DNA from: Macrostomum lignano
Lineage: Eukaryota
Reading direction: 5' to 3'
NCBI GenBank assembly: GCA_002269645.1
Contig: NIVC01001894.1
Location: forward strand, 62,001-126,000
DNA: 64,000 bases
The position numbers and the translations under genes were made by a program. A model generated the notes under the pieces. It ran no database searches. It saw only the letters and a list, made by a program, of their open reading frames with translations, and was not told where the DNA came from. The stretch's first letter is position 1; every line of letters begins with the position of its first letter. Below are positions 1-64,000 of this stretch, one piece after another.

Positions 1-290
1 TTGCTCATCTGGCCTTTGGCAATGTGCTGGGTATAATGGATTGCTAATCTAGCCTTTGGCAATGTGCTGGGTATAATGGGTTGCTAATCTAGCCTTTGGC
101 AATGTGCTGGGTATAATGGATTGCTAATCTAGCCTTTGGCAATGTGCTGGGTATAATGGATTGCTAATCTAGCCTTTGGCAATGTGCTGGGTATAATGGA
201 TTGCTCATCTGGCCTTTGGCAATGTGTTGGGTATAGTGGGTTGCTAATCTAGCCTTTGGCAATGTGCTGGGTATAGTGGATAGCTAATGT
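1..290. repeat. 40-bp minisatellite in TRAK intron
   Basis: About 7 copies of TTGCTAATCTAGCCTTTGGCAATGTGCTGGGTATAATGGA; truncated by the window start. Confidence 0.95.
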
Positions 291-462
291 AGCGTAAAAT
301 AGATCAGCTATCGATCTTTTATCGTCAATATGTAAACAGCTTAAAAGTACATAATAGATTTTCGAAATCTATAGTAGTATTTAGCGGATTGCTAATCTAT
401 TCTGCAATAGTAATGCTACTGGTAGCTGTATGAGCAATTTTAAGAACCAATCAACTCCACAG

Positions 463-3400
463 GTGGCAATGGAGCGCGACCTGCTTGACACCAGGCTAAG
501 AGAAGCGCAGAATGCTCAACGTGCGCTCACTGGCGAACTGGGCGATCTGCACGATCGCTATGACGAGTGCCTCGGCATGCTGGACGAAGCGCAGCAGGAG
601 ATTCGCGCGTTAAAAAAGCGCCAAAAATCGTTGCGACTTGGCGCCGCCGGTGCTCATCTATTGGCTCCGCCGTCTGCCGCGGCCGCTACCACCGCCGACG
701 CTTCCTCTGCGGCCGCTTCCGGGGCCCGCCTGTTGCCGATGCACGCACCGGCTGTGCCGCCGCCGTATGAGCAGAGCCTCATGAGCGAGCTGGAGATGAG
801 CTCGGCTAGGGTCGGCGGCGATCATCGGATGTGAGCGAGCTTTTGGGGAGTTGCTGGGACTGCTGTTATAAAGTACACGGGGCTCTGATAAAGCTTGTGG
901 AACTCTATGGAAATTCTAAAGATGTCTTTAGGATTGTCTGATTTGTCGGTAAATAAGTCAATGAGATTCTCTGATTGGTTGGTGAATAAGTCAATGGGAT
1001 TCTCTGATTGGTCGGTGAATAAGTCAATGGGATTCTCTGATTGGTCGGTGAATAAGTCAATGGGATTCTCTGATTGGTCGGTGAATAAGTCAATGGGATT
1101 CTCTGATTAGTCGGTGAATAAGTCAATGGGATTCTCTGATTGGCCAGCAAAGAAGAAGCCAGTAAAATTTGTGCCATCCCACCCTCCGCAGCGCGGACAA
1201 TCTCAAGGCCTTGGAGACGGTCAAGATAGTCAAAAGTGCCGCCGCCCAGAGCCTGCACGGCAGAGCTGGCATCAGGCCGACAGGCGCTGCCGCCGGCATA
1301 GCCCTCACCAGCACTAGCTTAGGCTACGCCACTACTCTCCGCGATCCTGTTGTTGCTATGGCGTCATTGGTTACACCTGGCGACGAGGAGCAGCGCAGCG
1401 GGGCGGCCAGTTCCGGCTATCGAGACGAATGCCTGTCAGAGTGAGTTTTTTAGGGAGGCTGCTTGGGGATCAGCATTCATATTGATGTTGGCTTTGCGCT
1501 GATTGAGATATTCATATTTGTGTCTTCAGGTTTTCTAGTGACGTTTAAGATTTCCAAAAAATGATAATTTCCTTACAAGCTGCACATTCCCCTGCAAACT
1601 GCACATTCCCCTAAAAACTGAACATTCCCCTGAAGACTGCACATTCCCTGAGCTGTAGATTCTTCAAATTGCACATTCCCTGAGCTGAACATTCTTCAAA
1701 ATGCACATTCCCTAGCTGAACATTCTTCAAACTACACATTAACTGAGCTGAACATTCTTTAAACTACACATTCCCTGAGCTGAACATTCTTCAAACTACA
1801 CATTCCCTGAGCTGAACATTCTTCAAACTACACATTAACTGAGCTGAACATTCTTTAAACTACACATTCCCTGAGCTGAACATTCTTTAAACTACACATT
1901 CCCTAGCTGAACATTCTTCAAACTACACATTAACTGAGCTGAACATTCTTTAAACTACACATTCCCTGAGCTGAACATTCTTCAAAATGCACATTCCCTA
2001 GCTGAACATTCTTCAAACTACACATTCCCTGAGCTGAACATTCTCAAACTACACATTCCCTGAGCTGAACATTCTCAAACTACACATTCCCTGAGCTGAA
2101 CATTGTTCAAACTACACATTCCCTGAGCTGAACATTCTCAAACTACACATTCCCTGGGCTGAACATTCTCAAACTACACATTCCCTGAGCTGAACATTCT
2201 CAAACTACACATTCCCTGAGCTGAACATTGTTCAAACTACACATTCCCTGAGCTGAACATTCTCAAACTACACATTCCCTGAGCTGAACATTGTTCAAAC
2301 TACACATTCCCTGAGCTGAACATTCTCAAACTACACATTCCCTAAGCTGAACTATTTTCAATGTAGCAGTAAGAATTACAATTAGATTTTTTTGAATTAT
2401 TTCTGTTCCAGTCGCATGATGAAGCTGGAGTCTTATCTTACTCAGCCGTGGAAGTCTCTATTCAGGTTGGGCATAATTAAGCTTAGTTTTGTCTAATTTA
2501 CTTTAACAAAATAAGACTTGAATTCCAACTCAGGTGTAGATATCATCGGTGGTGATCTGAGAAATCTAACTGGCAGAATTTCAATGGAATTTCACTTGAT
2601 TGCGAGCTTAAAAGTGGTGACTTTTGTTACTCATTATCACGCTTTGGGTCGGCTTCCTCTGATCTTTCTTTAAGTCTTGATCAGTGTTAACTTCTTTCGC
2701 TAATCTCAACCTGTTTGAAAAACTTGCGCTAACAGAATCACTAGTGTCAAAATATACTAGCATTTTGCACTATTCGCGTGATTTGTTATCATAAATAACT
2801 CTTAAATTCTCTCCCTGACCCTATTCTCTCCCTGACCCTATTCTCTCCCTGACCCTATTCTCTCCCTGACCCTATTCTCTCCCTGACCCTATTCTCTCCC
2901 TGACCCTATTCTCTCCCTGACCCTATTCTCTCCCTGACCCTATTCTCTCCCCGACCCTATTCTCCCTGACCCTATTCTCTCCCTGACCCTATTCTCTCCC
3001 CTGACCCTATTCTCTCCCTGACCCTATTCTCTCCCTGACCCTATTCTCTCCCTGACCCTATTCTCTCCCTGACCCTATTCTCTCCCTGACCCTATTCTCT
3101 CCCTGACCCTATTCTCTCCCTGACCCTATTCTCTCCCCTGACCCTATTCTCTCCCTGACCCTATTCTCTCCCCTGACCCTATTCTCTCCCTGACCCTATT
3201 CTCTCCCCTGACCCTATTGTCTCCCCTGACCCTATTGTCTCCCCTGACCCTATTCTCTCCCCTGACCCTATTCTCTCCCTGACCCTATTCTCTCCCCTGA
3301 CCCTATTCTCTCCCTGACCCTATTCTCTCCCCTGACCCTATTGTCTCCCCTGACCCTATTGTCTCCCCTGACCCTATTCTCTCCCCTGACCCTATTCTCT

Positions 3401-6400
3401 CCCTGACCCTATTCTCTCCCTGACCCTATTCTCTCCCTGACCCTATTCTCTCCCTGACCCTATTCTATCCCTGACCCTATTCTCTCCCTGACCCTATTCT
3501 CTCCCCTGACCCTATTCTCTCCCCTGACCCTATTCTCTCCCTGACCCTATTCTCTCCCTGACCCTATTCTCTCCCCTGACCCTATTCTCTCCCCTGACCC
3601 TATTCTCTCCCTGACCCTATTCTCTCCCTGACCCTATTCTTTCCCTGACCCTATTCTCTCCCTGACCCTATATTAAGAAAGCCTTGTTAAATTATAATGA
3701 ATCGGCGTTTATTGAGTTTTGAGAAAGATAGCAAAAGAAAGGGTTAACATGGAATTTAGCACTGGCGTAGCTCAAACAAAACTTAGTGGTACAGGTAAGG
3801 GAGTCGAAAACCATAGAAATAATTAAGAAGTCTGTTATAGAAAATTCTGGAAGGAAAACTTGGATTCACTTACTATAAATATAAAGTTGACTATTTTAAA
3901 ATAAACGATTACTTATAACATCTTTAACACTCCCACTTAATGTTTAGCTTAAAAACTAGTGCATCTGGTACAAACAGTTCATATTGTGTCTTGAATAACA
4001 AAGTTAGATAAAGAGTTAGCAGTTACATTAACGAACAGGAATCAGTTCCTTGAGCACTTGAAACTTAGCATTAGACAGTGCTTTAGTAAGAATGTCAGCG
4101 ATCATCTCCTCTGACGGACAGTAAATTAGCTTTAAAGTTCCGCCGACCAACTTCTCACGCACGAAATGGTGACGGATATCAATGTGCTTAGAACGACTGT
4201 GGAAGACAGGATTCCTAGCTAGAGCAATACAGCCTTGATTGTCTTCTAGGATAGTAACGTATTTGAGACTTTCTACGCGAAGATCTAGTAGTAACTGTTG
4301 TAACCATGTGGCTTCTTGGGTAGCAGCTGAGAGTGCCATGTACTCGGCCTCCGTCGTCGATAAAGCTACAGTTTGTTGCTTCTTGCTACTCCAGCTAATC
4401 GGACATTCAGCCAACTTGAAGATGTATCCGGTTGTAGAACGTCGGTCATTGTGATCTCCAGCCCAGTCTGCATCGGAATATCCAATTAGATCGATTGCAC
4501 GCGAGTCCTTCTGAAAAACCAATCCTGATGAAATGGTTCCCTTTAGATATCTCAGGACACGCTTCACGCCACTCCAATGCTGTTCAGTTGAGTCTGAGCA
4601 ATATTGCGCGAGAACTCCCACTGCAGATGACACATCTGGTCCTGTAGCTAGTGCTGCGTAGTTTAGACTTCCTACTGCCGCCTGATACATAGTCTTGTCC
4701 ACCTTTGCATCACAGGTCTGTGTAGTGTAGAACTTGACACTTGTGTCCACTGGTGTTGATACCGGTTTGCAGTCCATCATGTTGAATTTAGAGAGGATGG
4801 TATTTAGATACCGCTCTTGGTTTAGAAACAATGAACCATTCTTCCAGGTAGCTTGAATTCCAAGAAAATAGTGAAATTCGCCTAGATCCTTCATCTTAAA
4901 TTTAGATTGCAGTTCTTGCTTCAGTACGGGCATGTAGTCGTCAGATGCTGTTAATAGAATGTCGTCCACATACACACCGATCGCAGATTGAGAGTTAGCA
5001 TAGATACACGGTTCTGACTTTGCCTGCACTAGATTAAGACTTAAAAGTTCATCATGTAGAGTTTGATTCCAACACCTAGGAGCCTGCTTGAGTCCATATA
5101 GACTTCTTTCTAGTTTGCATACTAGTGTTTCCTTGCCTTGAACCACAAATCCTTCCGGTTGTTCCATGTAAATTTCTTCGTCTAGTTTGCCGTTTAAAAA
5201 TGCTGTTACGACATCCATCTGGTGAATTTTCCAATCTCGTTGAACTCCAACAGCCAGTAGAGTTCTAATTGATGTAAATCGAGCTACTGGTGCATACGTC
5301 TCCTCATAATCTACTCCATGCTCTTGAGAGTATCCTTTGACTACCAATCTTGCTTTGAATCTGTCTACTGAGTTGTCTGCCTTATACTTGACACGAAATA
5401 CCCACTTACAGCCAATAGTTTGACGTCCTTTTGGTAGCTCAACCAGTTTCCATGTCCTGTTCTCCATCAGTGACTCGTACTCTGCATTCGCAGCCTCTTG
5501 CCAGTCTTTAGAGAATGAGCTGTCCAATGCTTGCTGTAGAGTTTTCGGTTCGTCAATTTGTGTTGCGACGGATGCCACGTACCTGTCAACGGGCTTCTTC
5601 TCTCGAGTTGATCTCCGAACTTCTTGCTTGTCGACAGTTTCAGGAACACATTTGAAATCAGACGATGCTGGTTCGGTACCTGCATTCAGTTGAAGTGTCT
5701 CCTGCTTCTCCACTAATTGCTTTACGAAGCACGACTCTTGGAACGTTACATCGCGACTGACGAAAACTGATCGTGTTTGGAAATCAAAACAACGATATCC
5801 TTTTGAGGTTTCCGAGTATCCAATAAATCTGACTTCCCGAGCTTTTGAGTCAAACTTGTGACGTTTCTCAGCTGGAACATGCGCGTAGGCAACGCATCTA
5901 AATACTCGCAAATGCTGAACACTCGGCTTGCTGCCGGTCCAAATTTGATATGGTGTCGCTTTGTTGACTGCACTTGTTATTGATCGATTACGCAGATATG
6001 CTGCCGTAGAGATTGCTTCTGCCCAGAATTCCTTGCCAATATGAGCATGTGCAATCATTGTTCGTGCTGCCTCCACCAAGGTTCGGTTCATTCTCTCGGC
6101 TACTCCGTTCTGTTCAGGAGAGTGTGGGACAGTAGTCTGGTGAATGATTCCGTTTCGGGCACAGAATGCCTCAAATTCTCCCGATGTATACTCTCCACCA
6201 TTGTCAGTCCGAAAAATCTTGATAGACTTGTCTGTTTGATTTGTGACGAGAGCCTGAAAGATCTTGAATTTTTCTAAGACTTCTGACTTACTTTTAATGA
6301 AGTAAACTGAGCAATAGCGCGAATAGTCGTCAATAAATGTGACAAAATACTTTGATCCTCCAATTGACGTAGTTTGCATGGGACGTTTGCATGACGTAGT

Positions 6401-9400
6401 CTCGTGACAGATGCAGTCTCGTTAGTTAGGTTAAAGCCTTTCAATTTGTACAGTCTGCCAACTTTTAAAGCTTTTCCAACAATCTTACCAGTTGCGCTCA
6501 AAATCTGACACTTGTCGTCGCTGAATTGTACACGGAAGCCTTTTCTTGTAACTGCTGATACTGAGAACAAATTCTGTTCCATAAGTGGTACATATAGAAC
6601 GTCGCTCAGCTCGCACAATTTCTTACCAGAACCAGTATTGATATACAACCGAACGGTTCCCTTTCCAGTGGCTTCGAGCTTATGTCCATCTGCTAGCGAA
6701 ATGTTCTCCAGTACCGAAAAATCTTCAAATTTCTCAAAACTTGTCCGATCATTAGTCATATGATTCGTTGCGCCTGAGTCCACAATCCATGTACTAGACT
6801 CGTTAGCTGTCGATGATGTGCCCATAGACAACGCCGGAAATGCAGAATCTTCCTCATCTAAAGCTGAAAAGTCCTTTAAGTCCTTTAAGAAAATGAGGCT
6901 TACCAGGGTAACATCAATGGTAACACCAACACCGTTGAAATCGTTTTCGAGTGAGTGCTTACAAGACGCTTCTAAATCTTACTATTTGAACTTCCTGTTG
7001 TTGGTTTACATTTGTTAAATACAACTGTTTAAAGCAGGACTGAGAACTATTTCTCAGGCCTCGTTTGGGGACTGAGAAATGGTTCTCAGTCCTCCTACAA
7101 CCGATAAATTACCATAGAAGTTGTTGTTCCTCGGGAAAAGGATGAGACTGCGAAAGAGGCGAGAAATGCACTTTCTGTAGGTTAAGTCTTTTGCTGGGGC
7201 GTCTGCAATCCTCGCCTGATGCCTTCTGTTGGATTTCTTCAAATCCTGTGGTCTTGAATTTGTGTTCGATCCACCTGTCACTGAGAGGCTATTCTTGAAT
7301 TTGTAACAGTGCTTCTTTAGGTGACCAGGCTTATTGCAGAAAAAACATACTTTTGGTATGACACTCTGGTGCTGTTGCCTCTTGAATCCAACCAGAGCCT
7401 TTGAATTGCTGCTAGGTTCACAGCTTTCCTGTTCAAGTCGTTTTGACTCCTCGTGCAAAAGCCGCTCGAGTACGAAATTCATCGTCAAGTCGTCCGCTCG
7501 CGATTCCAGGGCAGTAATCAACCCGTCATATGACTTCGGCAAACTGTTTAGCAGAATCGTGACTTGATAGTCCTCGGGAACACCTGCCCCGATAGCCGAC
7601 AGTCGTTTGACGATATCCTTGAACTGATTAACATGCTCCTGCATGGATGCACCTTCCACCATCTTGAGCGCTTGTAGTTTCCGATTAAGAAACAATTTAT
7701 TTGCTAGCGAACTCCGCTCGAAATATGCTTGAAGCTTATCCCACGCTTCCTTCGGAGTTTCTGCATCCTCAATTAGATGAATTTGACTATCCGCAACAGC
7801 CAATACGATAGTCGCTAGGGCTTTGTTCGCACGCCGCTTGAACTGAACTTTGACCTCGTTGGTCGCGTCCTCAGCAAGTGTCTCTGTACCATCAACAACT
7901 TCCCAAAGTTCTCGCTCCATCAGGACGTTCTTCATCTTGAACTTCCAGACAGTGTAGTTGGAACTATCCCACTTCTCAACCAGTAGTTTGGCATCGAAAG
8001 ACATCGTGTCGATCCACCAGCACAACTGGACTGCTGAGCTTGAACTTTCTAAGAGACGGTAGAGCCTGACAATCACACCGACTGACGCACTGCCACTGAA
8101 GCAGCTTTATTGTTCACACTGCAGTAGATCACAGTGGAAGGGCGCAGGGCCCATAACCTATTAAGAAAGCCTTGTTAAATTATAATGAATCGGCGTTTAT
8201 TGAGTTTTGAGAAAGATAGCAAAAGAAAGGGTTAACATGGAATTTAGCACTGGCGTAGCTCAAACAAAACTTAGTGGTACAGGTAAGGGAGTCGAAAACC
8301 ATAGATATAATTAAGAAGTCTGTTATAGAAAATTCTAGAAGGAAAACTTGGATTCACTTACTATAAATATAAAGTTGACTATTTTAAAATAAACGATTAC
8401 TTATAACATCTTTAACACCCTATTCTCTCCCTGACCCTATTCTCTGCCTGACCCTATTTTCTCCCCTGACCCTATTCTCTCCCTGACCCTATTCTCTCCC
8501 CTGACCCTATTCTCTCCCCTGACCCTATTCTCTCCCCTGACCCTATTCTCTCCCCTGACCCTATTCTCTCCCTGACCCTATTCTCTCCCCTGCCCCTATT
8601 CTCTCCCCTGATCCTATTCTTTCCCTTAACCCTATTCTCTCCCTTAACCCTATTCTCTTTCCTGACCCTATTCTCTCCCCTGACCCTATTCTCTCCCTGA
8701 CCCTATTCTCTCCCCTGCCCCTATTCTCTCCCCTGATCCTATTCTTTCCCTTAACCCTATTCTCTCCCTTAACCCTATTCTCTTTCCTGACCCTATTCTC
8801 TCCCCTGACCCTATTCTCTCCTCTGAGCCTATTCTCTCCCATGACCGTATTCTCTTTCGTCCTCTTTCCCAGGTATTTTCATTTCTCTCTTCACTTCCAA
8901 TCTCGCTTCCCTCTCTCCCACTTCTTTCTTGTCTTCACCGCCGCTCACACCTGTCGACTCTCGGCCACCGTCACGCAGGTCGCTAAGCGTTGGCAATCTG
9001 AGCGAAGCGAACGCCGGCTTCGCCGACATGAACCTGGTGATGAGCAAGCTCAAAAAGGAGCAGGAGCGACGCCGGAAAGCTGTCACTCAGCGTTACAGGT
9101 AAGACGATAACGTGCAAGTTTCAGATTTGCCAATGTTTAATTTAAAGTTTAGTTTCACTTAAAATAAACTTTATTGGGACCTCGTCAGAGGCAGCTGTCT
9201 CGTCTCTCCTCGAGTGGCTGCTTTGAAAGGGTAAATCAACTAAAATAATTATCTTTTTTGTTATATTACTCAGCCACTAAGCTACTTATAGTAGTTTTTT
9301 AATTTGACCCTCAATTGGTAATTAGGTCAAGAATTTTGCAGATTCTATCATTGCGCTTTCCATTCTCTTCAATCGGTTGGTTGATGATACCCGGGTGTGC

Positions 9401-12400
9401 AGAAGTGCGCCAAAAACTCTATTTCTTGTTTGTCTTAAAAAAGCGAAAAAATGACCCGGAGTCGAACCCGCGACCTTCGAACCCCAGGTACGCATCGGAG
9501 CAGTCGGCCGGCTCCACTAGTCCTCTGTCGGCTTCGAATCCCGAGCTGAGCTCGGCCGGCTCAAGTCCGCCTCGCAACTCGTGGGACGTGGCCGCCGCGG
9601 AGCCCGAGGTTGACGAGCCGCATGACGGACTGCCGCCGCCCCAGCAGCAGCCGCTGGCTCAGCTGCAGCATCATCATCAGCAACAGCAGCGGCAGCCGCA
9701 GTCCTCGCTGCAACAGCATCTGTCGCTGCCGAAAGCGGCCAGCCGCATCGGGATGGGCATCGCCCCGGAGAAGCTGCAGCTGGTGAAGCCAATCGAAGGC
9801 TCCTTGACGCTGGCGCAGTGGCGTAGGCTGGCCACGCCCGGCCTGCATGCTGTTGTTGTCGGCGACTTGCCCGGTGTTCAAATACGCGGCGGTCTGGAAG
9901 GCGATCCGATGCTCTGCGAACTCATGGGCGATGCGGTCTGCGGCCAGGGGGAGGCAGATAAGGCGCAGCTCAGTCTCAGCGACATCGAGGAGGACGGTGA
10001 GGAACAGCAACAGAGGCTTGCATATCCATGAGGATTCTATTGAGATCCATGAGGATTGTATTGAGATCCATGAGGATTCTATTGAGATGCATGAGGATTG
10101 TATTGAGATCCATGAGGATTGTATTGAGATCCATGAGGATTGTATTGAGATCCATGAGGATTCTATTGAGATCCATGAGGATTGTACTGAGATCTATGAG
10201 GATTGTATTTAGATCCATGAGGATTCTATTGAGATCCATGAGGATTCTATTGAGATGCATGAGGATTGTATTGAGATCCATGAGGATTGTATTGAGATCC
10301 ATGAGGATTCTATTGAGATGCATGAGGATTGTATTGAGATCCATGAGGATTGTATTGAGATCCATGAGGATTGTATTGAGATCCATGAGGATTCTATTGA
10401 GATCCATGAGGATTGTACTGAGATCTATGAGGATTGTATTTAGATCCATGAGGATTCTATTGAGATCCATGAGGATTCTATTGAGATGCATGAGGATTGT
10501 ATTGAGATCCATGAGGATTGTATTGAGATCCATGAGGATTCTATTGAGATCCATGAGGATTGTACTGAGATCTATGAGGATTGTATTTAGATCCATGAGG
10601 ATTCTATTGAGATCCATGAGGATTGTACTGAGATCTATGAGGATTGTATTTAGATCCATGAGGATTCTATTGAGATCCATGAGGATTGTATTGAGATGCA
10701 TGAGGATTCTATTGAGATGCATGAGGATTCTATTGAGATCCATGAGGATTCTATTGAGATCCATGAGGATTCTATTGAGATGCATGAGGATTCTATTGAG
10801 ATCCATGAGGATTCTATTGAGATCCATGAGGATTGTATTGAGATCCATGAGGATTCTATTGAGATGCATGAGGATTGTATTGAGATCCATGAGGATTGTA
10901 TTGAGATGCATGAGGATTGTATTGAGATCTATGAGGATTGTATTGAGATCCATGAGGATTCTATCGCGGCACACCAAAATTCTAGCGAGATCCGTTAAGA
11001 TATGTAATTGCAGCATTACCTACATGCAAAATGCCTGTTACATTACATTACCATTACCTACATTAAATGATTAATCATACTTGCTTACAAGCTCACCATC
11101 AATCAAAACGAAAAAAAACTCGCAGACGATTTCTGCCGCATCAAGTTCAAAGACGCCGAGGCCTCCGGCCTGACCTATACATACACTAACTCGAAGGTGA
11201 TGCACCCGACTGACAGCTATGAGTTTGCCGCCCCGGCTCCACCTGTCGCTGCCACCTCGCCTTCGGCTGCAGCCGCTGGCAGTGCATCAAAGATCGCTGG
11301 TGGCTCCCGGTCGGCGACCACGCTTGTGCCTGACGTTTCCAAGTGAGTGACGCTTCGGTGTGCGTGAGACAGGTAGACTGAGAGAGGGGGTGAGACAGGT
11401 AGAATGAGAGAGGGGGGGGTTAGACAGTTAGAATGAGAGAGAGGGGGTGAGACAGGTAGAATGAGAGAGGGGGGGGGGTTAGACAGTTAGAATGAGAGAG
11501 AGGGGGTGAGACAGGTAGAATGAGAGAGAGAGAGAGAGAGAGAGAGGGGTGAGACAGGTAGACTGGGAGAGTGGGTGAGACAGGTGATAATGAGGGAGGC
11601 AGAGTAGCGTCAAGAAATTGGAGTCTGTTGGTCTCAGAAAGGTGGGGAATTCAAACCTGTCAGTGACTAGAAAGCAACTCCTCAGTGTCCTGATGTTCCA
11701 TTATAATTTCTGCAGAGCTCCGCCCGGCAAGCAGCCACCATTTGCTTTGCAAATCGCCCGCACCCCGTCTAAACGGTGGCCGCAAGACGACGGCACGTCG
11801 ACATTTTCGTTGAGCTTCGGCCTCGCCGACGTACTGCGTGAACGCGGCGTCAGGAGCGCCGCCCCCGACGACATCGCCGCCAGCGCCTCGCTGCACCGGC
11901 TGCACCAGCAGCAGCAGCAACTGCCGCGGCGGCAGCGGTCCCGCCAGCCGAGCACCAGCGCCGGCCTGCCGTCGGCAGACGACGAATCCGCGTCTAGACA
12001 GCGATCGGCGTCGTCGTCGGCTTCTTCGACGGCGGACAGCAGCAACGCGGCGGCCTCGGCGTCGGCCGAAGGCGAGGAGGATGACGAAGCGACGCCGACG
12101 CACGACGGTTGGTTTTTGCCGACGCTGGGCGCCGGCCTGAGCGCCACCCTGCGCAACCTGCTGCAGGGCGTCAGCCTGGTCGCTGGCGGCCCCATGCCGC
12201 CGTCGTCCTCTTCGGATTCGTCGACCTCTTCGGCCAGCCCGCCGCTGCCGCCGGCCACCATCGCCGGATTGAATATCTTCGGCCAGACGACGGTCGAGAC
12301 TTCTTCGACGGCTACCGCCTCCGCGGCGCCTGGCGCAGTCGGCGGCGGCGGCGGTATTGTTCATCGGGTGTCGTCGCTGAGCCCGGCTGACCTGGAGCCG

Positions 12401-12409
12401 CCCAGTTGA
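463..12409 (+). CDS. TRAK1: Milton/TRAK trafficking kinesin-binding protein, 3' part (5' exons upstream of window)
   Basis: Phase-consistent GT-AG exons: 463-830, 1192-1440, 2412-2465, 8979-9098, 9189-9230, 9488-9996, 11126-11342, 11716-12409. HAP1_N-like coiled coil AQRALTGELGDLHDRYDECLGMLDEAQQEIRAL; Milton motifs PEKLQLVKPIEGSLTLAQWRRLATP and TYTNSKVMHPTD. Confidence 0.85.
935..1142. repeat. 33-bp minisatellite in TRAK intron 831-1191
   Basis: About 6 copies of GTCGGTGAATAAGTCAATGGGATTCTCTGATTG. Confidence 0.95.
1578..2352. repeat. 31/32-bp minisatellite in TRAK intron 1441-2411
   Basis: Unit CTGAGCTGAACATTCT(T)CAAACTACACATTCC, with degenerate units at the left edge. Confidence 0.95.
2805..3670. 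repeat. 17/18-bp pyrimidine-rich minisatellite, left part (split by copia)
   Basis: Unit CTGACCCTATTCTCTCC(C). Confidence 0.95.
3671..3929 (-). repeat. 3' LTR of copia element
   Basis: TGTTAAAG...CTTAATA on the minus strand, preceded by PPT AAGTGGGAG. Confidence 0.95.
3930..3938 (-). other. Polypurine tract
   Basis: AAGTGGGAG on the minus strand, directly abutting the 3' LTR. Confidence 0.8.
4028..6379 (-). CDS. pol: copia pol: integrase core, reverse transcriptase, RNase H (integrase N-terminal zinc domain missing)
   Basis: YFVTFIDDYSR, RTDNGGEY, PEQNGVAER, LYGLKQAPRCW, YVDD, GYSDADWAG, SKHIDIRHHF. Confidence 0.95.
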   Translation of the reverse strand: MQTTSIGGSKYFVTFIDDYSRYCSVYFIKSKSEVLEKFKIFQALVTNQTDKSIKIFRTDNGGEYTSGEFEAFCARNGIIHQTTVPHSPEQNGVAERMNRTLVEAARTMIAHAHIGKEFWAEAISTAAYLRNRSITSAVNKATPYQIWTGSKPSVQHLRVFRCVAYAHVPAEKRHKFDSKAREVRFIGYSETSKGYRCFDFQTRSVFVSRDVTFQESCFVKQLVEKQETLQLNAGTEPASSDFKCVPETVDKQEVRRSTREKKPVDRYVASVATQIDEPKTLQQALDSSFSKDWQEAANAEYESLMENRTWKLVELPKGRQTIGCKWVFRVKYKADNSVDRFKARLVVKGYSQEHGVDYEETYAPVARFTSIRTLLAVGVQRDWKIHQMDVVTAFLNGKLDEEIYMEQPEGFVVQGKETLVCKLERSLYGLKQAPRCWNQTLHDELLSLNLVQAKSEPCIYANSQSAIGVYVDDILLTASDDYMPVLKQELQSKFKMKDLGEFHYFLGIQATWKNGSLFLNQERYLNTILSKFNMMDCKPVSTPVDTSVKFYTTQTCDAKVDKTMYQAAVGSLNYAALATGPDVSSAVGVLAQYCSDSTEQHWSGVKRVLRYLKGTISSGLVFQKDSRAIDLIGYSDADWAGDHNDRRSTTGYIFKLAECPISWSSKKQQTVALSTTEAEYMALSAATQEATWLQQLLLDLRVESLKYVTILEDNQGCIALARNPVFHSRSKHIDIRHHFVREKLVGGTLKLIYCPSEEMIADILTKALSNAKFQVLKELIPVR
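6400..6888 (-). CDS. copia aspartic protease region
   Basis: WIVDSGATNHM, VLYVP, NLFSV, LYKL. Same frame as gag but separated from it by stop codons. Confidence 0.9.
7054..8004 (-). CDS. gag: copia Gag with CCHC knuckle; last ~42 codons derive from an insertion
   Basis: ATG at 8004; NYTVWKFKM, LLNSLPKSY, CFFCNKPGHLKKHC. Confidence 0.9.
   Translation of the reverse strand: MSFDAKLLVEKWDSSNYTVWKFKMKNVLMERELWEVVDGTETLAEDATNEVKVQFKRRANKALATIVLAVADSQIHLIEDAETPKEAWDKLQAYFERSSLANKLFLNRKLQALKMVEGASMQEHVNQFKDIVKRLSAIGAGVPEDYQVTILLNSLPKSYDGLITALESRADDLTMNFVLERLLHEESKRLEQESCEPSSNSKALVGFKRQQHQSVIPKVCFFCNKPGHLKKHCYKFKNSLSVTGGSNTNSRPQDLKKSNRRHQARIADAPAKDLTYRKCISRLFRSLILFPRNNNFYGNLSVVGGLRTISQSPNEA
8147..8158 (-). 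promoter_or_regulatory. Primer-binding site complementary to the 5'-half initiator tRNA-Met (copia type)
   Basis: GGTTATGGGCCC immediately after the 5' LTR; complements GGGCCCAUAACC in the anticodon arm of tRNAi-Met. Confidence 0.85.
8159..8417 (-). repeat. 5' LTR of copia element
   Basis: 257/259 identical to 3671-3929. Confidence 0.95.
8418..8850. repeat. 17/18-bp minisatellite, right part
   Basis: Same CTGACCCTATTCTCTCC(C) unit, more degenerate toward the right. Confidence 0.95.
10022..10963. repeat. 21-bp minisatellite in TRAK intron 9997-11125
   Basis: Unit GAGGATT(C/G)TATTGAGAT(C/G)CAT, with a repeated multi-unit block of about 231 bp. Confidence 0.95.
11363..11590. repeat. 26-28-bp purine-rich minisatellite in TRAK intron 11343-11715
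   Basis: Unit approximately GTGAGACAGGTAGAATGAGAGAGGGG. Confidence 0.85.
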
Positions 12410-12534
12410 TTGACTTGAGGAGTCATGAATTAAAAAAACTGGCTTACTGACTTCTAAAGTAAAAATACACGCTCTAGTTACACAAAGTTAGAGAATCGAA
12501 GTTTCTCTTAATTCGGCCTAAAAACGATTTTTAT

Positions 12535-13020
12535 TGGATCGGCCTTCAAAAATCAAAGCTGCCTAAATCGGCCTTAAAAACTGAAATTACCTAAATTTAC
12601 CTTCAAAAATCGATATTATCCTAATCGGCCTTCAAGAATCTAAAATACCTAAATCGGCCTTCAAAGATCAAAATGACCTAAATCTGCCTTTAAGAATATA
12701 AAATACCTAAATCGGCCTTTAAGAATATAAAATACCTAAATCGGCCTTCAAGAATCTGAAATACCTATATCGGCCCTCAAAGATCAAAATGACCTAAATC
12801 TGCCGTTAAGAATCTAAAATACCTAAATCGGCCTTCAAGAATCTAAAATACCTAAATCGGCCTTCAAGAATCTAAAATACCTAAACCGGCCCTCAAAGAT
12901 CAAAATGACCTAACCTAAATCGGCCTTCAAAAACCGAAATTACCTAAATCAACCTTCAAAAATTAATATTACCTTAATCGGCCTTCAAAAGTCGAAATTT
13001 CCTAAATCGGCCTTCAAAAA
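12535..13020. repeat. 29/30-bp degenerate minisatellite downstream of the TRAK stop
   Basis: Unit approximately AATCTAAAATACCTAAATCGGCCTTCAAG. Confidence 0.9.
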
Positions 13021-14364
13021 ACTTCCAGTTGATTTGCTGGTTGGAGTCGTGCAGGATAAGATTTATTGAGACCAAAGCTCACTTTTATTTTTCATCGCTT
13101 AGTTTATCGGCTTTTAAAAAACTCCTCACAGTTTGCGTTTCTTAATCTCGTTCATGTTTTGTAACTTTTTTTAGATTATTTTTTATTTAACTCTTAACTT
13201 AGATTAGGGCGTCGCAGCGCCGCGCTTTGCTGTTTGTTTTATCGTAATCGATTGGCGCGTATTTAAAATCTATAGTTTTCATATGCGTTCTATTTTAGCC
13301 AGTTAATTAGTAGTGTGTATAGGACATGCGCAGGCCCAGTATGTATAGTGAGACTTAATACTAGATGTAAATAGCCTGTCCATTGCAATTTAATACCTGT
13401 GTTTACTCTTAGAATCATGTAAATTTGCAATATGCTTCCGAGCAGATGCATTGCCGCAATCCTGTATGATTATTACTATTGGTGATCTCTTAAATGTGCG
13501 AATCAGGGGTCGGCAGCGAACTCCGGCCCTCGGGTCTTTTTAACCTTCACTGTGACACTCTAATTGTGTGACACTAAAATTGCGACATTTCTCGTGCTAT
13601 GTGACAGATTTTACGGTTCAGATCTGTATTCTTCTACTTTTCTCAGTAGTTTTAGTAAACTTAGTAAGTCTTAGTAAACTTAATTACGAGGTCTTTGTTT
13701 TATCGCTTGTTCGCTCTAGATCGACGCATCTTTGTTTTTGATGCTGATTAAAAAAAGCTTTTGCCTTCCAGAATCCTGAGTTCTTCTCTGCGTTACTTCA
13801 AGTATCTTGATGATGCTCTTTCGTGCCGCAACTATTTTAACAGCCAACCATTACATTTGACTAACTGGATATTTACTACTCAATATTAGTAAAGACTAAT
13901 CAGTAGTGTTTGCTGCGCGCTGTGTTTTAGATTTAATTGGCCAGTATTCTGTTATGCTTTGTAGATTATGGACAGACGTTATAGCTTAATTTTGTGAAAA
14001 CTTTTGAGTCATCATTGCTGTTTTGCTTTGTAAGCTACTCTTAGTAGCACCAAAGATATCTAACGGACGCATCTTGATCAGTGTTTTTAATCGCGTTTCG
14101 CTCATGGCTTCGTATAGAAATAGCTTAATTTGCAATAAATACTACTAACGTGTATTCGCTGCTTCTGCACTTATATTTTTAAGACTGCACTGAACTCACT
14201 GCTGTGTGAGATTGGTGAATCATATATTTTAGTCGTTGCACACTTGCCAGCCTAGCAAAGTAAAAGTTTCAAGTTGAGTCTAATTGTAGCCTAAATATTT
14301 CACTCATTTTTGTTGAGCTGCAGGAGTTCAACTGACATTATAGAGCATCACAATCGTCATTAAT

Positions 14365-14571
14365 GGGGGGGGGGGTTGTAGCCTAGTAGTTAGAGCGTCG
14401 GACTCATGACCTGAAGGTTGGGGGTTCGATTCCCGATCCCAGTTTTAACAATGTGCTATCTACAGCAAGACACTTAACGCTTCAGTTCGCCCAGCTGTAA
14501 AATGGGAGCCAGCATTAGCTGGGGTAATTGAGGCTGTGTGTGGCGACCTCCAGTCCTTGGACTAAACAGCC
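14365..14571 (+). mobile_element. tRNA-derived SINE with CORE (MIR-like) domain
   Basis: A box TAGCCTAGTAG, B box GGTTCGATTCC, tRNA-Met(CAT)-like arm; then GCAAGACACTTAAC...TCAGTT...CTGTAAAATGGG matching the CORE consensus pattern. Confidence 0.75.
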
Positions 14572-15142
14572 GTCAGCTGGGGGTTCAACTGACATTATAG
14601 AGCATCGCGGTGTCAGCTGGGAGCTCAACTGATATTATAGAGCATCGCGGTGTCAGCTGGGAGCTCAACTGATATTATAGAGCATCGCGGTGTCAGCTGG
14701 GAGCTCAACTGATATTATAGAGCATCGCGGTGTCAGCTGGGAGCTCAACTGACATTATAGAGCATCGCGGTGTCAGCTGGGAGTTCAACTGACATTATAG
14801 AGCATCACGGTGTGAGCTAGGAGTTCAACTGACATTATAGAGCATCACAGTGTCAGCTGGGAGTTCAACTGACATTATAGAGCATCACGGTGTCAGCAGG
14901 TGAGTTCAACTGACATTATAGAGCATCACAGTGTCAGCTGGGAGTTCAACTGACATTATAGAGCATCGCGGTGTCAGTTGGGAGTTCAACTGACATTATA
15001 GAGCATCACGGTGTCAGCTGGTGAGTTCAACTGACATTATAGAGCATCGCGGTGTCAGCTGGGAGTTCAACTGACATTATAGAGCATCGCGGTGTGAGCT
15101 GGTGAGTTCAACTGACATTATAGAGCATCGCGGTGTGAGCTG
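14572..15142. repeat. 40-bp minisatellite with internal inverted repeat; one orphan unit at 14311-14351 left of the SINE
   Basis: Unit GTCAGCTGGGAGTTCAACTGACATTATAGAGCATCGCGGT. Confidence 0.95.
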
Positions 15143-15267
15143 AGGTCTAAATAGGCACAGACATAAAAATACATATGCATGTACGCGTGCACCCTACATA
15201 CAGTAGCATAATTCAATATTAACTGAGAAAACGCTAAACTACTCAGTGCAGTAAGTAGTATACAAAG

Positions 15268-15756
15268 TCAGCAAACAGCGCAGCGGCATTCGTCCCGCTC
15301 GAAGCTGCACTGCCTCCACCAGGCCTCGTCGGCGATTCGCTCAGCAGTTGTCGTTGTTGTCGTCCTCGCCAAATCGACCGCCGGTGTCCGCATGAGCAGC
15401 AGCTGCTGTTGCTGCTCCCAGTCGTAGCAGCATCTCCGGTTGGTCCGGCACCAGACCAGGCCGCACCACACGGAGCCGCAGGCGGCCAGGCCAGTGCCAA
15501 TCAACAGCGCCCAGACTCCGGCCAAGCGGTAGCGCGCGGCTGTCGGCCGACCGGCGGCGTGCAGCAGCTCGGCCCGGTAGAGGCAGCTGCCGCCCGCTAC
15601 TATGAGCACCGCGCCAAGCAGCGCCAGGGTCAGGCATTTCGTGTACTGGCGCCGCCGGCTGAGGACATTGGCGCTGGCGCACCGGCGCTCCTGGCAACGC
15701 CGCGTATGGCGCCGCTGTTGGCCTGCCGGACGCCTGCATGGACCATTAAAGTACAT
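15268..15756 (-). CDS. Small two-transmembrane protein, unassigned
   Basis: 162-aa ATG ORF with hydrophobic segments CLTLALLGAVLIVAGGSCL and LAGVWALLIGTGLAACGSVWCGLVWC; GC-rich coding-like composition. Confidence 0.55.
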   Translation of the reverse strand: MYFNGPCRRPAGQQRRHTRRCQERRCASANVLSRRRQYTKCLTLALLGAVLIVAGGSCLYRAELLHAAGRPTAARYRLAGVWALLIGTGLAACGSVWCGLVWCRTNRRCCYDWEQQQQLLLMRTPAVDLARTTTTTTAERIADEAWWRQCSFERDECRCAVC

Positions 15757-15936
15757 GTAGTACTCTACACTTGCAAATAGTACAAACCCCGCCGCCGGAT
15801 GCTACCCTGAGGTTTTCGCTGTGCTCAAAAAAGATGCATTAACAAGTTCAGAGGTTACGCGCTCGTACATGTTCGAGTTTGTAGTGTATTTTGTCCCATC
15901 TTCATCTTATTACTGTTCTTTGGTAGTGTTAAAATT

Positions 15937-16558
15937 TTAACTTGCTTGCCTGTCTGTGCAGTGCTGCTGCTGCCGCTGACCAGTCGAACTGCTGCCGTTA
16001 ACTAGCGCGACGCCAGCTGAGTAGCCGGGCTGCAGACGAGCTCTCTGAGCACCATAATTAGCTGCTCTCACTGGCGACAGGCTGTGGAGCTGGGAGGAGA
16101 CGCGGCTGGCACCAGGCGCCCAGTGCAGCGCGGCCAGTTCGCGCTGCCGGCCCAGCTGCCTGCTGCAGTGGCAGCAGCTTCTCGTCTGGCGGCAGCGGCA
16201 ACGCTGATCGCGCGGCTCGGCTGCGAGCGTCAGCTGGTGCTGCGGAAAGTCGGACGAGTTCGAGCTGGCTGCTGCATGCTTTACTGTCAAACTGCTGTTG
16301 AGCATTGTTGTTACATACAGGTTTGGATTGACTGCTGCCCGAGCTCAGTGAGTTCGACATCAATGCACAAATACTAGCCAAATCATGTAGATGCAATATG
16401 GCGCTACTATTGGCCAATTCGTCATGATAAGAAATCAAATCTCTTGTTGCTGCGCGAGGCTTCAACTGCATGAGATCTGTGGCTGGATGCTGCTGGATGG
16501 AGCGAATTGTGTAAGCAGCTAACAGAACGCCCACGCAACAGATCCGGGTTGCATGCAT
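15937..16558 (-). CDS. Possible coding or UTR exon, unassigned
   Basis: GC-rich island with overlapping ORFs, one with a signal-peptide-like start; frame unresolved. Confidence 0.2.
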
Positions 16559-16815
16559 GCTTGAGCACAGTTTTTAATCTCCCTGCCGAGCTGAAAATGC
16601 ACTGCATAGATGTAAACTTCGCTTACTGAGATCTATCTATACATGCATGAGCAAATCTCTGCTTGCTTAGCACTCGATAGGCTGTTGCACCGACGTGTGC
16701 CTGTCTGCATTATTTTAATGTTCCTTAATGCAGCTGTTGTAAAACTTTGTACTGTCTTAATATTAAATTGATCCAAAACTCTGTACTCGTCGCTTAGGAG
16801 GTTATCACCCGGCCC

Positions 16816-17250
16816 CAAGCACTGAGTTTGGCGCCGGCCCCTAGCACTGAGTTTGGCGCCGGCCCCTAGCACTGAGTTTGGCGCCGGCCCCTAGCACTGA
16901 GTTTGGCGCCTGCCCCTAGCTAGCACTGAGTTTTGCGCCAGGCTCTGGCACTGAGTTTTGCGCCAGGCTCTGGCACTGAGTTTTGCGCCAGGCTCTGGCA
17001 CTGAGTTTTGCGCCAGGCTCTGGCACTGAGTTTTGCGCCAGGCTCTGGCACTGAGTTTTGCGCCAGGCTCTGGCACTGAGTTTTGCGCCAGGCTCTGGCA
17101 CTGAGTTTTGCGCCAGGCTCTGGCACTGAGTTTTGCGCCAAGCTCTGGCACTCAGTTTTGCGCCAGGCTCTGGCACTGAGTTTTGCGCCAGGCTCTGGCA
17201 CTGAGTTTTGCGCCAGGCTCTGGCACTGCGTTTATCACCCGGCCTCTAGC
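16816..17250. repeat. 25-bp minisatellite made of two related sub-arrays
   Basis: GCACTGAGTTTGGCGCCGGCCCCTA (about 4 copies), then GCACTGAGTTTTGCGCCAGGCTCTG (about 12 copies). Confidence 0.95.
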
Positions 17251-18658
17251 AGGACGCATGTCCCACAAATTCCTACTTGAACTGCTGTGCAGTGATGCAA
17301 GCCCTAGTCTCAACATTCAGCAGCTATATATGATCCAACTGGAGCTGAAAGCGGCAACTGTGCTTCACAGTTTCATGTGGCACCACTAAGTGTTGTCTGT
17401 CATACATCAGTTACATAATAATTAGTATAAAATGTGGATGGATAATCCATATTTAATTGTAACTATTGCGTAATCAATCCATGCACAAGGCTAGCTACAG
17501 CATACTGAGCTGCTTCAGCGCGCACTAAAGCAATTAGAAAGTGTGGGAAAATCTGCTTTTAAATCATGCAGATAGTCGCACATGCATGTAATCGTATGTG
17601 CCAACATTATACATGTAGAAACATGGAATGATGGCAGCCTTTTTGGTTGCGCCCCACCCCCTATTATCGAGTGCAATTAGATAGACTAGCTGTTAATTTC
17701 GCAATAGTCTCTCTGGAGACCCATGCACGTAGTGTTGAAAAAACGTTATTTGTAAGAACGCGATCATATTACGAAAAAATTAATTTAGTAATTAAAAAAT
17801 TGCTGAGAAAACTGCCTGAAACTGTTTCAGCGCTAATTCTTTTATTGCACCTAAAAGTGTCAGGACTTTAATGTATACTTATGTTGTTATTCATGGCGAA
17901 TTGTTTCTGTTCTAAATTCTTCACTCGTATAGCCATGCAAAAGTTACGCAAAATATGGGACTTGAGGAATGAAGTTATACTCAGCAACGTTAAAAAGTCG
18001 CCACTCTATGCGCCAGTGAGCAATTTCTCTTGGACTATTCTGAAATAAAAGATACGAGAAAACTGATTGGGGTAGCTTTAATCCGTCCAACCCTCGCACA
18101 CCGCTCCCCCCATATGCATAATTCAGAAATATAAAACTCAATTTTCAACCTTACGGCATTTTCATGTTCCACTTTAAAAAAGCTAAATGACGATTGATTA
18201 AACACTGATAAAATTTCCATGATTAAGATTATAGGGCTACGCGTCCTTTTAACAAAACTTGAAATTTCCATTGTGTTCCGAATAACAGGGTCTAGAGCAA
18301 TCTAAAATTGCCTAAATGACCTCTGAGTTTTAAAGAATGCATGAAAAGCCTATTACAAAAGCCTATTACAATAAAGTATTTCTTTCTTTGTGAAAGAGAA
18401 TTGACAAATTTTAAAGTACACCCACAACAATGCAAGTTTGTTTGAATGAAAGCGCTTTTCTGGAAAATGAAGTACAGATTTAACCTATTCTCTCACGCAG
18501 TCCAAAATTTTGATATTGACCGAACTAGATAGTTACTTAATTAATTTCTAGTAGCTGGCCCTTGCTTTTCAACTTTTCAAACGATAATAATAGTTTCAAC
18601 CAGTGCACGAGGATCAACAAAGCATCATTAATATCGTATACTCGCTTTAACAGTTAAT

Positions 18659-21600
18659 ATGAAGAAAAAGAATCAACTGATGTCAACCAACAGACCGAGC
18701 CTGGCTGATGATATTGCTCAGCAAGACCAGCCTACTCAGAAATCTGGACGAAAACGTAAACTAAATGAAGATGATTGTCCTGTATCTATAAAAGTAAGTA
18801 AAAAGCTGAACAGTGAAAGAAGAGTGTTCTCATCACAGACACAGACACAGTTATTTATTGTATTAAGACCTAGCTTCAGCAGTTAGCAAGTTGTGAACTG
18901 CCGATATTATATTGGTTTGATTGAACGCTTTGTTAAGGCTAAGCCCATAATAATTTAAATTTAATAGGGCAGGGCATTATGAGCCTATAACAGAACTCAA
19001 AACTTTATCCTTTAACATTAGAGTAAATGTGATTTATGTTTTTGTTATAGCTTAAATGCCTTAGGCCTAATATTAGAATATCAATTAACATACACACACA
19101 TATATAGTTTTCATTTTTAGTATATCTGATTCATAGTAAATGTTAATTTAATGGGCCTATATAAATCTGGATCATTTTTTAATGCTAGTCATCTTAGGCC
19201 TATCAAGTGCCATTTTGTAAACTTATCTACAAATAGGTTTTAGATAACTTTATTGGTCATTTTATTGTTTTAATATACATTTTTACTAGGCCTATAGAAC
19301 ATTTAGTTTAATCTGAACATTGAAAAGGTATGAAAAAATCATTGAGAAGGGTTCTATTGAGTCTTAAAAACTCTATATAGAGTTCTAATTCTAAGTACTA
19401 CAAATTAGGGGCCTAATATGTAGAGCTTATACAAAATGATAGTACAATGTACATTGATTATGTATAAAAAAATTTTTTGAATTGACAGCAGTGATGGGCA
19501 CTACTAAATTTATTTAACTCACACATTTTAAATGAATAAGCTAATTAATGCTATTGCCAATAATTTATTTTTATTATCAATGCTAAAAAAATCCTCAAGC
19601 TGCTAAACTATCAGAGTAATAGTTGGTAGAAAGAGTTCCTAAACTACAATGCTGTTTGCCTTGAAAAACGTCAAGGGCCCTTGCTATTGGGGCCATGGCC
19701 TTCTTATACTCAAGAAGGAAAGCAAGATCATCAGCTTGAAATGGTAATATAGGATTTATTATCCCACTATCACCCTATTGATATAGCCTGTTGCTTCGCA
19801 TCATCATTTAGAGAATATCAACTTAGCAGAATGTTGAATTCTTTGATTAAATTATTAAATGAAGTCAAACAAATCAACAACTTTTTGCTAACAAATTAAA
19901 GGTAGTAAGAAAACTTTTAAAAGTCAATGACAAAAACAAGATTAATTGTTGATAACAAAAGCAAAAAAAGAAATTCAAATTTTGTTTTGCATTCTAAGAA
20001 AGTTAGAAACATTAGAGATTTAGGGTCTCATTTAAGTATTAAACAGTCATTAACTGTAAATTCTAGTTTTATAGCAAAAAAATTAATTTAGCACAATTAG
20101 CAATTTTAAGAAAATATTAGTAGCGCTTTGATAGCGTGCAATAATTAGAATTTCAATTTAGTGGAATTAGCCGCACTAACAAAATGTTAGCAGCACTTTA
20201 GTGGAATTCAAATTTAGTGGCGCTAGTGCCTATCACTGATTGACAGTCAGATAAGATAGTAGACATTGGACTTGTTATTATGTTTGGATAAAAATTCTTT
20301 ACAATGGGTTCATTATGATTTGTAGAAAAAAATGGAAACCAAATTTCAAACATTGATTTTGACTCTTTAGAAGAATTTTTAAAGATAATTTTTGGGCAAT
20401 AGGTGTCAAAATGAATAGAAATTTTCAAGCACTCAGCTTGCCACTCTACTAATACTATGTTATACTTTTATAGCAGTTATACTTATAATAGTAAAGGTGA
20501 TACTGTTGACTCATTTAATTAGAATCAATGATAATCTTTTGGTAGCCTTAGAAATATCAGTTAGCAATTAAGAATAAGGATATCATGACAACAATTGGCT
20601 GCAATTTGATTGACACACTCTTAAAATACATCACTTGTCCTACTTAAACATTGAAATCAATAAAATTGGCTTCAACCAAAAATTGTCAACAAATCATGAG
20701 TATAGCATCCTAATGTACTGCTAGTGGTTCATGCTAGAAAACTTGCAAGGAGTCAATAAACAAAGATGTTAATTGCTTCAAACATATCTTTTTCTGCATT
20801 ATTTGGGTTGAACAAAATAATTTATAAGCAAAAGAAACAAATATAATAGTTTTCATATACCAACAAACTCCTTAATTCATGATTCTTTAATGCTTAATGC
20901 AAGCTTTAGCTTAAAAATCAAGAACCACATAATCTATTGTCTCTTTTTTACCATTGTATAATTGTATTTTGATCAGTTTTGTGCTTTTGGGAAATATTTA
21001 ATGCTTAATTGGCAGTTTAACACCTATTTTTTTATTTTAAAGTACTGGAAGTACTGGCTTATCAATGGTAACTTCCATTACCAAAGTTTGTCATTCTAAA
21101 AAAAGCTAGAAAAAGTGCCACTTTAAAAGAAGCATAATTCTTAGGGCATATTGTAAACAAAACATTTAGTTGAAGGCTTTTTTTGCAGTATAATGTCTAG
21201 TGTATAGAAGAACTTTTGTTTGAATTATAGCAATTAATTTCCCCTATTAGTGTAATAAAGTTACACTGTGCAAGTGGGGGGCACCTATTAAATATCTAAA
21301 GAATAGGCCTAGCTTCTATGTATTTAGCACATTTCAAAGCTGCAATAAAGATTAAAAGTCATGCCAAGGAAAATTAGGGTGCATTATCAAACTTGTTTAT
21401 ATCTTGAATTAGACTAAGTAGATTATTTATACAAATGTGTAGTGTGATTTAATATAAGTATTGGAAATATCATTTTAGATTGGTCATAATTTTTTATGAC
21501 TTATAATTGGGAGTTTCAAATCCTAACCTATTTAATAAACCAATTTTTAGTATGTCGACAGCAAACTGAGCCAGAAAATTCTCAAAGTTGCACAGGAGCA

Positions 21601-24385
21601 GCTGGCCGAAACTCGCCTGTAAGTTCAGTAAATAAAACTTGCTAAAATCAATCACCTGTCTAGATAAAAGCATTTCATTTTTATTTAGTCCGGTAAATTA
21701 TAACTTCATAGACCTTCTTTCTATGGAAGAAATCTAACGTAGGTCCAAATGTAGAATTTATAATGAAAGCTAAAATTGAGATATCAGTTTATCTGTTGAA
21801 AAATCTTTCTTTCTTGGAAGATTAACCAAATAGTCGTACTTTTGAGTAGCAACAGCAGAGTTTGATATTTAAAAAATTATATTCTACCATATGCATAGTT
21901 GTAGCTGTAGGAGCAGTTTTTTACTAGGCGGTGGCTTATTCTCACATATTTTTAACTGCCGTAGTCAGTCTATAATAGATGTAGCCATGATTATTGTGCG
22001 TTAAATCAAGTTATTAATGTGAAACTAGGACTCTGGGTTTCATTCATCAAGAATGTAATGTCAGCTGGCATAATATACAGAAATCAATAGGATTAATAAC
22101 AGTGCCACTTTTCCATATTCCCTTGAAATGTATAAGCAAAATTTAGCTTATTTAATTATATTATGTTTTACTTTTTCTGTAGGTATTTAGCGCTGAAAAA
22201 AATATTTTAGCGCTAGAACTAGATTTTAGCGCCTCTGTCTAGATTTTTAGCGCTACAGGCTAGCTCTTAGCGCGACAGGCTTGATCCTAGCGCGACAGGC
22301 TAGCTCTTAGCGCTACAGGCTAGATCTTAGCGCGACAGGCTTGATCTTAGCGCGACAGGCTTGATCTTAGCGCGACAGGCTAGATTTTAGCGCCACAGAC
22401 TAGACTTTAGCCCCACAGGCTAGCTTTTTGTGTTTTTGCACCTAGGAGAGATCTTTATTCATTCTTAGGGGGTCTTTGACCACCTTGACCTCCCCTTGAT
22501 AATCCCCCATTGAGGTTAATCGTTATTTGAGGGAGGGCAGTTGGGGAGGGAATTGAGAATTAAATATTCTCAATCAAGCCCGTTGTTAATTCTCAAACAA
22601 CAACAGACAGCCGCAGTCTAAGCGAACCACAAAATCGGCGAGAGGCGGCGCATCAGCTTCGGCGAGAAAGTTCGCATCAACCGGTAGACGTCAGCGCGAT
22701 GAAGCGGACAGCGACAGTGAGTACAGCGACGGCGAGGACGACGACAGTGAAGAAAGCGATAGCGACGGCGCACACAACGCCGATGAAGGCGATGCAGGCG
22801 AGGCCGTTGATGCCAGCGCCGAGCTGGCCAATCAGCTGTACACGGATGAGGGCGGCCCGCTCGGCCAGCTAGACGCCGAACAGCTGCGCTCGTTGATCGC
22901 CGAGAAGCGAACAGAAATTGACGAAGAATTGGTGTCGGGCGTCGGCGGCGGCAGCGAGGCCGGTGCCAGCCGGGTCAGCAGCTGTTTGCCAGACTCGGTG
23001 CGGGAGCACTTCGAATCCTGCCGAGCTGTGCTCAGCCAGTACCGCAGCGGCAAGCTGCCCAAGCCTGTGAAACAGTTGCCGCATTTTTCTCAGTGGCAGG
23101 AACTGGTCGAACTGTTGGATCCAAACTCTTGGACTGCGGCGGCAATGTGCGCCGTTACTAAATACTTTGCCGCTAAAGGGAAGACGCAGGCTTTGCAATT
23201 CTTCCAGGTGAAAAATGAATATTTTTCTTCGGATATATTGTACAAAGTCGTAGTGGCATTAGCTGTCTAATTGAATCGGTGTGCTTTTCTAATAGCAAGA
23301 CAACGTTGACGGCAGGGAGAAGGGCGCAAAGACTGAAGAAAGGCGGGGGGAGACGAGAAAGGCAAGAGGAGGGAAGAGATATGTGAGAGGGAAGAGAATG
23401 GCGCGAGAAAAGAGAAAAGCGAGAGGGGAGAGAGAAAGGTGAGAATGAGAAGAGGAGGGCGAGGAAAAGTGAGAGGTGAAGAGAAAGGCGAGAAGGGGCG
23501 AAGAAAAGCGAGAGGAGGGCGAGGAAAAGGGAGGGTAGGGTGAGGAAAGGCGAGAGAAGGAGAGAAAGGTGACATGGGGCGAAGAAAGACGAGAAGAGAG
23601 TGAGGAAAGGCAATTGGAGGTAGAGAAATGCGAGTTGTGGCTGTAGCCGGGAAATGAGAAGTGACAGTATCAGATATGACAAACTGAGAAGAAAAATATA
23701 GAAAAGAATACAAAAGATGTTTATCTTTTTACGTAGTGTAGCAGACTAGTCATTTTCACCATTGCTTTGTTAATATAGGTCTTATCGCACAACCCCTGAC
23801 CCTCTCGCGCAGGGCTACTTGCTTCCCCGCTGTCGCGACGACATAGCCGAGTACAGGCGTCTTAACTTTCACTTGTACTCGGCGCTGCGCAAGGCACTGT
23901 TTAGGCAGCGGGAGTTTTTCTGCGGCTTACTGCTGCCCTGGGCTAGGGAGTCGATCTCCCTGCCGGAGGCTACGATCATTGGGGGCCTGTTGCGCCGGGT
24001 CAGCATCCCTGTGAAGTACGCCGCCCCGGCCCTGCACATGCTGCTGCAGCTGCCGTACAGCGGCGGCCGGGCCATTCTGATCCGGGTGCTGCTGGAAAAG
24101 AAATATAACCTACCGGATCCTGTGCTTGGCCAGGCTTTGGCTCATTTTGTTGCTATGGAAACAGATTCGGCCGATCACCTGAACGAGGACGGTCGGCTGC
24201 CGGTGCTTTGGCACCAGGCTCTGCTGGCGCTGGTTGAACGCTACGGCGACTACTTGAGCGGCGACGAGCGGCAGCGCCTGTTGCGGCTGTGCCGGCAGCA
24301 CCAGCATCCGGAGATAACGCCGGCTGTGCGACAGGCTCTCGGGGCGCTGCAACAGCGTGACGCCAGAATGGAGACTGCCGACTAG
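18659..24385 (+). CDS. BYSL: Bystin (40S biogenesis factor)
   Basis: Phase-consistent exons 18659-18793, 21551-21618, 22607-23207, 23813-24385. Motifs PSLADDI, YVDSKLSQKIL, QYRSGKLPK, LLPRCRDDIAEYRRLNFHLYSALRKALF, LPVLWHQALL. Confidence 0.92.
18950..19900 (-). mobile_element. Decayed hAT-like transposase remnant in BYSL intron 1
   Basis: Broken minus-strand reading FLLEYKKAMAPIARALDVFQGKQHCSLGTL resembles the hAT EY..VM.P.A.ALD.LQG motif; many stops; boundaries uncertain. Confidence 0.45.
22190..22425. repeat. 20-bp minisatellite in BYSL intron 2
   Basis: Unit TAGCGCGACAGGCTAGATCT and variants. Confidence 0.9.
23320..23620. repeat. Degenerate purine-rich repeat in BYSL intron 3
   Basis: Recurring GGCGAGAAG/GGGCGAGGAAAA motifs. 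Confidence 0.6.
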
Positions 24386-25332
24386 ACGTGGCGTTGCATG
24401 CTGCTACAGCTCGCTTGCTTGATTAAAATTGCGAGAATAAAAAAAACACTAAATTTATTAAATTTTGCATATTTGGAAATCAGCTTTTGGTTTAAGTTGT
24501 TTTTTATTTCTAGTCGAGTGAGAGCTTAGCCGATTCGCCAACAGCAGTGCAAGTTAAGCAGTAGCAGTTTGAGCTGCAGTAGGCATACTAATCGCCTTTA
24601 CAAGCTTGAAAATTAACATTTTCGAACAAATACAGTGAACTTAACAAGTTTGAAAGGGGCTGTCAACTTAAGCTCATAATGTGGAGCCCGAGTAACTTAA
24701 TTTACACAAATGATACGTAGAAGTTGGATTTGCAAAAAGTTACAAAAATTGGACCTGGAATAGGAGAGAACAAGCAAGGGGACAATTAGGACTATTATGT
24801 AAACTTAAGCTCATAAGTTGAAGTCCCTAATTTAGCTTGGGAATGGTTAGATCTCAGTCTAGTCAAGGTCCCATCAACATCGGCGTGTCTTATTGTGTGG
24901 CTCTGGTCTCTATAGGCCCTTCCAACTGACGATTTTAGGATTTGACGTCAGTCTTTATAAAAGCAAAATGGTTATAAAAGGGTAAGAAAGGCATGGAATA
25001 ATTACAGTGACAGGCAGGCAAAGCGCATTCCGATACGCCTTGTGCTCCGACTGTGACCCTGACACCGGGGCGTACCGGGTAATTAGGCTGAGTGGTATTG
25101 ATGCTTCCCATTTATAATTACAGGTAGGCGGAGAAGCGGGACAGCGATTATTGTTTTGCCTACCTGCATCGTTTCGCGCCTAATTTGATGGAAAAGCATT
25201 GGTTCAATTTTCAAAGAGCTGCACGCAGTGCCTTTAATTTGTGTGCATTAGTTGACTCCCTCGGAAAATTGAGTTTGCTGAATCGGAAGTTGTACCATTC
25301 GAAAACTGCCGCGCCTTCCAGTTTAAGAAGAC

Positions 25333-25996
25333 TCGCTTGAGTTCCAACCGAGTGAGGACAATCGCTTGAGTTCCAATTCAGTGAGGACAATCGCTTGAGT
25401 TCCAACCGAGTGAGGACAGTCGCTTGAGCTCCAATTCAGCGAGGACAGTCGCTTGAGTTCCAATTCAGTGAAGACAGTCGCTTGAGTTCCAATCATCGAA
25501 GACAGTCGCTTGAGTTCCAATCATCGAAGACAGTCGCTTGAGTTCCAATCATCGAAGACAGTCGCTTGAGTTCCAATTCAGTGAAGACAGTCGCTTGAGT
25601 TCCAATCATCGAAGACAGTCGCTTGAGTTCCAATTCAGTGAAGACAGTTGCTTGAGTTCCAATTCAGTGAAGACAGTCGCTTGAGTTCCAATCATCGAAG
25701 ACAGTCGCTTGAGTTCCAATTCAGTGAAGACAGTTGCTTGAGTTCCAATTCAGTGAAGACAGTCGCTTGAGTTCCAATCATCGAAGACAGTCGCTTGAGT
25801 TCCAATTCAGTGAAGACAGTTGCACTTGCTTGAGTTCCAATTCAGTGAGGACAGTCGCTTGAGTTCCTATCAGCGAAGACAGTCGCTTGAGTTCCAATTC
25901 AGTGAAGACAGTTGCTTGAGTTCCAATTCAGTAAAGACAGTCGCTTGAGTTCCAATCATCGAAGACAGTCGCTTGAGTTCTAATTCAGTGAAGACA
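25333..25996. repeat. 28/29-bp minisatellite with two interleaved variants
   Basis: GACAGTCGCTTGAGTTCCAATTCAGTGAA and GACAGTCGCTTGAGTTCCAATCATCGAA. Confidence 0.95.
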
Positions 25997-26597
25997 TTCT
26001 ACAAGACACACCTAAACCATAAGAAGCTGTCTATCTAGCATATGAGAGGTCCATAAATCAGAAATCGGTGTATTTGCAATCTAATTACAAAAGGATTGAT
26101 AGCAAACCTGACTGGCAACGCGCTTACCGCTTTTGCTAGATGTATACTCAACAACATTAGCATACACTTATTACTGAATATGATTGCGCAGTAAATTCTA
26201 ATTGACTTTTGAGTGACGCAACTTGCGCCACGCAACGCAGAATTGGGCTGGGTTTGGAGGGATTGGGAAGAGCGGAAGGCAAAGATTAGATGGATTGAAG
26301 CTTCCGCCCGGTTTTCATTGTTTTTTCTAGCATTTTTTAATATCAATACGCTCGTAGTTGGCAATTTCCAAGCCTGTTAGTTGAATCTCGGTCAAGTCTG
26401 CATGAATTTCTCCTCTGGAGGGTTTGGGTGGCAATAAGAGAACTCTCGCCCTACCTATAGTCTTAAGCAACATTGATGGCTTCAGCCAATCCGAGCAAGA
26501 AAAGAGCGGTGCGCATAGATGTTAAAAACGATAGGGCTGATCCTCTAAGTCTAGGATTGATGGAAAAAGTCAAGCACTCAGATTCCAAAACTGCGTA

Positions 26598-27426
26598 ATG
26601 GAGAAACCAATACCTATCGCTAAAAGTGGGACACACGACGATCTCAGCACAAGTGGGTGCCGGCAGCAGCAATGCAAACAGCATAACGTGCTCCATCAAG
26701 ACCAACAATATCCGCATCTGCTCTTACCGTGCGAGCAGGAGTCGAACGAGCAGCGGCAGGTGACGCACAAGACTAAGCACATGATGGCTAAGCGGAACGC
26801 CAGGGAGAGGCAGCGCGTCAAGGCTGTAAATTTGGCTTTTAGTAGACTTAGAAGGTAGGATCGATAGTACGGCAATCGTTCCGTGTACGTGTTGCATGTT
26901 AGTGCTGATGCGAATATACAAATGTTTGAATGACGGTGCGTGTTTTGAGTGCATCTTATAGTGTGATAAAATTTCTTGGCTAAAAGCATCTCATTTAGGG
27001 TATTCTGGTGACCGGCTTGAAAACTAGTTTAATGAAGTGAGACACAAGTGTCACAAACGAAGGGACATTAAAGCACTGCATAATCAGACACTACAAAAAC
27101 GGGACCTGCATGCAGGGAATGGCATATTGAAAGGATCTGAAGGGACCTGCATGCAGGGAATGACATGAAAGAATTGGAAGGGAAACGCACAGTCCTCATG
27201 CTGAACCCGCAGGCACATCCCGTACGAGAACAAGGGAAAGCGGCTATCCAAGATGAAGACGCTGCGCATAGCCATAGACTACATCCGGCTGCTGCAGTCG
27301 GTGCTAGGCGAGCTGGACTCCGGTGTTAGCCCGGGCAGCAGTGCCAGCTACCGGGCGCTGCTGGCGCTGGCGCGGAGCAAAGAGGCGCCGCCCTGTTTTA
27401 TTTGGCACGGCGGCGGCAACGTTTGA
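26598..27426 (+). CDS. Achaete-scute family bHLH transcription factor
   Basis: Exons 26598-26854 and 27213-27426 join in phase 2 to give KRNARERQRVKAVNLAFSRLRRHIPYENKGKRLSKMKTLRIAIDYIRLLQ. Confidence 0.85.
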
Positions 27427-28764
27427 GAAACACTGAAGCGTGTTGAAGCGGTTAACACTGGATTTTAGTGTACATACGAGCGTATCATATAGTCATGGCT
27501 TGAAATAGTAACAAAAATCGTTACAATGCACACATGTATCACTCATTAACAGCATCGGTTTATTGAACGTTAAATGCATGAATAAATGTGCAGTGCATGC
27601 ATGTACGCGCGGGTTAAAAATCAGCATAGACTACTACACTTTAATCTGAATTAAACGGAACTTTAATGAACGTACAGTTAGTCTAGCGGTGAAGGTTATT
27701 CCGTCTATCCTACCAGCCAAGAGATAAGAGACACACCCCTTGGTGATTTGGGATGAATATACTTATAATCATTAAATTGTGTTCGGTCTTAACGATCCAT
27801 GCAGTGTCCAGACCGCTGCACATTGTTGTTGTCGGTGTGCATGAGTCTTCTCTAGTGCCCTTTAAGGCGTTAAGGCTGAACTATATGTGCTACAATTCAT
27901 GTTATTGAACAGATGAAAGCTAGCCTAGACGTGAACAGACTGAACTGCTAATGCAGCGACGTGGGTTCGAATCATAAGAGTGTAATTTTTTTATTTAAAG
28001 CTTTTTTAATGTCCAGAAAACTTAATAGAACTTAATGTGAAAAATAAAAGAAGCGTCATGTAAAACATACGAGAAGTGAACCTCACACTTCGTAAAAAAA
28101 GTGTCATGTGACAAATAAAAGGAGCGTCATGTAGACATACTGTAAAATAAGCGTCATGTAAAAATGTGGGATGTGAGGGCTCACTGGGGGATCGCTAAGA
28201 TATCAAAGCTGAGATGTCAAGGCTTACGGGGGGGGAATTGCTGAGATGTCAAGGCTTACGGGGGGAATTGCTGAGATGTCAAGTCAAATTGCCTTGCATA
28301 TTCAAAACTTTATTAGTTGAGTACCTTCATTGTCATTCGATGAAAGTTCTATAGTGCGGAAATTTCCAAATCACGCCATCCTGCAGCGGCACCCTTTAGC
28401 TGCCAGCTACTTACTTGTTGTGCAGGTCGAAGTGGGCTATAGTACTACTGCACTGAAGGAAAATGAGTGCATCAAATTTGCATCCAATTAGAGTTTGGAT
28501 GACACATTGGGGTGGGGTGACACATCCAAAGGGAGCGCATAAAAATGGGGTAAAAGGGGTGCTCAGAAAGGTATTTAAAAGCCGACAGCCGCGCCCTGAT
28601 GCTCAGCAGATAGCTTTCGCAAGCAATAAAAACTGGTTGAAACTTCACTGTTTACCTTGGACAGGCCAGACGGTAAGCATTCTGGTTTATAACTGTATGA
28701 GCTAAATATGCCAAATCTCAAACTTTTTCTCGGAAACTTGTTTTTCAGAAAGCAAATCTTCCCG

Positions 28765-30389
28765 ATGGTCCGCTGGGTCCCAATCCTCGTACTGCTGTGC
28801 GCCATCCTGCACGCTATGCGGCCCGTGACCGCGGCTGTGGACCAAACTCTGCAGCCGAAAGCTAAAGGGGCCGACGTGGTCCGAGCCACAGTTCGCAAGA
28901 TCCGCAACAGCTGCATCTTTCCCAACGACTTAGGATTTCTATTGCGCGTCGCATATGTGGATTCGAAATTCGGCCTCAACGCCAACACGTTTCGTTCCGA
29001 CGCTGATGGTTTTGGCAAAGGCATCTGGCAGTTGGACAAGATCGGCTTCGACGACACCAAACTCGGAAGCAGTACAAAAAGAAACTTGGTGAAGGAGAAG
29101 TTCGGAATTGACTGGACAACTATGACATACGCATCCGCTAACATGAACGTGCCGCTCTACAACGCTCTTGCTGCGCGACTGCTGCTCTCTCGAAAACCGG
29201 AGGCGATTCCATCTGGCATTGAAGCGCAGGTCGACTATTGGAAGACCTATTACAACAGTGGCGCTGGCAAAGGCTCTGTAGATAAATTTATCAACGACGT
29301 CAAAAGCATACAGCCTTGCAGTACCGTTGGTGCCGACCTGCTATTCATCCTGGACGCTAGCGGCAGCATCGGATCCAGCAACTTTCAGCTCATGAAGCAG
29401 GTGCTGATTGCAGTTGCTAATAAATTATCGATTGGTCCCGCGGCTACGCAGGTGGCTGTGATCACGTTTTCCAGCCGAATAAATGAGACGATCGAATTTG
29501 GCCAACATTCAACACTGAGCTCTTTGACTTCGGCCATTCAAGCGCTGTCATACGTAGGCGGAGGCACGTACACAAACCTGGCATTGGATCTCGTAGGATC
29601 CACGTTCCAGTCTGCTAGACCTCTGAAGGAAGGCTTTCCCCGGCTGCTTATCGTGCTGACAGACGGTGGATCGAGTGACCGTGAAGCCACTCGCCTGGCC
29701 GCGAACAGACTTAATGCGTACAGCTGGCTTGAGCGCTACGCCGTTGGCATGGGATCGGGCGTAAATAAGGATGAACTGGAAACCATTGCGTCATGCTCGC
29801 ACGTTTATATTATACAATCTGTCAGCGCTATCACCGGCCTGACGGACGATCTTTACGAGCTCGCCTGCCAATCGTCGGTTGCGCTGCCTACGGACAATGC
29901 CGGCTTCGCAACCATGTCTGGAACGCTCCCACCGGGCACGCCTCGGAATGTGCGCGACACGGCGGTCTCTAGCGCTATCGGAAGAACCTACGCTCTGCAA
30001 GTGATTTCCGGTCGAGCTAATCTCTACGTGTCCCTCGGCATGGAGAACCCGAGCTCCGCTGTCAATGACTACTCAGCGGAGGCGACGCCAAGCCGATTGG
30101 AGTCGTGTTTGTCAGCTCCGCAGACCTGGCAGCCTCGTCCGCTCCGCTGAGCAGGCGCAAACGTGAGCTGTCCAGCAGCAGCAGCAGCAGCAGCTCCAGT
30201 ACCGTTCTGTACCTGTCGATTGTACCCGAAGAAGACAGCGGGTCGGTGATGTACACGCTCGAAGCTCGCGATGGCGACACTCGCTCGCTTTATCAGAATT
30301 CGATCGCCGGCGGGCCAACATTGCTGCACTGGCCGAAGCTGGCTCTGCTCGCGGCCATGGCGATTGGCGCGATGGCGCTGTTTGATTGA
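28765..30389 (+). CDS. Secreted, probably GPI-anchored protein: lysozyme-like N-domain + vWA + C-terminal domain; one frameshift near 30090
   Basis: Signal peptide MVRWVPILVLLCAILHA; intact MIDAS (DASGS, GGT, TDG); hydrophobic C-terminal tail in the 30105-30389 frame; 5'-UTR intron 28675-28748. Confidence 0.8.
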
Positions 30390-31832
30390 GTCGCTTCAAC
30401 TGGAAAGTGACAAGTGACGCTGTTTATACTTTAACTTTAATATTCCAGAAAAATTAGCCACACGTACTTTTATCGCAAACTAACACTAAGCTTGTTATTC
30501 AGATGAAAACTTAGCAACAGAACTAACAAAAAACTAACACAAGTGCCCGTATTTTCTCATAGCTGCGACGACAGCCGACCCGCAGCCAGCCAGAAAGAGC
30601 AGAAGACATGCCCATTTTCCTCTGACTAAATTTTTCATTATATATATTTTTTTTCAAAATTCTCCACGAACTCTAAAACAAATATTTGCTTTCGGTTTCT
30701 AACATTTACTTTTCCAAATTTTTTAACACTGCTTTACGAATCTTATTAAAACAAAGCGAACGCAGAAAATATTTAAACTTTATTTTTTTATTGACGCAAA
30801 AATTAAACTAAGCAAAAATGTACTGCACCTAATTTTTCATATTTAAAAAGAAACAATGAATAAATATATGAATGAATGTATTTTGGGATTAGAAAAGTAT
30901 TGCACCTTACCAAATAATGCTTTTTATAAATATCGGGAATCAACGGAAATAGACGCACTCGTGCACTTTTACACGCGTGAGCAAAAAGAAAAATGACTAA
31001 CCCTCACTATGCAGGAACAAAAGCTCAAATTATCATGTACCTTACATACTCGTACATGTATACATATTGCTGTGCTTAAATTATTTTAACAGCATATGGA
31101 CAATCATCTCCAATGCAAGTCCTACATGAAGGTATTAAAAAATGCCAACTGGTAAACACACAATACTAATTACTTTCGAAACATATCGGCAATAATAACT
31201 ATGTTCCTTTCTGCAGTACTGCACTTCACTTAGATGCAGGGAATGAAATTCGGAAATCGCTGACAAGAAAACTTCTGTACAGTGCGACAGGAAAATATCT
31301 ACTTTCGATACATATCGTCATTTACCTATGTTAATTCTACACCCACGAGTAGGTCTTAACTGCTACATATACATACGATGTAATTTAGCTTACAATGGCC
31401 GTCCGGAAAATCAATCCAAAATAGGAGCTACAACTACTGTCTGAAAATTTCCAGAATAAACAATTTCGATACATGTCGGAGAGCAATAAAAATCGCCCCA
31501 ATTTTATACTAGATGCTCACACACGCAATAGGTCCTGAAAATCAGACAGCAAAGTTGACTAACCGCCGTCAGAACAAAATCCCTCCGGCAACAAATAAAA
31601 GTCGCCACTCCCTACATCAGGGGCCGCGAAGCCTCTCTAAGACCCTTGGGTCCTTTGAAACTTCGCAATAGCAATCCGGCCTGCTGAAGGTTTGTGTCAC
31701 TTCTCAGCTCTCTTCCCTCTAATATCCTCTCTCTTATCTCTTCCCTCCCCTCTCTCTCCCACTCTGGCCAGCAGTCATGCGCCAGATTCTCTATCTGGCC
31801 CTTGAGGTACAGAAAGTTTGCCGACCCCTGCC

Positions 31833-34800
31833 CTAAACGCACGCGTAGGTCCTGGGCGCAACGCAGATAATTTGACTGTCCTCCGCCATTCGGTCCAGCA
31901 GGCGGCGCAGCCCGGCCTCCGTCAGGCCCGGGTAGCAGCCGCGCCGCTCCCTCCGCAGCCGGCCCAGCAAGGCCAGCTCACTGACTCCGCCGCCGCTGCC
32001 CGTAGGAGCCGCCGCCGCCGCCATCGACGCCGATGCTCCATCTCCTCCTGTTGAAGCGTCTCGCAGATGGCGCAGCGTCGCCACAATGTCCGCCCGAAGT
32101 CTCGAGTCGGCCTCGCACAGCTGGTACTGCTGGCGGCCAGTGTCCTCGCATAGCCAGGCCCGCAGCTGGCCGGATGCGACCAGCGGATCCAGCAGCCCCG
32201 ACTTGATCGCCTGCTTGGTGCCAATCGACGACAGCCAGTTGGCGCTGAGCAGCAGATCCGGCAGAGTGAACTGGTGCAACCGGTGCGCGCGCAGGTGCTC
32301 AACCAGGCGCTCCTGAGACTGAGTCTCCTGGGAGATTGTGTTTTCGTTATTGAAACTGACTTTAAATCAGTTAGAGTTGCTTGTTTGGCGATAAATTAAA
32401 ATAGAAAACTGAGAATCCGAATTAGGGCTTCGACGTGTTATGAATTTCTGTACACTAAAGCCTAACCTCCTCTAACCTCAACACCCAGCTTATTTCTGTG
32501 TTTCATCAGAGAATACACTTACTGTGTTTGTTACATTTTAATGTCGAAAAAGTTGCATAATAATGCCCGATACATACGGTACAGCCGGGGCGTCGCCACA
32601 AAGGGAAAGGGGACATGTCCATGTCTTCATGTCTTCAGGACGCCTAAATGAGTGCCTGCGGCGCCTAAATGAGTGCCTGCGGCGCCAAAATGAGTGCCTG
32701 CGGCGCCTAAATGAGTGCCTGCGGCGCCTAAATGAGTGCCTGCGGCGCCAAAATGAGTGCCTACTGTGCCAAAATGAGTGCCTGCGGCGCCAAAATGAGT
32801 GCTTGCGGCGCTAAAATGAGTGCCTGCGGCGCCAAAATGAGTGCTTGCGGCGCTAAAATGAGTGCCTGCGGCGCCAAAATGAGTGCCTGCGGCGCCTAAA
32901 TGAGTGACTGCGGCGCCTAAATGAGTGTTTGCGGCGCCAAAATGAGTGCCTGCGGCGCTAAAATGAGTGCCTGCGGCGCCTAAATGAGTGTCTGCGGCGC
33001 CAAAATGAGTGCCTGCGGCGCTAAAATGAGTGCCTGCGGCGCCTAAATGAGTGACTGCGGCGCCTAAATGAGTGTCTGCGGCGCCAAAATGAGTGCCTGC
33101 GGCGCCTAAATGAGTGTCTGCGGCGCCAAAATGAGTGCCTGCGGCGCTAAAATGAGTGCCTGCGGCGCCTAAATGAGTGCTAACAACACCAATTCCCAAA
33201 ATAATGTAGGAATTTTTTCATGTAGAATTCCTGACATTGTCCCCCATCATAAAAGCCGTTTTGATGGTTCCAGGCTAATTAGTAAATGTGACGAGGTTTT
33301 GTTCGAAATTTAAATTCATATTGGCTTCTCCGTTGCGTTAATTTCGGCCCTGTAATCTGATTTGATAGCCTGTCTACTAACGGTAGTATATACCGGTATG
33401 GAGATACGCAGCTATACATGTGAGCGAAGCGGCATCACAACGTTTTCGCATCTCTTTCACTCTGTAGTAACGGAAAAAGACTTAGGTTCGATTTTATTGA
33501 GAAGCCAATAATGCTGCAAGTATTGTATAAGCGAATGCAACTCAGCGGCAAACGCGTTCCACTTTCGCGCATCTCTTCGTCCAATTCTCTCCTATTAGGG
33601 CTCGCCCGAAGGCACAGAGCGTGTGTGCTGAATAGCCTTAGCGTTGGCGTTGTGACAGGATGCCCGCAACCCTCCTGCGAGCATTCATGTACATGTATAT
33701 TTATCTACAGGCCGAGTTCTCACTCACCCGGTGCCTGGCCGCCTCAGCCAGGCGAACCTGCCTGCTCAGCCCGTCGGGCAGCCGCAGCCGCAGGATGTAG
33801 CCAAACTGGCAGCTCGGATCGGCCAGCTGGGCCAGCCTGCTCAGCCTGAGCAGCTCCTCGTCAGGCTCGGCCATCCGATGATAGCCGCAGCTGAGCTCCC
33901 GGCTGCCGCGGAATTCCCGCACCAGGCCCCTGGCGTGCAGGCTGAGGCCCGGCCTGGGCGCCGGCTGGGCCGCCTCGGCCGCCTGCGTCTCCGCTAGCAG
34001 CAGCTCAGCCAGGCTGTCCTCAGCACCCAGCGTTGTCAGGCCGGCCAGCGCGGCTGTTGCGACGGCGCTGCTATCGCCGTAGGAACTGCCAGTCGTGGTT
34101 GCTATGGCAACCGCGTCGAGCTGCCTGGCCGCTCGGAAACTGTGCAGCGACGGCGGCGGCGGCTGCCGCGGCTTCCACAGGGTGCAGCCGATTGAGCCGG
34201 TACCGTCGTCAACTGCAAGGAGGAAGATGGGACGACTGCACTCAGATACTGGCAGTTTGGGAAGGGGGGCAGGGTATGATTCAGATAGGGCTGATGGCCA
34301 ACTCCTAATCCTCAGTGAGTCGCTACGATCACATGACCCTTTAGTGAGTCGCTACGATCACATGACCCTTTAGTGAGTCGCTACGATCACATGACACTTT
34401 AGTGAGTCGCTACGATCACATGACACTTCAGTGAGTCGCACCTACCCTCAATATTTCAGTGAACCGCAACTATGCCAAGATGAATCAGGGAAGTCGCCAC
34501 TATCCCCTGACACTAGTGGGCTGCCACTATTCCGGGACTCAAAAAGCAGCAACTACACCAACTACTAACAAGTAGCATAACTACGAGTAGCAAAAAAGTA
34601 TCTTTTACGGTAAATCCAAATTGAACGTGAGACAGGGCAGAGGTGTGCACTATTATTGCTAATTATTAAAACTCAGCTGTGCGGGTGTGGCACAAAAACT
34701 TCGCTCACATCTGGTTTGGCCCACCGCCCCCCCCCCCTAGTCCGCGCGAACTCACCCAGGCACTTGAAGTAACCGTCAAACTCCGTAGCCGAACGGCACA

Positions 34801-36410
34801 GCCCGATGACGTCAAACTTTCTGACCAGCTTTCTGCCTACTCGATATGAGACTCCGCCGTCTATAGCGGGTAGATGGAGAGATGGAAAGAGATAGGAATT
34901 ACATAATGAGTAAACAATTTTCTCTTAAAGCAAGCGGAGCTTTTAAAAAGAGCGCGGCGGAGGAAGAGACTGATATTTGGAGGGCAAGAAAACTTTTTGG
35001 AGAAGTACTTTTAACTTTCTAAGCTAGAGATAGTCAACAATAAGTAGCTGTTTGATAAGCTTGCTGAGCAGGTGAGATAGAGTGACAGCGGCGACAGGTA
35101 AAAGACTGGTAGATGGCGTAGAAGAGTAAGTGCGACAGGTAGAAGGTGTACAAGAGCAAGGAAGACAGGTAGAGGGCACAGAAGAGAGAGGGAGACAGGT
35201 AGAAGGCACAGAAGAGAGAGGGAGACAGGTAGATGACGCAGAAGAGAGAGGGAGACAGGTAGATGGTACAGAAGAGAGAGGGAGACAGGTAGATGGCACA
35301 GAAGAGAGAGGGAGACAGGTAGATGACGCAGAAGAGAGAGAGGGAGCCAGGTAGAAGGCACAGAAGAGAGAGGGAGACAGGTAGAGGGCACAAAAGAGAG
35401 GGAGACAGGTAGATGGCACAGAAGAGAGAGGGAGACAGGTAGATGGCACAGAAGAGAGAGGGAGACAGGTAGAGGGCACAGAAGAGAGAGGGAGACAGGT
35501 AGAGGGTACAGAAGAGAGAGGGAGACAGGTAGAGGGCACAGAAGAGAGAGGGAGACAGGTAGATGGCACAGAAGAGAGAGGGAGACAGGTAGAGGGTACA
35601 GAAGAGAGAGGGAGACAGGTAGATGGCACAGAAGAGAGAGGGAGACAGGTAGAGGGCACAGAAGAGAGAGGGAGACAGGTAGATGGCACAGAAGAGAGAG
35701 GGAGACAGGTAGATGGCACAGAAGAGAGAGGGAGACAGGTAGAGGGCACAGAAGAGAGAGGGAGACAGGTAGATGGCACAGAAGAGAGAGGGAGACAGGT
35801 AGAGGGCACAGAAGAGAGAGGGAGACAGGTAGATGGTACAGAAAGGAGAGGGAGACAGGTAGAGGGTACCGAAGAGAGAGGGAGACAGGTAGAGGGTACA
35901 GAAGAGAGAGGGAGACAGGTAGATGGCGCAGAAGAGAGGGAGACAGGTAGAGGGTACAGAAGAGAGAGGGAGACAGGTAGATGGCGCAGAAGAGAGGAAG
36001 ACAGGTAGAGGGCACAGAAGAGAGAGGGAGACAAGTAAATGACGCAGAAGAGAGAGGGAGCCAGGTACATGGCGTAGAAGAGAGAGGGAGCCATGTAGAG
36101 GGCTTAGAAGAGACTGCTTGTCACGCCGGCTGCGGGTCAACTTTCGCCTCGATTTTCTATAGAGCCTAAAGCCCACACTGAAAGCTAAAAAGCGAAGAGA
36201 CAGACGGATAGATGGCGCATAGAAACTAAAAAAAAACGAGCTAAAAAGTCTATAATGCCATTAGGCACGCCGCTAGCACTCACCGAGAGTGGACACAGCA
36301 GGTGCACTCAAGATGGCGCCAATGCAGACTGGCAGGTGCTGGCAGCAGGCTGGATCCAGCTGGGCCGCCTGCTGCTCCGCTGTAGGCTGGCCGTCATCGC
36401 CCAGCTGCAT
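31833..36410 (-). CDS. STN1: CST complex subunit STN1
   Basis: Phase-consistent exons 36284-36410, 34756-34860, 33728-34212, 31833-32327. LDP..H motif, FDVIG, VDDGTGSIGCTLWK, GLVREFRGSREL (OB fold), winged-helix-like C-terminus. Confidence 0.8.
32638..33178. repeat. 21-bp minisatellite in STN1 intron 3
   Basis: Unit GCCTGCGGCGCC(T/A)AAATGAGT. Confidence 0.95.
34313..34440. repeat. 29-bp minisatellite in STN1 intron 2
   Basis: About 4 copies of AGTGAGTCGCTACGATCACATGACCCTTT. Confidence 0.9.
35095..36110. repeat. 30-bp minisatellite in STN1 intron 1
   Basis: Unit GAAGAGAGAGGGAGACAGGTAGA(G/T)GGCACA. Confidence 0.95.
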
Positions 36411-38730
36411 TATGACAGTGCCGAGCAGGGCTGCAACTATAGGCAACGTAAACTGCCTAAATTCAATACAATCATCAGTATATCTCATAATTAGTCTCTA
36501 CTGAAGTTGTTAGGCTGCGCTACAATGAGGCCCCCAGCTGTGATTCAGCTTGAGTATCTTAAAATTTATCGGTTACTTTCGAAATTGCGCCACTTGGCTC
36601 ATTACCGTATAGGAAAGCTCGAATAAATGTGCAAAAAATAAACTTGCAAAGCTCGGTTTGATTTGGTATAATTCAAGGCTGCGAATTTCCGCTCAGATAA
36701 CTTATTTGAATCATTCGAATTAATGGACAGATGATGTTCGAAAAAGGCGTGTGTGGACAAATCGACTAAACGATTTCCCTTTTGTGCCGTCATTTAAGTT
36801 TCTTCCATAGACAATGAAGGCGTGGGTGTAGAGGGATGAGTGAGTGGTTTTTGCCATAGACAGCTTGCGCTGTTGCACGTTTTTGTGGTGAAGGGAATTA
36901 AAAATCAAATAATTTAATTTGAGTTTCAATGGTAAAGACAGGCATTAGTAAAGATCAAATCGTTAGTCAATGGGAAAATCAATGTGGGACTCGAACAGAA
37001 GGTAATCTGCTAAGGTAATGATTAGGTATAGGATAAAACATTATTTTTGAGGGAGCTATTTGTATAGAAATGAAAAAAGCTACCGAAAAAGACACGTTTA
37101 TCTCATATCAAACATAGACGTAAAGATTTACGAGATTTACGAGAGTCTTTCAAAGTCTTGAAAGTCTTTAAAGCAATCCAGTTTCCGTAAGTAATTACGG
37201 TTTGTTATAGAATTGAAAGCATAGACGGGTCTCATCCACTGATAAAATTTTACATAATAGAACCAGAAGACAGGCAAAACCTGCTTCTGAAGTGCGCTCT
37301 CAAGAGATTGTGCACGAATAGAGTTTAATCATGCAATTATAGACTTGTCTAATCCTGTCTCAGAGACTGACAGGCAAATCCTAAGTCTGTCCCTTCTACA
37401 AAAACAGCAATTATTGTCTCATTAAACGGCGCAGCGAAGGACAGAAAGAGAGCACAGCCCCGCTTGCGCTTGTTTACCCGCTTTCACTGTTGCTGCCCCA
37501 GCAATATATGCCCTGCCTGTCGTTATGAAAGCTTATTAGAGCTACAGGCCTGGAGTGTAGCGATAAAACTAAAATCCGTTGGTTGTCAGCCACGGAGAGA
37601 AAAATCTGGGTCGCACAGCAAGAAACCATCGCAGTGGCATTATTAGGCAGGGGCCAGAGGGAGGGGAGGCAGCGAGAAAGCGCTACTCTGACCCTCGCTG
37701 AGGCTCGCTTGCCAGCTAGTACGAGTAGAGCTGAGCAGACTCGCATTAGCAGCACGATTATGCAGATAAGGAGCACTGCATCAAAAAACAATGAGTTGTT
37801 GCGCTAAATTGTGCTTGTATTAGGCTCGTATAGAGATGCTTAGATGAGTACAGCAAGGGACTTTTATGCTAGAACCGACAACGTTTAACTAAATCTCAGC
37901 TGGTCTTAATTCAACTCATACTTGCAGCATTCCTTGTATAGAAAGAGAGACAGACAGACAAGGACCGACCAGAGTGTTTACTGCATGGCAAAAGAGTAAC
38001 CGAGACCCAGACAAACTGGTCGAAAAAGAAACGAATGTCAGGGGGCTTGTACGAACTATACTATTCTATTGAACACGAGGGTGAGAAAAAATCTACCGAA
38101 AAGATACAATACTATTGGTTTACGAATAACACACACCCGTCAATTCCTAGAAAGAAAGCTAAGAATCGTAATACATATATAAACTTTTTCTGCCAAGGAG
38201 TTGAAACAGACAGTCACTAAACTTTCGCAACATCACAGAACACAGAATTGAGATCAGTGCGTTAATTAACCTGGCTTCAACACTGGAATTCTATCGAATC
38301 GGCAAATGACAACGGGTAGGTGAAACGTGTTTACAATGGTCCAACTGCACCAGTGGTCGTTCTGATCTGATAGAATACGATATAATTGAAATAGGCCTTA
38401 CCCACTGCAAGATGGCTAGGTGGTATGCAACAGAACAGCCGTTGCAATAGCGCGGCGCATCCAAAGGCTGCGTACAGTTTTTACAGTGCTGAGACTGGGA
38501 AGTCGCAACTCCCAGCCTGTATTTATATGAGCTGCTTCTACCGCAGCTCAAATCTGCTATCCTATCACAGCAGAGTAAACTGGAGCTTAGATTAAGTTGC
38601 CACTCGTTCACGGTGGATGCTTTAAGGAATGACAAAAGGCAATTCAGCTTGCATGATAACCATGACAAACTCTGCTTAACAAGTCCCGATTGCAACAAGA
38701 CTTAAAAACCTATTTTAACCTTTTAATTGC

Positions 38731-40059
38731 AGAAAGCAGCCAGCGCATATTCCTGACCCAAAGCAGCCGCTCACCATCCGCTGAGGAGGCGACCACCACG
38801 CTGGCTGTGACTCGAACCATGACCACAAGAACAAGCGCCACAACGCCAATGACTACGAGGTCTCGAACGGCAACGGTCGCCGAGAGTAATGAGCGAATGG
38901 CAACGGAGCGTCAGCGCCGAGCTGAGGGCGCGAAACGCCTAGCCAGGCTGGAGCGAGCCAGCAGCGAGTTGGCCACCTACGGCCGGCGCAGGTTTGAAGC
39001 TACAACCGACGAGACAACAGTGCCAGCATCAGCCAGGCAACAAGTCGACGAAATTGGGTCTAAGTGCGGCCTATCGCCATACACAACAGTTGTCATGGAG
39101 ACAGAGACTACGCCGTCGCGCGCGTCCAGACAGCGGCGAGAGGCAAGCCGGTCGGATGCGGGCACGTCTAATGAATGAGCTGAGGCTGCCGCCAGCCAGA
39201 GCTACCAGTCCGGTTCAGGCACGATCGGACAGCACAAGAGCTGACCCAGGAAGGCTGCCTGACCTCTCGATCTACTCGCATCGCCGGCGGCTACCCATGG
39301 CCAGTGAACTACAAGTACACTCCATTTCCAGAGCCGCGCTTGCAGCGTTGGACTTCGGCCCAGCGACGTCTTACAGCGGAAGCTATTGCCGCGGCAGAGG
39401 AATCGGAGCATGCGAAGGACGCGGGAGCAGACGACAGCATGGCCCAGACTGTGCTAATTGAACTGGCAATTCCGGCGATGTCACAGAAATCGCCTTCGCC
39501 GACGCATCCGCACGTTGTATTTGATTTGCCAATGGTGACAATGTCGCTGCCGCAGCACCACCCACGCAAAGCAAGCGACAGTCAGCTGCCGACGACTACG
39601 GGCAAATTCACCGGCCTGGCACCGGCGGACAATTCTAGCGTGAAGTGGCAGCGAAGCAAGTCGCAGTCGACGGTGCAGAAGCACGCGCCGCACCGATTGC
39701 TGTCCGTGTCAACCATTGGCGACGAAGAGCGGTCCAGACGGCAGACCCAGCTGCAGAGACTGGCCCAGGTGTGCAACAGGCTGAGCAGCCATCGCCAATG
39801 CACCAAGGACGGCGCAGCGGAGGCCAGTAAAACGGAGTGCAAGCACAAGACAGATGCTATAGACTATCTAGTGGAGGAAATCGAGGCGGCCGTGGCCAAC
39901 GGCGGGCCGCTGTTCCGCACTGGGGCTGAAGAGTCAGACGATCAACTACCGGCACTGGCTTGCCCTGGCTCACTCGCTAAATCGCGTCAGCACCTGACCC
40001 GAAACTGGCTGCGGCAGCACCGCTTCCAAGGAGCTGGACCGTCGGTCATCATTGGCTGA
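38731..40059 (+). CDS. Putative low-complexity protein, unassigned; reading frame discontinuous near 39170-39310
   Basis: Acceptor TTAATTGCAG at 38730; GC-rich ORFs 38690-39178 and 39184-40059 lie in different frames. Confidence 0.45.
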
Positions 40060-43000
40060 TTCGCGAATCAACCACAAGTCAGTGTAGCAGCAGTGCGCAC
40101 GAGCTTACAAAAATTATATTTAGCAGTAGCAAGGCGTCAGCAGCAACCAAGCAATAATGCTCGCTAACGCCTGGTTTGCGCATCCATTTGTATAGTACAT
40201 GCTTATTACTACTGCCTTTTGAGCCGAGCTCTTTAGAACTCGTAAATTTACTAGAAACAAAGCTCCGATCTTTACAGTAGATTTATGAAGGCATACCAAG
40301 CAGTTGTCTTTAATGTTATCCGACTGTCTGCTCGAAAATGTATTCTCGTAATGAATCAAAATGTTGTTTAACTATTAAATTGTAAAGCTTTGAATGTGGC
40401 CTAAGGTACTGCTATATCTCTGCTATACTATTTTTGTGCCCAATATAACACATTAGGTGTGTAGTTCACCAAATCACGATGCAAAAATCGCGGATTATTG
40501 TAAATACATTCATTTAAAACTGCATTAAAACTAATAACATATACACAAACCAATATTCGCACAGGCCATTATGAATTGTTTATGCGCCATTTAAAAAAGG
40601 AAAATGGAGCAATCCAACAAAATGGTTTAATTTTAAATTTTGCTTCGGCATGCAGCTTCGGAGATGGTCGAGATGCCAATTCTTCCTCAAAACAGCCAGA
40701 AAATTTTTTTGGTACTTTTAACACGACGAGGTTTGGAATTCAAAGCTAGTCTAAGTCATTTGAGTTTTTATTTCTAGGACTCTTCGGTCGAAAAAATAAA
40801 ATAGTAAAACAGTAAATAGTATAATAATGGAGTAACTTACTGGATAGCAAAGCTAAGGATTAACAATTTGTTGGCCTAGCATACTACTTATGCTACTTAC
40901 GAGCATAAGTAGAGGGTAAAGAACACAATAAGCTGCCCACGAAACGATTGAGTTACCTACCAATTAGCTAGCTATTAGTGCAGATAAATTGTGCTACAGA
41001 GAAATGACCCATAACTATTTTATGATATGCAAAATCCTTTACAAAGAAAGTAAATAAATTAAAGTAAACCTTTATTGAAATAATCCATGTAGAGAAATTG
41101 CCCTTGCGCAAGATTCTATTATTTAAGTTAAAGCAAAACGGCAATAAATAAGTGTTTATGTAACAAACAAATAAAAACAAATAAGCACAGCAACTGTAAG
41201 ACTTTGAAGTAATACAAAGCGCTTTATCATTTGAAAAGTGAAAGAAAATGTTGTCGGACAATATTCAATTTCACAATAAGTCAATAAAACATAATAGTGC
41301 ACTCGTGTTTGTCAATTACAAAAACGGCATTACGCAAATAGATAAGTGAGTTGAGTAGTTAATTGAGATCTATCCAGTTACAAAATTTCCGTGGAGTCAC
41401 GAGGGATAAATAAATAAACGGTTTACTTTGAACTGTATTAAACAATTTATTGCTGTACTGAGTCGCCAATAATAAAAAAGTTTCTCTCTCTTTCTTAGTC
41501 TGAAAATTCGGGCTGGTCGGTGCAGTAATGCAGTTACGAGCGTAATCGGCACATACTGGACTTTAAGTGAATCCGTCCTTCCTATATGCATGTACATGGC
41601 GTAGTAGGTTCGGGCCATTAAAACTTTATTTAGCAAATTTTAAATAGCTACGAGTGTACGCAGCCGCGAGTGAGTGAAGCGGTTAGATTTATCGATTTTT
41701 TCAACCCTACAGTCCTAGATTTTCTAACCACGGCTATTGGCTACGCCGCTCTGGCTAGAGGTGGCTGAGGCTTATCGATTTTATTATCTGTTTTTTAAAC
41801 CCCAACCATTAATCTTTTCTAACCTCCGATAGCCTTCATAATGAATGGCTATAGGCTAAGCAGACTTCTAGCCATAACGGCGGCCTGACTGACTGGGGTA
41901 ATTGAGGAATATCGATTTTTTTGGTGTTTTCCACCCTAGCCTCTAACCCCGACCATGCTAGGCTTATCGGTTAACAGACGTGAACTTTTAATCGTTTTGT
42001 TATTAACTACGCTACCCCACTTCACGAAGTGTGTTGATAATACAAGACACGGAATCAAGTTATTTTGTACAACTCCTAGGACAGGGCAGGGCCCATACAT
42101 TATAAAGTAACAAGCTGTAGGTGTAGATTATTAAACTGACAAAAACGATACTGAATTAAAATATAAAGGATACGTTAGTTGAGAGCAATAAACGCCTGAT
42201 TAAAATGTCAGGTAAGTGCATTTGCAAAGATTAACGACAGGACAGGGAGATAAAATATTGAAATACACTCAGTACTTGTGATTGAATGAACAAACTGTAA
42301 AGATGCATAGTTGCGAACTATAAGCAACTGTCAAAACTCTGATGAATGCAGAAATACGAGCAAATACGTACAACTTGGACTGTCATGCTGATAAGAAAAT
42401 TGTCATTGAGAAACTGCACACAGAAACACGTGCATGGACTTCCGTCGCTCCCGCCTCAACTCAAAATGCAAGCAAGATCAATTTTAATAAAACTCCCTAA
42501 ACACTAGTATTGATTATTTATTGATAGGTACAAATATATAAATAGATTTTTGGTCTACTAAAAAACTTGAAAACAGCACAATAAAGATGTGACAATGTGG
42601 ACTCTCACCGAGTAGTGCATAGTTGACACACTGCTTGCAGATATAAGACGTTTATAAAAAAATAAACATAAAGCAGTGGAAAAATCAAGGATTTAGCTTT
42701 ATATATGTATTATCGTAAGGAATCAAAGAAAATAAACAGGATTGTGGGCGTTGAGTGAGCAACCAGTGGTTTAGTACAACTTAATACAAAAATATAAGTG
42801 ATTTGTTTGAAAATAAATCGGCTATATGATGCCTAAATAGTGACAAAAATACGTGTCATATGTGATTATAATAAACACAGGTAAAGATTAACAAACAGCA
42901 TGTACAGGTTACAGATACAATGTGACATGCAGAGTTTAGATATGATATATAAATGCTCAGAAGCACACAAAAAACAATCTTATCGAAAGTTTAGATTATT

Positions 43001-43127
43001 TTAACTTGGCTGACAGTGATTGTGACAGGAAAAAGTTGCGGGCAGGAAGAAGGGCTATTATATACATGCGCACAAAAAAGTACACAGCTGGTCATGCAAT
43101 CGAGACTAAGATAAGCGGCGTCACGAA

Positions 43128-46100
43128 TCACTTAACAGCCCAAGAGCAGGTGGGATTAATCTTGAGCAGGTAATAAATCTGTGTGTTACCGGGCAGCCGG
43201 CGCTCATTGATGTTGCCGCCAACCTCGTACAGGGAGGTGGTGGAGGGGTCGCAGCCCAGCCCGTGAAGAACTTCGGCAGCGGTGGTGGACGGCGAGATTG
43301 GAACCAGCTGGCTGCGGTTGGTGCTGGCCTGGTGAACACTGATGCTTACCTTGGTGAGAGGGGGTGAAGTGGTCAGGTATGGGAAGTTGCTTGATTAGCG
43401 CCGAAGTGTGCAGGAGTGGGCAAGCGGCCTACTTTTACTAAAGGCTGTTAGTGAATTTGGGAGGCTACTGAAGGATCTGAGAGGCTACTAAAATCTGACG
43501 GGCTGTTGAAGGATCTGATGAACAGATAAGTTTAGATCTATTTATAGATCTAAAAGGGGTCACTAAAAACAGGGGATTAGATTACTGAATTAGGATCAGA
43601 TAAGACAGCTGAAGTATCGGATGAGACAGCTGAAGTATCGGATGGGACAGCTGAAGTATCGGATAAGACAGCTGAAGTATCGGATGAGACAGCTGAAGTA
43701 TCGGATGGGACAGCTGAAGTATCGGATAAGACAGCTGATGTATTGGATGGGGCAGCTGAAGTATCGGATAAGACAGCTGAAGTATCGGATGGGACAGCTG
43801 AAGTATCGGATGGGACAGCTGAAGTATCGGATGGGGCAGCTGAAGTATCGGATAAGACAGCTGATGTATTGGATGGGGCAGCTGAAGTATCGGATGAGAC
43901 AGCTGAAGTATCGGATGGGACAGCTGAAGTATCGGATGAGACAGCTGAAGTATCGGATGGGACAGCTGAAGTATCGGATGGGGCAGCTGAAGTATCGGAT
44001 GGGACAGCTGAAGTATCGGATGAGACAGCTGAAGTATCGGATGGGGCAGCTGAAGTATCGGATGAGACAGCTGAAGTATCGGATGGGACAGCTGAAGTAT
44101 CGGATGAGACAGCTGAAGTATCGGATGGGACAGCTGAAGTATCGGATGAGACAGCTGAAGTATCGGATGGGACAGCTGAAGTATCGGATGGGACAGCTGA
44201 AGTATCGGATGGGACAGCTGAAGTATCGGATGAGACAGCTGAAGTATCGGATGGGACAGCTGAAGTATCGGATGAGACAGCTGAAGTATCGGATGGGACA
44301 GCTGAAGTATCGGATGGGACAGCTGAAGTATCGGATGAGACAGCTGAAGTATCGGATGGGACAGCTGAAGTATCGGATGGGACAACATGCGACAACTCAC
44401 CTGCTGGTTTTGGATCGATGTCGCAGAAGTTGAGCTGTTAAACACCGGACTGTCAACAACTGCAGCTGCCAGAGAGGATACGGGCGTTTTTGCTGCAGCA
44501 GCAGCTGCCTGCTTGCGCAACAGTTTGGCCGCCTTCTTGGCGCTGCTGGCGCCGCCGCCGCCGCTGGTGCTGGCAAGCTGGCTTAATTTATTAGGCGGCT
44601 CGCGCAACTGTTTAATTAGAAACTCTGGCACGCTCCACACTATGGTGCGATATTTAATGAGCATCTCAACTAATCCGATTAGATTGCCAGTCTCAGCCAA
44701 CAGATTGGCGCCTTCTCGTTGCGCTTTCTTCGAAGATTGAATGGCGAATAAATTTGGCGCCATGACGGTTGCTATGGCTTTCAGATTCATTCGATTGTGC
44801 TTGTGCTGCTCGATTACCTGACAGAGGGTGAATTGTGTGTGGGAGATCGAATATCATACTGATTAAGCTGAAGCTCAACTTACACAGGACTTCGCGCCGA
44901 TGGGCTAGGGAGGGAGCGGGTAAGATAGAGAATAGCTGGGGCAGGGAGTAGGGAGAGAATAGCTGGGGCAGGGGGTAGGGAGAGAATAGCTGGGGCAGGG
45001 GTAAGGGAGAGAATAGCTTGGGTAGGGGTAAGGGAGAATAGCTGGGGCAGAGGGTAAGGGAGAGAATAACTGGGGCAGAGGGTAAGGGAGAGAATAGGTG
45101 GGGCAGGGGATAGGGAGAGAATAGCTGGGGCAGGGGGTAGGGAGAGAATAGCTGGGGCAGGGGGTAAGGGAGAGAATAGCTGGGGCAGGGGGTAGGGAGA
45201 GAATAGCTGGGGCAGGGGGTAAGGGAGAGAATAGCTGGGGCAGGGGGTAAGGGAGAGAATAGCTGGGGCAGGGGGTAGGGAGAGAATAGCTGGGGCAGGG
45301 GGTAAGGGAGAGAAAACAGGCAAAGAAAACTTGGGGTGGTTGAATATAGAGACCCAATTTCAAATCACGATATGTGGAAAAAAACTCTACACTAAAACTT
45401 AGGGTTGAAAAAAAACAATCAAGAAATGCGCAAATCATTTTCATGAGACAGACGCGCACCTTAGCAAACAAGTCGACCATCAGGCGCAGCGTGCTACAAT
45501 TAGGCGTTGGCAACAGCAGCACAAGCAGATTAAGGCCTAACAATCTGTCCATATCGTGCTGAATACAGCGCAGTTTTAAATAGAAATCTGCATAGGCTGT
45601 TGAAGTCAGCGGCTCGGGCAGCTCACGCAGGAAGGCCTTCAACAGGCCGGCTAGGTCGTGCCAGTCAGCGGTCAGACGCTGATGCTGCTGCTCGGTGTCG
45701 GCCATCAGCGCCTTGATGCCGGCTGACTCGGCCCGCTCCCTGGCCTGGCGGATTCTCTGCAGCGAGCCGGGGACGCGGAACAGGCCTTCGGTGCGCAGCG
45801 CTTCCGGCCGTTCAAGCTGACCGACAATCCAGCGGACCAGCTGAGGCACCCCGTCGCTACTGGAGCTGCCGCTCTCCTTAGCAACCAGCTGGTCAAGCGG
45901 CACGCCGAAACAGCTGGCAACAACAGAGCGCCGCGAAGCCGACCGGCCGCGTGACGACGGCTTCCTAAACGCCGGATCGCAGTCGTATTTATCGAACAGG
46001 GCGGCCAGCTCCAGGTGGGCCAGAGCTCGAATCTGCTGCCTATCTGGCTCGCTGAAATCGAATATGCTGGCATTGCCCAGGCGGTTGTTGGGCAGTACGA

Positions 46101-47025
46101 AGGTCGGGTATTGCTCAAGGCCCGACGTGGCAACAGGTGTAGCACCGCTGCTGCTTACAGATGGAGCCTGTGAGGGAGAGGACAGAGAAAAACAGTGATA
46201 CGAGTAGTAGCGTGTGGTCCGTGTGGAATTAAAACAATTTTTGAAGGCCGATCGATTGTAATTTGTCAAATTGAAAATAAATAATAAAAGATGACAATAA
46301 AAATAAGCCCCTGATCCTCTGGCAAGGCGGCCAGGTGTGACAGACAGCGACACGGTCTGTATGATAATTACCTGATCTGCGTGTAGTGGCGTTGCCCCGG
46401 CAACAGGCGCTGCAGTTCGTCCCGTCACTTGCAGCAGATCGTCCTCCGAGTCGCCGGTGTCCTCCGATCCGGTGTCCGCGTCGGCAACGCCCGAAGTTGC
46501 CGCTGCTGTCCCGGCGACCCCAGCCTCGCTGAACAGCTGTCTAACATCCTGCCTAGAGGCCAGGCCTCGTTTAGCTTTCAAAGTAGCGATCCGCTTCATC
46601 ACGGCATTGAGCTGCTTCCTGCTCATTCTTTGATAGTGCGCGTCTAGTGCCGAATCTGCGGCGCTTAAATCGGCCCCAGCTTGATGATCGCCGATGGCGT
46701 TTGACGATGCCGTCGACGCTGACTCGGTCGACGTTGACATTGGCGACGATTGCAATAGTCGGCGAGCGATGTCGGCCAGCAGCGGTGAGCCGGTCTGTTC
46801 GAGCCAGTCCGCCGCGCTCTCGGCTTCGTCCGGGGTGCGCGAGTCCAGCTCATCATCGTCAGACTGGTAGCCGGCACCGTTGCGCCAGCTGCGGACGGCC
46901 GCAAGCTCGGCCGCGAACTCGCCGCTGCTACTGCTCGGCTCGCTGCACAGGCCGCTGTCGGCGCCGCCGCCGCCGCCGCCGCCGTTTTGGCTGCCGTTTT
47001 TGCCCAGTTGCTGTGCCTTGGCAGC
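43128..47025 (-). CDS. ARHGAP18: RhoGAP of the ARHGAP18/28/40 (Conundrum) family; start codon not found
   Basis: All phase-0 exons 46372-47025, 45460-46167, 44401-44817, 43128-43349. Motifs TEGLFRVPG, DLAGLLKAFLRELPEPL, NRMNLKAIATVMAPNLF, and C-terminal LYEVGGNINERRL...INPTCSWAVK. Confidence 0.88.
43605..44385. repeat. 21-bp minisatellite in last RhoGAP intron
   Basis: Unit CAGCTGAAGTATCGGATG(G/A)GA. Confidence 0.95.
44915..45315. repeat. 27/28-bp G-rich minisatellite in RhoGAP intron
   Basis: Unit GGGGCAGGGGGTA(A)GGGAGAGAATAGCT. Confidence 0.95.
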
Positions 47026-47894
47026 CTATAGGCGGGGGGGGGGAGTTAACGAGCATAGTAGCTGGGCCTGTGCCTGAACTGAACGTTAAAAAGTAATCTA
47101 CGCTACATATCGGTAGCTGATCTAGTCTGGGTAAGACTCTACCACCCGTCAATTCTTCTAAATCCCTCTTTGAGAACTCCTCCTGAACTCTTAAAAGCAA
47201 TTTACGCTACATGTCGGTAGTGGAGCTATTCGGGAAAACTACTTCGTACTATATCCTGATGTCTATCTAGTCAAGGCAGCACTCTTAAGACACTAATTAC
47301 TAAATGATTAAATTACTTAAACAATTTACGCTACATATCGGTAGTCAATAATCACATTATATATAATAGTTAGACTTTATTTATCAACATAAAATAGGTA
47401 TATGATCATATGATTATACGTAATGTATTGACATACAAAGACCGAAAAGAAGATGCCTCATAATACAAGACCAACTTATACCAAATTACAGTATATAAGT
47501 AGCCGCAGCTGGCAGATGCTTGCTTGAAGAGTTTAAAAATGGCGCAGACGAAGATTAAGAGACTCTGTTTTTATATTATAAAGTTTGGATCCCGATAGCT
47601 TTAATAAAACTCAATACAAGTCAGGCGAATTGAAAGCTACTCGAGTATATATATGCTACTAACAATAGCAGTAAATTCCGCGGATCGCATTGAAAAACAT
47701 TTATATTAGGCGGCAAAAATAATCTATAACTAACATAATAAAACCAGTTATATTGAGATTATTGGATATAAGCTGTGAAAATCATAAATTCCATTCCATT
47801 AGTAACGACAACCAAATTTTAATAATACTGCGAACATCAAAACGGAGATAGAACACAAATATTACTGGAGGTCCTGGGTTCGATTTCTCTCCCC

Positions 47895-48545
47895 TTAGCC
47901 GCTGCGCGAATCGCAGGACGCCAGCATTAGCTGATAGACAGTCTCCAATCGCTGGTCCAGCACCGCAGAGAATTCTTTCAACCAAAATGCAGAAGTTTCC
48001 GATTGCCTAGTTGCCAGACTGACCGTTGACATCATAGATGCGATATTACTGTTCACTCTGCCGCTGGCTACATCGCCCCCTGCGCCAACCGTCATTAGTA
48101 AACTACTATTAGTAGCAGGCTGATTCTGACAATCGGATGTTAGAGTGATAGCTCGCAGCTGGTCTCGCAGGGTATCAGCCATAGACAGTGCGCATTCGTG
48201 CGCGGCTCCGATGATAGAATGCATCCACAGGGCGGCCTCGGTGGCAGACGAGGCGGTCAGATGATAAACGGTTGGAGCGTCCTGATAGGACAGGCAGAAT
48301 GTGGCAGCCTGGTCCCGACTGTCCGACGGTTCAACCATGTGTCCGGCTAGCAGCAGGGCGCCAACCGGCTGATCATCCTGCGGCTTATCCAGGTAGTAGA
48401 GAAAGTTGCCGCACAGTTTGAAATAGTACCGCTTCTCGCTGCCGCCGCCGCTGGCTGTCACTCGCCGCATCCGTAGGTAGCCTTCGCGACTGCATCGACG
48501 GCGCTGACAGAGCCGCTGCAGTGTTTTCTCATTTAGCACTCGCAT
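47895..48545 (-). CDS. PLEKHJ1: PH-domain protein, PLEKHJ1/sesquipedalian-like, single coding exon
   Basis: MRVLNEKTL start, KLCGNFLYYL, QPVGALLL, WMHSIIGAAHE. Confidence 0.7.
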   Translation of the reverse strand: MRVLNEKTLQRLCQRRRCSREGYLRMRRVTASGGGSEKRYYFKLCGNFLYYLDKPQDDQPVGALLLAGHMVEPSDSRDQAATFCLSYQDAPTVYHLTASSATEAALWMHSIIGAAHECALSMADTLRDQLRAITLTSDCQNQPATNSSLLMTVGAGGDVASGRVNSNIASMMSTVSLATRQSETSAFWLKEFSAVLDQRLETVYQLMLASCDSRSG

Positions 48546-48664
48546 GCCGATCGGCCTGACTGGCTGAGAAATAATTAGGGTCACTTGTGTTAGGTGGGCA
48601 TTAAGCAATAGAGCAATGTCGGTAGGAGCTGTCACTCCAGTGCAATATGCTATGGGGCAAGTGG

Positions 48665-49940
48665 AGCTAGGGTAGACGGGCTACAGACTGGGGGTAGACG
48701 GGCTACAGACTGGGGGTAGATGGGGTACAGACTGGGGGTTGATGGGGTACAGACAGACTGGGGGTAGACGGGCTACAGACTGGGGGTAGATGGGTACAGA
48801 CTGAGGGTAGTTGGGGTACAGACTGGGGGTAGATGGGGTACAGACAGACTGGGGGTAGATGGGGTACAGACTGGGGGTAGTTGGGGTACAGACTGGGGGT
48901 AGATGGGGTACAGACTGGGGGTAGTTGGGGTACAGACTGGGGGTAGTTGGGGTACAGACTGGGGGTAGTTGGGGTACAGACTGGGGGTAGATGGGGTACA
49001 GACTGGGGGTAGTTGGGGTACAGACTGGGGGTAGATGGGGTACAGACTGAGGGTAGTTGGGGTACAGACTGGGGGTAGATGGGGTACAGACTGAGGGTAG
49101 TTGGGGTACAGACTGGGGGTAGATGGGGTACAGACTGGGGGTAGATGGGGTACAGACTGGGGGTAGATGGGGTACAGACTGGGGGTAGTTGGGGTACAGA
49201 CTGAGGGTAGTTGGGGTACAGACTGAGGGTAGATGGGGTACAGACTGGGGGTAGATGGGGTACAGATTGGGATAAATGGGGTACAGACTGAGGGTAGTTG
49301 GGGTACAGACTGGGGGTAGATGGGGTACAGACTGAGGGTAGTTGGGGTACAGACTGGGGGTAGATGGGGTACAGACAGACTGGGGGTAGATGGGGTACAG
49401 ATTGGGATAAATAGGGTACAGATTGGGAGTAGATGGGTACAGATTGGGATAAATGGGGTACAGACTGAGGGTAGATGGGGTACAGACTGAGGGTAGTTGG
49501 GGTACAGACTGGGTAGATGGGGTACAGACAGACTGGGGGTAGATGGGGTACAGATTGGGATAAATAGGGTACAGATTGGGAGTAGATGGGTACAGATTGG
49601 GATAAATGGGGTACAGACTGAGGGTAGATGGGGTACAGACTGAGGGTAGTTGGGGTACAGACTGGGTAGATGGGGTACAGACAGACTGGGGGTAGATGGG
49701 GTACAGATTGGGATAAATAGGGTACAGATTGGGAGTAGATGGGTACAGATTGGGATAAATGGGGTACAGACTGGGGGTAGATGGGGTACAGACTGAGGGT
49801 AGTTGGGGTACAGACTGGGTAGATGGGGTACAGACAGACTGGGGGTAGATGGGGTACAGATTGGGATAAATAGGGTACAGATTGGGAGTAGATGGGTACA
49901 GATTGGGATAAATGGGGTACAGACTGAGGGTAGATGGGGG
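48665..49940. repeat. ~22-bp G-rich minisatellite with a 153-bp higher-order repeat
   Basis: Monomer GACTGGGGGTAGATGGGGTACA; a 7-monomer block recurs in 49380-49940. Confidence 0.95.
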
Positions 49941-50722
49941 ATGAGAATTGAATGTAATTATAAAAATAAATAAAATGCATAAAAAGACGCAGAGCTTTAG
50001 TGCAATAGCTATATAGAATGGAGTATAAAAAGTGGCATATCTCTAATTATAAACTTCAGCCCAAATGAATAAGACACATTTATTGAGACAGAGCAACAGT
50101 GTATCGCAGTGCAATAAAAACCTACTGAAAGGAATCGAGGGGCAAAATAAAAAAATAGATAATAATGTTGAAAATACAAATTAGGGTTATTGAAGCCGAT
50201 TCAAAGTGGGCCTGAAAAATAGGAAAAAATTGTTTCTATAAAAATAGGATAGAACAGCATCCATACGATATGACTATCAATATATCGATCATGTTAACAC
50301 AGCCTTAGTTGCAATGTGACAGAAAAGCTAGTTTTAATCAATTATAAGCCTTTAATAGCATGCATGTAGCCTATCAAAGATAGAGATTATATTAAATTAA
50401 ATCGACATAATCCCCGGAGCGCAACAACGAAGTACGAGCGTAATGTACATTTGCTGTGTCCTGACTAAGGTAAAAAACCAGTGTTTTTACTAATAGTAGA
50501 GTATTGAATACATTTTAAGCATTTTTCTTATATTTCTACAATTAGTAGAAAGTCTATGAGAGCTCATTATATAAATTTCATACGTGTAATATTTGGCTAT
50601 TTTGCTATTTATACTGTATGTAAAGCGCCACAACGAGAATTTCGCGGCGATTTATCTGTTAGAAGGATTAGTCTCCTCTAGGCCTAGGCCTTCTCTAGGC
50701 ACAATTTAGTCACGCGATACTA

Positions 50723-53700
50723 CTAGGAAGCCAAAGCACCGGCCCGGTCGGCCAGCCGGCGCTGCTCCGACTCGGCCAGCTCAGCGCAGCACACGGCTCC
50801 GTAGCCGTCTCTAAAGTACACCCGACCAGGAAGCGAGTCCGGCTCGCAATAGAAACTGTGCGGACCGGCGCCAAGGCCAGGCAGGAAGCTGAGCAGCTGG
50901 CCGGACCAATTAAACAGGTACAGCACCTCCTGGCGGAGCGGCTGCTCATCCGATGCGGCGTCCGATTCGGCGTCGGCATTGCCGAACACCTGGGCTAGGG
51001 GAGCGGCGCACACTAGCAAGCCGACATTCGGCACGCATCTGGCTTCGCGCGCCTGGCCGGGGACAGCGGCAGCGCAGACAACTCGAACTCGATTACCTGC
51101 CTCATCGTTAGCAGGCGTATCTAACACGTATACGTTGCCTTGAACTGACAGGACGGTGCGGAATCCGCTGCCATTGGCTAATGGCTGCTCCTCCAGGGTG
51201 CGGTAGCAGCGAATCTCGCTCTGGGCCTGCAGGGTCTGGCCAGCCTGCCAGTTCAGTGCGTGTACGTTTGGCACCTGGCCATGGCAAGGGTGGGGAATTT
51301 CTTATATAAGCTGTGCGATTACTAATTACTTATTAATAAGCACATCGCACTGGAAAAACAGCTCTATAGACCTCTAGTTAATCTCTATAGGCGACAAGCT
51401 AATCTCTATAGGCGACAAGCTAATCTCTATAGGCGACAAGCTAATCTCCATAGGCGAGAAGCTAATCTCTATAGGCGATATGCTAATCTCTATAAGCGAC
51501 AAGCTAATCTCCATAGGCGAGAAGCTAATCTCTATAGGCGACAAGCTAATCTCTATAGGCGACGAGCTAATTTCTATAGGCGACGAGCTAATTTCTATAG
51601 GCGAGAAGCTAATATTCATAGGTGAAAAGCCAATCTCCATAGGCGACAAGCTAATAATCACACTTTGCAATAATCTAAATGTTATATTCATTGTTAATCT
51701 GATTCTATCTTAAGGTAATTGCTACAAATAAAGACTACTCTAGCTCGAGGTCACTCAGCTCCAGACTACTCAAGCTAAACAAAACTAAGACAGCCGACGC
51801 CCACGCACCGAAGGCACTCGAAATCCATAGAGATCATCTCCAACAGCCTGATTGCCGCACAGTTCAACAAAATTTCGACAGTCGTCAGCTATGGGCACGG
51901 CATCGAATGTGTCGGGATTCAGCAGAGCCAGCCGATCCGGCAAGAACACAGCCAGAAGGCGACCGCAGTCAGTCAGCCACTGGATGCCCAGAATGATGCG
52001 AGAATAAGCTAGATTATTGCTAGTAGGAATTTCATCTTCTGAAGCCGCCGCTGCGTCCACTTTAGCGACGTCTGTCTTCGTGTCCTCGTCGCTGCCATCT
52101 TCGTGTCCACTCTCAGGCGACCAGGTGCAGCGAACCAGTCTGGTAATATCCGGCGTACGCAACAGATCCAAGCCTTCAACGGAGAACAATGCGTTGCCTA
52201 CAATAGCGTGGCCAAACAGCGCCCAGCAGCCGATGCTCCAAGCCTCATCTAGAGCTTGGCGCCTAGACAAAATTTCAGCCTGCCGTTTTACAACGGCATC
52301 CTCGCCAAGGTAGGGGCTGGAGAACAGGCGAAGGCCGTCAGAGCTGCAAGCTGTCACAAAGCAGCGCTGGGATTCGTGATGCCGAACGGCCAAATCCGAT
52401 TTAAGGAATCTGCGCCTGCCAGCTCTGGGCATGAACGATGTCGAAAGGGATATTGAAGCGCCAAAGAAATTACTGAGAGACTGATGCCATGAAGCGCTGC
52501 ATAGTGTCGGATTCTCCGGTGTCATCAAAGCGACGTGCTCGCGCTCGGAGCTGGCAACGAACAGGCGCGGCCTGCACCCAGTTGAATCCTCATCTGTGCA
52601 CCTGACGTACACGTGACAGGTGGCTAGGATTGAATCCACTTGAGAATTGATATACGCTTTAGACCGGTCACATGGACAGCTGTGATGGTAGTGCAGAATA
52701 AAGCCGCTCTGCACAGTGCTGACATCTAGCAGAACTGTCAGCTCCTGCTGCCCGCTGTACACGTAATCGTCCAGGCGCGGACGGCGACGGCCTCCGCCGG
52801 CTTGCCGACCTTTGGATCCTGGCGAACAGGTGGGAATTATAATCTAAATATCTAATTTATAACAATATAAAACTGGTAACAAGACTGAGAAAAAGACATG
52901 CATAGGCAAGATAGACATTCTGATACAGGTATGAGCACAAAGGTAAACCTGTGGTTGACAATTCGGCACCTGGCCATTGCAAGACAAAATTCATATAAAC
53001 ATATTGATAGAAATATAGACAGAAATATCTGTAGAGTAAGGCACACCTAGACAGACAGGTGGACAAATATAGTTAGACAGACACAAGTTGACAGACATAG
53101 GTGGACACAGACGTAGTCAGACACAGCGAGACAGACAAACAGCTAGATAGACACAACTAGACGGACACAGCTAGACAGACACAGCTGAACACTGAACAGA
53201 CACACAGCTAGACAGGCACACAGTTAGACAGACACACAGCTAGACAGACACAAAGCTGCATGGACAGGCACACAGCTAGACAGGCACACAGCTAGACAGG
53301 CACACAGCTAGACAGGCACACAGCTAGACAGGCACACAGCTAGACAGGCACACAGCTAGACAGGCACACAGCTAGACAGGCACACAGCTAGACAGGCACA
53401 CAGCTAGACAGGCACACAGCTAGACAGGCACACAGTTAGACAGACACAGCTGAACACTGAACAGACACACAGCTAGACAGGCACACAGTTAGACAGACAC
53501 ACAGCTAGACAGACACACAGCTGGACAGACACACAACTGGACAGGCACACAGCTAGACAGACACACAGCTAGACAGACACAAAGCTGCATGGACAGGCAC
53601 ACAGCTAGACAGACACACAGCTGGACAGGCACACAGCTAGACAGGCACACAGCTAGACAGGCGCACAGCTAGACAGGCACACAGCTGGACAGGCACACAG

Positions 53701-56700
53701 CTAGACAGACACACAGCTAGACAGGCACACAGCTAGACAGGCACACAGCTAGACAGGCACACAGCTAGACAGGCACACAGCTGGACAGGCACACTTAGAC
53801 AAGCATCCGATCCCATAGAAAGACAAATTCCAGGCACAGACAGGCAAATTCAGAGACAGACATGCAGGCAGATAAGAGATTCAGACTAGCAATTCGTGTT
53901 CAAAATTGCTCATAAACACAAACGAATTGCACTAACCTTCCTTCTTATGCCGCTGCAGTGCAGCGTGATAATCTCTAATTTTAAGCACCAGCTCACTGGC
54001 AGTTAAAATAGCCTGCCGATGGTACAGAGTGGACAAAGCTTTCTCGGCCGCATCCCACAGGTGCGGATTAGCTGAGAATAGTTCAGCCGCCTTCTTTGAG
54101 CTCTTAAACAGGCGAGGAGACCGTTTGCGAAGCAATTCAAGATTCTCTTTAAACAGGTGACGCCTAATCAGTTTAATAGGCGACTCGCGCCAGACCTCGC
54201 CGCTGTCGCTAACAGAGTAGAGCGTATCGAGCCGGCAGCCGTGCTTTAATCTGGCATAGCCCGAATAGCAGTAGGTGAATTCGCGACCGCAGGGCGCCCG
54301 CAGTACCAGCTGCCTGGGCTCGTCCGATTCCAGACGTTTTGACTGAAAAAACCCGCATTGGATTATATATCTAGGTATTAGGTAAGGTAATGCATTAATT
54401 GCAGTTTCTAGCCTATTCTAGCCTAGCCTATTGGTTGCATATCCCATAGCAACCAAAATCATGAGCATGTCATACCATAACAACAAGAATCATTAGCATG
54501 TCCAGTGCCATAGCAATCAGAATCATTAGCCTGTCCAGTGCCATAGCAACCAAATCACAAGCCTGGCATATCTAATAGCAACCAGAATCACCAGCCTGTT
54601 ATATACCATAGCAACCAAAATCATGAGCCTGTCATATACCATAACAACAAGAATCATTAGCCCGTCCAGTTCCATAGCAACCAGAACCACCAGCCACTCA
54701 TATCCCATAGAAACCAGAATCTCTAGCCTGTCCTGTGGCATAGCAACCAGAATCTCTAGCCTGTCCTGTGCCATAGCAACCAGAAGAAACAGCCAGTCCT
54801 GCCCCACAGCAACCAGAATCACCAGCTAGTCCTGTCCTAGGGTGACACTGTTCAGTCCAGCTCATTACCTTGCTGCAATCAGCGCCCACCGGTGGCTCCA
54901 ACCAGCATGGCGAATCGCTGCTGCCGCCACCGCCGCCGCCGTAGCCCTTCAACAACAGTCGGCCAGTCAGGGGTTCCAGACGAATCCTGGGCACCCTGGG
55001 GGCCAGCAGTTGCACATCGCCAGTCAGGTAGCCTTCAGAGTCCAGACGCAGATTAAGCGACTCGCTGCAATCGTCCCCAACCAGCCAGGCAAACTGCTGA
55101 GTCTCCTCTGATTCGCGAACAGCCGTAGGCAGCAGAGGAGCAGACAGACTGCGCCGCCAAGCCAATCGCATCGGAGACGGCAGGCGGCCGTGGAAGCTAA
55201 TCTGGTCTAGCAGCGGCTGCCAGAGCTGAGCTGCCAGCTGGCTGACGTCGAGTCCAGGCTGCGGCTCGTTGAACTGATCATTCTCCTCTCGGCCAATCAG
55301 AGGCACCAGCGATCGCAGCAGCCATATGGCGTCGCGAGCGTAGTCGATGGCGGCCCGGCGCTCGCCTAGGACTGCGTGCAGCATCGACTGGTAGATGCTG
55401 GTGAGGTTGGTGAACTCGTGCAGCCTGTCCAGGTGGACCAGGGTCTCCCGGCACCAGTCAGCCTGGCAGTTGTGGGTAATAAGTTTTGTTTTTTTCTCTG
55501 TATTGCTTCTCGATTCTAAAAAGCCATTGTGTGACCCACCCTGGCTAGTTTTCTATCTAAAGCTATTGCGTGACCCACCCTGGCTAGTTTCCTATCTAAA
55601 GCTATTGCGTGACCCACCCTGGCTAGTTTCCTATCTAAAGCCATTGTGTGACCCACCCTGGCTAGTTTCCTATCTAAAGCTATTGCGTAACCCACCCTGG
55701 CTAGTTTCCTATCTAAAGCTATTGCGTGACCCACCCTGGCTAGTTTCCTATCTAAAGCCATTGTGTGACCCACCCTGGCTAGTTTCCTATCTAAAGCTAT
55801 TGCGTGACCCACCCTGGCTAGTTTCCTATCTAAAGCCATTGTGTGACCCACCCTGGCTAGTTTCCTATCTAAAGCCATTGTGTGACCCACCCTGGCTAGT
55901 TTCCTATCTAAAGCTATTGCGTGACCCACCCTGGCTAGTTTCCTATCTAAAGCCATTGTGTGACCCACCCTGGCTAGTTTCCTATCTAAAGCCATTGTGT
56001 GACCCACCCTGGCTAGTTTCCTATCTAAAGCCATTGTGTGACCCCCTGGACATTCACAATCTCTAAAGCCGTTGTAATCCCGGATATTTCCGAATCTCTA
56101 AAAGGCACTATTTATGTGAACATTTTAATGCTATAATGCTCTATTTAAAAAACACTCACGCCATCACCGCAGTGAACGAATACAAGCGAAATAGGGGCAC
56201 GCAGGCCGCACTCTATCCGCGCAGTCGGTTGCTGAGGCGGCCGCTCCTCGCGTTGCTGTTGCTGCTGTTGCTGGCTGACCCCGGCGCCCGACTGCTCAAT
56301 CGAAGCGGCGTAGCTATCCACATCCACCTGGCCGTCGGACAGGTTGCCGAGCTGAATAGCCGCCTGAATGGCCTCCGTGTCAATAAACGGTGCCCAAGCT
56401 GGCTCACTCGGTCCAGGCTCCGGTTTCCAGGCGAATCTCTGTGTAAATACTTGCAGCCAGCGTTGCCTAGCAACGGCCCCACAACCGGTTTTGAATTGGC
56501 CTTCGTCGAATACGGTGGCGCACAATGCCAATTGTTGGAAGTGAGCGCCAATGCGGATTAGGCGATCGTCAGCCGGCTCAAAGCTCAGGGAGTCGGACAG
56601 CGCGCCAGCAGCCATGAGTTCGCGAAGGGCCATCAAATAGAAAGATGCGGCATCCTGCGGCATGTCCACCTGGCGATTTCAGGCATATTTTGACTGGTTA

Positions 56701-57560
56701 AAATTGCAGATTAACTGCTGTAGAGGGTTCTTTGGCCTAGTGACATCATGTCCTTTGGCTACTAACCTGTCACCCAGTCGCTATTGAGATGTCCTCTAGG
56801 TCCAGTGGCTACTAGCCTGTCTTCTAGTCGCTACTAGCCTGTCTTCTAGTCGCTACTAACCAGTCTTCTAGTCGCTACTAACCAGTCTTCTAGTCGCTAC
56901 TAACCAGTCTTCTAGTCGCTACTAACCAGTCTTCTAGTCGCTACTAACCAGTCTTCTAGTGGCTACTAACCAGTCTTCTAGTCGCTACTAACCAGTATTC
57001 TAGTGGCTACTAACCAGTCTTCTAGTCGCTACTAACCAGTCTTCTAGTGGCTACTAACCAGTCTTCTAGTCGCTACTAACCAGTCTTCTAGTCGCTACTA
57101 ACCAGTCTTCTAGTGGCTACTAACCAGTCTTCTAGTGGCTACTAAGCCGTTTCTGGTGGCTACTAACCAGTCTTCTAGTGGCTACTAAGCCGTTTCTGGT
57201 GGCTACTAACCTGTATTCCACTGATTCCACTGGCTATTAACTTGTCTTCCAGTGGATAAAAACTTTAAAGTGACTACTCACCTGTCTTCCATTAGCTACT
57301 AACCTGTCTTCTTCCTCATCGACATCGATACAGTCGGCAGCATCCTCCTCTCCTTGGCTGGCATCGCAGTCGTCAGCCTGCGAATCAGCCGCGGACACGG
57401 CCGCCTCCGCCTGCTGCGACAGCACGCGCATCAGCTTGCGCCCGCCGGCGCGATCTAAATTGGCGTAGAATGAAACCAGATATTGCACATCCGCATCGTC
57501 CTCATTATCATCATTAGCTACTGCGGTGACAGCAGCCAAGGCATCCGGCTGCTGCGACAT
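50723..57560 (-). CDS. Large unassigned protein (~1,117 aa) with possible beta-propeller C-terminal half
   Basis: Phase-consistent exons 57282-57560, 56160-56669, 54869-55462, 53937-54342, 51809-52818, 50723-51274 give one open frame; no family recognised. Confidence 0.75.
51375..51655. repeat. 21-bp minisatellite (intron 5 of large gene)
   Basis: Unit CTAATCTCTATAGGCGACAAG. Confidence 0.95.
53045..53790. repeat. 16-bp minisatellite (intron 4 of large gene)
   Basis: Unit GACAGGCACACAGCTA. Confidence 0.95.
54440..54830. repeat. 33-bp degenerate minisatellite (intron 3 of large gene)
   Basis: Unit approximately CATAGCAACCAGAATCACCAGCCTGTCCAGTGC. Confidence 0.9.
55522..56046. repeat. 39-bp minisatellite (intron 2 of large gene)
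   Basis: Unit GTGACCCACCCTGGCTAGTTTCCTATCTAAAGC(C/T)ATTG(T/C). Confidence 0.95.
56755..57315. repeat. 22-bp minisatellite (intron 1 of large gene) extending through the splice donor into exon 1
   Basis: Unit GCTACTAACCAGTCTTCTAGTC; variant units at 57272-57293 and 57294-57315. Confidence 0.9.
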
Positions 57561-58217
57561 TTCTCTGCAACAGAGAATACAGTTTTTGATATTGTTGCGT
57601 AGGCTTTGTATTTATGTTTCGTTGTTAGTTATAGTTGTAGGTCTCATTTTAGTATATCGAAGATATGTACGTCTCCGGGCCCCGCCCCCCCCATTATCGC
57701 TTAGTGTACATGCAATCTCAGCCCCACCCCAATCTTTTGTGTGTCATTTAGCAGTTAAATATAAAAGGAACGATGGCTTGAATTTGTTCGTGAGAGTGCG
57801 TTGTGGCAATAGTCAAAAACCTGCCAAGAGTTTGAGCAAAAGTTATTTGTCTTGAGAACAGATATGTGTAACCAAAGCTTAAATGCATGATCTTATATCT
57901 GAATAAACAGCTCTTATAATAGATTAGAAACAAAAAGTGAATTAAGCTTGACTTTAGCTAGGTCAGACTAATGTCTTGGGCTATCTTAAATTTTCCTAAA
58001 CTTAGGTCTTTCATACCTAAAAATAAATAAACTGCTAAATCCTTTATAGGATTGCTCCACTTTAAACTAATTATTTTCAATTTTGATATCAACAATCTTC
58101 AACTATTTTGATGCACCAGCATAAAATTTTGAATCCTAAAGTTAATCCTAAATTGCACTGTACACTGTCTACATGATATGATTTACTTTAAACTTGACAA
58201 TTCTTCATTGACTTATT

Positions 58218-58779
58218 TCTCTATCTAAATATAAAGTCTCAACTCTGTAACTCAATCAGGAATGAAACTGTTAGACAGTTTCTAATCTCTCCTTTCTCCT
58301 CTTTCATCTCTACTCTTTTATCTTTTCTTTCTTCTCCTTTCTCTATCTTCTATAATTTATTTTACATCCTCTCTCCTTTTCTCTTTTTCTCTTATCTCTC
58401 CTATCTTATCTTATCTCTTTTCAACTCTTATCTAGTTTGTAGCCATGAGCTGGATTCTTTATCTGGCCCTTGAGATAAAAGTCTGCCAGTGCCAACTGCT
58501 GCTTCAAAAGCCAGTTCTGGGACATAGTACTCATGGGCCATTCCAAGGGCCATTTGCTAACTGCTTTGATCACATAATCTTTCTGGCCAATTTTGAATCC
58601 TAAGAAGAATTTTATATCTAAAGCTCAATTGTAGCCTATTACTTGAAAAAGCATTTGAATGCCAGATTTGAATGCCAGAAAGATGCAATGTGAGCATTTT
58701 TCACTTACAATTGATGAGTGGACTGCAATTAACAATAGGCGCTTCATGAATATCAATATTCACACAACTGATAAGCAAG
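58218..58779 (+). repeat. 562-bp direct repeat, copy 1 (hAT transposase 5' segment)
   Basis: Matches 60897-61458 with 3 substitutions seen. Confidence 0.92.
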
Positions 58780-58825
58780 CCCAGGCCAGTCTTTTTTCCA
58801 GTAAATTTCGAATTCCTACTACGCT

Positions 58826-59349
58826 ATGAATCCCTACCTAAGTTATCCCAATCCATATCCATATCCCTATCCCTATCGTTATCCATTGGCCGGTCTATTT
58901 TATCCCCCACCCCCATCTACTGGGATGCCCTATCCCAACCTGTACCCACCCCCATGCTCCCACCGGCAACCTGGCCGATGCAGCAACAGCAGCAACAGCA
59001 AGAGGAGCAACAACAACAACAGCAACAACAACAACCGCAACAGCAGCAGCATCAACTGCAGCTACACTCGCATTTGGTGCAGACTAGATTTGTGAGAGAT
59101 GAAATGCGCGCATGTAAGTTTATTGTATTATGAGTTTGTTTAGAGGGGTAGTTTTGACTAAATCAGTTTTTGTTTGACCACTCATTTCGTGTGAAATGAA
59201 TATATGTCACAAAACTATTATGCTTTCTTTTCACAGTTGGACTCTGCCAATTCTGTCTGCGGCGCGGCCACATAGCAGCAGACTGCAGAAATCTCCGTTG
59301 CCGCCGCAGCCACAGCTGCAGCTGCAGCACCGTTGTTGACATTGAATGA
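58826..59349 (+). CDS. Small spliced gene: Pro/Tyr-rich, poly-Gln, CCHC zinc knuckle; one-base frame break near 58950
   Basis: Exons 58826-59113 and 59237-59349 (GTAAGT...TTTCACAG). The spliced frame reads RFVRDEMRAFGLCQFCLRRGHIAADC. Confidence 0.55.
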
Positions 59350-60896
59350 AGAATTTTTTAATTTCTGTGCTGGTTAGCTATTTGACTAAGTCTGTTCTCT
59401 GTCTGTCATAACAGCCACTGTGTCAAACATAAACATGTCAAAACAGATAATTAAATATAATAAATCACAAAAACAATTAAATGTATATAAATTGTGCAAT
59501 GGGCTATCTTGTTGGTAAGCCTTCTGCAAGAACATCCTACAAGACATGTGTGCAAAGAAATATTGTGCTAAAATATTCAGAGTTGTTTTATTGGTCAATG
59601 TACTAAACTAATTTAACAAAATTCACTCTTTATTTTGGCCTTTATTCACAAGAATTCTATTTATTTATTGGCCAAAAATATACATTTACTATATTATATG
59701 TAAAAAACCACCAAAATTTACCTTTTTGTTTCTCATGGAATTTTTGTGTTAATAGTTTATTGTGATTCAGACACTATTAATAAGTAATAACTTTGGAAGT
59801 CATTTTTACTGGTATTGGCAGGAATGGACTGCAATAGCTTAATTATCAAATAAAAAACTTTAAATTTTGGTGTATATATTTTTCATGGAAAATATAATCT
59901 ATAAGCAGACTAATCAATGAGATAAGGGCAGAGACAATGGACGAATTCAACATTTTGGTGGTACTGTTTAACAATGTATTAGTAAAGAAGCATAGTTGAT
60001 ATGAGTATATATTTAAAAAAAGTCTAATTGAGCTGTTGAATGGATAGATTCCATAAAATACACCAATTAATATTTTTTGCTGCTGCACATGTTTGAAATT
60101 ATAAAACCAATAAAAGATAACAGTCAACAGTGGGAAATAATCGAGGCCCTTTTAAGTCCTTTATTGCTGATATCAGTTTTCATACAAGTTGCAGTCACCA
60201 CTGAATTTAGCTACTAGGTTCATGCATTATTAACTTGACTTAAAATAGAGATTTATGTAAAGTGAAAGAAACTTTGAAGAGTTTTATGTATATGTATTAA
60301 ATCAAGATTCAAGAATCAACATCTACCTGGTATTTGTTGTCGCCATTATAATTTTTCATAAAATCTGTTTCAAGGACTACTGGAATACAAAATATTGTTC
60401 ATTTTAGTCCATGTCATGCAGTTTATTCTGTATGTATGGTTATGGTAGGGCATTAATATATTAAACAACAATTTTTGGCGCAAATTAAATTCAATGCAAG
60501 TTGTCATTAACCAATGTGTATGTAAAAAATGGACTAATCTCTAGGTAACTGTTTAAAAAATGACTTAACTGACCATTTTTTTCTTTTCACAGATAAACCT
60601 TTATTTCTATGTGGCAAGTCTACTTATCTTTGTTTAAATACTTAACACTGCATTCTTACAGATGTTACATTGCGTTGTACAAATGTGCATGAAATGTGTA
60701 ATTTTTATGCTATATAATTATAATAAAAAATCTCAAAGAGATTATAGCAACCAAATAACCTTTTGTGAGTACAGAAGATTTGTATATTACATTTTCCTCA
60801 ACATATTTAATATGTAACAATAGGAAAATTTAGGATAACTGTTTCAATTTGTCCCTTGCTTATTCAGTGCCCCGAAGGGGGGGCATAGATTGCTAG

Positions 60897-62900
60897 TCTC
60901 TATCTAAATATAAAGTCTCAACTCTGTAACTCAATCAGGAATGAAACTGTTAGACAGTTTCTAATCTCTCTTTTCTCCTCTTTCATCTCTACTCTTTTAT
61001 CTTTTCTTTCTTCTCCTTTCTCTATCTTCTATAATTTATTTTACATCCTCTCTCCTTTTCTCTTTTTCTCTTATCTCTCCTATCTTATCTTATCTCTTTT
61101 CAACTCTTATCTAGTTTGTAGCCATGAGCTGGATTCTTTATCTGGCCCTTGAGATAAAAGTCTGCCAGTGCCAACTGCTGCTTCAAAAGCCAGTTCTGGG
61201 ACATAGTACTCATGGGCCATTCCAAGGGCCATTTGCTAACTGCTTTGATCACATAATCTTTCTGGCCAATTTTGAATCCTAAGAAGAATTTTATATCTAA
61301 AGCTCAATTGTAGCCTATTACTTGAAAAAGCATTTGAATGCCAGATTTGAATGCCAGAAAGATGCAATGTGAGCATTTTTCACTTACAATTGATGAGTGG
61401 ACTGCAATTAACAATAGGCACTTCATAAATATCAATATTCACACAACTGATAAGCAAGTTTATCATCGTGGACTAATTTGCATCAAAGGTTCAATGACTG
61501 CAGAAATCTATATGCTACTTGTGCAAACTCGACTTTAGGAATTTGGAAGTAATACAGAGCACGACGTAATTACTGCCACAACTGATGGCGCTTTTTATAA
61601 TAGTCAAATTTGCTAAGTTGCTTAATGTTGAACATCAGATATGCCATGCTCATGGTATACATCTGGCTGTCTGCAATATCCTTTATGCAAGAAATGCTGC
61701 AGATACTAACAATGATGTTTTTTCTGCAAATGAAAATGTTGCTGCAGTTGCAGACTTCACCAATGATGATTTTGAGCAAGGTGCTAGTGAAGATAAAGAA
61801 ACTGACACTGATGAGAATGTTGACTTGGATATACAGGACAACAATGGTGATGATGTCCAATTTGATTATGCCATCGATCAAGTTTTTCAGCAAATAAGAA
61901 AGTGCATTTTCATGTTTTGACAAGCCCCTGTCCAAAATGACACCTGCAGATGTTTGTCTAGGTGGAACTTGGATGGCCACTGTGTCTGTTACTCATTGTA
62001 AAAACACACTGGAATTTGCTATTAATAATGGTTGATCAGTTCCTATTGCTACCAAAGCCTCTTCAGAGCACTATGTTGCATTTTGGCATCAAAGCATGAT
62101 TCAACCAAAGTGACATTAAATGATTGAGGTAACTGAGTGCCACACTGAAGCCATTGCAACTTGTCATTAAGGCACTTTCTCAATGAGACTGCACACTCAT
62201 TTAGGCAGATGCCTCTATCAATTATGCCATCTTAGAGCTATGACAGCAGGGAACTAGTCTGTCTATTCGTTTGCTAGAAACACTGCACAATTGTTTTTAC
62301 AGCATTGAAGTAGCACCACCCTGGCTGCACAGTTTCTTCATTGAAATGGCAGAGTCAGAAGTGCAGCTAAACTGAATGCAGCAAAGTACACACTTGTTTT
62401 GATGCTGAAAGACTTGATCTGCTTTAGGATGATGCTTAAGCACAACAGGTTAGAATGAACCTGATGTCAAAATTAGGTAAATTACTTGCTAAATAAGTAA
62501 AATTATATAGTTTGTATATTACTATTTTAGTATACTAAGTATAGCATATTAGTAAGTAGCATTTTTTAACCTTTTTGCATCTACTGACAGAGCCATCTCA
62601 ATGGAAGAGCAGTTTGAAGTTGCACTTCGAAATTGTGATGTGGGTTAAAAGCCAATAATTGTCCCAATACTGATGTCAAGTGCATGATTGGCTGCAAAAT
62701 AGATATTTTGCGTACCATTGGCCAGTGTAGCAGAGGGCTTGACAGGCTTTATACTGCATTGCACTCTATTCTACCTACTAGCCTTGAAGCCAAATCTGCT
62801 TTCTCTGCAAATGGCATGCTACTGACAAAGCTAAGCTCACACAAGGCAGAAACAATGCTTTCAAAATTGTGTTTGCTGCAGTTTAACTTTTAAAATAACT
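60897..62900 (+). mobile_element. Decayed hAT transposase
   Basis: Broken-frame motifs FSLTIDEWT, CHAHGIHLAV, THWNLLL (TRWNS-like) and ILPTSLEAKSAFSANG (dimerisation-domain-like); TIRs not found. Confidence 0.75.
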
Positions 62901-63499
62901 AACTAACTAACTAATTATTCAATGTCATGTTGCTAGTAGTTTGGGCAATTTGCTTCCAAGACTCTTTATTTACCCACCCCTCTCACAAATGATCCAACTT
63001 CTGCACTCTATCTTATGACATTATGCTTCTATGGCAACAAAGCTTTATGCTATCAAGTATTTTTGGAACATGACATAAATTGTAGCTGCAATGTGATAGC
63101 CCCTATATTATATAACAGTTACACAATCTTAAAATCCCAAAACCCAAAACATCTTCCCTTATGTACAAGGATCTTCCAATTAGCACTTAGCAAGGCTCCC
63201 TTCTACAGTGGTCAAGGGTCAAGGTTGGGTCAAAGGGTTTTGCCATAATCTATCATGCATGTGATCTATGGATTTGATACTATTTAAAATCTAGATTTCT
63301 GAGCCAAAATTCAACCATTGGCTACCTGGGTTTACTCACTTTGACATCCCAGCTGCTTGCCATTAAGAAGAAACCTAGAGCAAATCCCTGCCCCTGTCCC
63401 GACTCCTATTCATTCCCAAAATCTATCTTAAATTCTAAGAGCAGTCTCTGTTTCCCCCAAAGTTGCTCTTCTAATCCCTTTTAATTAATTCCAATTCAC

Positions 63500-64000
63500 T
63501 TCTACATCATCATTAGCATTGTCTTTAAGAAGAATCGAGCCAGAATCTGCTGTATATTTTTTGTAAGTGTTTTAAATGTTTTTAAAAAGTGGCAACACAT
63601 AAAAAATGAGAAAGGTGTAGTAAAACAATGTTGATGATAATAGATAAAAAGGCAATAAGTTTTTTATATATTGTAAAATTTCATTTAAAAACTTTAAACA
63701 ATTATTTCTGAATCTACTGCCTCCAATTGCTGGTACCTGTTTTTTATATAGAATTTTTCATAGAATTTAATTGTATTATTTTTACTTTTTGGTCCCCACT
63801 TTTATCCACATAGTTATCTAAACATTACCCACCAACGATATGTATGCATAACCATTTAGTAGCAAATGGACTTTCTTCTTCTTTTTTCTTCTGTTTTATT
63901 ATCCAAAATGGCATACAAACAAGAAGAAACAATGATCTCATTGCCAGATCTTACCACAACTCCAATAATAATACCAATGGTTTGGGTAAATGGCAAGGGG
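63500..64000 (-). mobile_element. Possible decayed Mutator-like transposase fragment
   Basis: Broken frame FTQTIGII...CLYAILDNKTEE resembles the MULE YALL..KT motif; weak. Confidence 0.3.

Follow-up and report, generated by a model that had tools for sequence, protein, structure and literature searches.

The window, a 64,000-nt stretch of Macrostomum lignano DNA (contig NIVC01001894.1, positions 62,001 to 126,000), contains on its minus strand a Ty1/copia LTR retrotransposon with two direct LTRs. Our Pfam analysis gave the minus-strand domain order Retrotran_gag_2, Pol_BBD, rve, SH3_retrovirus, and RVT_2, and both marks of the copia type, a copia-type Gag and the order protease, integrase, reverse transcriptase, were found. 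The element and its flanks are laid out as follows:

457-621, plus strand: host exon with the end of a HAP1_N domain (TRAK/Milton-like), above the Pfam cut-off, upstream of the element
3671-3929, minus strand: 3′ LTR, bordered by the target duplication CCCTA (3666-3670)
4028-6379, minus strand: integrase core, SH3-like domain, and reverse transcriptase (rve, SH3_retrovirus, RVT_2), in a frame different from that of the protease
6274-6882, minus strand: native frame after the insert (KDFSALDEED...) into the protease, with DSGAT and a Pol_BBD domain; the link to Gag is lost
7054-8076, minus strand: Gag reading frame, with ATG at 8004-8002, a Retrotran_gag_2 domain, and a CCHC knuckle
8159-8417, minus strand: 5′ LTR, with the 5-bp target duplication CCCTA adjoining it (8418-8422)
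9765-9803, plus strand: weak match to the Pfam Milton domain over its final 13 positions (PEKLQLVKPIEGS), at 15.9 bits below the cut-off of 22.3, downstream of the element

The 5′ and 3′ LTRs show 2 mismatches over 259 positions, which implies that the copy is young. A 17/18-nt minisatellite surrounds the element. An exact look-up of its ORFs in a 15-billion collection gave no match. Three copia families have been described in M. lignano, and for two of these the copy number is 13-16 (PMC12801592). Judging from the HAP1_N exon at 457-621 and the sub-threshold Milton match at 9765-9803, both on the plus strand, the element probably lies antisense within an intron of a TRAK/Milton-like gene. The plus strand of the segment described below is thus sense to that gene, as a preliminary description of this DNA had stated.

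Upon analysis of the reading frames, we found that the native portion of Gag stops at about 7182 and that 43 further codons lie in an insert, ending at TGA 7056-7054. A second lesion is present at about 6380-6400, where the zinc-finger part of integrase is absent and the frame changes. With the Gag stop in the insert and the integrase lesion, the copy lacks the intact Gag-Pol frame of an autonomous element. The insert occupies the linker between Gag and protease, where the following features were mapped:

6876-6882, no strand: left target copy TTAAGTC, extending to TTAAGTCCTTT (6876-6886)
6883-7181, no strand: insert proper, 299 nt, GC 0.41, with bounds fixed by the empty-site family member A0A1I8J229
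6951-7037, plus strand: putative 87-nt intron of the preliminary description (GTGAGT...AAAGCAG), motifs present
6972-7112, minus strand: alternative intron-like reading of 141 nt (GTAATT...TTTAG, in frame), a control and not a feature
7033-7096, no strand: near-perfect hairpin with 28-nt arms and an 8-nt loop (-45 kcal/mol, z = -9.25)
7182-7188, no strand: right target copy TTAAGTC, extending to TTAAGTCTTTT (7182-7192)

The preliminary description had suggested that other copies of the element be compared. The one further M. lignano copy of the same copia family examined, UniProt A0A1I8J229, shares 95% identity across the protease and lacks the insert. Its alignment begins exactly at the insert boundary, reading ...APAKDLKDFSASDEED..., and its linker carries only one LKD (...APAKDLKD|FSA..., AKDLKDFSA). 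This single LKD implies that 306 nt were added, namely the 299-nt insert and a 7-nt TTAAGTC duplication, rather than the 297 nt put forward earlier. Deletion of 297 nt does restore the gag/protease frame as claimed, giving AKDLKDLKDFSALDEED, and deletion of 306 nt likewise mends it. TTAAG was found at 6876, 6885, and 7182, and minus-strand GACTTAA on both sides of the segment, as described; the bounds, however, are not a bare TTAA but the 7-nt TTAAGTC duplication at the empty-site junction. The extended direct repeats (6876-6886 and 7182-7192) are identical at 10 of 11 positions and exact over 7 nt. Some 7-nt direct repeat is expected by chance somewhere within 370 nt; the weight of this one comes from its coincidence with the empty-site junction. 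A messy 9-nt tandem repeat (AAGTCCTTT twice) flanks one junction. A canonical intron that precisely removes the insert was rejected, as GT/GC...AG ends were found in 0 of 12 equivalent 306-nt deletions, which means that the lack of the insert in A0A1I8J229 cannot be an artifact of splicing by a gene predictor. In distant relatives the gag-protease linker is short and continuous, and in the closest metagenomic relative it is unbroken at ∼50 aa. The insertion in the gag-protease linker is real and foreign to the copia element, and the earlier claim that a foreign segment breaks gag-pol is borne out by the 95%-identical copy without it.

We next consider what the insert contains. Stops occur in all six frames. 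None of 4821 candidates in a six-frame protein search reached E ≤ 10, a negative weakened by the fact that the tool also missed the 95%-identical family member, and Pfam gave no domain match on ten frame pieces. Rfam at E ≤ 10 placed no family above threshold and yielded only sub-threshold, generic miRNA-hairpin matches. The best of these for the hairpin was mir-384, whose 31.3 bits lie below the gathering score of 72, so that it does not qualify as a member of a miRNA family. The hairpin consists of two 32-nt units, each with the 18-nt palindrome CTGAGAAnnnnTTCTCAG (7040-7057 and 7072-7089). Besides this dimer of a palindrome-bearing unit, the insert holds a 12-nt tandem repeat and an AT-rich core. 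This content would resemble the non-coding, repeat-rich DNA of Macrostomum rather than exons.

Hallmarks of a transposon class (inverted repeats, a tail, TG...CA ends, or a pol III head) were absent from the insert. Matching the two ends as inverted repeats gave a top score of 14, a value reached by 204 of 500 shuffles. Neither an A-rich nor a microsatellite tail lies beside the duplication (the plus strand ends ...CTTTCTGTAGG and the minus strand ...CCTCATTTTCTT), and a tRNA scan together with Rfam at E ≤ 10 found no tRNA-, 5S-, or 7SL-derived head. A solo LTR was rejected for want of TG...CA ends, a Helitron because the ends do not match, and a hammerhead- or SL-RNA-related insert because Rfam gave no match. 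The palindromes were also rejected as heat-shock elements, since their GAA/TTC spacing is 4 and not 2. TTAA at both junctions is shared with piggyBac-type miniature elements, and the insert end TTAA-CCTACAGAAAG presumably recalls piggyBac ends, which we treat as a lead only; unlike such elements, the insert has a duplication of 7 bp (TTAAGTC) instead of the 4-bp TTAA and no matching inverted repeat at its other end.

No further copy of the insert was found in the 64-kb window by blastn at word size 7, mismatch-tolerant pattern searches, or nhmmer, and there was no match in a homeologous 21.6-kb M. lignano locus. The copy search thus covered ∼85 kb of Macrostomum DNA, which rules out only very high copy numbers. 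With no second copy in that span, a mobile element is no more than a candidate source. Scanning metagenomes for the hairpin arm gave no match, while a degenerate form of the palindrome gave six unrelated simple hairpins, a chance-level result. A scan of IMG/VR for the terminal 19-mer of the insert was likewise without a match, and a bacterial promoter/terminator scan, irrelevant here, found nothing. The literature search gave nothing on MITEs or SINEs in Macrostomum.

According to the preliminary description, the element had taken up part of a host gene, two exons around an 87-nt intron, in antisense orientation, so that the intron would survive retrotransposition. The motifs are as described, with GTGAGT at 6951 and AAAGCAG at 7037. 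The same frame is open on both sides, the plus frame from 6877 reading ENEAYQGNINGNTNTVEIVF, then (E)TENYFSGLVWGLRNGSQSSYNR, TAA at 7105, and then ITIEVVVPREK. The middle is AT-richer (GC 0.33 at 6951-7037 vs 0.41 and 0.46 in the flanks), and the segment is foreign to the copia family. The supposed coding-like exons, however, hold only 19-21 and 23-24 open codons before a stop, the second ending at TAA 7105. When we asked for at least 20 and at least 22 codons with a GTRAGT donor, a criterion slightly stricter than the observed reading, which falls short of it, 25 of 1000 shuffles and 6 of 217 real 292-nt window tiles passed (∼2.5-3%). Supposed exon 2 (7038-7180) is largely the palindromic hairpin, the base of which includes the proposed acceptor, and no protein or Pfam match was obtained in any frame. 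In addition, the minus strand offers an equally good reading, since removal of the 141-nt pseudo-intron takes out all five in-frame stops. We consider a captured gene piece improbable, with its exons at chance level. That same minus-strand reading is the basis of a further proposal, in which the insert is a native, intron-bearing spacer spliced from 7112 to 6972 on the copia strand, so that unspliced RNA would give Gag and spliced RNA Gag-Pol. It draws on an insert length that is a multiple of 3, on 43 and 31 edge codons open in the Gag frame, and on the clearance of every in-frame stop by a single intron. Against it, 5% of shuffles and 15% of window tiles allow a comparable rescue, the edge peptides have no matches, and the linkers of relatives are short. 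The native gag-pol spacer, named earlier as the alternative that would overturn the gene-capture reading, is itself largely refuted by the complete lack of the segment in A0A1I8J229, and we regard it as barely credible. AT-rich, repeat-rich flatworm DNA lets splice-like readings be built on either strand of 300 nt, which calls for caution; the splice-like motifs on both strands may nevertheless reflect a pre-mRNA or a genic non-coding source for the insert.

A different origin is template switching, in which TTAAG(TC) microhomology would have let reverse transcriptase leave the copia RNA for an RNA packaged along with it, from the cell or from another transposon, and later return. A single step would then account for both the insert and the short duplication, with the lesion afterwards carried in a non-autonomous lineage. 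Consistent with this, the junctions are short homologies with the messy 9-nt repeat on one side, and a young copy with two large lesions fits an origin at the RNA/cDNA stage or inheritance. Moreover, the copia-sense insert begins CCTACAG| and ends |GTAAGCC, resembling an exon with intron stubs. These splice-like ends are at chance level, though, a clean 7-nt duplication is equally expected from a staggered chromosomal cut, and both a donor RNA and a second insert-bearing copy are lacking among the sequences compared. We therefore rate template switching as unlikely, if plausible. Use of the insert by the host was also weighed, either as a poison exon of the TRAK-like gene (7038-7180, previously proposed to be in phase with 2412-2465) or as a hairpin source of small RNA from the TRAK intron. 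The insert plus strand is sense to the gene, the hairpin is strong (stem ∼27 bp), and the arithmetic holds, as inclusion of the 143 nt after 2412-2465 shifts the frame and puts TAA 7105 in frame. It is not specific, however, because nearly any 143-nt intronic piece would bring a stop. Furthermore, the pyrimidine tract of the acceptor is poor and the acceptor itself lies in the hairpin base, the mini-exons on either side (2412-2465 and 8979-9097) are only putative TRAK, and the Rfam miRNA score is far below threshold (31 bits vs 72). Such use is very unlikely. We give a slim chance to a broader reading in which a copia lineage template-switched a host pre-mRNA or hairpin ncRNA and spreads it in trans, or in which the hairpin yields small RNAs or a cryptic exon in the TRAK-like intron.

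Taken together, the reading as a captured gene fragment is not supported, and the insert is probably an ordinary nested insertion. On balance, we favor 6883-7181 as a secondary, non-coding insertion of 299 bp in the Gag-protease linker of one Macrostomum Ty1/copia copy, with a 7-bp TTAAGTC duplication. Its integration would have brought the target duplication with it, for a gain of 306 bp altogether. The insert is a lesion and not a device; the Gag frame runs through the 43 foreign codons and halts at the TGA. Because of this stop, protease, integrase, and reverse transcriptase can no longer be made as a Gag-Pol fusion, and combined with the loss of the integrase zinc finger this leaves the copy dead, or at best open to mobilization in trans. 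We infer two possible routes of arrival: a short non-autonomous or 5′-truncated retroposon may have integrated, or a staggered break may have been filled with repeat-rich non-coding genomic DNA. Either route fits a duplication of 7-11 bp made by a staggered cut and the absence of terminal inverted repeats.

Nested insertions that disrupt LTR retrotransposons are well known from the layered retrotransposon blocks of maize and from many animal genomes. As in those cases, the polyprotein is interrupted by foreign DNA that carries a target duplication of its own, and the LTRs of the host element stay near-identical; unlike the usual nested insertion, the insert fits no transposon class and has no second copy in ∼85 kb. 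A 5′-truncated non-LTR retroposon or SINE, which integrates by target priming, would share the size of ∼0.3 kb, the lack of inverted repeats, and the variable target duplication of 7-11 bp, which starts A-rich on the copia-sense strand. The internal stem-loop also resembles those of some LINE 3′ regions. In contrast to SINEs and 5′-truncated LINEs, the insert lacks both a tail (A-rich or microsatellite) and a pol III-type head, and it has no Rfam match. In gene capture by LTR retrotransposons, of the maize Bs1 type, and in retroviral transduction, captured genes are normally sense, intron-free, and recognizably coding. The insert is similar in that foreign sequence sits in the internal region of the element, possibly via template switching at short homologies, and differs in having no coding similarity and stops in all frames.

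For annotation, the copia copy should be marked as defective and 6883-7181 as a nested insertion with no family assigned, and the exon-intron-exon pattern should not be used as evidence for a gene. The significance goes little beyond annotation. If many copies do exist genome-wide, the insert would represent a new, small Macrostomum repeat family with a distinctive double-palindrome hairpin; if instead there is a single genic donor, it would be a rare animal case of sequence capture by a copia element.

The segment under study lies within a minus-strand element whose LTRs are 259-nt direct repeats (3671-3929 and 8159-8417) with two differences (99.2% identity), each flanked by the 5-bp CCCTA (3666-3670 and 8418-8422). 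The element sits in a 17/18-nt minisatellite (window 2745-3682 and 8394-8839; unit about CCCTGACCCTATTCTCT) that stays in register across both sides of the CCCTA duplication. Between the LTRs, the minus strand codes for Retrotran_gag_2, a CCHC knuckle, Pol_BBD (protease, DSGAT), rve, SH3_retrovirus, and RVT_2, which is the Ty1/copia order. Three Ty1/copia families are reported for M. lignano, with 13 and 16 copies in two of them (PMC12801592). A second lesion, at about 6380-6400 on the minus strand, has removed the zinc-finger part of the integrase (NNSIDLWHQHYGHL... in the M. lignano relative) and changes the frame: the M. lignano family member P0080 has ASVARNNSIDLWHQHYGHL where the window has ASVTR and then the frame change. 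The Pfam rve match begins at profile position 21, and PF13976 was not found in the element.

The Gag frame (8076 to 7054) is recognizable as far as ...APAKDL, continues for 43 more codons, and ends at TGA 7056-7054. It reopens at about 6979 and continues ...KDFSALDEEDSAFPALSMGTSS...WIVDSGATNH. As the preliminary description held, removing 297 nt (TTAAG to TTAAG) regains one continuous frame, and so does removing 306 nt (TTAAGTC to TTAAGTC); every motif that it listed was also found in place. To distinguish an insertion from a native spacer, we compared this linker with those of related elements. From the CCHC knuckle to DSGAT it is short and continuous in distant relatives (30-38% identity) and in L002, the closest metagenomic relative (Gag 62% identity). 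An exhaustive representative search, in which the query was the protease ORF plus its extension into the insert (window:6277-6978:-), returned one protein at 95% identity, P0080 (UniRef100_A0A1I8J229, M. lignano, 2331 aa, a chimeric gene model), whose alignment starts at query residue 31, the exact end of the insert-encoded residues. Its junction reads ...RRHQARIADAPAKDLKDFSASDEEDSAFPALSMGTSS... with a single LKD, that is, an empty site. The 306-nt deletion can be placed at 12 equivalent positions in the window, none of them bounded by GT/GC...AG, and therefore P0080 cannot be a filled copy spliced by a gene predictor. The segment is thus no feature of the family, and the native-spacer alternative is refuted. 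The event thus added 306 nt, the 299-nt insert (6883-7181) and a 7-nt duplication:

Target duplication flanking the insert
6876-6882 and 7182-7188, TTAAGTC, 10 of 11 positions identical when extended over 11 nt

The approximately 300 N-terminal residues of P0080 correspond to copia Gag-protease, contain internal gaps, and carry DRGAT instead of DSGAT; unrelated low-complexity sequence follows. L002 (JGI metagenome 3300040801, contig Ga0450804_0983569, positions 1000-1480), which is the element's closest relative outside Macrostomum, is itself defective: the frame changes between its Gag and its protease, and its protease is joined directly to integrase sequence.

The insert had been described as an exon-intron-exon gene fragment captured antisense, a reading that finds no support beyond chance. 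With a concatenated six-frame query and all 4821 word-sharing candidates scored, no protein similarity was seen at E<=10; the same word-indexed tool had missed the 95%-identical P0080 in another search, making its negatives weaker than apparent. Pfam gave no match in the insert, which has stops in all six frames, and the plus-strand "exons" run for about 20 and 24 codons before a stop. A slightly stricter exon-intron-exon pattern, which the observed reading lacks, occurs in 2.5% of shuffled sequences and in 2.8% of the 292-nt tiles of real sequence. All five stops disappear if an in-frame "intron" of 141 nt is read on the copia-sense strand, from GTAATT at 7112 to TTTAG at 6972; comparable rescues arise in 5% of shuffled sequences and 15% of tiles. 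Further readings run from CCTACAG| to |GTAAGCC on the minus strand and from GG|GTAACA to TTTCTGTAG| on the plus strand. At least four mutually incompatible readings are possible on 6883-7181, both strands considered:

Splice-like readings of the insert
6951-7037, plus, splice-like reading
6908-7180, plus, splice-like reading
7112-6972, minus, splice-like reading
7174-6904, minus, splice-like "exon" with AG and GTAAGC borders

With several incompatible readings fitting equally well, no single one counts as evidence. At 7037, the proposed acceptor falls inside the base of a hairpin, and "exon 2" is mostly hairpin.

On the plus strand, HAP1_N is matched at 457-621 with a score above the Pfam cut-off, and the end of the Milton domain at 9765-9803 with a score below it; these two matches place the copia element probably antisense within an intron of a TRAK/Milton-like gene. 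Mini-exons at 2412-2465 and 8979-9097, putatively part of TRAK, have AG/GT borders and an open frame when joined. The suggestion that 7038-7180 (143 nt) could serve as a poison exon is arithmetically correct, in that its inclusion would shift the frame and bring TAA 7105 in frame. Almost any intronic piece of similar size would do the same, and the interpretation is not supported beyond chance.

A 480-aa VWA-domain ORF (window 28708-30150) is 89-94% identical to M. lignano BOX15_Mlig019589g1, and window 22-36 kb is collinear with M. lignano contig NIVC01002150.1 at 88-97% nucleotide identity. These matches indicate that the window comes from M. lignano itself, as a duplicated or alternative copy of this region, or else from a very close relative. 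In the VWA-domain gene, at about 30100-30390, a frame change near 30100 is required to match the C-terminus of P0070, its paralogue in M. lignano, which tblastn aligns as two pieces in separate frames, reflecting either a pseudogenized duplicate or an assembly indel error. The window also holds at least ten minisatellite arrays (unit 17-40 nt):

Minisatellite arrays
1-333
886-1188
1601-2415
9877-11000
12527-13063
32627-33199
35011-36176
43577-44800
48703-49980
55395-56066

Many yield long spurious ORFs on both strands, and some adjoin or sit inside apparent host-gene exons, e.g., the RhoGAP ORF 44905-46755. Their abundance is consistent with a genome in which LTR retrotransposons reportedly make up 21% and simple and tandem repeats 15% (PMC5730564).

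As for the insert itself, its GC content is 0.41 (core 0.33), and it contains a 12-nt tandem repeat (GGTAACATCAA / GGTAACACCAA) and a dimer built from 32-nt units, both of which carry an 18-nt palindrome, CTGAGAAnnnnTTCTCAG, that occurs nowhere else in the window. The two units fold jointly into a stem of ∼27 bp (-45 kcal/mol, z = -9.25). The insert has no terminal inverted repeats, A-rich or microsatellite tail, TG...CA ends, or tRNA, and no above-threshold Rfam family; blastn and nhmmer found no further copies in the window or in L001, the homeologous M. lignano locus. The segment may have arrived when a short retroposon or a stretch of non-coding DNA integrated by target priming or at a staggered break, which would fit the 7-11-bp duplication and the lack of inverted repeats. 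The main rival, template switching during reverse transcription, would also account for the presence of two large lesions in a copy with such similar LTRs. The segment is a real, ordinary nested insertion. This copy of the element has lost function as a result: its truncated Gag carries 43 foreign codons at the end, and Pol is uncoupled from Gag.
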